Positions 1 through 32,000 of a stretch of 32,000 nt of DNA are shown in pieces. Under the pieces are notes generated by a model. The model worked only from the letters and a program-made list of their open reading frames with translations. It did not search any database and was not told the DNA's origin. A program made the translations under genes and the position numbers. This DNA comes from Rhodopseudomonas sp. NSM. Lineage in GTDB: Bacteria > Pseudomonadota > Alphaproteobacteria > Rhizobiales > Xanthobacteraceae. Where the stretch lies: the NCBI GenBank assembly GCA_052445935.1, contig JBQTCH010000003.1, one strand, 5' to 3'. How positions within the stretch are numbered: the first letter of the stretch is position 1; each line of letters starts with the position of its first letter.

Positions 1-294
1 AGCCGCATGGGCATCGGAACGGGTCCTTTCGCCGCAGAGTCGCTTCCTGCACGGGGACCAGATCGAAACTTCACGGCGGATGAGCATAGGGGAATCAACC
101 GTATCGGGTTGGAGACGGGTTGCCAGACGTGCGGTACCCGCGATCCAGGGACGCCACGTGGAAATTTTGTCATCGACCATCAGCCGCCGACTGCCCTAAA
201 TTCCATCGGTCTTGCTCAGCGCCTATACCCGCAGTGTCTATCGTGCAGCTTGAAGCAAGGCGGATATGTCTCCTATCTGAAAGGACGTCGCTAG
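1..294 (+). CDS. Polymorphic toxin, C-terminal part only (5' end lies outside the window); zinc-ribbon HNH endonuclease domain
   Basis: Frame +1 is open from nt 1. TGCQTCG...NFVIDHQPP...YPQCLSCSLKQG gives the CxxC / DHxxP / CxxC-x-K layout of classical HNH nucleases. Hand alignment to the C-terminus of 4945..5808 gives about two-thirds identity over ~79 aa. The TAG stop at 292-294 is followed 1 nt later by a small ORF that is paralogous to the one after 4945..5808. Confidence 0.6.
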   Translation, partial: SRMGIGTGPFAAESLPARGPDRNFTADEHRGINRIGLETGCQTCGTRDPGTPRGNFVIDHQPPTALNSIGLAQRLYPQCLSCSLKQGGYVSYLKGRR

Positions 295-295
295 A

Positions 296-664
296 ATGCC
301 CGTCTCATGCGACATAGCCCCGTTGAATTCGCTTGTCCTCATTCACGGCGCGCGTGGGTGGACGCCTCCGTTGCCTGTCGATGGTCAATTGATTTGGTCG
401 ACGCCGAGCTGCGTCGCAACTGCCTGCTTTCCGGAGGTCGAGGGGCCGACAAAGATCGTCATGGGAGCTGCGCCGGAGGTGAACCCTGGCACGGACCCGG
501 TTTTCACCGGGCTACTCGAAACGCCGGACCGGCTTGTCACCATCAGCACCGTTTCCGATGATAGCCCTATCCTGTCGTACGAGACACCCGATGTCGTCAC
601 AACAGTCAGAATTTGGCACAGTCATCCTCGGTGGCCGGAGATTGTCACGGTTGGGCTTGGCTGA
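296..664 (+). CDS. Putative cognate immunity protein (122 aa) for the HNH toxin at 1..294
   Basis: The ATG lies 1 nt after the toxin stop. It has the same length as 5815..6183 and colinear similarity to it (shared IW-S/A-TPSC, VR-I/V-W and C-terminal V-x-V-G/L-LG motifs). That paralog occupies the same position after the paralogous toxin. No family was recognised by eye. Confidence 0.6.
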   Translation: MPVSCDIAPLNSLVLIHGARGWTPPLPVDGQLIWSTPSCVATACFPEVEGPTKIVMGAAPEVNPGTDPVFTGLLETPDRLVTISTVSDDSPILSYETPDVVTTVRIWHSHPRWPEIVTVGLG

Positions 665-689
665 GTGAGCTTAACCGCGCCGGCCTACG

Positions 690-1334
690 ATGTCTTCGCT
701 GACCAAGATATTCTCGCAAGTGGATTTGGAAGGGAGCGTGGCTGCGCTGGCAAGTGAAATGAGGAAGAGAACGAGTTCCGACAGATTTCCCTGGGATGGC
801 TGGCCTTCACTAACCGAGTTGGAGCCGCTGTTTCTCGCCCCGGACGATCAGAGGTGGCCCTATTGGAAGGGCTACGATGAGTGGGCGTTGTATATCGAAG
901 GGTTGGACGGCACCGATGGCTTGCCCGATGTCGATCAGGGCAAGGTGTATCTGACGATGACTGGCACGCCCGATTTTGGCGTCATGCTCTCCTACGAAAA
1001 GTGGGACGGGCGAACAATGCAGTCGCAGGATTGTTTCTCCAAGGGCGACATGAGCCGCATCCGGGAATGGCTGCGGACGCTGCATGACGATCTGCGCCCA
1101 ATCGGTCTGTTCATTCCCTACGCGCAAGCCTGGCCCGCCGTGAAGGAGTTCATGGAGCGCGACGGCGAGCTGCCGACCAGCATCGAGTGGGTCGACGCCG
1201 AAGCTTTGCCGCCGAATACGTTTCGCTTTCCGGGATTCTTTCGGCCGGGCCCGGAGCCGCGGGTGCTGCGCGAGGAAGACATCAACGACGAATCGCCGGA
1301 CGGCAGTGATCCGTTCAAATCCTTGCGCGGCTGA
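690..1334 (+). CDS. Hypothetical protein (214 aa), possibly an additional or orphan immunity protein
   Basis: A long ORF on the cassette strand with an acidic, Trp-rich, non-repetitive translation that does not look like a GC-shadow ORF. It lies between an immunity gene and the portal 3' fragment. There is no clear Shine-Dalgarno sequence and no recognised family. Confidence 0.5.
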   Translation: MSSLTKIFSQVDLEGSVAALASEMRKRTSSDRFPWDGWPSLTELEPLFLAPDDQRWPYWKGYDEWALYIEGLDGTDGLPDVDQGKVYLTMTGTPDFGVMLSYEKWDGRTMQSQDCFSKGDMSRIREWLRTLHDDLRPIGLFIPYAQAWPAVKEFMERDGELPTSIEWVDAEALPPNTFRFPGFFRPGPEPRVLREEDINDESPDGSDPFKSLRG

Positions 1335-1335
1335 G

Positions 1336-1485
1336 CGGCGGGCGAACGGTTCTCCCATCGCCCCGCTGGCGAGCGACCGCGTCGCGTTGTGGGAACGCGT
1401 CAGCGCCGCGCGGTTCCTGACGCTCAACGAAAAACGCGAAGCCGTCGGCTACGCGCCGCTGGAGGGCGGCGACCGGCTGGGGTGA
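1336..1485 (+). pseudogene. 3'-terminal fragment of a GTA/HK97-type portal gene (RcGTA g3 equivalent)
   Basis: Frame +1 reads ...IAPLASDRVALWERVSAARFLTLNEKREAVGYAPLEGGDRLG* with the stop at 1483-1485. This matches my memory of the conserved C-terminal end of alphaproteobacterial GTA portal proteins. No start codon or portal body precedes it; the upstream 1.3 kb is toxin/immunity DNA. Confidence 0.5.
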
Positions 1486-1510
1486 GGGCGCTCGGACGAG
1501 GTACGCGAAC

Positions 1511-1732
1511 ATGTCCGACCTGATCAGGACGTTCACCGAGCGCGGCGATCTCGCGCATCTCGCATTGCTGCTGTGGGCCTTTGCGGCGTCGGCGGGGCTG
1601 TGGTTCGCGCTGCGCGAGCTGGCGGCGGCGTCGCGGCGGTTCGACGATTTCGTCCACGCGCTGGAATTGTTCAACCGCCGGGCTCGGCGGCGCCGCGCGC
1701 CGGTGGCGCACGACGATGATCCCACCGACTAG
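1511..1732 (+). CDS. Small hypothetical membrane protein (73 aa) in the position of RcGTA g3.5
   Basis: The ATG is preceded by GAGG about 10 nt upstream. There is a hydrophobic stretch LAHLALLLWAFAASAGLWFAL. The link to g3.5 is positional only (between the portal end and the protease). Confidence 0.45.
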   Translation: MSDLIRTFTERGDLAHLALLLWAFAASAGLWFALRELAAASRRFDDFVHALELFNRRARRRRAPVAHDDDPTD

Positions 1733-1741
1733 GAGGCTGCG

Positions 1742-1924
1742 ATGGAGCGACTGCACCAGGTGCTGAGCGCGATCCGCGTCGAGACCAAATCCGCCAGGGA
1801 TCATCACCACGTGTTCCGCGAATTCCTCGACCACCTCGACCAGGCGCAGCGCAAACCGCTGGCCAAGCGCCCGCGGCTCAAGGCCACAGCGACGCGCCGC
1901 CGCGCGGCGAAGCGGGCGAAGTAA
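1742..1924 (+). CDS. Small basic hypothetical protein (60 aa)
   Basis: AGGAGG at 1731-1736 lies 5 nt upstream of the ATG. The C-terminus is Lys/Arg-rich. No recognised family. Confidence 0.45.
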   Translation: MERLHQVLSAIRVETKSARDHHHVFREFLDHLDQAQRKPLAKRPRLKATATRRRAAKRAK

Positions 1925-2100
1925 CAACGCGGCCCCGTGTCCCGCACGCGGTGCAACGCGAAGCGTTGCGCCGCAGATGCGGGACCCCGGTTTCCGCGAT
2001 CGCGGCGTGTCGCGAAACCGGGACCCCGGATCTGCGACGCGGCACTGCGCGCCGCATCGCGTCCGGGGCACGGCTGCAAATCCTTCCGTCGCCTTCAATC
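1925..2100. repeat. Cluster of GC-rich intergenic palindromes (REP-like)
   Basis: A hairpin gcaacgc-gaa-gcgttgc lies at 1953-1969. A long imperfect inverted repeat gcagatgcgggaccccggtttc ... gaaaccgggaccccggatctgc spans 1973-2035. Further short palindromes follow downstream. Confidence 0.45.
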
Positions 2101-2141
2101 GCTCGAACTCGTCATCACTCCGCTCATTTGCGAGGCCGCTG

Positions 2142-2798
2142 ATGCTTGCCCCGTTGTCCGATGCCGGGCTCGCGCCGGCGCGTCTGATGCTGGCTGCCGA
2201 CGGCAGCATCGAAGGCTATGCCAGCCTGTTCGGCGAGATCGACCAGGCGCGCGACATGGTGATGCCGGGCGCGTTCACGCAGACGCTGAAGCACCGCGGT
2301 GTGCGAAAAATCCCGATGCTGTTCCAGCACGACCCGAGCGAGCCGGTCGGAATCTGGCTCGACCTCGTCGAGGATTTTCGCGGCCTCCGCGCGCGCGGCC
2401 GGCTGATCCCCGACGTCGCGCGCGGACGTGAACTCCTTGCATTGCTGCGCGAGGGCGCGATCGACGGGCTGTCGATCGGCTATCGCACCGTGCGCGGCCA
2501 GATCGACCCGAAGACGCGGGTGCGGCGGCTGTATCAGGTCGACCTCTGGGAAATCTCGATCGTCACCTTTCCGCTGCTGAACGGCGCGCGCGTCGGCACC
2601 GTCAAGCAGACGCCGCGCCTGTCGCTGCAACGCCGCGTCGCGGAAGCGGCATGGCGCAGCATGCAGAGCGCGCCATCGCAATCGGCCAGCGCCGCGGATG
2701 CACCGGCGTTGCCCGCGCGGCGCGGGCGGACGGCCCTGACGCTGTCCTCCCGCGCCGATCGCAAGCGCGCCTTCGCAGGGATCAGCCGGAGCCGGTGA
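2142..2798 (+). CDS. HK97-family prohead (capsid maturation) protease, RcGTA g4 equivalent
   Basis: GYASLFGEIDQARDMVMPGAF, MLFQHD, GLSIGY and LWEISIVTFP are motifs typical of HK97/GTA prohead proteases. The internal ATG at 2142 is preferred because 1977-2141 of the tracked ORF overlaps the REP-like palindromes. The 3' end is uncertain because the last ~65 codons are Ala/Arg/Ser-rich low complexity. Confidence 0.85.
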   Translation: MLAPLSDAGLAPARLMLAADGSIEGYASLFGEIDQARDMVMPGAFTQTLKHRGVRKIPMLFQHDPSEPVGIWLDLVEDFRGLRARGRLIPDVARGRELLALLREGAIDGLSIGYRTVRGQIDPKTRVRRLYQVDLWEISIVTFPLLNGARVGTVKQTPRLSLQRRVAEAAWRSMQSAPSQSASAADAPALPARRGRTALTLSSRADRKRAFAGISRSR

Positions 2799-2896
2799 GA
2801 CGCGCTGACCTCGCCGGACCGGCGGGGCTAGGCCGTCCAGCAACTGCGCCCAGGATCAGATCCCTTCACTCACTTCCCGATCGACAGAGCCAACAC

Positions 2897-3631
2897 ATGT
2901 GGCGCGCGACCGAGAGCACCGCGGCGCATCAGCGCGCGCGCTTCATGCAGCCGAATGCGACGCTCTGGATGCGCCCGGACGCCGAGCGTTGGATCAGGCC
3001 CGACGTCGCGCGTTTTCTCGCGCCGGGTGCCCTGCCGGAAGATGTCTTCCCTGCACTGGATCGCAAGTACAACCCAAACCAACCGCGGGTGCCGAAGGGC
3101 AATCCGGACGGCGGCGAGTGGACGCTTGGCGGGCTTGGAGCGCGCTGGTCCATCGATCTGACGGGTGTCCCGTCCGATCTTTCAGGCCGACCCCCGGCTC
3201 GAGTTCGCCTCGCCCAAATAGGCAAGCTGATCACTGATATCTTTGGATTGCCGTATTACGAACCAGGCGGTCATCACGAGGCCGCCAGGGCCATGTACAC
3301 CAAGTGGGACCTTCGACCGGAAACGCGAAAGGTCTTTGACAATTCGACGACGGGTAAGTTACCGAGCGGTAAGTGGGTGTAGTCGTTGGATGGTGGTCTC
3401 CTCCGTGAGCACTATTGGGATAAGCGTCACGCGGCGTACAATAAGGCTGTCGAAGAACTAAGCGAACGCTTTCTTGAAGAGAAGAAAATTACGCCTAAGA
3501 TGATGACGCCACACCAAGCGGAAGAATTGTGCGCGCGGATCAGACTGTCGGAAGTGCCCGAAATCAAAGACTACAACCGCGCGATCCGAATGTTGAGGCA
3601 GGTGTATCGACTTAGATACGGTCGAGAGTAG
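2897..3631 (+). pseudogene. Polymorphic toxin A: conserved N-terminal module plus a GHH-signature HNH/EndoVII-like nuclease domain, interrupted by an in-frame TAG at 3380-3382
   Basis: The ATGTGG start is conserved with 4945 and 6508. The N-terminus reads MWRATESTAAHQRARFMQPNATLWMRPDAERWIRPDVARFLAPG...NQPRVPKGNPDGGEWT. The C-terminal part carries LPYYEPGGHHE. The tracked ORFs 2651..3382 and 3386..3631 are in the same frame and are separated only by the TAG. Together they align colinearly with the single ORF 6508..7116 plus its extension. Confidence 0.7.
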
Positions 3632-3642
3632 CGGAGGTCAAT

Positions 3643-4044
3643 TTGACGAACTCCAGGATCCGTTTCAGTCGCGAAGAATTCGTGCCGCTTTGGACCGCGC
3701 TGCGCGAGCGTATCATCGCTTGTTTCGAAAGCACGGGTAAGATCATCGATCCTTTCGGTCGAAGGGACTTCTGGGTGGTCGACGAGGACCTCGGCGTCGC
3801 GCTGGTGGAAGTCGAGATCATGACACTCGACCTGCTCGATCCGCCGGTGATCTACGCCCTGCGCGACCTGCTGCAAGAGTATCCGGGCTTCGCCATCACC
3901 GTGTCGGTGGTGCCGCCTGGTGGCGCCAAGTGGCCCGGAATGGGCATCTCGCTGTTTCAAGGCGAGATCATCGACGGGTTGAAGCGCTCCTTTCTGCCGC
4001 CGCCCTATCGAAATCTGCACTACCTGGGATCTCGTCCAGAATAG
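3643..4044 (+). CDS. Putative immunity protein for the GHH-type toxin (133 aa)
   Basis: GGAGG at 3633-3637 lies 5 nt before the TTG start, which is 11 nt after the toxin reading frame ends. It is clearly paralogous to 7283..7663 (DFWVVD, VEIM-LDLL-P-VIY-LRDLL, G-IIDGLKR, LP-PY) and more distantly to 4261..4665. Confidence 0.7.
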   Translation: MTNSRIRFSREEFVPLWTALRERIIACFESTGKIIDPFGRRDFWVVDEDLGVALVEVEIMTLDLLDPPVIYALRDLLQEYPGFAITVSVVPPGGAKWPGMGISLFQGEIIDGLKRSFLPPPYRNLHYLGSRPE

Positions 4045-4079
4045 CCGTGTCCGTGCGGCGTCGCGGGACCTGACTGCGT

Positions 4080-4217
4080 TCTTCGACGGTGACCAGCGAA
4101 GATAACCAGCAGCTCGAGTGGCCGGTCCTGAATGCTCGGATCGACCGTATCCGAGATTTCAACCGCGCGATGCGGATGTTAAGGGTCATCGCGAAAATGT
4201 GGCTCGGGCGGGAATGA
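4080..4217 (+). pseudogene. Orphan stub: last ~30-45 codons of a third GHH-type toxin
   Basis: Frame +3 reads ...LNARIDRIRDFNRAMRMLRVIAKMWLGRE* with the stop at 4215-4217. This aligns with the C-terminal ends ...EIKDYNRAIRMLRQVYRLRYGRE* (toxin A) and ...EIRDYNRAIRMLRRVFRWRMGRE* (toxin C). No N-terminal part or start codon is present. Confidence 0.55.
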
Positions 4218-4260
4218 GAGGAGCGGCGACGCGGCTGGCCACAAACGGGAATGGCGGCTG

Positions 4261-4665
4261 TTGCACCATGCCATCGTGCAGGTGATCGACAGTTATGTCT
4301 GCGAGCGCGCGAAAGCTGGTCGCGCGGTCTGGGTGTCTTCGAAACGTAGTCCGGGCTGTTATTCTCAGTTCATCACCTTGTACGACATCCAGTTGTTGCA
4401 GCCGGAGATGCTGGCTGCGTTGCAGACGTTGCTCGCCGGGTATCGCGACTGGTCGATTGAAATCCAGGTTGCTGCCCCGGACGGGGAGCGCACATGGGAT
4501 TGGCGCGACATGACGATCGATATTTCGCACGATCGTATCATCGACCGGCTTCAGCATGATCTGTTGCCACCGCATCTGCGGCAGGTGCGGTTCGGGACGA
4601 CGATCGATGAGTACAACGAGGAGCTCGCCGCGACGGTGCGGCGGCTGATGCGCAAGCCCGTCTAA
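4261..4665 (+). CDS. Orphan immunity-family protein (divergent paralog of 3643..4044 and 7283..7663)
   Basis: It shares ...LYDIQLLQPEMLAALQTLLAGY...IIDRLQHDLLPPHL with the VEIM-LDLLQP...IIDGLKR...LP-PY pattern of the other two. The start is uncertain: only a TTG/CTG is available after the upstream in-frame stop at 4180-4182. Confidence 0.55.
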   Translation: MHHAIVQVIDSYVCERAKAGRAVWVSSKRSPGCYSQFITLYDIQLLQPEMLAALQTLLAGYRDWSIEIQVAAPDGERTWDWRDMTIDISHDRIIDRLQHDLLPPHLRQVRFGTTIDEYNEELAATVRRLMRKPV

Positions 4666-4722
4666 GAAGCGCCTCCCGGCGCCCACCCGCCATAGTACAG
4701 ACAGATCGATACGAAGACACGG

Positions 4723-4880
4723 GTGCGACGGCTGTATCAGGTCGATCTCTGGGCGATCTCGATCGTCACGCTTCCGCTGCTCGCCGGCGCGCGCGTGCCA
4801 CCGTCAAACACACGCCGCTGCAATCGCCGCAGTTCGCGTCATCGCGATCGGCCAGCGCCGCGGATGGACCGGCGCGAGAT
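4723..4880 (+). pseudogene. Duplicated, degenerate 3' end of the prohead protease gene
   Basis: RRLYQVDLWAISIVTLPLLAGARV matches RRLYQVDLWEISIVTFPLLNGARV of the protease (nt ~2521-2592) at 21 of 24 residues. Nucleotide similarity continues with deletions through atcggccagcgccgcggatg. No protease body lies upstream. Confidence 0.7.
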
Positions 4881-4944
4881 CGTAAGGCAGCCACGCGTTC
4901 CATCGGGTCTTTCGCTCCACTCACCAATCAATCGAGGTCGACAC

Positions 4945-5808
4945 ATGTGGCGCTCCAGCGACAGCACCGCCGCGCATCAGCGCGCGCGCTTCATGCAACC
5001 AGATGCGGCACGCTGGATGCGGCCGGATGCCGAGCGATGGATCCGGCCCGATGTCGCGCGCTTTCTCGCGCCCGGCACCGACCCCGCGACGATCTTCCCG
5101 GCGCTCGACCGCAAGTACAGCCCGAACCAGCCGCGGGTACCGGCCGGAAACCCGGATGGCGGGCAGTGGACGAATGGCGAACTGGGAGGAGGGGCTTCGT
5201 CTGCCCGCCCGGGGCGCAATGATCCGCGCGTGATTTCCGACGCTGACCTCGAGCCCGTCAAGCCTGGGCAGCAACACGCTCAAGCGCGCGGGCGGCGCGG
5301 TGGCGGGACGGTCATCATCAACGGCCAGCGGTTCGAATTGACGCCGGGGCAAGGAGCACGGCTGACAGCGGTGCAAGCTCGCGCTGACGCTGCGATCGCT
5401 CGGGTGCGGGAAGCCGAACCCTCGTGGAAGCCGCCCCCCAATGACTACCAGACGCCGGAGGGGATGATCCGGGCCTATGAGGCCGACGCTGCGGTCGCCC
5501 AGGCGAGAATCAATCAATTGGCAGCGGGAGGAGCCCTGCCGGGCCCGTACGCCGGCGAATCAATTTCGGCAAGAGGGCCGAATCGGGATTTTCGAGCTTC
5601 GGAACGACGCGAGATCAATCGAATTGGCGCCGACACCGGCTGCCACACTTGTGGAAAGTTGGAACCCGGGACCAGCCTTGGTAACTTCGTCGCAGACCAC
5701 CAACTCCCGACCAATATCAATCCGATCAGCCGTGCACAGCGTCTCTATCCGCAATGTCTTTCGTGTAGTCGGAAGCAAGGACCGTTTGTCCGCGACCTGA
5801 AGAAGTAG
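4945..5808 (+). CDS. Polymorphic toxin B (287 aa), the only uninterrupted full-length copy: conserved N-terminal module plus linker plus zinc-ribbon HNH endonuclease domain
   Basis: GAGG lies 7 nt upstream of the conserved ATGTGG start. The N-terminal 78 aa differ at only 3 positions from toxin C. The C-terminus TGCHTCG...NFVADHQLP...YPQCLSCSRKQG has the HNH layout and is paralogous to 1..294. An immunity-type ORF follows. Confidence 0.75.
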   Translation: MWRSSDSTAAHQRARFMQPDAARWMRPDAERWIRPDVARFLAPGTDPATIFPALDRKYSPNQPRVPAGNPDGGQWTNGELGGGASSARPGRNDPRVISDADLEPVKPGQQHAQARGRRGGGTVIINGQRFELTPGQGARLTAVQARADAAIARVREAEPSWKPPPNDYQTPEGMIRAYEADAAVAQARINQLAAGGALPGPYAGESISARGPNRDFRASERREINRIGADTGCHTCGKLEPGTSLGNFVADHQLPTNINPISRAQRLYPQCLSCSRKQGPFVRDLKK

Positions 5809-5814
5809 TCCGCC

Positions 5815-6183
5815 ATGAATCAGACCACGAGATGCGCGCCGCCGAATTCGATCGTCTTCCTGGAAGACCCGGCGGGCGGCAAGTCGCCGAAGATCGACGA
5901 TCGCCCGGTGAGCATATGGGCGACACCATCGTGTATCATCGTCGGCACGCTCTGTTCGATGGATGGTGAGACCGAACTGATCGTGTCGGACCAACCGAAT
6001 GATGTGCCGCCGACACGGCCGACGTTCGACAGTTTTCTCCAAACGCCGAGCCGCGTCATCGAGGTGTCGACCTCCGAGCGCGAAATACTCCTGCGCTGTC
6101 CGGTGGAAACACACTTCACCCATGTTCGCGTCTGGACCAACCATCTCAGCGAACCGGACCGGGTTTTGGTCGTGCTCGGGTGA
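5815..6183 (+). CDS. Putative cognate immunity protein (122 aa) for toxin B
   Basis: The ATG lies 6 nt after the toxin stop. It is a paralog of 296..664 with the same length and shared motifs. Confidence 0.65.
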   Translation: MNQTTRCAPPNSIVFLEDPAGGKSPKIDDRPVSIWATPSCIIVGTLCSMDGETELIVSDQPNDVPPTRPTFDSFLQTPSRVIEVSTSEREILLRCPVETHFTHVRVWTNHLSEPDRVLVVLG

Positions 6184-6336
6184 TGGGAGTCGCCGCGGCC
6201 GGTGAGGGGGCGCGGCGAGGGTGCTCGCCCTGACCGCCCCCGCACACGAACGGGGTGGTGCTCTCCGCTTCTGCAACATCGACTAGAGCACTTCATCGAC
6301 TGATAGGATCAACGCGGCATTCTCGAGTGCGGAGTC

Positions 6337-6454
6337 GTCATCCTGAGGCGCGCGCGTAGCGCGCCTTGAAGGATGCGGCGAAGACGCTTGTGGCTCATCC
6401 TTCGAGGCCCGCAGCGCCGCGCATCGCGCGGCCCAGCGTGAACCTCAGGATGAC
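6337..6454. repeat. MITE/REP-like palindromic element, family 1 (gtcatcctgagg ... cctcaggatgac)
   Basis: The 12-bp terminal inverted repeats enclose nested palindromes (gaaggatg ... catccttc). Four copies are present in the window, at 6337, 13059, 14916 and 17132. Confidence 0.8.
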
Positions 6455-6507
6455 GACAGTGATTCCATCAAACCAGAGTTGATCCAACAACGTTCGAGGC
6501 CCGACCG

Positions 6508-7248
6508 ATGTGGAGCTCATCCGCGAGCACCGCCGCGCATCAGCGCGCGCGCTTCATGCAGCCCGATGCGGCGCGGTGGATGCGGCCAGACGCGGATCGC
6601 TGGATCCGGCCCGATGTCGCGCGCTTCCTTGCGCCGGGCACTGATCCGGCGACGATCTTCCCCGCGCTCGACCGCAAGTACAGCCCTAACCAGCCGCGGG
6701 TACCGGCCGGAAACCCGGATGGCGGGCAGTGGACAAATGGTGGCATCAGCGCTCGCTGGGCCGTCGACGATGTCCTCCTCAGCGATCCACAGGATGATCA
6801 GCTCCTCGATGGCGTTCAACTGACTCAGGTCGGGAGCTCAGTCACTGACGCCGATGGACTTCCCTACTATGCAACCGGCGGCCATCACGAAATGCCGAGG
6901 GGTGTCTACAGGAAATGGAACTTGCAGCCCGAGACCGAACGGGTATTCAATCGATCGACGACTGGCTCGCTTCCACAGGGAAGCCATATCGAAACGGATC
7001 AAGGTTTGCTCCGAGGACACTACTGGGATGGACCGGATGGTGCTCATGCCAAGTACAACAACGCCGTGTCTGACTTGAGTGAGCGCTTCATGAGAGAACA
7101 ACGGATCACGCCTTGAGTGATGACGCCCGATCAAGCCGAAGAGCTTCTGACGCGTATCAGGGAGTCGGACGTGCCGGAAATACGTGACTACAACCGGGCA
7201 ATTCGGATGCTGAGGAGGGTGTTCCGATGGCGCATGGGCAGAGAGTAG
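6508..7248 (+). pseudogene. Polymorphic toxin C: conserved N-terminal module plus GHH-signature nuclease domain, interrupted by an in-frame TGA at 7114-7116
   Basis: It uses the conserved ATGTGG start and carries LPYYATGGHHE. After ...RITP the in-frame TGA is followed, in the same frame, by VMTPDQAEELLTRIRESDVPEIRDYNRAIRMLRRVFRWRMGRE* (stop at 7246-7248). This matches the uninterrupted equivalent stretch of toxin A. Confidence 0.7.
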
Positions 7249-7282
7249 GCCGTTGGCTCGGTGATCGCCGGAGCATCGTCCG

Positions 7283-7663
7283 ATGACGCGGGAGAAATTC
7301 CTGCAGACCTGGAGCGAGTTGCGAGATCGCGCCATTGCCTATCTCGAAGGCTTTGGAAAGGAGATCGATCCGCTCGGCCACAAGGACTTCTGGGTCGTCG
7401 ACGATGATTATGACCTCTATCTTCTCCAGGTCGAGATCATGAGTCTCGATCTGCTGCAGCCGGCGGTGATCTACGGACTGCGCGATCTGCTCCGTGACTA
7501 TCCCGATTTCGCGATGACCGTTGCCGTTGTGGCGCCCCACGGCATCACGTGGCCGCGGATGGGTATCACGCTGTTCGAAGGCCAGATCATCGACGGGCTG
7601 AAGCGCGGATCGCTGCCGCTCCCCTATCAGGAGATTCAATATAAGGGCTCTCGGCCGGATTGA
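7283..7663 (+). CDS. Putative immunity protein for the GHH-type toxin (126 aa)
   Basis: GGAG lies 9 nt upstream of the ATG. It is a paralog of 3643..4044. Confidence 0.7.
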   Translation: MTREKFLQTWSELRDRAIAYLEGFGKEIDPLGHKDFWVVDDDYDLYLLQVEIMSLDLLQPAVIYGLRDLLRDYPDFAMTVAVVAPHGITWPRMGITLFEGQIIDGLKRGSLPLPYQEIQYKGSRPD

Positions 7664-7761
7664 TGAAGCGCTGCTTCCAGGAGGCCGACCCGCATCCCTG
7701 AACGCATTGCTGGCCGCCCGCTAGCCGCCGACCAACCGATCCCCTCGACTGAACGCTCCCC

Positions 7762-7790
7762 CGCCGTGGCCTCCCGCCGCGGCGTTTTCG
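7762..7790 (+). terminator. Intrinsic-terminator-like hairpin immediately upstream of the capsid gene
   Basis: A 9-bp stem cgccgtggc / gccgcggcg (one G-U pair) has the loop ctccc and is followed by TTTTCG at 7785-7790. It lies 37 nt before the capsid ATG. Confidence 0.4.
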
Positions 7791-7827
7791 TTCGTGCCTA
7801 TCCCGAAACGCCCACCAGGAGAACCCG

Positions 7828-9084
7828 ATGGACTACGACATCACCACCACCGCGCCGGAGACCAAGGCCGGCTTCGCTTCGTCCGAGCGCGATGCGCAGG
7901 ACGAGCTGCTGCGCGTCCACGAGGAATTCAAGGCGGCCAATGACGAGCGCCTGGCCGCGCGCGAGCGGCGGCGCGGCGACGTGTTGCTGGAAGAGAAGGT
8001 CGACCGGATTTCGGATGCGATCGACACCCGGCTGAAGCGGATCGAGGATTTCGCGCTGAAGCAGGCGCGGCCGCGGCTCGACGGCCGCCGCGCCGAGAGC
8101 TTCGCCGGCAGCCGCGAGCACAAGAGTGCGTTCGAGGCCTACGTCCGCAGCGGCGACGCCGCGCCGCTGCGCGCGATCGAGACCAAGGCGCTGTCGGTCG
8201 GCTCCAATCCGGACGGCGGTTACCTCGTGCCGGTCGAGCTCGAACACGCGATCGCCTCGCGGCTTTCGTCGATCTCGCCGATCCGGAGCCTCGCCTCGGT
8301 GCGCGAGATTTCCGGCAGCGTCTACAAGAAGCCGTTCATGACCACGGGGCCCGCCACCGGCTGGGTCGGCGAGACCGACGTGCGGACGCAGACGGCCTCG
8401 CCGGTGCTCGACGCGCTGTCGTTCCCGGCGATGGAGCTGTACGCGATGCCGGCCGCGACCGCGACGCTGCTCGACGACTCGGCGGTGAATATCGACGAGT
8501 GGATCGCCGCCGAGGTCGAACTCACCTTCGCGGTGCAGGAGGGCGCGGCGTTCGTCAACGGCGACGGCGTCAACAAGCCGAAGGGCTTTCTCGCCGCGCC
8601 CACGGTGGCGAACGCGTCGTGGAGCTGGGGCAGTCTCGGTACTATCGCCACCGGCGCCGCCGGCGCGTTTCCCGAGGACGATCCGTCCGACGTGCTGGTC
8701 GATCTGATCTACGCGCTGAAGGCCGGCTATCGCCAGAACGGCGCCTTCGTGATGAACCGCAAGACCCAGGCCACGATCCGCAAGTTCAAGGATGCGTCCG
8801 GCAGCTATCTGTGGCAGCCGCCGGCGCAGGCGGGCGGCCGCGCCTCGCTGATGACGTTCCCGCTGATCGAGGCCGAGGACATGCCCGACGTCGCGGCGAA
8901 TTCGCTCAGCGTCGCGTTCGGCGACTTCCGCCGCGGCTATCTGGTGGTCGACCGGCTCGGCGTCCGCGTGCTGCGCGACCCGTATTCCGCCAAGCCCTAC
9001 GTGCTGTTCTACACCACGAAGCGGGTCGGCGGCGGCGTGCAGGACTTCGACGCGATCAAGCTGCTGAAGTTCGCGGCGAGCTGA
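7828..9084 (+). CDS. HK97-family major capsid protein, RcGTA g5 equivalent (418 aa)
   Basis: AGGAG lies upstream of the ATG. The N-terminal coiled region (delta-domain-like) is followed by GGYLVP, AFVNGDG-NKPKGFL and YRQNGAFVMN, motifs typical of HK97 capsids. Its position after the protease is also as expected. Confidence 0.93.
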   Translation: MDYDITTTAPETKAGFASSERDAQDELLRVHEEFKAANDERLAARERRRGDVLLEEKVDRISDAIDTRLKRIEDFALKQARPRLDGRRAESFAGSREHKSAFEAYVRSGDAAPLRAIETKALSVGSNPDGGYLVPVELEHAIASRLSSISPIRSLASVREISGSVYKKPFMTTGPATGWVGETDVRTQTASPVLDALSFPAMELYAMPAATATLLDDSAVNIDEWIAAEVELTFAVQEGAAFVNGDGVNKPKGFLAAPTVANASWSWGSLGTIATGAAGAFPEDDPSDVLVDLIYALKAGYRQNGAFVMNRKTQATIRKFKDASGSYLWQPPAQAGGRASLMTFPLIEAEDMPDVAANSLSVAFGDFRRGYLVVDRLGVRVLRDPYSAKPYVLFYTTKRVGGGVQDFDAIKLLKFAAS

Positions 9085-9123
9085 ACGAGCATCCGAACGC
9101 ACGATCCAGACTCACGATCCAAG

Positions 9124-9150
9124 CGGCGCGCCCGATCGGCGCGCCGTTTT
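9124..9150 (+). terminator. Rho-independent terminator after the capsid gene
   Basis: A perfect 9-bp GC stem cggcgcgcc / ggcgcgccg (9124-9132 paired with 9138-9146) has the loop cgatc and is followed by TTTT at 9147-9150. Confidence 0.6.
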
Positions 9151-9194
9151 CGATTCCAGCCCCTGTTTTGGATCCTCGGTGAGGACAACGTCGC

Positions 9195-10022
9195 ATGCCG
9201 CACCAGGACGATGCCTGGCTGCGCCATCAGCAGACGCGATGGTTGCGGCCCGACGGCGACCGCTGGGTGCGCCCGGACGCCGCGCGGTTTCTGAAGCCAG
9301 GTAGCAACCTGGTCGAGGTCTTCCCGGCGCTGGCGTTCAAATACAGCCCAAACCAGCCGCGCGTGCCGGCCGGCCATCCGGACGGCGGGCAGTGGACGAG
9401 CGGGGGAGGGGGTGAGGTCTCGGACTTTGCGGACCCCATCGGCAGTACGCAGCCGAGCTATGCGCTGCCCATGGGCGACGTTGCGATCGGTGACGTTGCC
9501 GTTGGAAGCGACGATCTGTTTTCCATCGTGTCGAAACAGCCCGAGCGCACTGGTGTCAGGCTTGCGGGCGATCTACCGGAAGGCAGCGATCCGGCTCCGG
9601 AGGTGCCGACGGAGCCTCCGCCGGAAATTCCAGCCAAGAAACCCAGAACCAGTGCAGAGCGGACGGCCATTCTTCGAGCTGTCGAAAATTGGGCAGTGCG
9701 ACATGCTGGTCTACCAGCTAAGATGTTGTTCGGTGCGATCGAGAATATTGAATGGCTCAAGGATCGGACAGATCTCATCCGAGCAGCAACCGATCCGCCG
9801 AAGAGCCTCCTGGAGTTGCAGAATGAAGTCGGCAGGAAGCGCGCGGGCTACGACGTTCATCACATTGTTGAAAGAACCTGGGCGGAGTATTTTGGCTTTT
9901 CGCGATCGCAGGTCAATGATCGGTCGAATTTGGTGAGTATTCCGCGACTTAAGCATTGGCAGATCACCGGATGGTACATGACGCGGACCGATGAGTTCGG
10001 TGGTTTGTCGCCGCGGGATTAA
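9195..10022 (+). CDS. Polymorphic toxin D (275 aa): N-terminal module (subtype 2) plus an HNH nuclease domain of the xHH type; probably truncated by a TAA
   Basis: GAGGA lies 9 nt upstream of the ATG. The N-terminus reads MPHQDDAWLRHQQTRWLRPDGDRWVRPDAARFLKPG...NQPRVPAGHPDGGQWT. The C-terminal part carries GYDVHHIVE...NDRSNLVSIPRLKHW. In the same frame after the TAA at 10020-10022, 25 more codons (..VGLYALRRFGVLEP*) match the C-terminus of toxin E and end in a GTGA overlap with the next gene. Confidence 0.7.
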   Translation: MPHQDDAWLRHQQTRWLRPDGDRWVRPDAARFLKPGSNLVEVFPALAFKYSPNQPRVPAGHPDGGQWTSGGGGEVSDFADPIGSTQPSYALPMGDVAIGDVAVGSDDLFSIVSKQPERTGVRLAGDLPEGSDPAPEVPTEPPPEIPAKKPRTSAERTAILRAVENWAVRHAGLPAKMLFGAIENIEWLKDRTDLIRAATDPPKSLLELQNEVGRKRAGYDVHHIVERTWAEYFGFSRSQVNDRSNLVSIPRLKHWQITGWYMTRTDEFGGLSPRD

Positions 10023-10096
10023 CTTGCAGGTCGGGACTGGAACGAGCGTAAGCGGGTGGGGCTATACGCTCTTCGGCGATTTGGAGTGCTCGAGCC

Positions 10097-10468
10097 GTGA
10101 AAGCGATCGATCTTGAAGCCATGTCGACGGACGAACTGGTGCAGCGCTTCTCCGCTATAGGAGTCGCACAAGATCAGGCGCTGCTCGGATTCAGGCTCAA
10201 GGAGTTCAATCGGCTTTTCGAGAAAATGGCCGATGTGTCCGAGGCGCTGAAACGACGTGACGGCGATCAGCGGCGCGCGCTGCTGGTGCTGTTCAGCTAT
10301 CCGAATATGCAAGTGCGATTGAAGGCTGCCAAACATACGCTCGCAGTCGCGCCGCTCGAAGCGCGCCAGCAGCTCGAAGCAATTGTGGCTAGCAGGTGGT
10401 TCCCGCAAGCGGGTGACGCCGGCATGTGCTTGTCGTTGCTGGACGACGGGACTTTCAAACCGAAATGA
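10097..10468 (+). CDS. Putative immunity protein, DUF2019-like (123 aa)
   Basis: The GTG start overlaps the ancestral toxin stop (GTGA at 10097-10100). ELVQRF...ALL...FNRLF...LK.R.GDQRRALL.L..YPN.QVRLKAA.HTLAVAP.EAR..LE.I...W.PQAGDAGM.L..LD.G.FKP matches my memory of DUF2019 proteins. It is a close paralog of 11563..11934. Confidence 0.7.
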   Translation: MKAIDLEAMSTDELVQRFSAIGVAQDQALLGFRLKEFNRLFEKMADVSEALKRRDGDQRRALLVLFSYPNMQVRLKAAKHTLAVAPLEARQQLEAIVASRWFPQAGDAGMCLSLLDDGTFKPK

Positions 10469-10517
10469 CACAGAGAGACGATGTCGAGGCCCACGCGGCG
10501 CCCGCCCGCGGACCGAC

Positions 10518-10595
10518 GCGATGATCATGCTGCTGAAATTTTCGGCGAGCTGATCGGCCCGGTCCGCCCGGAACGGCCTGATCTCGACATCCAAA
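10518..10595 (+). pseudogene. Degenerate duplicate of the capsid gene 3' end
   Basis: gacgcgatgatcatgctgctgaaattttcggcgagctga aligns with the capsid terminus gacgcgatcaagctgctgaagttcgcggcgagctga (DAIKLLKFAAS*). The similarity runs on into the copied terminator. Confidence 0.55.
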
Positions 10596-10627
10596 CGGCG
10601 CGCCCGATCGGCGCGCCGTGTTCGTTT
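10596..10627 (+). terminator. Second copy of the capsid terminator hairpin, with a decayed T-tract
   Basis: It has the same cggcgcgcc-cgatc-ggcgcgccg hairpin as 9124-9146, here followed by tgttcgttt. Confidence 0.4.
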
Positions 10628-10664
10628 GCGGCCTTCGGTTCATCCGCAACGAGGATGCTGCCGT

Positions 10665-11566
10665 ATGCCGCATCACGACCAGGCCTGGCTGCGCCATCAG
10701 TAGATGCGATGGCTGCGGCCCGATGGCGACCGCTGGGTGCGCCCGGACGCCGCGCGCTTTCTGAAGCCAAGTAGCAACCCGTCGAGGCCTTTCCGGCGCC
10801 GGCGTTCAAATTCAGCCCGAACCAGCCGCGCGTGCCGGCCGGCCATTCGGACGGCGGGCAGTGGACGAGTGGCGGGGGTGGGGCCGCCGAGTCTGCAGAT
10901 CCCAGTGGGAGCGGGCCCGCGAGCGCGGCGCAGCCGATGGGCGACGTTGCGATCGGCGACGCCGCGGCCCAAAGCAATGATCTGTTTTCAATCGTGTCGA
11001 AAGAGCCAGACCGCTCCGGCGTGCGGTTGGCGGGCGATCTGCCGGAGGGCAGCGATCCGGCGCCTGGAGTGCCCGGCAACGAGCCGCCGGAAATTCCGCA
11101 AAAGAAACCTGCCTATAGTGCAGATCGAACGAGATATTTTCGGGCTGCTGCCGACTGGCTTGCACGAAGCTCGGGTCTTCCCGGACTGCTTTACGAAGGC
11201 TCTATGAGATCCGTGGAGTGGCTGCGAGATTGGCATGATGTTATTTCGGCTGCGCGAGACGGTCCCAAGCCGTTGAGGGAGTTCATGGACGGTGTTGGTC
11301 AAGCTCGCCCGGGCTACGATGTCCATCACATCAACGAGGTAAAGGCGGCAAAGCTGGATGGTTATAGCCTGTTGGTGATCAACGATCCTTCGAATCTTGT
11401 CAGCATTCCGCGCCTGAAGAACTATCAGATCACGGTATGGTATTCAGCACCAAGCGTCGAATTTGATGGTTTGTCTCCGGGAGAATTCCTGCGTGGCAAG
11501 AGCTGGGAGACGCGCCGCGAAGTCGGGTTGAGGGCGCTGCGAAAATTTGGAGTGTTGGAGCCATGA
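10665..11566 (+). pseudogene. Polymorphic toxin E: same architecture as toxin D, inactivated by an in-frame TAG (10701-10703) and a 1-nt deletion near 10779
   Basis: The sequence atg ccg cat cac gac cag gcc tgg ctg cgc cat cag TAG corresponds to cag CAG in toxin D. aacctggtcgagg in D is aacccgtcgagg here, which shifts the frame from +3 to +2. The downstream ORF 10832..11566 carries PGYDVHHINE...NDPSNLVSIPRLKNY and an intact C-terminus ...FGVLEP*. Confidence 0.7.
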
Positions 11567-11934
11567 GCAAACAGGATCTTCGCCAAATGGCGACGCCGGA
11601 GCTCGTGGCTCTATTTGCGAAAGTCGTGGTCGGACAGGACGAGGCCTTGCTCGGACATCAGCGAGCGAAATTCAAACGCTTGTTCGACATGATGCGAGAT
11701 ATTGCGAACGAATTGAAGGGACGCGAAAGTGATCAGCGGGTCGCGCTGTTGAGCCTCTTCGAATACCCGAATATGCAGGTGCGGCTTCAGGCGGCCAAGC
11801 TGACGCTCGCGGTCGCTCCCCTGGAGGCGCGCAAACAGCTCGAAGCTATCGCGTCCACAAAGTGGTATCCGCAGGCCGGCGACGCCGGTATGTGCCTATC
11901 CTTTCTGGACGATGGAACATTCAAGCCGAAATGA
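11563..11934 (+). CDS. Putative immunity protein, DUF2019-like (123 aa)
   Basis: There is an ATGA start/stop overlap with toxin E. It is a close paralog of 10097..10468. Confidence 0.7.
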   Translation: MSKQDLRQMATPELVALFAKVVVGQDEALLGHQRAKFKRLFDMMRDIANELKGRESDQRVALLSLFEYPNMQVRLQAAKLTLAVAPLEARKQLEAIASTKWYPQAGDAGMCLSFLDDGTFKPK

Positions 11935-12079
11935 TACATCAGGATGATGTCGGATGCGGTGCAGCAACATGCTTCCGTGGCAAGCGCAGGCTCAGCGCGC
12001 GGGACGCCGCGGCTCGCCGAGATTCGTGCTGGAAGGTCGAAGAAATGCGATTTCGGCGCTTGATAATCGAAGCCGGGTC

Positions 12080-12249
12080 CCGATGATCGACCGCGGCGAG
12101 AACACGCACCATGACTTCCCTCAGGCGTGCAGCTCGTTCAAGGTGTTGGCTCCATGAGGGCAGATCAATTGAAGAGCGCAAGCACTCATGAGCTGGTCGC
12201 CCATTTTGCCAAGGTCGTTGATCGAGATCCATCGGACCGTGCGCGGTGA
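12080..12249 (+). pseudogene. Vestige of a third xHH-toxin / DUF2019-immunity junction
   Basis: aaggtgttggctccATGAggg mirrors ggagtgttggagccATGAgca at the junction of toxin E and its immunity gene. From the ATG at 12154 the frame reads MRADQLKSASTHELVAHFAKVVDRDPSDRAR* (stop at 12247-12249). Compare MSKQDLRQMATPELVALFAKVV... in the E immunity protein. The upstream limit is approximate. Confidence 0.45.
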
Positions 12250-12373
12250 GGCGAGTCGGTGGGTGACGCGCTTGCGCGCTCACCCACCCTACGGGGGGAG
12301 CCGGTGCAAGGCGCCTTGCCGCGGAGTGGAACAATTGCTTGCGGCGGGATTTGCCGCTGCGAGGGAAAACCGG

Positions 12374-12622
12374 ATGAAGCGAACGATCACACTGTCCGCC
12401 GCCTGTGCCGCGCTCGCGTTGGTCGCGATCGACATCGGCCCGGCCTTCGCCCGCGGCGGGGCGGCGAACATCATGGATTCGCCGGGCTATCAGCTCCGGC
12501 TGAAGGAATCGCGCGAGCAGTTGCAGCGGCGCTATACGACGCCGCCGGCGGTGTATCCGCGGCAGAGGGTCGACACGCCGCGCAAGGCCAGGCCGAACAG
12601 CACGCGCAAGCTGCGGCGCTGA
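12374..12622 (+). CDS. Small secreted hypothetical protein (82 aa)
   Basis: GAGGGA lies upstream of the internal ATG at 12374. The N-terminus MKRTITLSAACAALALVAIDIGPAFA looks like a signal peptide. Confidence 0.5.
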   Translation: MKRTITLSAACAALALVAIDIGPAFARGGAANIMDSPGYQLRLKESREQLQRRYTTPPAVYPRQRVDTPRKARPNSTRKLRR

Positions 12623-12650
12623 GCGCGCGGGCGACCCGGTCGCCGGCGGC

Positions 12651-12965
12651 TCAGCAGTAGCCGTACCAGCCGCAGGCGTAGGGCAGGCGGCTGAAGATCG
12701 CATCCGACGGCGTGCCGTAATAGTTGAAGTAGTGATAGGAATTCGGCTTGCCGTAATAGCCCTGGACGATGGGGCGGACGTCGATCTCCGGTGCATAGAC
12801 CGGCGATGCGCTGATGACGTCGCGCGGCGGCGGCACCATTGCGACGATGCGGCCGCGCGGCTCGGGCTCGGCGAAGATGCGGCCGATCCTGCTGTGCGCG
12901 GGCAGATCCGCGGCCACCGCCGGTGCGGCGGTGGCAAGAGCGATCAGCAGGACGGCAAGGCGCAT
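12651..12965 (-). CDS. Small secreted hypothetical protein (104 aa), Tyr/Gly-rich C-terminus
   Basis: The internal ATG (A at 12965) gives MRLAVLLIALATAAPAVAADLP, which looks like a signal peptide. The protein ends ...YYGKPNSYHYFNYYGTPSDAIFSRLPYACGWYGYC. Confidence 0.55.
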   Translation of the reverse strand: MRLAVLLIALATAAPAVAADLPAHSRIGRIFAEPEPRGRIVAMVPPPRDVISASPVYAPEIDVRPIVQGYYGKPNSYHYFNYYGTPSDAIFSRLPYACGWYGYC

Positions 12966-13058
12966 CGACGGGCTCCGGGTGAGCCGGCAGGGTGGGCCAA
13001 CATGGTTAACGAAATCTGAAGGGCGACGGTGGGCGTGGCGGGTGTCTCCGCAAGCGCC

Positions 13059-13167
13059 GTCATCCTGAGGTGCGCGCTGTTGCGCGCCTCGAAGGATGCG
13101 GAGGCGGGCACGGCGTTCGCGGCGCATCCTTCGAGGCCGCCGCTGCGCGGCGGCGCCTCAGGATGAC
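13059..13167. repeat. MITE/REP-like palindromic element, family 1
   Basis: It has the gtcatcctgagg ... cctcaggatgac termini and internal cgaaggatgcgg ... gcatccttcgagg. Confidence 0.8.
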
Positions 13168-13196
13168 GGCGGCAGATGGTGCGGCTTCGCGCCGGC

Positions 13197-13967
13197 CTAC
13201 TTCGCCAGCGTCGCGCCCCAGCTCCGCGCCGTGGTCTCGATCCAGTCGCGATACAGCGTCAAGGGCGTGATGCCGGTGAGGCCGCCGCAGCCGCTCGCGT
13301 TGGCGGCGCCGGTCGACCACGACACCACGCCGATCACCACCGCGCGGCCGTTCTGCTGTTGCAGCGCCGGGCCGCCGGAATCGCCGGTGCAGGCGCCCTG
13401 GCCCTCGCGGGCGTTGTTGGTCGCCGGATCGACCAGGCGGATCTGCAGCCGGCCGGGGCGGCCGGTGGCGATCAGTTCGGCGGCGCGCACCACGCCGCCG
13501 CTCTTGCCATCGCCGCGCTGCGCCACGCCGATGCCGGCGACGGTGAAGCTCTGCCCCGCGGAGAGCGGATCGCCCGGCGCGGCGATCGCGACCGGGCTCC
13601 TGCCGGGCAGGGGAGCCGCGAGCTGCAGCAGCGCGATGTCGGCGGTGGCGCGGTTGGCCTTGATCGCGCGCAGATCGAATTGCGGATGCGCAGCGAGGCG
13701 GCGGATGTCGCGGAGCTGCGGCTGGCCCTGCGCGTCGCGCTGCACGATCTTGTAGTCCGCGCCGGGCGCGACGCAATGCGCGGCGCTCAGCACCAGATCG
13801 GGCGCGATCAGCGCGCCGGAGCAGAAATTGCCGCGCGAGCCGACGATGGTGACGATGGCGCGGCCGAGGCCGTCGCTGCGCTCGCGTGCGCCGCCGACCA
13901 TCGCGACGCAAGGCGTGGCCGCGAGCGCGGCTGTGAACAGCAGTGCGAGTTTCAACGAGCGGATCAT
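13197..13967 (-). CDS. Secreted trypsin-like (S1 family) serine protease (256 aa)
   Basis: The N-terminus is signal-like (MIRSLKLALLFTAALAA). LSAAHC (catalytic His), DIALL (Asp) and GDSGGP (Ser) are in the canonical order. The start is taken at the ATG rather than the upstream TTG. Confidence 0.85.
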   Translation of the reverse strand: MIRSLKLALLFTAALAATPCVAMVGGARERSDGLGRAIVTIVGSRGNFCSGALIAPDLVLSAAHCVAPGADYKIVQRDAQGQPQLRDIRRLAAHPQFDLRAIKANRATADIALLQLAAPLPGRSPVAIAAPGDPLSAGQSFTVAGIGVAQRGDGKSGGVVRAAELIATGRPGRLQIRLVDPATNNAREGQGACTGDSGGPALQQQNGRAVVIGVVSWSTGAANASGCGGLTGITPLTLYRDWIETTARSWGATLAK

Positions 13968-14029
13968 GGCGAGCTTCAAGAGCCTCGCCGCCGCCGCGCT
14001 GTCAACCGGATGATCTCGGAGGGAAGAAC

Positions 14030-14599
14030 ATGTCGGCGATTTTGCTGGCGGGGCCGGCTGTGGAGCCGTGGACGCTCGCCGAACTGAAGACCTTTCTGCG
14101 CGTCGACCACGACGACGACGATCCGGTGATCGCGTCGCTGCTCGCCGCGGCGCGTAGCCAGATCGAGGCGATGACGCGGCGCGCGCTGCTGGCGCAGAGC
14201 TGGCGGATCACGCGCGACGCCTGGCCGCGCGACGGCCGCATTGCGCTGCGGATCGGGCCGCTGCAGGCGCTGAGCGCGGCGCGTGTGTTCGATGCCGACG
14301 GCACTGCGCATGAGGTCGACCTCGCGCGGTTCGTGATCGACGCCGCAAGCGGGACGATCGCCGCGCCGTTTGGGTCGCTGCCGCAGCCGGGGCGCAGCGT
14401 CGCAGGCATCGCGCTCGACGTCGAGCTCGGTTACGGCACGCAAGCCTCGGACGTGCCCGAGCTGCTGCGCCACGCGGTGCGCACGTTGGTCGCGCACTGG
14501 TACGACAACCGCGGCATGGCGGCGATCGGCGGCAGCGTCGCGATACTGCCGGGCAGCGTGGCGGCGATGATCGCGAGCTTCCGGGTGGCGGCGCTATGA
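14030..14599 (+). CDS. Phage gp6-like head-tail connector protein, RcGTA g6 equivalent (189 aa)
   Basis: GGAGGGAAG lies upstream of the ATG at 14030. LAELKTFLRVDHDDDDPVIASLLAAARSQIEAMTRRAL is the typical N-terminal signature of this family. Its position relative to the following genes also fits. Confidence 0.8.
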   Translation: MSAILLAGPAVEPWTLAELKTFLRVDHDDDDPVIASLLAAARSQIEAMTRRALLAQSWRITRDAWPRDGRIALRIGPLQALSAARVFDADGTAHEVDLARFVIDAASGTIAAPFGSLPQPGRSVAGIALDVELGYGTQASDVPELLRHAVRTLVAHWYDNRGMAAIGGSVAILPGSVAAMIASFRVAAL

Positions 14600-14913
14600 T
14601 CGATCCGGGCAGGCTGAGCACGCGGCTGACGCTGGAGGCGCCGGTCGAGAGCGGTGACGGGCAGGGCGGCGTGGTGCGCAGCTACGCGGCGCAGGCCGTG
14701 GTGTGGGCGCTGGTCGTGCCGCACGCGGCGCGCGAGGGCGTCGATGCCGATGCCGATCGGGCGATGTTGCGCGTGACCATCACGCTGCGCGGCGGCGTTC
14801 AGCTCACCCGGGCGCATCGGCTGATCGATGGCGCGCGGATCTATCGCATCGTGTCGTGGCGCCCGCGCGAAGGCGGCGCGCTGATCGAGATCGACGCGGA
14901 GACGCGGCTCTGA
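14596..14913 (+). CDS. Head-tail adaptor / head-closure protein, RcGTA g7 equivalent (105 aa)
   Basis: There is an ATGA overlap with the connector gene. The size, the pattern (LTLEAP...DGQGG....Y......WA.V.P...RE) and the position are typical of this family. Confidence 0.8.
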   Translation: MIDPGRLSTRLTLEAPVESGDGQGGVVRSYAAQAVVWALVVPHAAREGVDADADRAMLRVTITLRGGVQLTRAHRLIDGARIYRIVSWRPREGGALIEIDAETRL

Positions 14914-14915
14914 GC

Positions 14916-15014
14916 GTCATCCTGAGGAGCCCGGCTTAGCCGGGCGTCTCGAGGATGGCGGCAGGCACCCGTGGGCATCCTTCGAGGCTCGCTGCGCTCG
15001 CACCTCAGGATGAC
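14916..15014. repeat. MITE/REP-like palindromic element, family 1
   Basis: It has the gtcatcctgagg ... cctcaggatgac termini. It starts 3 nt after the adaptor stop and ends 28 nt before the next start. Confidence 0.8.
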
Positions 15015-15041
15015 GGCTTCGCTGCAACAAGGATGTTCCCC

Positions 15042-15452
15042 ATGCCCACCGCACCTGCGGCGCTGCGCGCTGCGATTCATCAGGCGCTGACTTCCGACAG
15101 CGGACTTCTCGCCGCGCTCGGCGGGGCGCGCATCTACGACGAGCCGCCGCGCGACGCGGCGCTGCCCTACGTCACGCTCGGCGAGGCGCGGATCAGCGAC
15201 GCCTCCGCCGACGACGCGCCGATGCAGGAGCATCAGCTGACGCTGCACGCCTGGTCGCGGCAGGGCGGGCACAAGGAGGCGCATGTCATCACCGGCGCGC
15301 TGCTGCAGGCGCTCGACGACGCGCCGCTGCAGCCGGCCGGCCACCGCCTGGTCAATCTGCGCTTCGCGCTCGCCGATATCCGCCGCGAGGCCGACGGCCG
15401 CACCTATCACGCATTGGTGCGGTTCCGCGCCGTCACCGAACCTGTCAGTTAG
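15042..15452 (+). CDS. DUF3168-family protein, RcGTA g8 (tail terminator) equivalent (136 aa)
   Basis: AAGGA lies 8 nt upstream of the ATG at 15042; the longer tracked ORF begins inside the repeat element. IYDEPPRDAALPYVTLGE...H.W motifs and the position are typical of the family. Confidence 0.8.
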   Translation: MPTAPAALRAAIHQALTSDSGLLAALGGARIYDEPPRDAALPYVTLGEARISDASADDAPMQEHQLTLHAWSRQGGHKEAHVITGALLQALDDAPLQPAGHRLVNLRFALADIRREADGRTYHALVRFRAVTEPVS

Positions 15453-15462
15453 GAGAAGACGC

Positions 15463-15870
15463 ATGGGCGCACAGAAGGGCAAGGATCTGCTGGTCAAGAT
15501 CAGCGACGGCGGCAACTACGTCACCGTCGCGGGGTTGCGCAGCCGCAGGATCGCGTTCAACGCCGAGTTGGTGGACATCACTCACGCCGAATCCGCCGAG
15601 CGCTGGCGCGAGCTGCTGGCCGGCGCCGGCGTGCGCCGCGCCTCGATCTCCGGCCGCGGCCTGTTCAAGGATGCCGCCTCCGACGCTTTGGTGCGAAGTG
15701 CGTTCTTCAACGGGCTGATCAGCGACTGCCAGCTGATCGTGCCGGATTTCGGCGCGATCTCCGGGCCGTTCCAGATCGCGGCGCTCGAATTCGCCGGCGA
15801 GCACAATGGCGAGGTGACGTTCGACGTCACGCTGGAGAGCGCCGGCGCGCTGAGCTTCGCAACCTTGTGA
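15463..15870 (+). CDS. Major tail protein (TP901-1-like), RcGTA g9 equivalent (135 aa)
   Basis: AGGAGAAG lies upstream of the ATG at 15463. GKDLLVKI...YVTVAGLRS..I.FN.E.VD.T and the C-terminal VTFD.TLES.G pattern are typical of the family. Confidence 0.85.
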   Translation: MGAQKGKDLLVKISDGGNYVTVAGLRSRRIAFNAELVDITHAESAERWRELLAGAGVRRASISGRGLFKDAASDALVRSAFFNGLISDCQLIVPDFGAISGPFQIAALEFAGEHNGEVTFDVTLESAGALSFATL

Positions 15871-15877
15871 GGGGATC

Positions 15878-16192
15878 ATGGCCAACAGACATCGCGGTGA
15901 GATCGAGGCGGAGATCGGCGGCCGGCGGCGCACGCTGGTGCTGACGCTGGGGGCGCTCGCCGAACTGGAGAGCGCGTTCGCGGCGTCCGATCTGGTGGCG
16001 CTGGCGCAGCGCTTCGGCAGCGGGCATCTGTCGGCGCGCGATCTGTTGCGGATCATCGCGGCGGGCCTGCGCGGCGCAGGAGAGGCAGTGAGCGACGACG
16101 AGGTCGCGGCGATGACGGTCGCGGGCGGCGCGACGGGCTATGCGATGATCGCGGCCGAACTGATCGCCGCGACCTTCGGCGAAGCGGCGTGA
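15878..16192 (+). CDS. GTA-family tail assembly chaperone-like protein, RcGTA g10 equivalent (104 aa)
   Basis: MANRHRGEIEAEIGGRRRTLVLTLGALAELESAF is the characteristic start of this family. The position after the major tail gene also fits. Confidence 0.8.
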   Translation: MANRHRGEIEAEIGGRRRTLVLTLGALAELESAFAASDLVALAQRFGSGHLSARDLLRIIAAGLRGAGEAVSDDEVAAMTVAGGATGYAMIAAELIAATFGEAA

Positions 16193-16392
16193 CGCCGTTT
16201 CCCTGGGCCGAGGCGATGCAATTCGGCTTCGGCGTGCTGCGGCTGTCGTCCGATCAGTTCTGGCGGATGACGCCGCGCGAACTCGCCAGCGCGCTGACCG
16301 GCGCGCGCGGCGCGATCGCGGCGCCGCTCGATCGCGGTGGTCTCGACGACCTGATGCGACGTTTTCCCGATCACGAGGAGCAAGCGCGATGA
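16189..16392 (+). CDS. rcc01693-family small tail protein, RcGTA g10.1 equivalent (67 aa)
   Basis: There is a GTGA overlap with the upstream gene. FPWAEAMQFGFGVLRLSSDQFWRMTPRELASAL is the family signature as I recall it. Confidence 0.8.
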   Translation: MTPFPWAEAMQFGFGVLRLSSDQFWRMTPRELASALTGARGAIAAPLDRGGLDDLMRRFPDHEEQAR

Positions 16393-16982
16393 CGGGCGAT
16401 GACGATTGCGAGCGGTGCGACTGCGACTGCGTCGACGAGACGTCGCAGAAGGTCGACCAGCTCACCACCAAGACCCAGGCGCTCAGCAGCGAGGCCAAGG
16501 GTTTTGCCCGCGCGATGACCAGCGCGTTCTCGCAGTCGGTCACCGGCGGCAAGCAGTTCGAGGACGTGCTGAAGTCGCTGGTGCTGAGGGTCTCCGATCT
16601 AGCGCTGAAGGCGGCGCTGAAGCCGCTGACGAGCGGCCTCGCCACCGGCTTCGACGGCCTGTTCTCGGGCCTGTTCGGCGGCGCCACCAAGGCGGCCGAC
16701 GGCGCGATCAAGCCGTTCGCGGCCGGCGGGGTGATCGGCACGCCGACCTACTTCCCGATGCTCGGCGGCGGTGTCGGGCTCGCCGGCGAAGCGGGGCCGG
16801 AAGCGATCATGCCGCTGCAGCGCGGGCCGGATGGCCGGCTTGGCGTCGCGAACAACGGCGGCGGCAGCAGCGTGGTCAACATCCAGATCGCCACGCCCGA
16901 CGCCGACAGCTTCCGCCGCTCGGAGAGCTACGTCACCGGGCAGATCGCGCGCGCCGTCTCGCGCGGCCAGCGGGGATTGTAA
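16389..16982 (+). CDS. Short tail tape measure protein, RcGTA g11 equivalent (197 aa)
   Basis: There is an ATGA overlap with the upstream gene. The central part is Gly/Ala-rich. GEAGPEAIMPL and the C-terminal DADSFRRSE..V.GQIARAV.RG.R motif are typical. The true start could be internal. Confidence 0.8.
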   Translation: MTGDDDCERCDCDCVDETSQKVDQLTTKTQALSSEAKGFARAMTSAFSQSVTGGKQFEDVLKSLVLRVSDLALKAALKPLTSGLATGFDGLFSGLFGGATKAADGAIKPFAAGGVIGTPTYFPMLGGGVGLAGEAGPEAIMPLQRGPDGRLGVANNGGGSSVVNIQIATPDADSFRRSESYVTGQIARAVSRGQRGL

Positions 16983-17117
16983 CCCTCCCCCTTGCGGGGA
17001 GGGTCGCTCGCGCAGCGAGCGGGGTGGGGGGCCGCGGGCACTGCGCGCGTGGCCACCCCCACCCGGCCCGACGCCGCTGCGCGTCGCCGGTCCACCCTCC
17101 CCGCAAGGGGGAGGGTG
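16983..17117. repeat. MITE/REP-like element, family 2 (terminal ccctcccc-loop-ggggaggg hairpins)
   Basis: ccctcccccttgcggggaggg lies at the left end and accctccccgcaagggggagggt at the right end. The shared core gcgaagc..gggtg.gggg.ccgcgggcac is also found in 17898..18021. The element begins directly after the tape measure stop. Confidence 0.75.
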
Positions 17118-17131
17118 AAGAGAGCACGACC

Positions 17132-17231
17132 GTCATCCTGAGGAGCGCGCTCTTGCGCGCCTCGAAGGATGGCAACGCACACCGCGGCCCTGCTTCGAGG
17201 CTCGCCCTGCGGGCGAGCACCTCAGCATGAC
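17132..17231. repeat. MITE/REP-like palindromic element, family 1
   Basis: The termini are gtcatcctgagg ... cctcagcatgac, with one mismatch in the right terminus. It lies 14 nt from the family 2 element. Confidence 0.75.
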
Positions 17232-17255
17232 GGTTCCTTTGTTGCGAGCAAGATC

Positions 17256-17891
17256 ATGACCGCATTCCACGAAATCCTGTTTCCGCTCGACATCGCGCTG
17301 AAGAGCGCGGGCGGGCCGGAGCGGCGCACCGAGATCGTTTCGTTCGGCTCCGGCCGCGAGCAGCGCAATGCGCGCTGGGCGGAGTCACGGCGGCGGTTCG
17401 ACGCCGGCTACGGCGTCAAGACGCTGGAGGCGCTGCAGGCGGTGGTGGCGTTCTTCGAGGAACGGCGCGGGCAGCTCTATGGTTTCCGCTGGCGCGACCG
17501 GCTCGATCATGCGTCGGCCGCGCCGGGGCAACCGCTGTCGCCGCTCGACCAGGGCATCGGCATCGGCGACGGCGTGGTCGCGAACTACCAACTGGTGAAG
17601 AGCTATGGCGCCGGTTTTGCGCCCTATGCGCGGCGGATCGCCAAGCCGGTCGCGGGTTCGGTGCGGGTCGCGGTCGGCGGCGTCGAGGCGATGGGCGGAT
17701 TCGTCGTCGATACCACGACCGGCGTGGTGACGTTCCTCGCCGGCCACATCCCGCCGCCGGGCGCGGCGGTGACGGCGGGCTATCAGTTCGACGTGCCGGT
17801 GCGGTTCGACACCGATTATCTCGAAGTCGACCTGTCGGCGTTCTCCGCCGGCGCGATCCCGAAGATCCCGGTGATCGAGATCAGGGTGTGA
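17256..17891 (+). CDS. DUF2460-family distal tail protein, RcGTA g12 equivalent (211 aa)
   Basis: The ATG at 17256 gives MTAFHEILFPLDIALKSAGGPERRTEIV...SGREQRNARW...R.FDAGYG, the typical start of this family. The longer tracked ORF begins inside the repeat. Confidence 0.85.
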   Translation: MTAFHEILFPLDIALKSAGGPERRTEIVSFGSGREQRNARWAESRRRFDAGYGVKTLEALQAVVAFFEERRGQLYGFRWRDRLDHASAAPGQPLSPLDQGIGIGDGVVANYQLVKSYGAGFAPYARRIAKPVAGSVRVAVGGVEAMGGFVVDTTTGVVTFLAGHIPPPGAAVTAGYQFDVPVRFDTDYLEVDLSAFSAGAIPKIPVIEIRV

Positions 17892-17897
17892 GGACTG

Positions 17898-18021
17898 ACC
17901 CTCTCCCCTTGTGGGAGAGGGTGGCTTCGCGAAGCGAAGCCGGGTGAGGGGCCGCGGGCACGGCGCCCCCTCATCCGTCGCGGACTTCGTCCGCGCCACC
18001 TTCTCCCACGAGGGGAGAAGG
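17898..18021. repeat. MITE/REP-like element, family 2
   Basis: accctctccccttgtgggagagggt lies at the left end and caccttctcccacgaggggagaagg at the right end. It shares its core with 16983..17117. Confidence 0.75.
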
Positions 18022-18040
18022 AAAAAACAGGTGATCGTCG

Positions 18041-18970
18041 ATGCGCTCCATTTCCCCAGCCCTGCAGGCGAGACTCGACTCCGGCGCCACCACCCTCGCT
18101 CAGTGCTGGATTGTGCGGCGGCGTGACGGCGGTGTGCTCGGCTTCACCGATCATGATCGCGATCTGCCGATCGAAGGCGTCACCTGTCGTGCCGGCACCG
18201 GATTTGCGGCGTCGGAGGCGGCGCAGCGGTTCGATCTGTCGGTCGACGGCGCGGAGATCTCCGGCGCTCTGTCCGACGATCTGCTGCGCGAGGCCGATCT
18301 CGCCGCCGGTCGCTATGACGCGGCGACGATCGAGAGCTGGCTGGTCGACTGGAGCGATCCGTCGTTGCGGATGCTGACCGCGCGCGGTTCGCTGGGCGAG
18401 GTGCGGCGCGAGGGGCAGGCATTCACGGCGGAGCTGCGCGGGCTCGCCGATCTGCTGTCGCAGGAAAGCGGGCGGCTCTACACAGCGGGTTGCGGCGCCG
18501 ATCTCGGCGACGGCCGCTGCCGCGTCGATATCAACCATCCGACGCTGCGCGGCGCCGGCCACGTCACCGCCGCGCTCGGAACCTCGACGCTGGCGGTGGC
18601 CGGGCTCGAGGCCTATGCGGCGGGGCTGTTCAGCGCCGGCCGGCTGAGCTGGACCAGCGGCGCCAATGCGGGCGCCGCGATCGAGGTCAAGCAGCACCGC
18701 ATCGTCGGAGGTGGGGTCCGGCTGTCGCTGTGGCAGGCGATGGCCGAGCCGATTGCGATCGGCGACGGCTTCGTGGTCACGGCGGGGTGCGACAAGCAGT
18801 TCGCCACCTGCCGCGACCGCTTCGGCAATGGCGTCAATTTCCGCGGCTTCCCGCAGATCCCCGGCAATGATTTCGTCGTCGGCTATCCGGTGCCCGGCGC
18901 GCCTGGCCATGGCGGCGGCTCGATCGGCGGTGGATATGGCGGCGGCGGTGCCGGCGGCGGCATCGGTTAG
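18041..18970 (+). CDS. DUF2163 / BR0599-like tail hub protein, RcGTA g13 equivalent (309 aa)
   Basis: ATTLAQCWIVRRRDGGVLGFTDHDRDL and the C-terminal GCDKQFATCRDRFGNGVNFRGFPQIPG are hallmark motifs. An extra Gly-rich tail is present at the C-terminus. Confidence 0.85.
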   Translation: MRSISPALQARLDSGATTLAQCWIVRRRDGGVLGFTDHDRDLPIEGVTCRAGTGFAASEAAQRFDLSVDGAEISGALSDDLLREADLAAGRYDAATIESWLVDWSDPSLRMLTARGSLGEVRREGQAFTAELRGLADLLSQESGRLYTAGCGADLGDGRCRVDINHPTLRGAGHVTAALGTSTLAVAGLEAYAAGLFSAGRLSWTSGANAGAAIEVKQHRIVGGGVRLSLWQAMAEPIAIGDGFVVTAGCDKQFATCRDRFGNGVNFRGFPQIPGNDFVVGYPVPGAPGHGGGSIGGGYGGGGAGGGIG

Positions 18971-19009
18971 CAGACAGGCCGCGATCCTTCTGTCACGCGA
19001 GAGGCGACA

Positions 19010-19453
19010 ATGAGCAGATCTGTTACCCGCGATGCGCTGGTGGCCGAGGCGCGGAGCTGGATCGGCACGCGCTATCGGCATCAGGCGTCGGTGAAGGGCG
19101 TCGGCTGCGATTGCCTGGGGTTGGTGCGCGGCGTCTGGCGGGGCTGCATCGGCGACGAGCCGGAAGCGCCACCTCCTTACGCGCCGGACTGGGCCGAGGC
19201 GCAGGGCGCAGAGACGCTGGCGGAGGCGGCGCTGCGGCACCTGGTGCCGATCGCGCGCGAAGACTTCCGCGCCGGCGACGTGCTGCTGTTCCGCTGGCGC
19301 GAGCTCTGCGTCGCCAAGCACGTCGCGCTCGCGAGTTCGGCTACGACGATGATCCACGCCCATGACGGCGCGTCGGTCTGCGAGATCGCGATCGCGCCGT
19401 GGTGGCGGCGACGGCTGGCCTATGCGTTCTGCTTTCCGGGGGTGCGGGATTGA
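19010..19453 (+). CDS. NlpC/P60-family cell-wall peptidase, RcGTA g14 equivalent (147 aa)
   Basis: WIGTRYRHQAS.KG.GCDCLGLVRGVW contains the catalytic Cys motif. Downstream His residues are present (KHVAL...MIHAH). The position also fits. Confidence 0.85.
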   Translation: MSRSVTRDALVAEARSWIGTRYRHQASVKGVGCDCLGLVRGVWRGCIGDEPEAPPPYAPDWAEAQGAETLAEAALRHLVPIAREDFRAGDVLLFRWRELCVAKHVALASSATTMIHAHDGASVCEIAIAPWWRRRLAYAFCFPGVRD

Positions 19454-19470
19454 GAGAGTGCGTGCGTCGT

Positions 19471-19643
19471 CACCTCTACCCGCGCGCGGGGAGAGGTCGA
19501 CCGGCGAAGCGCAGCGAAGCCGGTCGGGTGAGGGGGCGTCTCGCCGCGGTCGAGCGGACGTGAATCACTTGTCGTTCTCGCCGTGTCGCGGACTCAGCAG
19601 CCCCTCACCCCAACCCTCTCCCCGCAAGTGCGGGGCGAGGGAG
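19471..19643. repeat. MITE/REP-like element, family 2 (long subtype)
   Basis: The left end is cacctctacccgcgcgcggggagaggtcg, the core is gggtgagggggcg, and the right end is cccctcaccccaaccctctccccgcaagtgcggggcgagggag. It is in the same orientation as 20301..20436 and nearly colinear with it. Confidence 0.75.
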
Positions 19644-19694
19644 CCTGCCGCGGCTGTTGCGGCGTCGGGGTCTCCACGACGACGGCGTGCGAAC

Positions 19695-20186
19695 TCAGGA
19701 CGGCGTGACATCGGCGCGGGCGGGGGCGCTTGGCGCGGACCGGCTCTGGACGATCATCTGTTTGATCGCCGCGACGGTTTCGGGCGCAAGATGCTTGTGC
19801 GCACCGAGCGCGACGTAGATGGCATTCAGCGTGTTCTTGCGGACGTCCGGAGGAAACAGCACGGTGCCGCGCGCACTCTCGGCGAGTCCGAACATCGCCT
19901 GGGCGGCGAGGCCCAGATCGTATCCCCACACCCAGCACCACAGCCGCACGGCGGTCGACCATCCGCGCTGATAGGCGCGCAGCGTGGTGCCAGTCTCGAA
20001 CAGCGCCTTCTCGGCGGCGTCGCGGACCTCGTCGCTCGCCCCGCCGTCGACGGTGTAGTAGCGCTCGGCGGTCTGCAGCGCCGCGATCCGCTCCTCTTGC
20101 AGGGCGACCACCGGCTTGCCGACGAAGTTGACGACAAACCACGCCGCGATCGCGACCGCTGCACTCGCCACGAGTTCCTGAATCAT
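19695..20186 (-). CDS. Hypothetical membrane-anchored protein (163 aa) on the strand opposite to the GTA genes
   Basis: The internal ATG (A at 20186) is preceded by GGAGCAGG. The N-terminal hydrophobic helix is LVASAAVAIAAWFVVNFVG. The translation is non-repetitive, unlike a GC-shadow ORF. The upstream part of the tracked ORF runs into the repeat element. No family was recognised. Confidence 0.55.
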   Translation of the reverse strand: MIQELVASAAVAIAAWFVVNFVGKPVVALQEERIAALQTAERYYTVDGGASDEVRDAAEKALFETGTTLRAYQRGWSTAVRLWCWVWGYDLGLAAQAMFGLAESARGTVLFPPDVRKNTLNAIYVALGAHKHLAPETVAAIKQMIVQSRSAPSAPARADVTPS

Positions 20187-20300
20187 CTCATCCTGCTCCG
20201 GCCGTCGCCGCGAAGGATCTACGATGCAAATGCCGTGGCCTGCGTCAATGCCACGGGGATTCGACTTACGTCGCGCTGCGCGTCGATGGGCGCGCTTTCT

Positions 20301-20436
20301 CACCTCTCCCCGCGCGCGGGGAGAGGTCGGCGCGCATCGTCAGATGCGTGCCGGGTGAGGGGGCGTTTCGACGGGACGAGAGTCAGCGACTCGTGGCGCC
20401 CTCACCCCAACCCTCTCCCGCAAGCGGGAGAGGGGG
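20301..20436. repeat. MITE/REP-like element, family 2 (long subtype)
   Basis: The left end is cacctctccccgcgcgcggggagaggtcgg, the core is gggtgagggggcg, and the right end is ccctcaccccaaccctctcccgcaagcgggagaggggg. Confidence 0.75.
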
Positions 20437-20519
20437 CGCGCAGCGGGTGGGGCGAGGTCGTGTCCAACACTCGCGCGGCTAACGATTGTCCTCACCGATC
20501 TCCAACGAAGTAACAAGCC

Positions 20520-23500
20520 ATGGCAGCTCTGGTTCTTTCGGTCGCCGGTGCGGCGGCTGGTGCGGTGTTCGGGCCGGTTGGCGCGATTGCGGGGCGGATT
20601 GCGGGTGCGGTGATCGGCAATGCGCTCGATCAGTCGCTGTTCGGCTCCGGGTCGAAATCGGTCGAGGGGCCGCGACTGGCGGATCTCGAGGTGATGGCCT
20701 CGACCGAAGGCGCGCCGATTCCGCGGGTCTACGGCCGGGCGCGGCTCGCGGGGCAGGTGATCTGGGCGACCGAACTCGAAGAAGTGATCACCACGGAAGA
20801 GAGTTCGTCGGGCGGCGGCAAGGGCTCCGGCGGCGGCGCGAGCACGACGACCACGACGTATACGTACTTCGCCAATCTCGCGGTCGGGCTGTGCGAGGGG
20901 CCGATCGGCCGGGTGGCGCGGATCTGGGCCGACGGAAAGCCGCTCGATCTGTCGGGCCTCGATCTGCGCGTCCATGGCGGCGACGAGGACCAGGCGCCGG
21001 ACGATCTGATCGTGGCCAAGGAGGGCGCGGCGAACGCGCCGGCCTATCGCGGGCTGGCCTATGTGGTGTTCGAGCGGCTGCCGCTGGCCGACTACGGCAA
21101 CCGGATTCCGCAATTGTCGTTCGAGATCGTGCGGCCGATCGGCGGGCTCGAAGCGATGGTGCGCGCGGTGACGCTGATCCCCGGCACGACGGAATACGGC
21201 TACGAGCCGGCGACCCGGGTGCAGATCGTCGACAAGGGCAGCGTCGCGCCGGAGAACCGCCACGTCGCCCACGCGGTCTCCGACGTGGTCGCGTCGCTCG
21301 ACGAATTGCAGGGCGTGTGCCCGCGGCTGGAGCGCGTCGCGATCGTGGTGGCGTGGTTCGGCTCCGATCTGCGCGCCGGGCACTGCAGCGTGCGGCCGGG
21401 CGTCGAAAGCCGCGACAAATGGGTCGACGGCGCGACCTGGTCGGTCGACGGCGCGCGCCGCGGCGATGCCTGGCTGGTGTCGCAGGTCGACGGAAGGCCG
21501 GCTTACGGCGGCACGCCGTCGGACGACAGCGTCAGTCATCTGATCGGCGAGCTGAAGGCGCGCGGGCTGAAGGTGACGTTCTATCCGTTCGTGATGATGG
21601 ACGTGCCGGCCGGCAACGGCCTGCCGAATCCGTGGACCGGCACTGCGCCGCAGCCGCCTCATCCGTGGCGCGGACGGATCAGTTGCGATCCGGCGCCGGG
21701 CGTGGCCGGCTCGCCGCAGGGCACGGCGGCGGCGGCGGCGCAGGTCGAGAGCTTCTTCGCCGGCGGCGGCTGGAATTATCGCCGGATGATTTTGCACTAC
21801 GCGCGGCTTTGCGCGGAGGCGGGCGGCGTCGATGCGTTCCTGATCGGCTCGGAGTTGCGCGGGTTGACGCGGGTCCGTTCCGGTGCGGGCGTGTATCCGG
21901 CGGTGCAGCAGCTGGTGGCGCTGGCGAACGACGTGAAAGCGATCGTCGGCGGCGGCACGCTCGTCACCTATGGCGCGGACTGGACCGAATACGGCGCCGA
22001 TGTCGTGACGCCGGACGCCTCCGAGGTGCGGTTTCCGCTCGATCATTTGTGGGCACAGCCTTCGATCGGCGCGATCGGGATCGACTACTACGCGCCGCTC
22101 GCCGACTGGCGCGACGACGCCGGACATCTCGATGCGGCGATCGCCGCTTCGACTTACGATCGGGCCTATCTCGGCGGCAACCTGTTCGGCGGCGAGGCGT
22201 TCGACTGGTACTACCCGGACGAGGCCGCGCGCGCGGCGCAGCACCGGGTGCCGATCACCGACGGGCTCGGCAAGCCGTGGACCTTCCGCGTCAAGGACAT
22301 CCGGAGCTTCTGGTCGCAGCCGCATTACGAACGCGTCGGCGGCGTCGAGCTTGCCGCGCCGACCGCATGGGCGCCGATGAGCAAGCCGGTGTGGCTGACG
22401 GAGATCGGCTGTCCCGCGGTCGACAAGGGCGCCAACCAGCCGAGCGTGTTTCCCGATCCGAAATCCAGCGAGAACTATGCGCCGTATTTCTCCAGCGGCG
22501 ATCGCGACGACCTGATCCAGCGCCGCATGCTCGAAGCCATCCTCGCCGCGTTCGATCCGGCGTTCGGCGCCAGCGACGCGCGCAATCCCGTGTCGCCGGC
22601 CTATGGCGGGCGGATGATCGATCCGTCGGCGATCCATCTGTGGACCTGGGATGCGCGGCCTTATCCGGTGTTTCCGGCGGCCGAGGATGTCTGGAGCGAC
22701 GCGCCGAACTGGCAGAGCGGGCACTGGCTGACCGGACGGCTCGGCGGTGCGCCGCTGGATGCGCTGGTGGCGCGGCTCTGCGCCGACAGCGGCGTCGGCG
22801 GCGTCGATACCAGTGCATTGCGCGAGACCTGCGACGGCTATGTGGTCGACCGGCCGATGACGCCGCGGGCGATGATCGAGCCGCTGGCGATGGCGTATGC
22901 GTTCGACGCCGCCGCGGCCGACGGGAGCTTGCGCTTCGTGCAGAGCGGCGGCGCGCCGGTGGCGGAACTGGGCGAGGACGATCTGGTGCTGCCCGACAAA
23001 GGCGCGCCGTCGCGGCTGACCCGGGCGCAGGAGACCGAGCTGCCGCTCGAAGTGGCGTTCGGCTTCACGGACGCGCTCGCCGATTATCGCCGCGCGGCGG
23101 CGGCTTCGCGCCGGCTGGTCGGCGGCGCCAACCGCATGGTGCAGACCGATCTCGCGGTGGTGACCAGCGACGCCGCGGCGGCGCGGCGCGCCGAGATCTT
23201 CCTGCAGGACCTGTGGGCCGGGCGCGAGACCGCGAGCTTCGCGCTCGGACCGCAGCAGTTGGCGCTGGGGCCGGGCGACGTGGTGGCGCTGACGCTGAAC
23301 GGCCGGCGGCGGCTGTTCGAGATCAGCGAGATCGTCGACACGCAGTCGCGCGCGGTCAAGGCGCGCAGCATCGACCCGGAAGTGTTCGCGCTGCCGCTGC
23401 GCGCGCCGCGCCGGATCGCGCCGGCGATCCCGGCTGCATTGGGGCCGGCGCATGTCGTGGCGCTCGACCTGCCGGTGATCGACGCCGCCGCGCCGGACGT

Positions 23501-24377
23501 GCTGACGCGGCTCGCGGTGTTCGCCAATCCGTGGCCGGGATCGGAAGTGATCTACGCCTCCGCCGACGGCGCGAGCTATCAGCCGCTGGCGAGCGCGCTG
23601 GTACGCGCGATCATCGGCGAGACGCAGGATCCGCTGCCGCGCGGGCCGCTGGCGCGCTGGGACAATGCCACGCGCCTGCGGGTGCGGATTCTCGGCGGCG
23701 CGCTGTCGGCGCTGTCGGAGGCGCGGGTGCTCGCCGGCGGCAACGCCGCGGCGGTGCAGAACCCCGACGGCGGCTGGGAGATCCTGCAATTCGCCGGGGC
23801 CGAACTCGTCGACGGCAACACTTACTTGCTGTCGCGGCTGCTGCGCGGCCAGGCCGGGAGCGAGCAGGCGATGCGCGACCCGTTGCCGGCGGGCGCGCTG
23901 TTCGTGCTGCTGGACCGGCATCTGGTGCCGCTGGCGCGCGGGCTCGATGCGCTCGGGCGTGCGAAGCTGCTGCGCGTGGTCGCGGCCGGGCGCAGCCACG
24001 ACGATGCCAGCGCGGTGGCGCTCGGCGCGACGCCGGGGCCGACGGCGCTGCGGCCGCTGGCGCCGGTGCATCTGAAAGCGTCGCGCGATGCGGACGGCGT
24101 GCATCTGTCGTGGATCAGGCGGACCCGGATCGACGGCGACGGCTGGGGCCTCGAGGTGCCGCTCGGCGAGGCGACCGAGGCCTATGCGATCGACATCCTC
24201 GCGCCGGACGGCGCATCGGTTCGCACGCTCATCAGCGCCGCGCCGCAGGCGCTGTATGCCGCCGCCTTCGAACTCGCCGATTTCGGCGCGCCGCAACCGG
24301 GCCTGCGCGTCCGCATCGCCCAGCTCTCCGCCGCCGTCGGCCGCGGCTTCGCCACGGACGCGACCCTCGCGCTGTAG
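20520..24377 (+). CDS. GTA host-specificity / baseplate multidomain protein with a TIM-barrel-like glycoside hydrolase domain, RcGTA g15 equivalent (1285 aa)
   Basis: The N-terminus MAALVLSVAGAAAGAVFGP.GA..G...G..IG...DQ.LFG, then GPRL.DL.V..STEGAPIP.VYGR.R..G..IWAT, and the large central and C-terminal domains are typical of this family. The size and position also fit. Confidence 0.92.
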   Translation: MAALVLSVAGAAAGAVFGPVGAIAGRIAGAVIGNALDQSLFGSGSKSVEGPRLADLEVMASTEGAPIPRVYGRARLAGQVIWATELEEVITTEESSSGGGKGSGGGASTTTTTYTYFANLAVGLCEGPIGRVARIWADGKPLDLSGLDLRVHGGDEDQAPDDLIVAKEGAANAPAYRGLAYVVFERLPLADYGNRIPQLSFEIVRPIGGLEAMVRAVTLIPGTTEYGYEPATRVQIVDKGSVAPENRHVAHAVSDVVASLDELQGVCPRLERVAIVVAWFGSDLRAGHCSVRPGVESRDKWVDGATWSVDGARRGDAWLVSQVDGRPAYGGTPSDDSVSHLIGELKARGLKVTFYPFVMMDVPAGNGLPNPWTGTAPQPPHPWRGRISCDPAPGVAGSPQGTAAAAAQVESFFAGGGWNYRRMILHYARLCAEAGGVDAFLIGSELRGLTRVRSGAGVYPAVQQLVALANDVKAIVGGGTLVTYGADWTEYGADVVTPDASEVRFPLDHLWAQPSIGAIGIDYYAPLADWRDDAGHLDAAIAASTYDRAYLGGNLFGGEAFDWYYPDEAARAAQHRVPITDGLGKPWTFRVKDIRSFWSQPHYERVGGVELAAPTAWAPMSKPVWLTEIGCPAVDKGANQPSVFPDPKSSENYAPYFSSGDRDDLIQRRMLEAILAAFDPAFGASDARNPVSPAYGGRMIDPSAIHLWTWDARPYPVFPAAEDVWSDAPNWQSGHWLTGRLGGAPLDALVARLCADSGVGGVDTSALRETCDGYVVDRPMTPRAMIEPLAMAYAFDAAAADGSLRFVQSGGAPVAELGEDDLVLPDKGAPSRLTRAQETELPLEVAFGFTDALADYRRAAAASRRLVGGANRMVQTDLAVVTSDAAAARRAEIFLQDLWAGRETASFALGPQQLALGPGDVVALTLNGRRRLFEISEIVDTQSRAVKARSIDPEVFALPLRAPRRIAPAIPAALGPAHVVALDLPVIDAAAPDVLTRLAVFANPWPGSEVIYASADGASYQPLASALVRAIIGETQDPLPRGPLARWDNATRLRVRILGGALSALSEARVLAGGNAAAVQNPDGGWEILQFAGAELVDGNTYLLSRLLRGQAGSEQAMRDPLPAGALFVLLDRHLVPLARGLDALGRAKLLRVVAAGRSHDDASAVALGATPGPTALRPLAPVHLKASRDADGVHLSWIRRTRIDGDGWGLEVPLGEATEAYAIDILAPDGASVRTLISAAPQALYAAAFELADFGAPQPGLRVRIAQLSAAVGRGFATDATLAL

Positions 24378-24392
24378 ACCAAAGGAAACGCT

Positions 24393-25724
24393 ATGACCGC
24401 CACCGCCAATCTCGGGCTGCCTTTCATCGAGGCGAGCCAGGCGCAGAAGCACGTCACGCACAACGAGGCGCTGCGGATTCTCGACGCCGCGATCCAGATC
24501 GCGGTCGCCGACCGCACCCGCACCTCGCCGCCGCCGGGCCCGGCCGAGGGCGCGCGCCACATCGTCGCCGAGGGCGCCACCGGCGCCTGGAGCGGGCAGG
24601 CGCATGCGATCGCGACCTGGCAGGACGGGGCGTGGGCGTTCCTCGCGCCCAGACAAGGCTGGTGCGTGTGGTCGGTCGCCGACGACGTGCTGCTGGTGTT
24701 CGACGGCGGCAACTGGCGCGACCTGCGCGACCTGCGGGTGTCGCTCGACAACGCGCCGCGGCTCGGCGTCGGCACCACGGCGGATGCGCCCAACCTGCTC
24801 AGCGTCAAATCCGACGCCGCTTTGTTCGCCGCGATCGACCCGGCCGCCGGCGGCAGCGGTGATATTCGCGTCCAGCTCTCGAAGGCGGCAGTGGCCGACA
24901 CCGCCTCGGTGGTGTTCTCCGACGCCTATTCGGGCCGCGCGGAATTCGGCCTGGTCGGCTCGGATGCGTTCAAGCTCAAGGTTTCGGCCGACGGCGCCGG
25001 CTGGGCGGAGGCGCTGGTGATCGATCAGGTCAGCGGCAATTGCGCGCTGCCGCGCGGGCTGTCGCTGACCGGAATCGTCGCGCCGCCGCCGCTCGCCGCC
25101 GATCAGCACGACTACGCGCCGGCCGGGCTCGGCGCCGCGTCGGTGCTGCAGATCTCGGCGACCGCGGCGCGCAGCATCACCGGGCTGGCCGGCGGCGCCG
25201 AGGGGCGCGTCCTGACGTTGATCAATGTCGGCGGCCATCCGGTGACGCTGCGCGACGACAGCGCGGCGTCGGCCGCCGCCAACCGCTTCGCGCTGGGCGG
25301 CAACATCGCGATCCCCGGCAAGCAGGCGGCGCTGCTGCGCTACGACGGCAGCGCCGCGCGCTGGCTCGCGATCGCAGCCGGCCCGCGGCCGGTGACGGGC
25401 ACCTGGTCACCGACGCTGGCCGCGCTCTCCGGCACGCTCGGCGCCGCGTCGGCGACCGGCACCTACACCATCACCGGTAACAAGGTCGACTGGAGCGCGA
25501 CGATCAGCATCGCCAACATCGGCACCGCCGCCCTCGCCATCACCTTCTCCCTTCCGGCCACGCCGAACGGCTCGTATTCGGGGTACGGGCGGGAAGCAGC
25601 GGTGACGGGGCATGGGGCGTGCGTGTCAGTGGCCACGAACGGAGGTTTGGTGCAGCGATTTGACGGGGCGTTTCTGGGAGGGAATGGGTATGTAATTTGC
25701 GTGGGCGGAGCGTTCTATCTCTAG
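24393..25724 (+). CDS. DUF2793-domain protein, putative GTA fibre / receptor-binding protein (443 aa)
   Basis: MTATANLGLPFIEASQAQKHVTHNEALRILDAAIQ and ...WQDGAW.F..P..GW..W are the DUF2793 signature as I recall it. It lies directly after the g15 equivalent. Confidence 0.85.
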   Translation: MTATANLGLPFIEASQAQKHVTHNEALRILDAAIQIAVADRTRTSPPPGPAEGARHIVAEGATGAWSGQAHAIATWQDGAWAFLAPRQGWCVWSVADDVLLVFDGGNWRDLRDLRVSLDNAPRLGVGTTADAPNLLSVKSDAALFAAIDPAAGGSGDIRVQLSKAAVADTASVVFSDAYSGRAEFGLVGSDAFKLKVSADGAGWAEALVIDQVSGNCALPRGLSLTGIVAPPPLAADQHDYAPAGLGAASVLQISATAARSITGLAGGAEGRVLTLINVGGHPVTLRDDSAASAAANRFALGGNIAIPGKQAALLRYDGSAARWLAIAAGPRPVTGTWSPTLAALSGTLGAASATGTYTITGNKVDWSATISIANIGTAALAITFSLPATPNGSYSGYGREAAVTGHGACVSVATNGGLVQRFDGAFLGGNGYVICVGGAFYL

Positions 25725-25859
25725 GCAGTAGCGGCAATAGTCTGCGGATATCGATCGTCATCCCAGCAATGCCGGAACAGCGAGCATTGCCGCCTGCGGC
25801 AATTCCATCGCCGCAGGCGTCAGTCGTACGAATGGACCAGTCAACGCGCGCCGAAGCTT

Positions 25860-26804
25860 CTAGACGGAAAACTTCACCACAGCGCGGAATGGATTTTCCC
25901 GTTCATATTGTGATCCGCGGCCGACATGTTCGAATTTGAATCCGTAACAATCTGCCAAATTGCGTAGAGCTGGAATATTGGGAAAGAGAAAATTCGATAC
26001 GCCAAGCTCTCCGAGGTTCGATTTGAACGCTGGTGCCGAAGTCGGGAAAATATCGCTCGCATATTCAAATATGGGAAGGTCAGATTGTGACCTTGCCATA
26101 TGAGTCTCAATCAAGGCGTATCCGCCCGGGTTGAGAAGCGACCGCAGCTTCTTCGCTGCAGCGAAAACATTTTCAACATGATAAAGTACACCTAAGAACA
26201 AGACGACATCGAAGGTCCTGCCAAACTCGTACGCAAAGAAATCATGGGTTATCAGCTCTGGGCTTACGCCCCATGCCGAGGTTAGATATTCTATGTTTGT
26301 CGGGTACGAAGGATAGTCGGTCGAATTGATTGAGACAATTTCCCCAGCTCCGGCGAGCCCAGCAGCAACAGTGAAGAAGCCATCGTTTGCTCCCACGTCG
26401 AGTACGCTTTTCCCGGCTAGCGAACCATTCTCGATCCCAAGAGCCCGCCACATTTTGTTAGTCAGCATGAAATCGGCGTTATGCCCCTTCACCCGCCGAC
26501 CGTCAGGGAAAGTCACGCTTTGAAACCAGTTAGTCTCATTCGGGCTCGCGATTTCCTGCACATCTGTCGACAGAAATGAGGACAGAGCATCTCCCGGCTG
26601 GCCGGCCTCTTTGATTCCAAGCATATGGCGCCGAATACCTCTTTTTGCGGCCTCAGGAACGAATGGCCAGACTGTTGATCGGACGATTTCCTTGGCCCCT
26701 TCGAATGCGCTCACGGCAACTCCCCCCCGCGGTTCAGCTGGAAGATTACTTTCCAACGTTTCGATTGTCCACCACCGACGCAGACATCGAGTATCCCGAT
26801 ACAT
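25860..26804 (-). CDS. Class I SAM-dependent methyltransferase (CmoB/DUF1698-like layout)
   Basis: Motif I is GKSVLDVGANDGFF with GAGEIVSIN. FDVVLFLGVLYHVENV and LLNPGGYALIET follow. WFQSVTFPDGRRVKG precedes motif I, as in the CmoB-like family. The start is uncertain. The region is lower in GC. Confidence 0.75.
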   Translation of the reverse strand: MYRDTRCLRRWWTIETLESNLPAEPRGGVAVSAFEGAKEIVRSTVWPFVPEAAKRGIRRHMLGIKEAGQPGDALSSFLSTDVQEIASPNETNWFQSVTFPDGRRVKGHNADFMLTNKMWRALGIENGSLAGKSVLDVGANDGFFTVAAGLAGAGEIVSINSTDYPSYPTNIEYLTSAWGVSPELITHDFFAYEFGRTFDVVLFLGVLYHVENVFAAAKKLRSLLNPGGYALIETHMARSQSDLPIFEYASDIFPTSAPAFKSNLGELGVSNFLFPNIPALRNLADCYGFKFEHVGRGSQYERENPFRAVVKFSV

Positions 26805-27007
26805 GAATCGATTTGAAGGCTAACTAACGCAGATGACGGCAACTACAGGGTCAGAAAGATCGAAGTGAGCTGGATGGCCAGATCTTGGGGTCAAACAAAT
26901 CATCTATTTGAAATCGAGTATCAATGTTCCTTCACGGAAATGGAAATCGCATTTAGTTATTGAAGTTTGGCATCCTTCGAGTGGCGTTCTCGACCGAGGC
27001 GGAAGTA

Positions 27008-28303
27008 TCAAAGTTCAACCAAAACGTATTGGAAGAAAAGACCCAATTCTCGAGGATCGGTTGAAGTTCCGGCCTCTGCCGGGCTGTGCGGGCGATCAAT
27101 TGTGAATTTGAGCTGAAGAGGTTTGGCGCATCGAGCGATTTCATTGGGAACGAATAGCGCGTGCATTGTGGTGTTGCCGAAGAAAGCCTTTGGGGACTTT
27201 GGTGGCACAGACCAAAATTCCTTCCATTCTGTCCCGAGAATTTCGACTGTAACTTTCATATCCGGAACGAGAGCGGTGAGGTGAGGAGTCGCCATAAAAA
27301 TAAAGGTTACGTAAGGAGATCGCGAGCGCCCCTCGGGAAGATCAGCAAAGCTCATGACAGCTTCGGAGCCGACCGTCCAAACCCCTCCCGGCTCCGGCCG
27401 CGAAAATCCGCTGGACAGCATGCTGAGATTTTCGTCCCCGGAAAACGTGAACTGCTTACCGATAACCGAGAGGCTTCGCAGAGGATAGTAGGGCGTCTCG
27501 TGATGCGCGGTGCAGTATGCGCATGCGTCTGGCAATGGCGATCTGAGCCAGTCCTTCAAGGATAGTCCTTCGTCGGCGTCAATGCGATACTCGAGTTCGT
27601 CCACGCGATCCAGGAATGCTTTTGTAACGCGGGGGCTGAAGCGTGAAGCTGGCGCGACGCAACAGCGGTGGACCTCGCCTGTGTCCGCGAGGCTGACATT
27701 GTCGGCGAGTTCGCAATCCAGAGGAAATCCGTACATCGGTTCCTCCGTAAACTGCCACTCGCGAAAATGAAAGGCGTCGTTCGTGTCGATGTTTTCGGGG
27801 CGAGTCCGCTTCAGTTTTTCGATCAGTGAGTTGTATCGATCGACGCCGCCGACGTCGTGGATTACGTCCGCATAGCGCGAGAATGTAATTCCATCGCCGG
27901 CTTCCAGGCCTGACGGATAATCGTCCATCTCTCCGAGCCAAAACCCGTTTGTTGTAATGACGAATCGGGCGCGGTAAGCCATGCCGGCCCTGAGACGATG
28001 GACAAAATCGGCGAGGTTTTTGTGTAGGAAGGGCTCGCCGCCGAGAATATTTACAGCGTCGAACTTTACGTGCCTGTCGTGCATCTTGTTGATGTACTTA
28101 ACGAAGGCATCAACATCGCCTTGGTGTGCTTTGCGATGTGGGGAGGAGGTCGTACAGAACTGGCATCGTTGTGTGCAATGATCCGCAGCGTAGATCTGTA
28201 ACGAAGGAATGACGAGATATCCGTTTTCGTCTCGGAATTTCTCCACCGATTTCGGAGCGCGGTGGCTGTAGTTCTTGAATCGGTGGGCGAACGATTCATT
28301 CAT
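27008..28303 (-). CDS. Radical SAM enzyme with a ~150-aa C-terminal extension (431 aa)
   Basis: The CxxxCxxC cluster is present in AADHCTQRCQFCT, followed by ILGGEPF. Later Cys pairs (RCCVAP, DACAYCTAHH) suggest an auxiliary cluster. There is an ATGA overlap with the upstream gene 28300..29220. Confidence 0.8.
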   Translation of the reverse strand: MNESFAHRFKNYSHRAPKSVEKFRDENGYLVIPSLQIYAADHCTQRCQFCTTSSPHRKAHQGDVDAFVKYINKMHDRHVKFDAVNILGGEPFLHKNLADFVHRLRAGMAYRARFVITTNGFWLGEMDDYPSGLEAGDGITFSRYADVIHDVGGVDRYNSLIEKLKRTRPENIDTNDAFHFREWQFTEEPMYGFPLDCELADNVSLADTGEVHRCCVAPASRFSPRVTKAFLDRVDELEYRIDADEGLSLKDWLRSPLPDACAYCTAHHETPYYPLRSLSVIGKQFTFSGDENLSMLSSGFSRPEPGGVWTVGSEAVMSFADLPEGRSRSPYVTFIFMATPHLTALVPDMKVTVEILGTEWKEFWSVPPKSPKAFFGNTTMHALFVPNEIARCAKPLQLKFTIDRPHSPAEAGTSTDPRELGLFFQYVLVEL

Positions 28304-29220
28304 TTGGAGAGCTCCGAGCGCGTTGCAATAAAGGATTTCCAGCCGTGCAATGCGCGTTTATTGAATTCCCAAACGGTAAGGGGCGGTTTTCCGCAAATAT
28401 ATTCCGCGCAGCTAAAAACGTAGCGTCCAGATCGACGGAGTAGATCGTACAGGCAAAATTCGTCGTGTCGGTGAACCGCCGGCAAGTAACGCTGATCCAT
28501 TACAAACAGAATGTGACTGTCGCTATCTAGGAGCGTATGCGCACCCAGCAATGCTTCGCAGATGTGGCAGCCTGAAATTTTGACCAGATCAACGGCAGGT
28601 TCGTCGCCCAAGACATCGTCGTAGGTAGTTGATTCGATGTCCGCAAACGACGGAGGGGCTGGCGCGTAAACAGGGGCGTCGCCGATCATTCTCACTTCGG
28701 TTTTGTTGGTGATCGCGTAGTGCCTGTGGCTGTCGGCAAGTAGCGCCGGAACAATTGTGCAGCGTCGCCCGATTCGTTTGTGCAGCTCTTCGATGGCGGA
28801 TGGGAAGCCTTCGACAGCTGTAGTGGTCGCGCCAGCCTGGATGAATTTTTTCGCGTAGACGCCTGAAAACGCACCGATATCGACGCAGGTCTTCCCCGGG
28901 CCCACCAGTCGATTCAGGACATCGTCCAAGTGGATATACTCCATGCTGGGATCCGACCCTGAAAGATCGGGATCGGGCGCGATCAGCGGCGCGAGCCTTC
29001 GGAGTGGAGATGGGAGGCGGTTGCGCATCCGAAGCCGGAATCTGAGCGCCTTGATGTTAATGTTGCGGCCGGCGGGCGGATTGGGCAATGCGCGCACGAT
29101 AATACCTCCAATTACGCGAACATCTAAAGCGTAACACGTGGCGGAATCAACCTTAACTTGCTTGTTCCAGTCGCGGGGTCCCCATCGAAGCACCCCAAAG
29201 TTGGTCTGGACCGCAAGCAA
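28300..29220 (-). CDS. FkbM-type SAM-dependent methyltransferase
   Basis: KTCVDIGAFSGVYAKKFIQAGATTTAVEGFPSAIEEL resembles the FkbM-family motif DIGAN.G.....F......V.AFEP.P. The true start is probably internal, for example MRNRLPS or MEYIHLDD. Confidence 0.6.
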   Translation of the reverse strand: MLAVQTNFGVLRWGPRDWNKQVKVDSATCYALDVRVIGGIIVRALPNPPAGRNINIKALRFRLRMRNRLPSPLRRLAPLIAPDPDLSGSDPSMEYIHLDDVLNRLVGPGKTCVDIGAFSGVYAKKFIQAGATTTAVEGFPSAIEELHKRIGRRCTIVPALLADSHRHYAITNKTEVRMIGDAPVYAPAPPSFADIESTTYDDVLGDEPAVDLVKISGCHICEALLGAHTLLDSDSHILFVMDQRYLPAVHRHDEFCLYDLLRRSGRYVFSCAEYICGKPPLTVWEFNKRALHGWKSFIATRSELSK

Positions 29221-29495
29221 AACCGATAGTTGTCTGGATCACCGACGATGGGCACAATCCCTTTATCCCGGGAAATTTTGTCGCGGCCTGTATGGATGAA
29301 TCCGCGCAGCGCCAACTGCCTATGACCCAGTGGCGATCAGAATCGTTTTCGGCTCACTAAGCTGGAAGAGTTCTTATGGCGCGCACGGCGGTCCGGCGAT
29401 GCGCGAGAGCTTGGATTGTTCTTCCGTTACGTTCTCGTCGAGATATAGCTGCGATCTGCACGCGAGAATGTCGGGCCGGCGGAATGAGGCTCGCT

Positions 29496-30173
29496 TCAAC
29501 GATAGAACCTTCGACGCCCGCGGATGGATCGCAGGAAGGCGTAGCCATTGCTGACGTTGGCGACGTCGAACATCGTCGACCATTCTTCGAAGATGTAGTT
29601 GCGATCGAGGTCGGTCGCGATGATGGCGATCCCGTCCTTTTCGAGGATGCGGTCGATTTCGATCAGCCACTTGTTGCGCTCGCGATGCCCAGGTGCAGTG
29701 GAGAAACGCGGCGAGGTCGAAAACACGAAATCCGCAGTTTCCGAAGCGATCGATAGTGGAGGGTACGCGTCGGTTGTGGTGAAAACCACGCGATCGGCAG
29801 GAACGGTCGTGGCGTGAACAACGTCAATCCCCAGAACGTCGGCATTGGGAAAGATCGATGCCAGAGTGTTTGTGCGGTCCCCGGTCCCACAAAACAGGTC
29901 GACGACGTCCTCGAAATCGAGCGTCGTTCGCACGTCGAATTCGCAAATCAACGAACTAATCACAGAGATCATATCGGCTGATGCGTTAACCCGGCACTGT
30001 CGACCGGGCAGATGGCAAAGGGCTCTGGCGACTCTTAGACCGATTTGCCGGAAGCCGCGAGCGGTCGACCGGCGGCATTCCATTGAAATCGGCCGGGGCG
30101 GCTGATCCGGGTCGGCGGAACGGGTAACATAACAGATCTTTCCATCGCAGGACGAGAGGGCACCCAGCGACAT
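29496..30173 (-). CDS. Class I SAM-dependent methyltransferase (225 aa)
   Basis: Motif I is VVDLFCGTGDRT, followed by ADVLGIDV. Downstream are FVFS and ILEKDGIAII. The start is uncertain. Confidence 0.6.
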   Translation of the reverse strand: MSLGALSSCDGKICYVTRSADPDQPPRPISMECRRSTARGFRQIGLRVARALCHLPGRQCRVNASADMISVISSLICEFDVRTTLDFEDVVDLFCGTGDRTNTLASIFPNADVLGIDVVHATTVPADRVVFTTTDAYPPLSIASETADFVFSTSPRFSTAPGHRERNKWLIEIDRILEKDGIAIIATDLDRNYIFEEWSTMFDVANVSNGYAFLRSIRGRRRFYR

Positions 30174-30288
30174 GGGTCATGTGTGAGGCGCCAAGCTTTC
30201 CTGGCGAGTGTTCGCCCCGATCAGCGTGGATATCGCAAGCCGATATCGGCCGAAGCCCGGCGGAGACGAGGTCGGGAGGGATGGCAGG

Positions 30289-31854
30289 TCATTGCAGCCA
30301 TCTGGGGAATCCGAGTGCGAACCGATAGGTCCCGACGCTGATCTGAGAGTTGTCGGTCGGTTGCAGTCGCTGCAGCTTCATCGTCAGTTGTTCGCCGCGT
30401 TTCGGGCGAATGAACAGGATGCGGGCAGTCGAGCGCGGTCCGCCATCGAGCGGCTCCAGGAACGGCGTCGCAGGCATCGTCTTCATTTCGCGGCTGTATT
30501 TCAGCGGGGTGCCGTCGATCGCGACGCTGTCTCCGAAATGGTAGTTCTGGAGCCAGTCGCCGCGCGTGTGCGTGATGTCGACAAAGTCGATCGACCCCGC
30601 CCGCGACAGATCGAGCTTGATCTCGCCGCCGTTGCGCACGGCTGCCACGGGGATGTTGTCGATCTCGAGCCGGAGGCAGGCGACCACGGCGACCGTCATG
30701 AAAATGGCGACGGTCGCAACCCGGCTCCAGGTCGATGCCGTCCGGATGAATGCGACAAACGGAAGCGTCAGCATTCCGCCGAGCACCAGCGCCCACTTCA
30801 GATAATGATAATTGCCGAAGTGAAGCAGGCCCGATGGAAAAAGGTCGTCAAAGGACAGGTAGATTGCGAACATCAGCAGGATCAGAACAGCCGTGGCCCG
30901 AGCCCAGCGTTTTCCGAACACGACCAAGCTGACGATGATCGCCAGCGACACGACGAACCAGGGGAACGCGTTCAGAATGGTCTGTCCGCTGTCGAAATAG
31001 AGCGATCCGCTGTCGAGGAAAAGCGATACGAACTTTTCCGGAATATCGGTCAATCTGAGGCGGTCGTTTGTTTCGACCATGTAGGGTGAGATCGGAGACC
31101 GGAAGATCAACAGGTTGTTCGCGAAGAACAGAACGGGGCCGATCAGGCCGCCGGCCGCCAGGCAGGCAGCGTGACGCACCGCCTGCCGCAGCGAGTTGCG
31201 GAATGGCCAGCACCAGAACGGAAGCAGCGCAGCGCCCAGAATGACGCCGTCGAGCGGTCTGGCCAGAAACGCCAGTCCGATCAGAAGCGCGAACAGGAAC
31301 GATGTGGCGTAAGTCGGCTGCCGCTCCTCCGCTCTCTGAAGCAGATAGATGCAGCCGATGACCAGCGGACTGACGACGGTCGAGGTCCACGGCACCACGT
31401 AGGATGTCGCGATCAGCGGTTCGACCATCAGCAGCAGGATCGCGAGCGCCGCCGCAACCACCGGATGGGCGACCTTCGAGAAGATCCGGACGAGCAGGTA
31501 GGCCGACACGGCCACGCAGGCAATATTGACGAAAAGGAACGGGTCTGTCGGGTAGATCCCGAGAAACGGAACGGCGAGCGCGGAATACAGCGGCGGATAT
31601 CGGTGTTCAGCGGGATTGAACGCCAGATGCGCGAAATCGATGGTGCTCTTGAGATACGATCCCTGATCGGCCCAGCCGCGCCAGCCAGCAATGCCGCTAC
31701 GTGGCGCCGACTTGCAGAGGGCGTACTGGATCAGAAACAGAATCGAGCAGATTGCGCTCGCTGCGACTGCGGAATGACGCGCAATGAAACTGCGGGGCGA
31801 AAGATCCGAGGCATCGATCGGAGGTTTGGAGATCAGAGATGCGTCGGTCGACAT
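30289..31854 (-). CDS. Large polytopic membrane protein, possibly a GT-C-type (ArnT/PMT-like) glycosyltransferase, with a soluble C-terminal domain (521 aa)
   Basis: There are at least 10 hydrophobic segments, followed by a ~150-aa non-hydrophobic C-terminus. The GT-C assignment rests only on topology and neighbourhood. Confidence 0.65.
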   Translation of the reverse strand: MSTDASLISKPPIDASDLSPRSFIARHSAVAASAICSILFLIQYALCKSAPRSGIAGWRGWADQGSYLKSTIDFAHLAFNPAEHRYPPLYSALAVPFLGIYPTDPFLFVNIACVAVSAYLLVRIFSKVAHPVVAAALAILLLMVEPLIATSYVVPWTSTVVSPLVIGCIYLLQRAEERQPTYATSFLFALLIGLAFLARPLDGVILGAALLPFWCWPFRNSLRQAVRHAACLAAGGLIGPVLFFANNLLIFRSPISPYMVETNDRLRLTDIPEKFVSLFLDSGSLYFDSGQTILNAFPWFVVSLAIIVSLVVFGKRWARATAVLILLMFAIYLSFDDLFPSGLLHFGNYHYLKWALVLGGMLTLPFVAFIRTASTWSRVATVAIFMTVAVVACLRLEIDNIPVAAVRNGGEIKLDLSRAGSIDFVDITHTRGDWLQNYHFGDSVAIDGTPLKYSREMKTMPATPFLEPLDGGPRSTARILFIRPKRGEQLTMKLQRLQPTDNSQISVGTYRFALGFPRWLQ

Positions 31855-32000
31855 TGGCCGCTCAGGTCAAACTCAAGGACAGATTCGAGGAGAACGGCCC
31901 GAGGCGTAGACCGGTGTAACCCACCGAGGTCGATCGATCGATGCCCTCGGCCAACCGCCTCAGGAGCGATCGCGACATCAAGATCAGATTCTCCTGCTCG

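Follow-up and report, generated by a model that had tools for sequence, protein, structure and literature searches.

The 32,000-nt stretch of DNA analysed here (the window), from Rhodopseudomonas sp. NSM, contains a canonical RcGTA-type gene transfer agent (GTA) cluster whose head genes are interleaved with polymorphic toxin/immunity cassettes. GTAs are domesticated phages that ferry host DNA between cells. The reading that we favour, with a probability of roughly 0.55, is that the cassettes encode a previously undescribed family of polymorphic toxins trafficked through GTA heads; no description of such a family in GTA heads was found in the searched literature. If this is true, GTA particles may carry, besides host DNA, protein weapons that spare kin.

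The structural genes of the cluster lie on the + strand. The 3′ end of a portal coding sequence (1357..1485), located 3′ of a cassette, was recognised by tblastn, with a portal query from a related locus (L001) matching 1357–1479; the ORF that holds it stops at 1485, and it is either a portal remnant or the true end of the portal gene. It is followed by a Peptidase_S78 prohead protease gene (1977..2798; PF04586, E 3.8e-39), the real start of which is probably near 2181, and by the gene for the HK97-type major capsid protein (7828..9084; Phage_capsid, PF05065, E 2.4e-86). Pfam matches identify the connector, head completion, tail and host-specificity genes at 13943..25724 as the rest of the cluster, with the connector gene at 13943..14599 and further genes for HCP, gp17, tail tube, GTA-gp10, DUF2460, Gp84_N+BR0599, NlpC/P60, GTA_TIM/Rcc01698_C and DUF2793. 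A trypsin-like serine protease gene on the − strand (13197..13979; Pfam Trypsin, E 1e-27) sits between the cassette array and the connector gene, a position that it also holds in most related loci. The same structural gene set and order characterise the canonical clusters of Rhodobacter capsulatus and most Alphaproteobacteria, in which, however, the portal, protease, capsid and connector genes are contiguous, whereas here cassettes occupy the ~6.3 kb from the portal end to the capsid start and the ~4.9 kb from the capsid end to the connector start. In control GTA clusters, chosen solely by capsid similarity, the protease, capsid and connector genes are contiguous with gaps of ~30–400 nt, except in the close Nitrobacteraceae lineage. 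The interleaving of toxin-type frames with GTA head genes, which an earlier note had read from the sequence, thus sets this cluster genuinely apart.

The array comprises seven toxin-type frames or stubs 3′ of the portal end, the S78 protease gene and the capsid gene, and a small ORF comes after each of them. The earlier note had counted eight; the supposed vestige at 12080..12157 is without detectable similarity to any toxin. As that note had described, five frames on the + strand, starting at 2897, 4945, 6508, 9195 and 10665, have a common N-terminal module (the N-module; 70–78 aa, 56–96% identity), visible also as DNA repeat families D1/D2, and then continue into one of three unrelated C-termini, CT1, CT2 and CT3. 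The intact 287-aa CT1 toxin gene (4945..5808, +) encodes a protein that shares 100% identity with ACTZWT_10260 of Rhodopseudomonas sp. NSM and has 897 homologues. It is built of the N-module (residues 1–78), a Gly-rich linker, a common middle domain (~90–195) and a Cys4/DH C-terminal domain (196–287); in its AF2 model residues 120–287 reach a pLDDT of ~90 and residues 1–118 appear disordered. Two genes combine N-module A with CT2 (GGHHE type) and are inactivated by a TAG at 3380 (2897..3631, +) and a TGA at 7114 (6508..7248, +), respectively. N-module B precedes CT3 (DVHHI..N..H type) in the other two. A TAA at 10020 costs the toxin at 9195..10100 (+) its last ~25 residues, and NCBI annotates the shortened 275-aa product as ACTZWT_10285, with homologues of ~290–300 aa. 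The gene at 10665..11566 (+) carries two inactivating lesions, a TAG at 10701 and the loss of 1 nt near 10780; for 10775..11563, AF2 modelled residues 100–263 with a pLDDT above 90. Both fragments proposed earlier proved to be toxin-derived: 1..294 (+), truncated at the start of the window, represents the 3′ portion of a gene of CT1 type (CxxC..DHQ..CxxC; 66% identity to residues 200–286 of the 4945..5808 product, tblastn E 2e-38), and 4080..4217 (+) is a 3′ stub matching the CT2 C-terminus (tblastn E 5e-5).

The small immunity-type ORFs, all on the + strand, fall into families that follow the C-terminal types. The 122-aa ORF at 5815..6183, cognate to the intact toxin, begins 6 nt after its stop, and a divergent paralogue of the same imm122 family (122 aa, 34% identity) follows the partial CT1 gene at 296..664. 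The imm126 family is represented by ORFs of 126 aa (7283..7663) and 133 aa (3643..4044), which are 60% identical, and by a distant 134-aa paralogue (4261..4665; 30–31% identity to both), of a type found after CT2 remnants in two further loci (L007 and L011). The ORFs at 10097..10468 and 11563..11934 belong to DUF2019 (PF09450, E 1.1e-43 and 1.3e-44), in agreement with the DUF2019-like label given earlier to the 123-aa family. The former also matches PDB 2I9C over its full length (E 1.2e-50); this structure is that of the DUF2019 protein RPA1889 from R. palustris CGA009, which was labelled hypothetical on deposition. The spacings first noted, a 4-nt overlap or 1–34 nt in six cases and ~43 nt after the stub at 4080..4217, were confirmed. 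Across loci, CT1 is followed by imm122 in 17 of 17 cases, CT2 by imm126/134 in 10 of 10 and CT3 by DUF2019 in 33 of 33, so that the claimed pairing of each C-terminal type with its own small-protein family extends to 60 of 60 cases with zero cross-pairs. The 33/33 adjacency to CT3 suggests that DUF2019 proteins act as immunity proteins for CT3 toxins. In addition, a 214-aa orphan immunity-type ORF, X214 (690..1334, +; Pfam Imm1 at E 0.002, below the cut-off), recurs 3′ of other N-module toxins in seven loci (L011, L015, L016, L019, L023, L028 and L031). The original identification of polymorphic toxin/immunity cassettes is borne out: the N-terminus is conserved, the C-termini are hypervariable, the small ORFs go with particular toxin types and orphan modules occur.

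The description of the C-terminal domains as HNH nucleases fared less well. HH..N..H and CxxC..DH..CxxC strings are present, and AF2 predicts beta-beta-alpha elements around them. Nevertheless, CT1, CT2 and CT3 gave no significant match in Pfam, NCBIfam, PHROGs and PDB profile searches or with Foldseek, the CT1 profile was negative against T4 endonuclease VII by hhalign, and Pfam matches to AHH and Endonuclease_7 were sub-threshold; the HNH assignment is unproven. Elsewhere, the top profile matches of the N-module continue into at least 13 C-terminal clusters unrelated to one another. Among these, a CdiA-CT RNase A domain scores above the cut-off (PF18431, E 1.5e-14), and others match MafB19/dCMP deaminases weakly.

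In Nitrobacteraceae and Xanthobacteraceae, the N-module is linked to the head-assembly module of RcGTA-type GTAs. A scan of 185,579 species genomes yielded 39 loci, to which contig look-ups added six and IMG/VR two; the N-module lies in a GTA head module in all of them (39/39, 6/6 and 2/2), and the scan found none outside such modules. The earlier note had considered that most homologues might lie apart from the head genes of GTAs or phages; none of these 45 loci and two IMG/VR loci is of that kind. Among the 104 copies in all loci examined, the element directly 5′ of the N-module is a head gene in 96, namely protease in 42, capsid in 36, portal in 11 and terminase in seven; the median gap is 52 nt after protease, 186 nt after capsid and 70 nt after portal. 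The toxin genes are on the GTA strand, often 2–20 nt past the protease stop, and the N-module subtypes are each specific to their own position among the head genes. The association with GTA head genes is specific rather than accidental, and N-module toxins are absent from most RcGTA-type clusters used as controls.

The N-module itself, ~75 aa long, is predicted to be disordered (AF2 pLDDT below 50–65) and ends in a tag of ~20 residues, KYxPxQPRxPxGxxxGGQW, followed by the Gly-rich linker and the variable C-terminal domain. With E ≤ 1e-3, a profile of the N-module retrieved 1899 cluster representatives. The tag also occurs, 4–11 times over, between the domains of giant phage polyvalent proteins carrying ART-PolyVal, Acb1, NUDIX, GNAT and Zeta-toxin domains. 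In one phage contig (L059), two such proteins are encoded between MuF and the S78_2 prohead protease, and in another locus (L048) the portal and MuF genes flank one for an ATLF protein that bears the tag.

Head packaging has been proposed for polyvalent effectors (Iyer et al. 2017, PMC5512222), and capsid packaging of polymorphic toxins for MuF fusions (Zhang et al. 2012, PMC3482391; Jamet et al. 2017, PMC5576092). The GTA toxins resemble the MuF toxins of temperate phages in their conserved head-associated N-terminus, variable C-terminal toxin and small downstream immunity ORF, as well as in the location of the gene in the head/packaging module beside the portal gene, with capsid packaging predicted. 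They differ in having the predicted-disordered ~75-aa module instead of a MuF domain (no PF04233 match), in residing in an RcGTA-type cluster rather than a prophage, and in filling several slots, those behind the terminase, portal, protease and capsid genes, with tandem arrays and orphan immunity genes. With the polyvalent proteins they share the tag and the head-module location (L059), and those proteins, too, are predicted to be head-packaged and injected; however, these carry 2–15 effector domains directed against host defence or serving takeover and lack immunity genes, whereas each GTA protein joins a single tag to a single variable toxin domain and is accompanied by a cognate immunity gene. 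CDI (CdiA-CT/CdiI) systems and Rhs orphan arrays are similar in that the C-terminal toxin part is polymorphic, the immunity gene that follows it is strictly cognate, and displaced orphan modules retain a conserved upstream piece while their toxins decay; the CdiA-CT RNase A domain of one N-module family member adds to this likeness. In contrast, GTA cassettes are without T5SS or T6SS components, Rhs or filamentous haemagglutinin repeats, and the upstream pieces that they keep are 3′ ends of GTA structural genes.

These retained pieces point to recombinational accretion. The 3′ end of the protease gene is duplicated at 4702..4874 (+), where 2499–2593 recurs at 4702–4796 (87%) and 2663–2708 at 4829–4874 (89%); this duplicate is a leftover of cassette accretion. 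A terminator-like GC-rich hairpin 3′ of the capsid gene (9117..9161, +; palindrome GGCGCGCCCGATCGGCGCGCC followed by TTTT) is duplicated together with the capsid 3′ end at 10496..10633 (+), with 9027–9087 recurring at 10496–10556 (70%) and 9117–9161 at 10589–10633 (89%), the latter copy being likewise flagged as terminator-like. Across the window and related loci, cassettes are preceded by duplicated 3′ ends of protease, capsid, portal and terminase genes. The GC content of cassettes is 56–60%, versus 66–72% in GTA genes. New cassettes may enter by homologous recombination, with a conserved head gene plus the N-module as the upstream arm; such entry would leave the head-gene 3′ duplicates that are observed. 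Older cassettes would be shifted downstream, their toxin genes decaying, as is seen, and their immunity genes persisting, in an order of events that is our reconstruction.

Accretion, low GC, frequent pseudogenes and many orphan immunity genes would also fit selfish addiction modules or a recombination sink, in which pairs with no role in the particle pile up where the intergenic sites of a conserved operon tolerate them, are spread by recombination between the conserved genes of that operon and, at most, keep the GTA cluster from being lost. The earlier note raised the sink as an alternative, and the accretion that it implies is indeed seen in the duplicates. We nevertheless find this reading improbable: a neutral sink would gather varied cargo, but here every toxin has the same N-module, which a scan of 185,579 species genomes found nowhere else, an exclusive location that the sink leaves unexplained. 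Moreover, toxin first and immunity second, with a fixed N-terminus and swapped C-termini, is the layout of exported polymorphic toxins and not of type II toxin–antitoxin modules, and the tag is common to phage head-module effectors. Somewhat less doubtful, but still unlikely, is that the toxins are co-expressed with head genes without being packaged and are freed as soluble, colicin-like bacteriocins on lysis of the producer, the disordered N-module serving to bind a receptor or to translocate the toxin into neighbouring cells. GTA release requires producer lysis, the toxin genes are in an operon with late GTA genes, the predicted disorder recalls the unstructured translocation domains of colicins, and the …DGGQW core may loosely resemble the colicin TolB-box DGSGW. 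A receptor or translocation box, however, does not explain why the tag is repeated in head-module polyvalent proteins; the toxins are without a separate receptor-binding domain, their genes are tied to head genes rather than to lysis genes, and slot specificity of the N-module subtypes also speaks against it.

The other alternative raised earlier, that these are HNH-like proteins aiding DNA cutting by terminase, as gp74 does in HK97, finds some footing in the motif strings, the beta-beta-alpha elements and the sub-threshold AHH and Endonuclease_7 matches. We reject it as scarcely credible, since the C-terminal polymorphism, reaching RNase A-like and deaminase-like domains among at least 13 types, effectively refutes it. 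The type-specific small ORF partners, frequent pseudogenes and absence from most RcGTA-type clusters also argue against a packaging cofactor, which should be conserved and single-copy.

Trafficking of the toxins through GTA heads accordingly remains our preferred reading. Toxin and head genes form an observed operon structure and are presumably co-transcribed; lying on the GTA strand directly behind head genes, the toxin genes should be expressed together with the prohead proteins. We infer packaging and delivery by GTA particles, and the case for loading is now stronger, because the tag is common to polyvalent proteins encoded in phage head modules. The tag may dock the toxin inside the assembling head or mark it for processing there, and the toxin would exit with the DNA on ejection. 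Recipients with the same cluster would be protected by cognate and accumulated orphan immunity genes, and non-kin recipients would be intoxicated. RcGTA is believed to discharge its DNA in the periplasm, from where the competence machinery takes it up, so a toxin acting in the cytoplasm would need its own route across the inner membrane, and a DNase packaged beside DNA would have to stay inactive.

Inactivation affects four of the five N-module toxin genes in the window and 29 of 71 across loci. The sole intact toxin/immunity pair of the window is 4945..5808 with 5815..6183, and because most of its toxin genes are broken, this strain may retain the system mainly as a relic. Strains with intact toxins include CP133111 and R. 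telluris. The inactivation of the four genes had escaped the earlier note.

The gene transfer agent (GTA) cluster in the window is a canonical RcGTA-type cluster, with the characteristic structural gene set in conserved order. Pfam searches identified a prohead protease of the Peptidase_S78 family (1977..2798), an HK97-type capsid protein (7828..9084), and a gp6-like connector (13943..14599), all on the plus strand, followed 3' of the connector by a head completion protein, tail completion gp17, a tail tube protein, GTA-gp10, and DUF2460, and further 3' by Gp84_N+BR0599, NlpC/P60, the GTA_TIM/Phage-tail_3/Rcc01698_C host-specificity protein, and DUF2793. The window starts too far downstream to take in the terminase gene or most of the portal gene, both of which are present in relatives. 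The earlier note had called the interleaving of toxin-type frames with the head genes abnormal, and comparison with 80 IMG/VR loci, picked by capsid-protein similarity alone, bears this out. In controls with 44%–66% capsid identity the protease–capsid gaps were mostly 50–450 nt and the capsid–connector gaps mostly 30–400 nt, while in the close lineage (69%–80% capsid identity) cassettes fill 0.9–2 kb and 2–4 kb of these intervals, respectively. In a subset of the group with 58%–63% capsid identity, the cassettes are found not at these junctions but behind the portal gene, where portal 3' remnants occur as well. The literature searched on GTAs with polymorphic toxins or cognate immunity, and on DUF2019, did not describe this arrangement.

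Five plus-strand frames (starting at 2897, 4945, 6508, 9195, and 10665) begin, as had been read from the sequence, with a common N-terminal module of 70–78 aa (56%–96% identity), seen at the DNA level as the repeat families D1/D2, and then pass into three unrelated C-termini, here called CT1 (CxxC..DHQ..CxxC), CT2 (GGHHE), and CT3 (DVHHI..N..H). Two partial copies were likewise recognised: 1..294 holds the 3' portion of a CT1-type toxin gene (E 2e-38), and the stub at 4080..4217 is a CT2 3' remnant (E 5e-5). Similarity to the toxins was also sought for the proposed vestige at 12080..12157, and none was found, so this vestige is rejected. The toxin frames are present as claimed, but four of the five module-bearing ones are broken, three of them by a stop codon, at 3380 (TAG), 7114 (TGA), or 10020 (TAA), and the fourth by a TAG at 10701 combined with a 1-nt deletion near 10780. 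The NSM strain keeps one intact toxin only (4945..5808), which is 100% identical to ACTZWT_10260 of Rhodopseudomonas sp. NSM. The NCBI annotation of 9195..10022 is a truncated 275-aa protein, with homologues of about 290–300 aa. Decay is not confined to this strain: across the related loci, a truncation or a frameshift affects 29 of 71 module-bearing genes. We considered whether the in-frame stops could be read through in a programmed way, and rejected this since the stops are of three kinds at unrelated positions and are accompanied by a frameshift.

The small downstream ORFs form three families, in agreement with the initial reading: imm122 behind CT1 (starting at 296 and 5815), imm126/134 behind CT2 (3643, 4261, and 7283), and DUF2019 behind CT3 (10097 and 11563). 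In the window, the spacing from toxin to small ORF ranges from a 4-nt overlap to 43 nt. The two DUF2019 ORFs are full-length matches to PF09450 (E ~1e-44; 148 and 151 bits against a cut-off of 23.3). The pairing postulated from the window proved strict over 46 sequences, with CT3 followed by DUF2019 in 33/33 cases, CT1 by imm122 in 17/17, and CT2 by imm126/134 in 10/10, which makes 60/60 without a single cross-pair. The immunity-type paralogues have diverged far more than the toxins they accompany; identity is 34% between the two imm122 copies, against 66% for their CT1 domains. An additional orphan immunity-type gene at 690..1334, with a weak Imm1 match, recurs behind other toxins in related loci. 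Pfam, NCBIfam, and PHROGs searches with all immunity frames returned nothing beyond DUF2019 and this Imm1 match, and PDB sequence and profile searches with imm122 and imm126 were empty. A solved DUF2019 structure, PDB 2I9C (RPA1889 of R. palustris CGA009), belongs to a close homologue of the 10097–10468 product, so a structure is already on hand for one partner of the system. DUF2019, and with it the orphan structure 2I9C, probably represents an immunity protein.

The array also retains traces of its growth. The 3' end of the protease gene (2499–2593 and 2663–2708) is repeated ahead of the second post-protease cassette (4702–4796 and 4829–4874), and the 3' end of the capsid gene with its hairpin (9027–9087 and 9117–9161) is repeated ahead of the second post-capsid cassette (10496–10556 and 10589–10633). 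A portal 3' end (1357–1485) comes behind the post-portal cassette, and terminase 3' remnants lie ahead of modules in the related locus L056. Cassette DNA has a GC content of 56%–60%, compared to 66%–72% for the GTA genes. Orphan or displaced pieces include the stub at 4080..4217 with its partner 4261..4665, the gene at 690..1334, and arrays of DUF2019, imm122, and imm126 genes in the related loci. CDI and Rhs loci show the same orphan-module pattern, but here the upstream homology that has been kept comes from a GTA structural gene. The protease remnant shares its reading frame with the intact toxin, so that a 361-aa ORF runs from a GTG at 4723 (4723–5808), and in L056 a gene call (15262–16602) fuses part of Peptidase_S78 to downstream sequence in a 446-aa product. 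Such fused calls probably reflect read-through of non-coding sequence, genuine protease–toxin fusions being the other possibility.

The link between the module and head genes had been proposed from one locus, and it is specific. A pattern scan for the N-terminal module in one genome per species (185,579 species) gave 39 loci, which belong to Nitrobacteraceae or Xanthobacteraceae (Rhodopseudomonas, Tardiphaga, Afipia, Nitrobacter, and Pseudolabrys-like MAGs) with few exceptions: a contig assigned to Methylobacterium by binning, and a few MAGs with no classification below order. A GTA head module surrounds the N-terminal module in 39/39 of these loci and in 6/6 loci from exact-protein look-up. 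Directly 5' of the module (n = 104) we found the protease gene 42 times, the capsid gene 36 times, the portal gene 11 times, and the terminase gene seven times; the median gaps are 52 nt for protease, 186 nt for capsid, and 70 nt for portal, and some post-protease gaps are only 2–20 nt. The typical order is terminase, portal, in some cases a toxin, protease, toxin–immunity, capsid, one or more toxin–DUF2019 pairs, trypsin (minus strand), and connector. The module occurs in two subtypes: in loci L001–L139, type A (MW..HQRARFMQPDAARWMRPD) is seen behind the protease or portal gene and type B (MPHQDDAWLRHQQTRWLRPD) behind the capsid or terminase gene. Behind the protease, type A was counted 39 times and type B three times; behind the capsid gene, the counts are two for type A and 34 for type B. 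The subtype is slot-specific, whatever C-terminal toxin is attached. A tblastn search of GenBank phages with the module gave no match.

A profile of the module retrieved 1899 cluster representatives at E ≤ 1e-3, a number that falls to 375 at E ≤ 1e-10. When the short proteins of the best 150 matches were compared, at least 13 unrelated C-terminal clusters were seen to follow the module; one is a CdiA-CT RNase A domain (P0256; PF18431, E 1.5e-14), and another gives weak MafB19/dCMP deaminase matches. The middle domain of 4945..5808 (about residues 90–195) is common to the deaminase-type relatives and resembles a pre-toxin domain in the manner of its sharing. Judged by sequence, the family appears to combine the defining genomic features of polymorphic toxins.

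The nature of the three C-termini in the window is less clear-cut. The HNH-type motif strings named in the earlier note are present, but no method gave a significant match to an HNH/EndoVII family. CT1 has the motif GC.TCG-x13-DHQ-x17-QC..CS, with the four Cys, the Asp, and the His invariant in 38 homologues; CT2 has an invariant GHH followed by E..F..TTG, and CT3 has GYDxHH..N.V.IP..KH. AF2 models place strand-strand-helix elements around the CT1 and CT3 motifs. Pfam, NCBIfam, and PHROGs recognised no toxin family above threshold in the three types, PDB sequence and profile searches with them and Foldseek searches against PDB and BFVD were empty, and hhalign of the CT1 profile with T4 endonuclease VII (its sequence checked against PDB 1E7D beforehand) was negative, with a probability of 0.3. 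Member by member, sub-threshold Pfam matches were seen to AHH in 4/42 CT3 members (best E 0.078) and 1/10 CT2 members (E 0.58), and to Endonuclease_7 in 1/25 CT1 members (E 0.12). Since these weak matches all fall in one superfamily, HNH/EndoVII stays the best guess.

AF2 gives the N-terminal module and its Gly-rich linker pLDDT values below 50–65, compared to about 90–97 for the domains behind. The first ~50 residues (repeated RW[ML]RPD..RW[IV]RPD..RFL) are restricted to the short GTA-linked proteins. The final ~20 residues form a tag, K[YF]xPxQPRxPxGxxxGG[QR]W, which is also found 4–11 times per protein in giants of 1000–2700 aa. The giants carry ART-PolyVal, GNAT, NUDIX, Acb1 (anti-CBASS), ADP-ribosyl exotoxin, ChaB, and Zeta-toxin domains, and are therefore phage polyvalent proteins, predicted by Iyer et al. 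(PMC5512222) to be head-packaged and injected. The tag usually sits just ahead of each effector domain, often at the extreme N-terminus (proteins P0122–P0187), a placement more in keeping with docking or targeting of the single domains than with cleavage alone. In the phage contig L059 (4451–12767) two tag-bearing proteins are encoded between a MuF gene and the genes for an S78_2 prohead protease and capsid, and in L048 (2742–3425) the portal and MuF genes flank a gene for a tag-bearing ATLF metalloprotease protein. With the tag and the head-module site in common, the GTA toxins match phage proteins predicted as head cargo, although polyvalent proteins have at least two effector domains each and the GTA toxins a single C-terminal domain. 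The tag may mark capsid cargo in general, or it may signal processing. The literature searched on this motif held no description of it; the protein P0132 matched phages in individual domains and nothing more, and protein patterns of P0129 found nothing in IMG/VR.

Capsid-packaged polymorphic toxins have been proposed for MuF fusions by Zhang et al. (PMC3482391) and Jamet et al. (PMC5576092). The GTA toxins are similar in that their genes lie in the head/packaging module beside the portal or terminase gene, but they are without a MuF domain (PF04233/PF06152), and no toxin frame has any Pfam match at E ≤ 0.1. Conceptually, the cassettes extend the capsid-packaging idea to a true GTA, with a different and very short trafficking module.

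The best-supported explanation is a new polymorphic toxin family, in which the N-terminal module would route the toxin into GTA proheads and the cassettes would be exchanged and stacked through recombination inside the conserved head operon. They would be co-transcribed with the head genes and their products packaged and delivered, the C-termini being presumptively toxic and the small partners protective. A difficulty for the delivery step is that RcGTA DNA is thought to reach the periplasm first, so a toxin acting in the cytoplasm would need its own way across the inner membrane, and the shared middle domain is a candidate for this step. To the fuller proposal, that Nitrobacteraceae RcGTA-type particles inject polymorphic toxins as well as DNA and that KYxPxQPRxPxGxxxGGQW is a general head-cargo tag of HK97-like phages and GTAs, we tentatively assign a probability of about 0.35. 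A colicin-like role, with soluble toxin set free at GTA-induced lysis, is a rival reading that we consider unlikely; the tag shared with predicted phage head cargo speaks against it. An array that has accreted and decayed may suggest addiction modules or a recombination sink with no part in the particle, an interpretation that we find more doubtful still, the module having turned up nowhere but in GTA head modules in the scan of 185,579 species. HNH proteins as packaging helpers are essentially excluded, because the C-termini are polymorphic and paired with immunity-type ORFs.

Why bacteria keep GTAs is a long-standing puzzle, since producer cells are lost to lysis and it is difficult to demonstrate what random gene transfer brings in return. 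Head-operon cassettes in several genera, bearing the tag of predicted phage head cargo, suggest an alternative or additional benefit: the particles could bring toxins that harm non-kin and spare kin, or could limit productive gene exchange to immune relatives. If particles do carry both toxins and DNA, toxin/immunity kin discrimination would police GTA exchange, and GTA clusters would gain a direct competitive benefit. The question of GTA purpose thereby becomes approachable by experiment. Two further leads are a new trafficking class of polymorphic toxins and a candidate universal capsid-cargo tag, usable for loading proteins into phage or GTA heads.

Several other genes in and around the head modules deserve mention. 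A trypsin-like serine protease gene (13197–13979, minus strand; Pfam Trypsin, E 1e-27) lies between the cassette array and the connector, and its position is conserved across Nitrobacteraceae GTA clusters, in most of the related loci (e.g., L001, 17138–17905). To our knowledge, it is no part of canonical RcGTA clusters; processing of the toxins or the tag is a possibility. A GIY-YIG nuclease gene on the opposite strand between terminase and portal (L001, 5821–6117; L004, 7191–7478, minus) is another non-canonical insertion in related head modules. A 73-aa ORF (1511–1732, plus strand) that includes a hydrophobic segment separates the portal end from the protease gene and has no family match; small ORFs occupy the same place in L001, L004, and L006, and it may be the counterpart of the small RcGTA gene sited there. 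The interval from the last DUF2019 gene to the trypsin gene holds a 144-aa ORF (12188–12622, plus strand; GC3 0.82) with a signal-peptide-like stretch (MKRTITLSAACAALALVAIDIGPAFA) and no Pfam match. In the metagenomic contig L055, a gcrA cell-cycle regulator gene (933–1487) lies directly 5' of a portal fragment and a long toxin/immunity array. Right behind the cluster in the window, a low-GC island begins (25500–32000; 51%–62% GC versus ~70% in the GTA cluster), whose minus-strand genes encode methyltransferases, a radical SAM protein, and a PMT_2-type glycosyltransferase, and which may be a surface-glycan island adjoining the GTA host-specificity genes.

Follow-up and report, generated by a model that had tools for sequence, protein, structure and literature searches.

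Orphan toxin/immunity arrays are known as the cdiA-CT/cdiI orphans of CDI systems, Rhs arrays, T6SS orphan immunity genes and the acquired interbacterial defence islands of Bacteroidales. In these arrays, as at the locus described here, immunity genes pile up intact, displaced toxins are truncated or decaying, and stumps of conserved upstream sequence mark successive insertions. Unlike in those arrays, four toxins at this locus keep a full delivery domain and have been knocked out by point mutations rather than 5' truncation, and GTA particles would deliver them. The internal proteins of phage T4 carry a capsid-targeting sequence that is cleaved by the prohead protease; as in our proposal for the GTA, a short N-terminal targeting part accompanies cargo that is injected with DNA, and the genes lie among the head genes. 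No sequence relationship connects them to the GTA toxins, whose packaging and cleavage are putative. The SitA lipoprotein toxins of Myxococcus are delivered via outer-membrane exchange and, like the toxins in the GTA proposal, are polymorphic and ride on a resource-sharing channel whose benefit is limited to immune kin, although the protein families and the delivery route are unrelated.

MuF polymorphic toxins occur in temperate phages and prophage remnants, and their delivery in capsids has been proposed (Zhang et al. 2012, PMC3482391; Jamet et al. 2017, PMC5576092). Their genes, like those described here, lie in the head-morphogenesis module by portal, terminase and capsid genes, encode a constant N-terminal part fused to an exchangeable C-terminal toxin, and are followed by an immunity gene. 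The MuF / SPP1 gp7 domain (Phage_Mu_F) was not found in the GTA toxins, which are without any Pfam match; unlike MuF toxins, they have as their constant part a domain of 78 aa, in which RWxRPD repeats are combined with the junction motif, their cassettes sit at three or four different junctions of the cluster and form arrays, and they reside in an RcGTA-like GTA instead of a prophage. Phage polyvalent proteins, for which packaging in the capsid and injection have been proposed (Iyer et al. 2017, PMC5512222), share the junction motif, K[YF]xPxQPR[VA]PxG..GGxW, which stands at each domain junction of head-module multi-effector proteins. Whereas polyvalent proteins have 2-15 effector domains, each GTA protein has one and is accompanied by a cognate protector gene; the motif alone is common to the two groups, and the first ~50 residues are not.

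Cassettes in an RcGTA-like head module

The window, by which we mean the whole stretch analysed, comprises 32,000 nt of Rhodopseudomonas sp. NSM, read as one strand. An RcGTA-like cluster hosts the entire array, with collinear head-tail genes including GTA_TIM, GTA-gp10 TAC, DUF2460 and Rcc01698_C. The presence of these gene families around the toxins bears out the GTA setting implied in an earlier note on this DNA. The structural genes and their remnants are as follows.

1306..1485, + strand: portal-gene 3' end, 3' of the window-start cassettes (tblastn map)
2142..2798, + strand: prohead protease, HK97-type (GTA g4), intact (Peptidase_S78, E = 3.8e-39)
4702..4874, + strand: duplicated piece of the protease 3' end with the spacer that follows it (repeats D7, D10; tblastn)
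7828..9084, + strand: major capsid protein, HK97-type (GTA g5), intact (Phage_capsid, E = 2.4e-86)
10496..10633, + strand: duplicated remnant of the capsid 3' end and post-capsid hairpin (repeats D9, D8)
14030..25724, + strand: remaining RcGTA-like head-tail cluster, adaptor to DUF2793, checkable genes intact

The structural genes are full length and stop-free against R. pseudopalustris orthologues. The protease is 87% identical to its L001 orthologue over 218/218 aa with no stops, the capsid gene is stop-free with 418/418 aa aligned, and the genes from adaptor to DUF2460 have no stops when compared with L001. Domains in 14030..25724 are Phage_connect_1, Tail_completion_gp17, Phage_TAC_11 (GTA-gp10), DUF2460, hub, NlpC/P60, GTA_TIM and DUF2793. 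The terminase and portal genes lie outside the window.

Each cassette consists of the constant N-terminal domain, which ends in the junction motif KYxPNQPRVPAG..GGQW, then a variable C-domain and a small co-varying gene. Among toxins A-D the N-domains are 60-96% identical and the C-domains unrelated, and the junction motif is precisely where the block of homology ends (repeat D1, 4939-5177; alignment). The same layout recurs in 74 other loci of Nitrobacteraceae and Xanthobacteraceae, where cassettes follow directly after the capsid gene in 39 cases, the protease gene in 34 and the portal gene in 8; the 104 toxin genes fall into ~20 unrelated C-terminal families, with family-specific downstream genes. 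In the window, the duplicated 3' stumps of the protease gene (direct repeat D7: 2499-2593 and 4702-4796, 87%) and of the capsid gene, the latter with a terminator-like hairpin at 10595-10619, are traces of newly arrived cassettes. Cassettes A and D, which lie closest to the intact protease and capsid genes, would be the newest. The portal 3' end at 1306..1485 marks a third insertion site; the space between the ORF at 690-1334 and position 1306 is too small for a 390-aa portal gene.

That the products are putative toxins and immunity proteins we infer from their architecture and co-variation. Searches of Pfam, NCBIfam and PHROG with the toxins gave no significant match for any of them, and PDB-sequence and fold searches likewise matched no known toxin family or fold significantly. 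Conserved nuclease-like motifs occur (HH/N/H in the D/E family, CxxC-DH-CxxC in B), and 3/46 D/E members have weak AHH (HNH/EndoVII) matches (E ~ 0.08). The organisation, with a constant N-terminal part, variable C-domains, a family-specific downstream gene and orphan cassettes, is that of polymorphic toxin systems as defined by Zhang et al. 2012. In phage polyvalent effector proteins the junction motif is seen 4-11 times, each time between domains; the gene for one such protein lies between a portal/MuF gene and an S78-type protease with a capsid gene. Because the motif is common to head-module polyvalent effectors, we propose capsid loading; together, motif and head-module location suggest that the GTA toxins are loaded into capsids.

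The same motif admits a different reading, in which the products are not interbacterial toxins but injected GTA or phage accessory effectors (anti-defence, DNA-processing) with chaperones or inhibitors as the small genes, so that their loss here would reflect changed GTA biology and not toxin warfare. The polyvalent proteins that share the motif bear the anti-defence domains Acb1, NUDIX and ART, which, with the missing toxin family match, favours this view. However, hypervariable C-domains, strictly co-varying small genes, orphans and stumps are hallmarks of polymorphic toxin/immunity systems, and anti-defence effectors can usually do without a cognate protector; we consider the accessory-effector reading improbable.

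Interrupted toxin genes and intact immunity genes

The window holds the following putative toxin genes.

1..294, + strand: 3' end of a further B-type toxin gene, cut by the window start, no lesion in the visible part
2897..3631, + strand: toxin A pseudogene of the A/C family with GGHHE motif, in-frame TAG at 3380-3382
4089..4217, + strand: orphan toxin C-terminal stump of 42 codons without N-domain, aligning to the A/C family C-terminus
4945..5808, + strand: toxin B, intact, C-domain with CxxC...DH...CxxC, mostly full-length homologues (897 in all)
6508..7248, + strand: toxin C pseudogene of the A/C family, in-frame TGA at 7114-7116
9195..10100, + strand: toxin D pseudogene of the D/E family with VHH...N...H motifs, in-frame TAA at 10020-10022
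10665..11566, + strand: toxin E pseudogene, D/E family, TAG at 10701-10703, 1-nt deletion at ~10780, His->Asn at 11420-11422

Re-reading the sequence confirmed every lesion that the earlier note had described (TAG 3380, TGA 7114, TAA 10020, and TAG 10701 with the deletion). In toxin A (ATG at 2897), the frame stays open for another 81 codons past the stop, to 3631; intact homologues have GAG or GAA (Glu) at the stop position, and the L005 homologue, 79-81% identical across it, has GAA. Toxin C has 43 further open codons beyond its TGA, to 7248; its homologues encode Glu, Lys or Arg at that position, and P0133 (R. pseudopalustris), an intact 246-aa homologue, is 77% identical across the stop. 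The TAA of toxin D, where the nearest homologue has TAT (Tyr), falls exactly 25 codons ahead of the family's normal stop, and the missing tail contains conserved family columns; short of only these 25 residues, toxin D might keep some activity. In toxin E (ATG at 10665), the TAG replaces a CAG found in D and two orthologues, the deletion turns AACCTGGTCG into AACCC-GTCG, and the substituted histidine (now AAC) is conserved in at least 90% of 46 D/E family members. Toxin B, by comparison, retains all 20 invariant columns of its family and is, as had been claimed, the sole uninterrupted toxin of the five complete ones. The last 97 aa of the gene at 1..294 align to the toxin B C-terminus and to toxins of L004, L006 and L007.

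In the homologous loci compared for each stop, all four positions hold sense codons and none of the lesions is shared, so that no stop position is conserved; all four interrupted toxins carry disabling lesions absent from their homologues, as expected of pseudogenes. Apart from one indel, the lesions are nonsense changes of a single nucleotide; each lies at a different site, three different stop codons are involved, and their origins are independent. They are also recent, as the earlier note had proposed, since the frames beyond the stops are still open and non-synonymous differences lie far below synonymous ones, even past the stop of toxin A (pN 0.23 vs pS 0.78).

Open and conserved frames past the stops would also be expected of programmed readthrough, recoding or deliberately split toxins from which a functional protein is still made, and the TGA of toxin C could be leaky. 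However, the three kinds of stop codon do not occupy homologous positions in the paralogues, sense codons stand at each site in every homologue, a conserved recoding context is absent, and toxin E would need a frameshift too and has lost a near-invariant histidine. The homologue comparison already refutes programmed readthrough in large part, and we give it hardly any credence; its low ranking in the earlier note holds, the stops being of all three types and unconserved. Scarcely more credible is that the stops and the 1-nt deletion are sequencing or assembly errors in the deposited contig. The deletion is of a single base within a C run, and a second assembly of the same alleles was absent from the collections searched. 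Yet four of the five disabling lesions are stop-creating substitutions, and all lie in toxin genes, which total 4.1 kb, with none in the 15 kb of adjoining coding sequence; a single gene class is hit, contrary to random error. Neither recoding nor sequencing error is a likely cause of the interrupted toxins.

The immunity-type ORFs are the following.

296..664, + strand: imm0, B-type immunity ORF, intact; immB paralogue with full-length matches in other loci
690..1334, + strand: orphan immunity-type ORF, intact, of the cognate family of a post-portal toxin family
3643..4044, + strand: immA, intact; R. palustris HaA2 cluster members at least 90% identical
4261..4665, + strand: immA2, intact, cognate of the stump at 4089-4217
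5815..6183, + strand: immB, intact, B-type immunity family
7283..7663, + strand: immC, intact, immA paralogue (70% nt)
10097..10468, + strand: immD (DUF2019), intact (PF09450, E = 1.1e-43)
11563..11934, + strand: immE, intact, DUF2019 by homology to immD, its paralogue (72% nt)

All eight are full length compared with homologues; the earlier note was right that such ORFs are lesion-free, but its count of seven was one short. Their pairing recurs elsewhere: B-type immunity genes lie 3' of B-family toxins in 11/13 loci, the immA/C type is paired with its toxin family in 11/13 cases, and a DUF2019 gene directly follows D/E-family toxins in 36/51. The type represented by the ORF at 690..1334, which has a weak Imm1 match (E = 0.0023, under the Pfam cut-off), is 3' of family-3 toxins in 5/7 loci. 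Full-length homologues of immC and immE are 64-71% and 84-88% identical, respectively.

Stump and immA2 form a stand-alone toxin-CT/immunity cassette at 4089-4665. The stump matches the ends of the intact L008 and L009 toxins at 83-87% identity, and in both loci the immA2-type gene lies 3' of the toxin; full-length immA2 homologues in L004, L008 and L009 are 81-83% identical, and the L004 copy, which follows only a similar stump, was scored as an orphan. L004, an R. palustris MAG, also holds a full-length orphan copy of immA (95% identical) whose toxin is wholly absent. Orphans make up 54 of 146 immunity-type matches in related genomes, and toxin C-terminal remnants are common there; L001, L004 and L028 provide examples of stumps and of orphan immunity genes. 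This abundance upholds the view that immunity is retained while toxins are lost. The earlier note's immunity island stands as to that retention, but not as a pure island, given intact toxin B and the further B-type toxin at the window start.

Forces behind the loss of toxins

Four of five toxins are interrupted against none of eight immunity genes (Fisher p = 0.007), and of the 19.4 kb that code for toxins, immunity proteins and structural proteins, only the 4.1 kb of toxin sequence contain disabling lesions, all five of them (p ~ 4e-4). As the eight immunity-type ORFs and the checked GTA structural genes are intact, the lesions are confined to toxin genes. In other genomes, C-domain interruptions affect 10/99 toxins, compared with 4/5 here (Fisher p = 0.001); with N-terminal lesions included the background is 15/97 (~15%; binomial p ~ 0.0025 for 4/5). 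Multi-toxin arrays elsewhere (1/16 interrupted) are not more decayed than single toxins (14/81). Given this background, and with arrays faring no worse, a dynamic in which immunity outlives the toxin is insufficient alone to explain four in five here.

We think it probable that the locus is a polymorphic toxin/immunity array in an RcGTA-like head module, in which four of the five complete toxins are young pseudogenes and immunity is maintained. The N-domain and junction motif would load the toxin into the GTA head, where the S78 prohead protease might cleave at the motif, and the toxin would enter recipient cells along with the injected DNA; gene position and the shared motif are what point to such packaging. 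Kin with the cognate immunity gene would survive injection, so that immunity would be useful to any cell meeting its neighbours' particles, whereas the toxin would pay only for the rare lysing producer. Immunity genes would thus persist under selection and toxin genes could go, either because selection on them is relaxed or because it is costly to kill potential recipients. The strain would be at an early stage of this process: largely an immune non-killer, it is left with a single intact toxin, located after the protease gene.

A less likely, though serious, alternative is that positive selection in this lineage worked against toxin activity and the nonsense mutations swept, for example because new toxins killed clonemates without the new immunity gene or leaked in the producer. 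The contrast between four of five here and ~10-15% elsewhere fits such adaptive inactivation, as do mostly clean nonsense substitutions in otherwise well-preserved genes, unharmed immunity and structural genes, and the interruption of A and D, the presumed newest cassettes. However, a stop or indel is the first visible lesion in neutral pseudogenes as well, stops arise readily in GC-rich genomes once constraint is lifted, and toxin B remains intact. The deviations of D (2) and E (3) at conserved columns are both inside the family range, so no excess of nonsense changes can be demonstrated, and the alternative differs from the maintained-immunity account only in the force assumed.

GTA particles as possible carriers of toxins

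A broader and more tentative possibility, to which we give somewhat less than even weight, is that Nitrobacteraceae and Xanthobacteraceae GTAs double as toxin-delivery or kin-policing particles, with polymorphic nuclease-type toxins loaded into heads by means of the dedicated N-domain and the junction motif, and injected along with the DNA. The motif would act like a protease site, recipients without matching immunity would be killed or disabled, and the arms race would be recorded as arrays of immunity genes in the GTA cluster, the present strain having shed most of its toxins.

Toxin decay with immunity kept is a pattern already known in other polymorphic toxin systems. The junction motif ties GTA cargo to capsid-packaged phage polyvalent effectors and may be a signal by which HK97-type heads in general load or process proteins. 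With its 74 relatives, this locus opens the toxin-GTA idea to direct tests and also supplies natural knock-outs. The maintenance of GTAs is an open question. If GTA heads do carry polymorphic toxins matched by chromosomal immunity genes, the particles would be weapons or kin-recognition devices; GTAs would gain a selectable function besides gene transfer, which would itself be limited to immune kin.

Cassette architecture in a gene transfer agent head module

The window comprises an RcGTA-like cluster of head and tail genes from a Rhodopseudomonas-type genome. Besides the prohead protease, the major capsid protein and the 3' end of a portal gene it encodes an adaptor, a tail completion protein, a GTA-gp10 chaperone, DUF2460 and hub proteins, NlpC/P60, the GTA_TIM ‘megatron’ and a DUF2793 protein. 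All structural genes comparable with those of R. pseudopalustris (locus L001) are full length and free of stops, at 78-93% identity.

Features of the head module
1306-1485, 3' end of the portal gene, downstream of the cassettes at the window start (1-1334)
2142-2798, HK97-type prohead protease (Peptidase_S78)
3062-3127, 5110-5175, 6673-6738, 9336-9401 and 10805-10870, junction motif K[YF]xPxQPR[VA]PxG..GGxW at the end of the toxin N-domains
4089-4217, 42-codon toxin stump of an orphan module, with its own immunity gene at 4261-4665
4702-4796, duplicated 3' stump of the protease gene, preceding toxin B
7828-9084, major capsid protein
10496-10556, duplicated 3' stump of the capsid gene, preceding toxin E

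Toxins A to E have in common a 78-aa N-terminus (the N-domain, 60-96% identity) made up of RWxRPD repeats followed by KYxPNQPRVPAG..GGQW, and the DNA homology between paralogues (repeat D1) ends exactly where this domain does. The C-terminal parts behind it (C-domains) belong to about 20 unrelated families across the homologous loci, and particular small genes accompany particular families. DUF2019 is found downstream of 36 of 51 D/E-family toxins, an immA/C-type gene downstream of 11 of 13 A/C-family toxins, an immB-type gene downstream of 11 of 13 B-family toxins, and a gene of the orf690 type downstream of five of seven post-portal-family toxins. Intact versions of the orphan module (4089-4665) occur at loci L008 and L009. 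Taken together, the N-domain, the variable C-domain families, the family-specific small genes and the orphan module constitute the architecture that defines a polymorphic toxin system. In one Rhodopseudomonas MAG (L030, 7595-8818) a D-type toxin is in frame with its DUF2019 immunity gene, the product extending 342 aa after the motif, which can be explained by the loss of a stop or by a toxin-immunity fusion of natural origin.

The position of the portal 3' end implies that cassettes also insert behind the portal gene, which makes this the third insertion site; its toxin extends beyond the window start. The gene stumps are consistent with cassettes entering by recombination via the conserved upstream gene and displacing older cassettes, a process expected to leave such scars. 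GC3 is 0.66-0.75 in the cassettes (281-11934) versus 0.83-0.92 in the structural genes (7753-9084, 13937-25724), consistent with horizontal acquisition.

Several other elements lie in or beside the module. Just after the capsid gene (9117-9161) lies a hairpin rich in GC, GGCGCGCC-CGAT-CGGCGCGCC, with a T-rich tail behind it; a second copy at 10589-10633, ahead of toxin E, was duplicated along with the 3' remnant of the capsid gene. Possibly the hairpin acts as a leaky terminator and so keeps cargo expression low. Two genes on the minus strand separate the post-capsid cassettes from the adaptor gene. One, at 13197-13979 (-), encodes a trypsin-like serine protease that is conserved at the same position, with 85% identity, in R. 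pseudopalustris (L001); the other, at 12651-13127 (-), is a small ORF in which a hydrophobic stretch close to the N-terminus resembles a signal peptide. After the GTA cluster, a low-GC island (25860-31854 (-), 51-61%) carries genes for a radical SAM protein, several methyltransferases and a PMT_2-type glycosyltransferase, and has no bearing on the toxin/immunity pattern.

Interrupted toxin genes beside intact immunity genes

The earlier note had reported that, of the five toxin genes with an N-terminus, all except B are interrupted while the immunity genes are intact, and re-reading the sequence bore this out. Toxin A has a TAG at 3380-3382, toxin C a TGA at 7114-7116, toxin D a TAA at 10020-10022, with the family stop 25 codons further, and toxin E a TAG at 10701-10703 plus a 1-nt deletion near 10780, in addition to the change of a near-invariant histidine to Asn. 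There are eight immunity-type ORFs, each full length relative to its homologues. Comparison with intact relatives, which the note had proposed, found sense codons at all four stop positions: GAG/GAA at the toxin A TAG, GAG, AAG or Arg at the toxin C TGA, TAT at the toxin D TAA and CAG at the toxin E TAG. Intact A/C-family members (230-246 aa) are found in R. pseudopalustris and in metagenomes, and most of the roughly 50 members of the D/E family are 285-310 aa long. The most conserved C-terminal segment of the A/C family, IRDYNRAIRMLR, is lost from both A and C, and the tail lost from toxin D includes conserved family columns. Toxins D and E depart from the conserved columns no more than the family range allows. 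Toxin B keeps all invariant residues of its family (more than 897 members).

If the interrupted genes were recoded, their products would be read through the stops, an option the note had already ranked as less likely. Three stop types are involved, they lie at non-homologous positions and they are conserved in no relative, and we therefore rejected recoding. Sequencing error is unlikely as the source of the lesions, since these are mostly substitutions and all hit a single gene class.

Interruption affects four of five toxins versus none of the eight immunity genes (Fisher p = 0.007), and all five disabling lesions fall within 4.1 kb of toxin sequence (p about 4e-4, the coding sequence of toxin, immunity and structural genes totalling 19.4 kb). 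We then scanned 104 evaluable N-domain toxin genes from 76 loci, scoring a gene as interrupted when homologues align across or past its first stop. The scan recovered A, C and D in the window and 10 of 99 genes elsewhere (Fisher p = 0.001); with N-terminal lesions added, the latter figure is 15 of 97. No other scanned locus has more than one interrupted toxin. With four of five toxins interrupted here against 10/99 or 15/97 elsewhere, this genome is a real outlier. Redundancy among toxins was considered as a cause of decay and rejected, interruptions being found in 1 of 16 genes in multi-toxin groups versus 14 of 81 in single-toxin groups.

Relatives show later stages of the same decay process. 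An R. palustris MAG (L004) has one toxin and seven immunity-type genes, including a toxin-less immA 95% identical to that of the window and three tandem DUF2019 genes, among which only C-terminal toxin stumps remain. R. pseudopalustris and R. infernalis carry orphan immunity genes next to stumps or stop-containing toxins, and 54 of 146 immunity-type matches lack an upstream N-domain toxin. The substitution-rate analysis suggested in the earlier note was run on paralogues. It gave pN << pS in the toxin domains, including the part after the toxin A stop, which argues that the toxins were constrained until recently; immunity pairs gave omega of 0.16-0.58. Near-identical strains with the same alleles were sought in 90% clusters and none was found, toxB and the toxin fragments being singletons. 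These data fit continued selection on immunity and relaxed or negative selection on toxins. The note's reading, that toxin activity is dispensable or selected against while immunity is retained, is supported in part, as regards the retention of immunity; the data are compatible with drift and with adaptive toxin knock-out alike, and do not separate the two.

Candidate functions of the C-domains

Conserved motifs in the C-domains are HH...N...H in D/E, CxxC...DH...CxxC in B and GGHHE in A/C. Searches of all toxins and immunity genes against Pfam, NCBIfam and PHROGs returned only DUF2019 (immD) and a sub-threshold Imm1 match (orf690), and PDB sequence-profile searches with three family alignments gave no significant match. 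AlphaFold modeled the toxin E domain confidently (pLDDT about 95 for residues 50-209) and toxin B with a mean pLDDT of 71; Foldseek found no match to either model at E < 0.1 in PDB and BFVD, and several HNH endonucleases are among the non-significant BFVD matches. Scanned member by member against Pfam, 3 of 46 D/E-family proteins gave weak AHH (HNH/EndoVII nuclease) matches and the B family one weak Phage_scaffold match (E = 0.049), which we treat as leads. The motifs and AHH matches thus only suggest a biochemical identity. Four toxB-family homologues (P0025, P0029, P0047 and P0117) have a coiled-coil-like insertion of 40-100 aa between the RWxRPD repeats and the junction motif; with the Phage_scaffold match, a link to procapsid assembly is possible.

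The junction motif and the distribution of the cassettes

Giant phage polyvalent effector proteins (among them P0187, P0188 and P0191, and at locus L079, 8001-11675), whose domains include GNAT, NUDIX, ART, Acb1 and ADP-ribosyl-toxin, each contain 4-11 copies of the final ~25 residues of the N-domain, placed where one domain joins the next. One such gene has portal/MuF on one side and an S78-type prohead protease fusion and the capsid gene on the other. Packaging into the head and injection have been proposed for phage polyvalent proteins (PMC5512222). The presence of the motif in head-module proteins with this proposed fate makes it plausible that the motif serves HK97-type heads as a signal for loading or processing, and such a role in capsid loading or protease processing may be general. 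Whereas the phage proteins are multi-domain, each GTA toxin would, on this reading, be a version with a single effector. After loading into the head it would be freed at the junction motif and enter the recipient along with the DNA, and the immunity genes would protect recipients that are kin. N-domain proteins may alternatively have a non-toxin effector role.

In a survey that represented each species by a single genome, an N-domain is encoded in at least 497 stretches, from which 75 loci were taken for analysis, and the N-domain profile matches 2,663 50%-identity clusters (E <= 1e-3). Within RcGTA-like clusters, the gene immediately preceding an N-domain gene is that for the capsid (39), the protease (34) or the portal (8), and at some loci N-domain genes are found upstream of portal. 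These clusters belong to Nitrobacteraceae and Xanthobacteraceae (74 loci, L004-L078), with genera including Rhodopseudomonas, Nitrobacter, Afipia, Tardiphaga, Pseudolabrys, Pseudorhodoplanes and Variibacter; homologues of the window’s own cassette genes are found in Rhodopseudomonas and other, related Nitrobacteraceae. We found no description of toxin cassettes in GTA clusters in the literature on GTAs and polymorphic toxins, immunity or kin discrimination. Among systems already described, the polymorphic MuF toxins found in prophages (PMC3482391, PMC5576092) come nearest; they have a MuF domain, unlike the toxins of the window. Polymorphic toxin/immunity arrays in GTA head modules, bearing a junction motif of polyvalent proteins, thus appear to be undescribed. 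The decay of the toxins is itself a known theme of polymorphic toxin biology, and the system that hosts it, toxin/immunity arrays in GTA head modules, is the more interesting result.

Follow-up and report, generated by a model that had tools for sequence, protein, structure and literature searches.

Gene content of the locus

The window, i.e. the whole stretch of 32,000 nt from Rhodopseudomonas sp. NSM that was analysed and in which all coordinates are counted, carries on its + strand, between 1 and 25000, an RcGTA-like head-tail cluster. Its gene order and protein families are the same as those of the RcGTA-type clusters of Alphaproteobacteria (PMC5721377, PMC7296036). The shared order comprises the portal, protease, capsid, connector, head completion, tail completion, GTA gp10-type, DUF2460, BR0599-type hub and NlpC/P60 genes and a gene for a GTA_TIM/Rcc01698_C protein. 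In the window, the genes from head completion to NlpC/P60 (including GTA gp10) are found downstream of the connector gene, and a 1285-aa protein carries GTA_TIM (E 2.4e-138), Phage-tail_3 and Rcc01698_C. The GTA-specific families PF13547 (E 2.4e-138), PF23666 (E 6e-30), PF09343 (E 1e-84) and PF11836 (E 1.5e-29) are present, and no integrase or replication gene was found among the ORFs scanned in the 32-kb window. The head genes to which the text refers are the following:

2157..2798, + strand: resident prohead protease gene, S78/HK97 type (PF04586 E 2e-39, TIGR01543 E 2.9e-30)
7828..9084, + strand: major capsid protein gene (PF05065 E 2.4e-86)
13943-14599, + strand: gp6-like connector gene, behind the capsid slot

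The start of the protease gene is uncertain, its ORF opening at 1977.

Putative toxin/immunity cassettes between the head genes

Cassettes fill three slots, located behind the portal, protease and capsid genes. Five genes of the window (toxA to toxE), all situated between head genes, encode a common N-terminal domain of about 75 aa, with the pattern W-x-RPD...RW-x-RPD...KYxPNQPRVPAGxPxGGQWT, and unrelated C-terminal domains. The motif KYxPNQPRVPAGxPxGGQW marks the end of the N-terminal domain and likewise acts as a domain separator in giant multi-domain proteins. Each toxin gene is followed by a small ORF that tracks the type of its C-terminal domain, namely immA/immC, immB or immD/immE (DUF2019):

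2897..3631, + strand: toxA, N-terminal domain and A-type C-terminal domain, pseudogene (in-frame stop 3380-3382)
3643..4044, + strand: immA, putative immunity gene for A-type toxin, always behind A-type C-terminal domains in relatives
4134..4217, + strand: orphan A-type toxin 3' fragment, ARIDRIRDFNRAMRMLRVIAKMWLGRE followed by a stop (three-frame translation; 84% nt identity to 3568-3598)
4261..4665, + strand: immA', second immA-like gene (31% aa identity to immA), last element common to the sister genomes
4945..5808, + strand: toxB, intact putative toxin, shared N-terminal domain and B-type C-terminal domain
5815..6183, + strand: immB, putative immunity gene for toxB, behind B-type toxins in L005, L012, L081 and L087
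6508..7248, + strand: toxC, A-type C-terminal domain, pseudogene (in-frame stop 7114-7116)
7283..7663, + strand: immC, immA-type immunity gene (60% aa identity)
9195..10022, + strand: toxD, intact putative toxin, D-type C-terminal domain
10097..10468, + strand: immD, DUF2019, family of PDB 2I9C (PF09450 E 1e-43; 2i9c_A E 1.2e-50)
10665..11566, + strand: toxE, D-type toxin pseudogene (stop codon and frameshift)
11563..11934, + strand: immE, DUF2019 (PF09450 E 1.3e-44)

(L numbers designate the compared loci.) The window itself opens inside a sixth toxin gene (7-294, with a B-type C-terminus), which is followed by an immB-like gene and then by orf214.

The N-terminal domains are 81% identical between toxA and toxB, and those of toxB and toxC reach 96% aa identity. 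Three of the five toxin genes (toxA, toxC and toxE) are pseudogenes, toxA reading GKWV followed by a stop where L001 reads GKWVE; all the immunity ORFs are intact, immA showing 95% aa identity in L002. Some loci (L027, L037) also have several immunity-type genes in a row. Furthermore, the head genes and the toxin N-termini have a GC content of about 0.67-0.71, as against 0.53-0.60 for the toxin C-terminal domains and the immunity genes, so that the variable parts would belong to a separate, mobile pool.

ToxB is 100% identical to a hypothetical protein of Rhodopseudomonas sp. NSM and has 897 homologues; more broadly, the toxin family counts about 900-1100 homologues, all "hypothetical" and devoid of any Pfam domain. 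Searches of Pfam (up to E <= 10 for the toxins and their N-terminal domain), NCBIfam, PHROGs and PADLOC gave no family for the toxins, immA or immB, and for orf214 only a weak Imm1 match. Neither a profile search of PDB sequences with the toxins, nor a fold comparison of the AlphaFold model of toxB (of moderate confidence), nor a search of a phage genome collection with toxB gave any match. The immD family has a structure (PDB 2I9C, RPA1889) without assigned function, and nothing relevant was found in the literature on DUF2019 or on the QPRVPAG motif. As no toxin matches a known family, the evidence for toxins and immunity proteins is architectural. The one link to other delivery systems concerns the last 80 residues of toxB (match at 205-287), a domain also present at the C-terminal end of an Rhs protein: against this RHS-core protein, from Burkholderia, residues 205-285 show 48% identity, and its gene is followed by an Imm21 gene. 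A Priestia DNRLRE protein matches here as well. For the C-terminal domains of toxA and toxD, a plasmid collection contained no match.

The polymorphic-toxin reading proposed from the sequence at the outset is strengthened by this domain shared with Rhs proteins, by the pairing, seen in dozens of loci, of C-terminal type with small gene and by the decay of toxin genes next to intact immunity ORFs. Judging from these features, the cassettes are putative polymorphic toxin/immunity modules, whose products would have toxic and immunity activities.

A decayed copy of the protease 3' end in front of toxB

The DNA in front of toxB contains a second copy of the last conserved part of the protease gene. 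A repeat search within the window aligned 4702-4796 with 2499-2593 of the resident prohead-protease gene (87% identity over 95 nt) and 4829-4874 with 2663-2708 (89% identity over 46 nt). Gapped blastn of 2300-2960 against 4560-5010 gave 154/203 identities (E 3e-35), the blocks being collinear, and a 20-mer of the second block is present in exactly two copies in the window, where 0.05 would be expected.

4702..4880, + strand: decayed protease 3' remnant (blocks 4702-4796 and 4829-4874; frameshift and ~37 nt net deletion)
4666..4701, no strand: junction interval, matching neither the sister genomes nor the protease gene; an illegitimate joint would lie somewhere inside

The remnant peptide RRLYQVDLWAISIVTLPLLAGARV shares 21 of 24 residues with RRLYQVDLWEISIVTFPLLNGARV of the resident protease, the very count that the sequence-only reading had given for 4723-4797. 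That reading, which placed the similarity from 4723 to about 4880 and noted deletions, was right about the deletions and about a significant match to the protease end, but set the left limit too far to the right, since homology begins at 4702, seven codons earlier. Directly past GARV, a 1-nt deletion shifts the frame; between both blocks, the offset between remnant and protease drops from 2203 to 2166, so that about 37 nt net are lost. The copy is thus a pseudogene fragment in decay.

Chance similarity or an assembly artefact can be dismissed for all practical purposes. The GC-rich composition of the sequence is the only point in its favour; it is refuted by the alignment statistics and the collinearity of the blocks, by the recurrence of the pattern in independent isolate assemblies (e.g. 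L001 and L039) and by the divergence of the copies (87%), which are therefore not a collapsed or duplicated assembly repeat.

A functional role of the remnant, either as an N-terminal extension of toxB starting from the GTG at 4723 or as a regulatory leader needed by toxB, is very improbable. The ORF 4723-5808 is open and in frame with toxB, and one 20-nt block is the same, letter for letter, in L002, the remnant and the resident gene. However, the frame is shifted relative to the protease right behind GARV, the conserved M of MWRSS (4945) is the first residue of the toxB homologues, the conserved block is limited to the protease tails of the Rhodopseudomonas clade, and the remnants of other loci end at their own stop codon, differ in length or lack any following toxin. 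The ORF 4723-5808 was accordingly rejected as a real extension of toxB and is considered a chance in-frame run-on.

The segment 4702-4880 is thus a genuine recombination scar, a copy of the last conserved part of the protease gene. Most likely, it is non-functional and still decaying, and marks the join of two different toxin/immunity arrays.

Capsid and portal 3' fragments in the window

Two other head genes have left 3' fragments in the window:

10496..10633, + strand: capsid 3' remnant and copy of the capsid-toxD spacer (70% and 89% blocks, E 4e-41)
1357..1485, + strand: portal 3' fragment, last ~43 codons, between orf214 and orf73 (nt identity to L002 and L087)

In the repeat search, the end of the capsid gene (9027-9087) is 70% identical to 10496-10556, and the region of the capsid-toxD spacer (9117-9161) is 89% identical to 10589-10633. 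The alignment of this duplicate extends into the toxin N-terminus, with 178/240 identities (E 4e-41). The portal fragment (1357 to about 1487) displays 92.6% nt identity with the portal 3' end of L002 and is 84.7% identical to the end of the annotated PF04860 portal gene of L087. The sequence upstream of it is orf214, not portal, and the fragment lies 25 nt before orf73, a distance that is 6-57 nt in several cassette-free relatives.

Both fragments had been anticipated from the sequence, at 10518-10595 for the capsid and, as probable, at 1336-1485 for the portal; their extents are here corrected to 10496-10633 and 1357-1485. The repeating unit proposed at the same time (head-gene 3' end, toxin, immunity gene) describes the toxB unit, to which the protease remnant is attached. 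It does not describe the portal fragment, which lies between orf214 and orf73 with no toxin behind it and is therefore an exception.

Variation of the slots across related genomes

A capsid-centred scan yielded 80 loci from Rhodopseudomonas, Afipia, Nitrobacter, Tardiphaga, Bradyrhizobium, Pseudolabrys and other relatives; 8 more were added from other look-ups, and the slots were compared over about 85 loci. The anchors of the related loci follow a fixed order, portal - orf73 - protease - capsid - connector, between which the portal|orf73 gap ranges from -8 to 6591 nt, the protease|capsid gap, 5029 nt long in the window, from -4 to 6394 nt and the capsid|connector gap from 790 to 8525 nt. Slots are thus empty or up to 6-8 kb long, cassette types vary by genome, and some genomes lack any cassette. 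Three P0003-carrying strains are identical to each other. At the third codon position, whose conservation was taken as a possible sign of homogenisation by recombination, the capsid 3' end is conserved at 0.77 as against 0.65 overall, which is not above other conserved blocks.

The turnover of cassettes between fixed anchors that had been expected in relatives is therefore seen directly, their number (from none to many) and identity both varying, so that the arrangement is not a fixed, invariant one and the scar interpretation survives. These comparisons, with the similar scars of a dozen related genomes (see below), indicate that toxin/immunity cassettes have repeatedly been gained and exchanged between head genes of fixed order.

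Sister genomes and the origin of the distal array

The array protease-toxA-immA-fragment-immA' of the window is also found in L001, L002 and L004, with 79-88% nt identity (88% over 1030 nt for L002). Homology with these loci stops at most 8 nt from the stop codon of immA' (4665); in all five close relatives (L001-L005), it is found again from 7760-7762 on, at a distance of 66 nt from the capsid start:

7762..7827, + strand: conserved capsid-upstream boundary, fixed right edge of the slot, where homology with all relatives resumes

The limits of the arrays are thus directly visible, and the block 4667-7761 (remnant-toxB-immB-toxC-immC) is specific to the window. At its place, the sister genomes carry about 0.75-0.98 kb with an immB-like gene.

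The resident protease gene is 93, 93, 92 and 86% identical to that of L002 along its length, with no recombination breakpoint seen in this comparison, and the toxA array (88% identity to L002) is as diverged as the capsid gene (87.6%); both observations fit a vertical inheritance of the proximal array. In L081, L086, L087 and L005, the protease gene is intact and has directly behind it a B-type toxin with its immunity gene and then the capsid gene, and the segment remnant-toxB-immB of the window is collinear with L081, both conserved protease blocks included. The comparison of 3' ends does not discriminate the nearest relatives of the remnant because the block is highly conserved everywhere. 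Its tail most resembles the protease type of the window and L002 (79-80%, as against 66-73% for other types), which points to a close relative as donor and is also compatible with a native origin.

The evidence leans, to a modest degree, towards an import of the distal block by one homologous crossover and one illegitimate junction, the protease remnant being the ragged end of the imported DNA. The donor segment would have come from a related Rhodopseudomonas with toxB directly behind the protease gene; starting by chance inside this gene, it would have comprised toxB-immB, and probably toxC-immC, and reached the conserved region upstream of the capsid gene. Its right end would have been inserted by homologous recombination at or beyond 7762 and its left end by illegitimate joining a few nt past the stop codon of immA'. 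A second array would thereby have been placed behind protease-toxA-immA-immA', in replacement of a sister-type segment of about 0.9 kb, and the fragment, devoid of start codon and function, would since have gained its frameshift and deletions. As the spacer behind immA' is not conserved among relatives, no microhomology can be read at the junction.

The topology that these comparisons suggest is that of a one-sided, homology-facilitated illegitimate recombination, a process reportedly described in naturally transformable bacteria by de Vries and Wackernagel in 2002. In this process, one homologous anchor and one illegitimate joint add DNA and replace a recipient segment, as would be the case for 4667-7761. 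The sequence-only reading had instead assumed two homologous crossovers, which would replace DNA without adding a cassette or leaving a remnant; one junction must therefore be illegitimate. It had also assumed that older cassettes are pushed distally, an order that the sister genomes do not bear out, since the window-specific part is the distal one and the proximal toxA array is common to L001, L002 and L004. Its central proposal, that the degenerate protease 3' end before toxB is a scar of cassette accretion, holds in substance.

An insertion of the toxA array beside the protease gene, displacing the native 3' end, would give the same final structure, which weighs against the import model and bears on which array probably came first. 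In such a history, the ancestor would have been protease-toxB-immB-toxC-immC-capsid, and a fragment or circle bearing the toxA array would have integrated within the protease gene by Campbell-type or ends-in recombination, the incoming toxA-immA-fragment-immA' giving a new protease 3' end and stranding the native one before toxB. Direct repeats of the protease 3' end do flank the insert, as single-crossover integration predicts, the portal fragment, which has the cassettes on its upstream side, is spaced from orf73 in a native-like way, and the distal toxE and toxC are pseudogenes. Likewise, L002 and L004 have a new cargo of 1.46 kb between the capsid gene and a remnant-bearing toxD unit, and this distal unit, decayed and internally deleted, is collinear with the proximal toxD of the window and L001. 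However, the portal spacing and the cargo of L002 and L004 can equally be read as the import of a distal part, the proximal toxA is itself a pseudogene and the distal toxB intact, several remnants elsewhere are of foreign rather than native type (see below), and neither a recombinase gene nor a circular intermediate is evident in the cassette ORFs. Furthermore, the toxA array is common to three sister species at core-gene divergence, next to a protease gene without breakpoint. This history is considered unlikely.

Head-gene remnants in other loci

The phenomenon recurs in the relatives, 14 extra partial copies of capsid or protease genes being found in 12 other loci. All 14 are 3' fragments, on the same (+) strand as and downstream of the intact gene, and most reach the gene end. 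Where an immunity gene can be identified in front of the remnant, the junction lies about 5-100 nt past its stop codon. The left ends vary, from capsid residue 268 to 398; a site-specific element whose integration would duplicate the target gene's 3' end was rejected on account of these variable boundaries and of the lack of any recombinase in the cassette ORFs.

In L001, L002, L004, L029 and L039, the DNA behind the remnant is unrelated to the DNA behind the intact gene; in the window and in L021, L051, L063, L064 and L020, the similarity between the two is limited to the toxin N-terminal region. Some remnants, in L001, L029, L051, L063 and L021, are 95-99% identical to their own resident gene. 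Others are not: the second remnant of L064 is 97% identical to L063/L065/L068 and 88% to its own gene, the remnant of L068 is 93.7% identical to L054 and 90.7% to its own gene, and for the second remnant of L039 the own gene is only the 37th-ranked match. These foreign-type capsid remnants (L064, L068 and L039) fit an arrival with imported DNA, as their similarity to other loci suggests.

These data also bear on a tandem duplication in situ by unequal crossing-over, followed by a swap of C-terminal domain and immunity gene through the toxin N-terminal region. Such a duplication would account for the remnants of 95-99% identity to the own gene and for the window/L002-type tail of the protease remnant, and the closeness of the toxB and toxC N-termini suggests gene conversion inside the array. 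The duplication of whole units by unequal crossing-over had been offered by the sequence-only reading, and it fits the toxD and toxE units, which are homologous over their full length at an offset that stays at 1466-1470 nt. The pair toxA and toxB is not explained in this way, sharing only the protease 3' end and the N-terminal domain: their C-terminal domains and immunity genes are unrelated, so that at least two further events would be needed. Even for toxD and toxE, the immD and immE types are both present in L002, so that the pair is made of old lineages and not of recent mutual copies. Moreover, whole-unit duplication does not explain the five loci in which post-remnant and post-gene DNA show no resemblance, nor does it agree with foreign-type remnants. 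As the origin of the scar, it is improbable.

The import of a distal block, which we prefer, has its own difficulty. A symmetric one-sided recombination would also produce 5' fragments of downstream genes, and no 5' fragment of any head gene, downstream genes included, was found in the compared loci; the strict 3' bias is thus not predicted by such a model and is absent from the basic form of homology-facilitated illegitimate recombination. Possibly, an expressed 5' fragment could disturb assembly; it is also possible that an imported toxin needs its own leader, so that the incoming DNA must begin in the 3' end of a head gene. The same process would recur at the portal, protease and capsid slots of the RcGTA-like clusters of the family and would yield arrays in which toxins often decay and immunity genes stay intact.

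Comparison with known toxin systems

No literature was found on toxin/immunity cassettes between RcGTA-like head genes, and their occurrence inside GTA head clusters appears to be previously undescribed. The polymorphic MuF toxins of temperate phages (Zhang et al. 2012, PMC3482391; Jamet et al. 2017, PMC5576092) have in common with the window toxins variable C-terminal domains, small downstream immunity ORFs and a location in a phage-type head module beside portal, protease and capsid genes, packaging in the head being their proposed delivery route (PMC3482391, PMC5576092). However, the window toxins are devoid of a MuF (Phage_Mu_F) domain, with no Pfam match even at E <= 10, the host element is an RcGTA-like cluster and not a prophage, and several cassettes occupy three slots. 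Gene transfer is unmentioned in PMC3482391, and orphan modules are unmentioned in PMC5576092.

Another comparison, already drawn in the sequence-only reading, concerns the arrays of Rhs and CDI loci.

Behind such loci, orphan modules of the types cdiA-CT/cdiI and rhs-CT/rhsI are said to have been described by Poole et al. in 2011, a study cited in PMC5576092. The likeness stands as regards variable arrays with a retained upstream fragment. In both cases, strain-variable modules of C-terminal domain and immunity gene lie behind a conserved gene (five toxin units and extra immunity genes in the window), displaced modules retain conserved upstream sequence (in the window, protease, capsid and portal 3' ends), and toxin parts decay as immunity genes persist. 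The fragment 4134-4217, which has neither start nor delivery domain, corresponds together with immA' to a classical orphan, and a C-terminal domain is common to toxins of other delivery systems (for toxB only in the window). By contrast with Rhs and CDI arrays, the sequence retained in the window stems from another gene (the 3' end of protease, capsid or portal, with its spacer) and not from the toxin gene, and the locus is a GTA head-gene cluster and not a secretion-system locus. The likeness fails for toxB in particular, a complete gene with its own ATG and N-terminal domain, which therefore needs no fusion for its expression.

Implications for RcGTA-like elements

The scar itself is a small pseudogene fragment, yet it provides direct sequence evidence for the growth and turnover of cassettes in GTA head clusters family-wide. 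One tentative and rather doubtful extension is that the RcGTA-like particles of Rhodopseudomonas, Nitrobacter, Afipia, Tardiphaga and relatives may be devices for the delivery of protein toxins besides being DNA carriers. If this were true, the shared N-terminal domain would be a head-targeting or processing signal, the nuclease-like C-terminal domains would be injected into recipients, and the immunity arrays would define kin. The 3' ends of head genes would then be the homology that travels with each cassette, and DNA fragments of GTA size, about 4 kb, could redistribute among strains the set of toxins that the GTA itself carries. The presence of strain-specific putative toxins and long immunity arrays on the same strand as the head genes suggests a link with kin discrimination or competition, and such a possible link bears on the question of why bacteria keep GTAs.

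Decayed putative toxin genes and intact immunity ORFs

The putative toxin genes of the window are not equally preserved. Both toxA (2897-3631) and toxC (6508-7248) are interrupted by one in-frame stop codon, at sites of these two genes where the relatives encode E or K, and toxE (10665-11566) carries a stop codon and a frameshift. In contrast, every immunity ORF is intact, as are toxB and toxD. Furthermore, the stretch 4134-4217 corresponds to the final ~27 codons of an A-type toxin, located before the putative immunity gene immA'; this fragment, which is also found in the comparison locus L002, is a classical orphan. Two of the immunity candidates (10097-10468 and 11563-11934) are DUF2019 proteins and belong to the same family as RPA1889 from R. 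palustris, whose structure (PDB 2I9C) is a structural-genomics entry without assigned function.

The motif closing the N-terminal domain

The N-terminal domain common to the toxins (encoded by 2897-3130, 4945-5178, 6508-6741 and 9195-9410) ends with the motif KYxPNQPRVPAGxPxGGQW(T). Giant proteins with lengths of 1100-2700 aa (P0130, P0132 and P0215) contain 4-9 copies of it, which separate their domains; the motif could serve in processing or docking. A literature search on this motif found nothing.

Other cargo and insertions in the capsid slot

In two comparison loci, the capsid slot, i.e. the variable gap between the capsid and connector genes, contains a 1.46 kb cargo with two minus-strand genes (L002, 11259-12716; L004, 11258-12695). 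This cargo lacks the toxin N-terminal domain, and therefore the slots also take cargo other than toxins carrying this domain. One of its two genes shows a weak PADLOC match to the C-terminal region of PsyrT (E 1e-4). In another locus, L063, an IS4-type DDE transposase gene (11317-12567; PF01609, DUF4372) is inserted 40 nt past the capsid stop codon and separates the capsid gene from its toxin.

Other features of the GTA cluster

The interval from the capsid slot to the connector gene holds a further gene, encoded on the opposite strand:

12651-13979, minus strand, trypsin-like serine protease gene

In the window, a small ORF adjoins it; the protease gene itself is kept in Rhodopseudomonas relatives (L081, 16297-17905; L087, 18684-19451). 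The GTA cluster of L087 is rearranged (13959-18025): past the capsid slot comes a HipA_2 and DUF3037 pair, followed by the large terminase gene. A family of short intergenic repeats sharing 76-88% identity is dispersed through the cluster of the window (6336-6421, 13058-13152, 14915-14997 and 17131-17171) and may correspond to a REP-like element or a terminator.

Toxin relatives outside GTA loci

In Shinella, a homologue of toxB (L085, 5911-6993; 40% identity over residues 54-282), followed by a small ORF, adjoins a PBP1-type gene and is surrounded by no recognisable GTA head cluster. Therefore, the link between this toxin family and GTA loci is not strict.

Follow-up and report, generated by a model that had tools for sequence, protein, structure and literature searches.

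An N-terminal module shared by predicted polymorphic toxins of an RcGTA-type gene transfer agent cluster: a candidate capsid-cargo address

The DNA analysed here, a stretch of 32,000 nt from Rhodopseudomonas sp. NSM (hereafter the window), holds a gene transfer agent (GTA) cluster of the RcGTA type. The GTA-specific tail set is present, with NCBIfam matches to GTA_megatron (1783 bits), RcGTA_tape (155 bits, under the curated cut-off of 220), the Rcc01695-family distal tail protein, the hub and the NlpC peptidase. The last and longest region in Table 1 encodes the connector, major tail, tape measure, distal tail and hub proteins, the NlpC peptidase, the megatron and a DUF2793 protein; it was recognised by TIGR02215, TIGR02126, RcGTA_tape, TIGR02217, TIGR02218, TIGR02219 and GTA_megatron of NCBIfam, together with DUF2793. 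We know of no demonstration that Rhodopseudomonas produces GTA particles. The features of the window are collected in Table 1.

Table 1. Features of the window, in order of position (nt)
Feature	Position	Strand	Evidence or remark
C-terminal end of an upstream B-type toxin (sixth)	7..294	+	66% identity to toxin B residues 200-286; start outside the window
Immunity-like gene partnering the upstream B-type toxin	296..664	+	34% identity to the gene 3' of toxin B, E 1e-17
Small conserved gene between portal and protease (g3.5-like)	1511..1732	+	peptide SLIRTFTERGDLAHLAL...; also upstream of the protease in GTA cluster L074
GTA prohead serine protease (g4)	1977..2798	+	Pfam Peptidase_S78, E 3.8e-39
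Module copy A (subtype 1)	2897..3130	+	sequence and DNA-repeat comparison
Toxin gene A, broken	2897..3631	+	in-frame TAG at 3380-3382
Immunity-like gene, A/C type	3643..4044	+	60% identity to 7283-7663, E 1e-56
Orphan immunity paralogue, A/C type	4261..4665	+	31% identity to 3643-4044 over 74 aa, E 9e-12
Duplicated protease-gene 3' end, upstream of toxin B	4702..4796	+	87% identity to 2499-2593
Module copy B (subtype 1)	4945..5178	+	PDAxRW[MI]R repeats at about 4990-5073
Toxin B gene, intact	4945..5808	+	100% identity to a Rhodopseudomonas sp. NSM protein; AF2 model
Junction motif KYSPNQPRVPAGNPDGGQWT inside module B	5113..5172	+	K, Q, R, G invariant among 70 family members
Immunity-like gene of toxin B	5815..6183	+	pairwise comparison with the 296..664 gene
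Module copy C (subtype 1)	6508..6741	+	sequence comparison
Toxin gene C, broken	6508..7248	+	in-frame TGA at 7114-7116
Immunity-like gene of toxin C	7283..7663	+	similarity to the 3643..4044 gene
GTA major capsid protein (g5), HK97-type	7828..9084	+	Pfam Phage_capsid, E 2.4e-86
Terminator-like GC hairpin 3' of the capsid gene	9117..9161	+	second copy 10589-10633, upstream of toxin E
Module copy D (subtype 2)	9195..9410	+	sequence and DNA-repeat comparison
Toxin D gene, intact	9195..10022	+	subtype 2 module at N-terminus
Immunity-like gene of toxin D	10097..10468	+	Pfam DUF2019, E 1.1e-43
Module copy E (subtype 2)	about 10665..10880	+	disrupted by TAG + frameshift
Remaining toxin E ORF, after TAG + frameshift	10832..11566	+	module E broken
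Immunity-like gene of toxin E, D/E type	11563..11934	+	resembles the 10097-10468 translation by eye only
Remainder of RcGTA-type head-tail cluster	13943..25724	+	NCBIfam and DUF2793 matches (see text)

Five copies of an N-terminal module of 72-78 aa lie in the window. An earlier, sequence-only reading of this DNA had placed them where we find them, apart from the end of copy A, which is 3130 and not 3125; the module peptides that it quoted were correct, and modules B and C differ, as it had counted, at exactly 3 of 78 residues. It had taken copy E alone to be broken. Copy E does carry a TAG and a frameshift, but A (TAG at 3380) and C (TGA at 7114) are interrupted as well, which leaves toxin genes B and D intact. 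The five copies head three toxin types (A/C, B and D/E), A and C being alike throughout, as are D and E. Similarity had been said to end shortly after GGQWT-x-G; this holds between toxin types, but not within them.

Toxin B consists of the module, a disordered linker, a helical middle domain (aa about 120-195) and a CxxC..DHQ..CxxC domain (aa 200-287). Each of the window toxins carries a single C-terminal effector domain, with the middle domain in addition in toxin B; in the wider family of B-type toxins, a conserved middle region (NDPRVISDA...) follows the motif. The three window toxin types had no match in Pfam, NCBIfam or PHROGs, Foldseek returned no match for them, and a PDB sequence search with the C-terminal regions of toxins B and D gave none. 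For all three types, the type of the downstream immunity-like gene switches together with that of the toxin. Scars of recombination are visible in the DNA: toxin E is preceded by the second capsid-distal hairpin, and toxin B by the repeated protease 3' end together with a further piece of the protease gene (4829-4874, matching 2663-2708). The duplicated protease end next to toxin B indicates that recombination has displaced this cassette. Second cassettes with a capsid 3' fragment upstream were found in at least 10 loci of the wider family.

At the DNA level, the five module copies are connected by two repeat families, D1 and D2 (62-90% identity), and a 101-nt stretch encoding the NQPRVPAG..GGQW motif is common to all five. 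Every copy begins with ATG, and a GAGG-like ribosome-binding site is present upstream of four of them. The N-terminal half of the module is made of tandem PDAxRW[MI]R units with a period of 8 residues, so the tandem W-x-R-P-D repeat described earlier is real; in the alignment, subtype 1 has exactly one unit more than subtype 2 (an 8-column gap). The C-terminal half is the motif K[YF]xPxQPRxPxGxxxGGxW, which we call the junction motif and which is the most conserved portion of the module. This pattern is our own descriptor and no published criterion for polyvalent proteins. The module holds no hydrophobic stretch: its maximum hydropathy over 11 aa on the Kyte-Doolittle scale is 0.6-1.5, and the N-terminus is polar, which fits, as far as a hydropathy scan goes, the absence of a Sec or Tat signal peptide already noted in the sequence-only reading. 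No match to the module was obtained in Pfam, NCBIfam or PHROGs. PAAR, Rhs, VgrG, haemagglutinin-repeat, LXG and WXG domains (Pfam) were not found in the window toxins, nor was a MuF domain (PF04233, PF06152 or relatives, in Pfam and PHROGs), in agreement with the earlier placing of the module outside the Rhs/PAAR, LXG/WXG, filamentous haemagglutinin and MuF classes.

Searches with the module profile returned 2880 representative proteins at E <= 1e-3, and 273 genomic relatives were confirmed. For the context census, 73 loci with 123 module copies were retained. In these loci 104 copies lie at most 600 nt downstream of a GTA gene, namely capsid (58), protease (39), portal (3), terminase (3) or g12 (1), and one copy (L058), beside a transposase fragment, is clearly outside any GTA cluster. 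The module is thus confined almost entirely to RcGTA-type clusters, and it did not match any known secretion-system adaptor family; occurrence mainly outside GTAs and membership of such a family were the two outcomes that had been set against a capsid-targeting role. Chance or low-complexity similarity is ruled out by the profile E-values and by the census. The subtype tracks the insertion site, subtype 1 being found in 34 of the 41 post-protease copies and subtype 2 in 45 of the 58 post-capsid copies. Some cassettes stand behind the terminase gene or separate the tail genes g12 and g13, so that a neighbouring head gene is the rule but no requirement, and co-expression with the GTA may outweigh such proximity. 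The full module always stands at the extreme N-terminus, in proteins of 65-460 aa. The hosts belong to several lineages of the Hyphomicrobiales, with Rhodopseudomonas, Nitrobacter, Afipia, Xanthobacteraceae and Pseudolabrys among them.

Alignment of 70 module proteins gave a mean column identity of 13% overall, with near-invariant module columns. Toxin domains were the sole Pfam families in these 70 members, and no trafficking domain of a T6SS, T5SS or T7SS was matched. Ninety-one C-termini of module proteins were sorted into 19 families, and the C-terminal partners include RNAse_A_bac (the CdiA-CT RNase A domain) and the MafB19-deam deaminase. The C-terminal domain of toxin B recurs on an Rhs protein (P0300), where it follows a PxxxxDPxG motif. 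The traits by which polymorphic toxins are recognised can be read from these sequences, that is, a constant N-terminus with variable C-termini, type-matched immunity-like genes downstream, displaced cassettes and shared toxin domains, and we class the module-bearing proteins as predicted polymorphic toxins.

The PR-x-P-x-G-x-x-x-GGQW motif had earlier been likened to short linkers of phage head-associated polyvalent proteins, and this link proved right. The motif, in the form PR-x-P-x-G-x-x-x-GG-x-W, occurs 3-9 times per protein in 24 polyvalent proteins (114 instances by pattern), and in the profile search positions 45-69 of the module profile match 4-11 stretches per protein. It precedes each domain in these giant polyvalent proteins of phages; ART-PolyVal, GNAT, NUDIX, Acb1 and Zeta-toxin domains are carried by the 24 proteins, one of which begins with a MuF-like minor head domain. 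When viral contigs were scanned with a degenerate DNA pattern, 116 motif-bearing ORFs were found; 33 of them are portal fusions, from three portal families, and 3 have MuF, so the motif joins portal and MuF proteins to effectors as well. A direct portal fusion is also present in a related GTA cluster, L074, whose portal is joined via LLAKFDPNQPRVPPGNSDGGQWT to a C-terminal domain; two orphan cassettes follow this fusion, each composed of a portal fragment, the motif and a toxin.

The invariant residues of the motif are encoded by up to 6 synonymous codons. Because so many codons are used, selection acts on the motif as protein and not on DNA identity, and a purely DNA-level recombination handle is ruled out. 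We also compared the module with 54 portal C-termini from module loci and found no convincing similarity that would derive it from the portal C-terminal tail; nearly all of these termini share one end point, and none of the 54 bears a module or toxin extension. Mimicry of the capsid maturation site by the motif (capsid KALSVGSNPDGGYLVP, toxin RVPAGNPDGGQWT) is speculative, and no clear covariation was seen across 73 genomic and 35 viral loci. A PDB sequence search with the motif profile gave no match, and tblastn of the module and of one polyvalent protein against GenBank records of isolated phages returned nothing useful. We read the junction motif as a widespread phage head-cargo junction, and the module as a two-part element, in which the WxRPDA-repeat half alone is specific to GTA toxins; these repeats were seen nowhere but at the N-terminus of small toxins. 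Contrary to the earlier reading, the module is then no single novel unit.

In the AF2 model of toxin B, pLDDT is 47-80 over the module and above 90 in the downstream domains. Weak order next to confidently predicted domains is what one would expect if the module were a targeting peptide and took up its fold on a partner. We consider it fairly probable that the module is the capsid-cargo addressing region of a toxin-immunity system lodged inside the RcGTA-type cluster, on the theme of the MuF- and portal-linked phage-head toxins. From the genomic context we infer that it docks on the procapsid, portal or scaffold. The two to four 8-residue PDAxRW[MI]R units would form the anchor that carries a free-standing toxin into the GTA procapsid as it assembles, replacing the covalently fused portal or MuF domain of related systems. 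The junction motif, probably a small beta-hairpin around an NPDGG turn, would serve phages generally as the joint at which an effector domain is attached to an anchor inside the head, and may act as a hinge for the cargo or as a cut site for the neighbouring prohead protease. Synthesis of the toxins would be restricted to GTA gene expression, with loading into heads at low copy, and the toxins would leave with the DNA into recipients, in which a matching immunity gene would allow survival. New toxin/immunity cassettes would enter by homologous recombination at the conserved module and at the 3' end of the protease or capsid gene, and older cassettes would be shifted downstream and then decay.

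Our results suggest that GTA particles may carry protein toxins as well as DNA; we infer that the toxins would be loaded into the capsid, processed at the motif and ejected together with the DNA, and that they would kill recipients lacking immunity. Some points count against such cargo. Three of the five window copies are pseudogenes, and RcGTA heads are small. To our knowledge, the published RcGTA structure is not reported to contain any cargo protein inside the head. RcGTA DNA reaches the periplasm first, so a toxin that acts in the cytoplasm would have to cross one more barrier. A broader proposal, which we advance tentatively and hold to be somewhat less probable than its opposite, is that the RcGTA-type GTAs of Rhodopseudomonas, Nitrobacter, Afipia and related Hyphomicrobiales may be devices for toxin delivery as well as for DNA transfer, with head loading via the WxRPDA-repeat leader or a portal fusion, cargo freed or hinged at the junction and injected along with the DNA, and kin discrimination by immunity genotype.

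The toxins could, alternatively, be colicin-like proteins released by lysis, the GTA locus serving only for expression in lysing producers and the module acting as an uptake or translocation epitope. In keeping with this, the toxin genes are free-standing and occupy several intergenic sites, including those behind the terminase gene and between g12 and g13, and the module is predicted to be poorly ordered, as colicin translocation domains are; DGGQW may also be likened to DG[ST]GW, the TolB box found in group A colicins. We nevertheless consider this alternative unlikely, for the same motif covalently links effectors to the head-internal portal and MuF proteins, and TolB-type import makes little sense for a motif placed inside phage polyvalent proteins. 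Moreover, the Asp of the supposed TolB box is variable in the phage versions, and the 75-aa module has no receptor-binding domain. Tight linkage of the cassettes to the GTA cluster, scars which stop exactly at the module and flanking-gene ends, and the correspondence of subtype and insertion site would likewise suit a self-directed role, in which the pairs stabilise the GTA locus by addiction, or aid producer killing or DNA fragmentation, and the 5' module is mainly a recombination handle. A purely intracellular toxin, however, needs no conserved 75-aa leader, and the diversity of synonymous codons at invariant residues points to selection on the protein. The C-terminal domains are also found in delivered toxins (Rhs, CdiA-CT, MafB), and the polymorphism, the arrays of orphans and the orphan immunity gene are characteristic of inter-strain antagonism, which makes a self-directed role look quite improbable to us.

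Very little credence is given to export by an unrelated T6SS, T4SS or T1SS, with the module as an adaptor or recognition tag and the GTA cluster as an integration hot spot. The occurrence of the toxin B C-terminal domain on an Rhs protein and the single copy outside any GTA cluster would agree with it. Against this, no secretion genes were seen in the flanks examined, and the module toxins are devoid of PAAR, Rhs, VgrG, LXG and haemagglutinin domains in Pfam. The position of 104 of the 123 copies directly behind GTA genes, across several Hyphomicrobiales lineages, and a motif common to portal, MuF and polyvalent proteins also speak against such export.

The retention of GTAs by bacteria is a long-standing puzzle, since the gain from DNA transfer by itself is weak and indirect. 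Our literature search found no paper connecting GTAs to polymorphic toxins, and a text search found none describing the junction motif. The leader appears to be a previously unnamed element, common to predicted swappable toxin genes among GTA head genes. If capsid-cargo addressing is true, GTAs whose particles include a toxin/immunity system would act as weapons that tell kin from non-kin, or as enforcers of kinship. They would then gain a direct, selectable benefit, and the puzzle would become open to direct experiment. A general head-cargo junction signal across tailed phages would also have been identified; the motif is short and highly conserved, and in many phages it connects effectors of the portal, MuF and polyvalent kinds. 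Should it prove to be a signal for loading or processing, it could be attached to proteins of choice as a portable tag that directs their packing into HK97-fold capsids.

Among known systems, the capsid-targeting sequence of T4 with its internal proteins and the cargo-loading peptides of encapsulins offer an analogy only, in that a short terminal peptide leads a protein into an HK97-fold shell; the module has no sequence similarity to either. The T4 sequence is about 10 aa long and is cleaved at L/I-x-E, perhaps as the prohead protease would remove the module here, and encapsulin cargo-loading peptides are C-terminal, unlike the N-terminal module. The orphan arrays of CdiA-CT and Rhs systems resemble the window cassettes in several respects: a sharp junction motif divides the constant from the variable part, displaced cassettes have kept part of the constant region from upstream, a change of toxin type goes with a change of immunity type, and toxin domains are shared (the RNase A type and that of toxin B). 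In the window, however, the constant region is tiny and is neither filament nor shell, the proposed vehicle is a capsid, and the orphans retain a complete leader and ribosome-binding site.

Phage polyvalent and portal-fused effectors (Iyer et al. 2017, PMC5512222) have a junction of the same kind before each effector domain, and we found no description of the motif in the text of that paper. Portal-effector fusions occur in phages and in one GTA cluster (L074). Polyvalent proteins combine two or more disparate effectors, whereas the window toxins are single-effector, free-standing and accompanied by immunity-like genes. MuF-fused toxins have been proposed to be capsid cargo (Zhang et al. 2012, PMC3482391; Jamet et al. 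2017, PMC5576092), and two of them, Bxa and Apk2, proved toxic in experiments, with immunity genes next to them (PMC11699363). Like the window toxins, the MuF capsid toxins have a constant N-terminus, variable C-terminal toxin domains and an immunity gene directly 3', and they lie in the head-morphogenesis block near portal, protease and capsid, with delivery as capsid cargo proposed; the same junction motif is used by some MuF-headed polyvalent proteins. They differ in that the constant part is a folded domain of about 300 aa and not a 75-aa repeat peptide, and in that they reside in temperate phage, whereas the host element here is a GTA, in which the toxins form arrays of multiple cassettes with full-length leaders at several intergenic sites.

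The cassettes are hosted by a head-tail cluster of an RcGTA-type gene transfer agent (GTA), which we recognized in the window by Pfam and NCBIfam matches. ORFs further downstream gave NCBIfam matches to the head-tail connector, the TP901-1-type major tail protein, the RcGTA tape measure, the Rcc01695-family distal tail protein, the baseplate hub and an NlpC/P60 peptidase, and the "megatron" protein scored 1783 bits in NCBIfam. The G+C content is about 70% in the structural genes, whereas it is 58-64% in the inserted cassettes. Two GTA clusters that are only distantly related, that of the window (13197-13979, -) and that of genome locus L074 (L074:15329-16938, -), have trypsin-like serine peptidase genes on the opposite strand, in the interval from the capsid-side cassettes to the connector gene g6. 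Beyond the GTA cluster, where the G+C content is low (51-61% at 25860-31854), an unrelated island has probably been acquired; the minus strand of this stretch encodes a methyltransferase, a radical SAM enzyme and a PMT_2-type glycosyltransferase.

The N-terminal module of the toxins is composite, joining repeats of an 8-residue unit, PDAxRW[MI]R, to a junction motif. All five copies proposed in the sequence-only reading were confirmed, with starts at 2897, 4945, 6508, 9195 and 10665 (toxins A to E). In a repeat search of the window they were grouped as DNA repeat families D1 and D2, and the sole stretch common to all five is 101 nt long, encoding the NQPRVPAG..GGQW segment (72-90% identity). 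Subtype 1 (A, B and C) has one repeat unit more than subtype 2 (D and E). An ATG starts every copy, and four of the five have a GAGG-like ribosome-binding site. As had been stated, B and C are identical except at 3 of 78 residues. Hydropathy is too low for a signal peptide in every module segment, in keeping with the stated absence of one. The sharp boundary described after the module holds between toxin types but not within them, since A and C, as well as D and E, are alike over their whole length. E had been regarded as the single broken copy; however, A and C are broken as well, and only B and D are intact. A and C, of one toxin type, carry a single in-frame stop each, at different positions. 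At 7-664 there is a further toxin C-terminus, the sixth, which is of the B type and has an immunity-like gene of its own. A hypothetical protein of Rhodopseudomonas sp. NSM matches toxin B at 100% identity.

Features of the GTA cluster and of its toxin cassettes in the window
Feature	Position	Strand	Remarks
Prohead protease	1977-2798	+	Peptidase_S78
HK97-type major capsid protein	7828-9084	+	
Toxin A interruption	3380-3382		in-frame TAG; rest of frame intact, conserved to the end
Toxin C interruption	7114-7116		in-frame TGA; rest of frame intact, conserved to the end
Toxin E lesions			TAG and frameshift
Immunity-like gene, A/C type (A)	3643-4044	+	60% identical to that of C
Immunity-like gene, A/C type (C)	7283-7663	+	60% identical to that of A
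Additional A/C-type immunity paralogue	4261-4665	+	
Immunity-like gene, B type (B)	5815-6183	+	34% identical to that of the upstream fragment
Immunity-like gene, B type (upstream fragment)	296-664	+	34% identical to that of B
Immunity-like gene, toxin D	10097-10468	+	DUF2019
Immunity-like gene, toxin E	11563-11934	+	close relative of the toxin D gene, judged by eye

Judged from their sequences, the window cassettes are toxin/immunity cassettes of the polymorphic-toxin type. Downstream of each toxin type (A/C, B, D/E) lies a small gene of a distinct type. The C-terminal domain of toxin B (GCHTCG...DHQ.P...YPQCLSCS) recurs at the end of an Rhs protein, P0300, past its PxxxxDPxG motif. In a set of 70 other proteins that bear the module, Pfam recognized CdiA-CT RNase A domains (n=5) and MafB19-like deaminases (n=2), and the 91 C-termini from 73 genome loci fall into 19 sequence families. 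For the three toxin types of the window, Pfam, NCBIfam, a PDB sequence search and Foldseek gave no match that assigns an activity. A middle domain is common to toxins with different ends, either the B-type CxxC..DHQ domain or RNase A (window 5257-5529, i.e., toxin B residues ~105-195; L062:10305-11108; protein P0298); its role may be cell entry, by analogy with the N-terminal part of CdiA-CT regions. The 214-aa ORF at 690-1334 (+), 3' of the first immunity-like gene, had no family match in Pfam, NCBIfam or PHROGs, and may be a further immunity or accessory gene.

Recombination has left scars at displaced cassettes. The 3' end of the protease gene is duplicated 5' of toxin B (4702-4796, 87% identical), and capsid 3' fragments precede second cassettes in other genomes. 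Immediately past the capsid stop codon stands a terminator-like hairpin (9117-9161; 12-bp GC, then a U-rich tract), which was duplicated along with the module 5' of toxin E (10589-10633). A similar hairpin is found 5' of the capsid gene, at 7762-7784.

The module has no family in Pfam, NCBIfam or PHROGs. Here, we used a profile built on 13 modules, which matched 2880 representative proteins at E <= 1e-3; full-profile matches are always at the extreme N-terminus of proteins of 65-460 aa. A genome scan (one genome per species) gave 273 confirmed relatives, the best 80 of which are, by record title, mostly from Hyphomicrobiales, including Rhodopseudomonas, Nitrobacter, Afipia, Tardiphaga, Pseudolabrys and Xanthobacteraceae. 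The few relatives labelled with other groups are likely mis-binned MAGs; loci L035, L039 and L042 bear the labels "uncultured archaeon", Sediminibacterium and Tepidisphaeraceae despite typical Nitrobacteraceae-type GTA clusters. The expected link to GTAs was borne out by gene neighbourhoods, and the module is almost wholly restricted to GTA clusters, with a single copy clearly outside them, adjoining a transposase fragment (L058). Of the 123 copies in the 73 retained loci, 104 follow a GTA gene by no more than 600 nt (capsid 58, protease 39, portal 3, terminase 3, g12 1), the others being mostly second cassettes or at contig edges. Since a cassette is lodged between tail genes g12 and g13 in one genome (L062:9962-11108), and directly 3' of the terminase gene in others (L056, L065, L070), insertion sites are not confined to the protease and capsid genes. 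Subtype 1 makes up 34 of 41 copies after the protease and subtype 2 45 of 58 after the capsid, which fits recombination confined to each site.

The likeness to linkers of phage polyvalent proteins, previously noted, proved real: the junction motif repeats in such proteins, with 114 instances in 24 proteins, about one per gap between successive domains. Its consensus in this pattern search is hydrophobic-x-x-K[YF][DSN]P[NDS]QPRxP[KA]G[ST]xxGG[QR]W. The top profile matches, proteins of 1000-2700 aa with 4-11 matches each to profile positions 45-69, are polyvalent, with ART-PolyVal, GNAT, NUDIX, Acb1, Zeta-toxin and exotoxin-type ADP-ribosyltransferase domains, and one has a MuF-like minor head domain at its start. 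Scanning IMG/VR with a degenerate DNA pattern gave at least 120 stretches. Among the matches listed there are 116 motif-bearing ORFs, some on "viral" contigs that are themselves GTA-like; 33 are portal fusions (three Pfam portal families), 3 have Phage_Mu_F, and the attached domains include RNase A (11), ADP-ribosyltransferases, Zeta toxin, Ntox37, CdiA_C and MafB19 deaminase. None of the 54 portal C-termini recovered from the 73 module-type genomes has a module or toxin extension, and nearly all share one end point. The portal gene of the L074 GTA cluster encodes a complete portal, then LLAKFDPNQPRVPPGNSDGGQWT and a ~150-aa domain; 3' of it are two orphan cassettes, both of which open with a 3' fragment of the portal gene plus this motif; the toxin is of the B type in one and an RNase A in the other. 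L074:7123-13167 is a portal-based polymorphic toxin array, the portal's C-terminal toxin being joined via the junction motif. Judged by its portal, MuF and polyvalent occurrences, the "boundary" motif serves phages generally as a head-cargo junction, so it couples an effector to something inside the head. Where there is no fused anchor, the WxRPDA repeats, or a coiled-coil segment in some relatives, take the anchor position.

No variation is seen at K57, Q62, R64 and G73 in the 70-member alignment; P66, G68, W75 and T76 are at least 90% conserved. In 81 distinct DNA versions the invariant Arg is encoded by 6 different codons, and Gly and Pro by 4 each; conservation is thus at the protein level, not merely DNA identity retained for recombination. 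In the AlphaFold2 model of toxin B (79-sequence alignment), the module has a pLDDT of 47-80; its PDAxRW units form short helical turns, and NPDGG is the centre of a small hairpin. Residues 80-116 are predicted as a disordered linker, and both the middle domain (about 120-195; a beta-hairpin and two long helices) and the C-terminal domain (200-287) exceed 90. A PDB search found the junction motif in no solved structure. The capsid N-arm (KALSVGSNPDGGYLVP; SNPDGGYLVP, aa 126-135, window 8203-8232) has NPDGG in common with the toxin motif AGNPDGGQWT, and no clear covariation of the two was seen across loci; the likeness may be mimicry of the capsid maturation site, or coincidence. Two further likenesses are equally speculative, that of DGGQW to the colicin TolB box and that of PRxPKGS to an AT-hook.

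With moderate confidence, we infer that the WxRPDA repeats would hold the free-standing toxin in the assembling procapsid, that the junction motif would act as a hinge or as a processing site for the adjoining S78 protease, and that the toxin would exit the particle together with the DNA. Colicin-like uptake of toxins freed by lysis seems unlikely. That the cassettes serve addiction or act on the producer itself is a still slimmer prospect, and export via an unrelated secretion system is very improbable.

Our literature search found no paper tying GTAs to polymorphic toxins and none describing the junction motif. Of the systems described so far, the MuF family of phage-capsid polymorphic toxins is closest (PMC3482391, PMC5576092, PMC11699363); effectors fused to portal or MuF proteins are also near, as are polyvalent proteins (PMC5512222). 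However, by Pfam and PHROGs the window toxins are devoid of the MuF domain, the defining trait of that family, and they are not polyvalent, thus the locus falls outside both families. The GTA toxin cassettes suggest a second payload for GTAs; they have the same junction motif as the MuF toxins and the portal-fused, MuF-fused and polyvalent effectors and, by analogy, may work in a similar manner.
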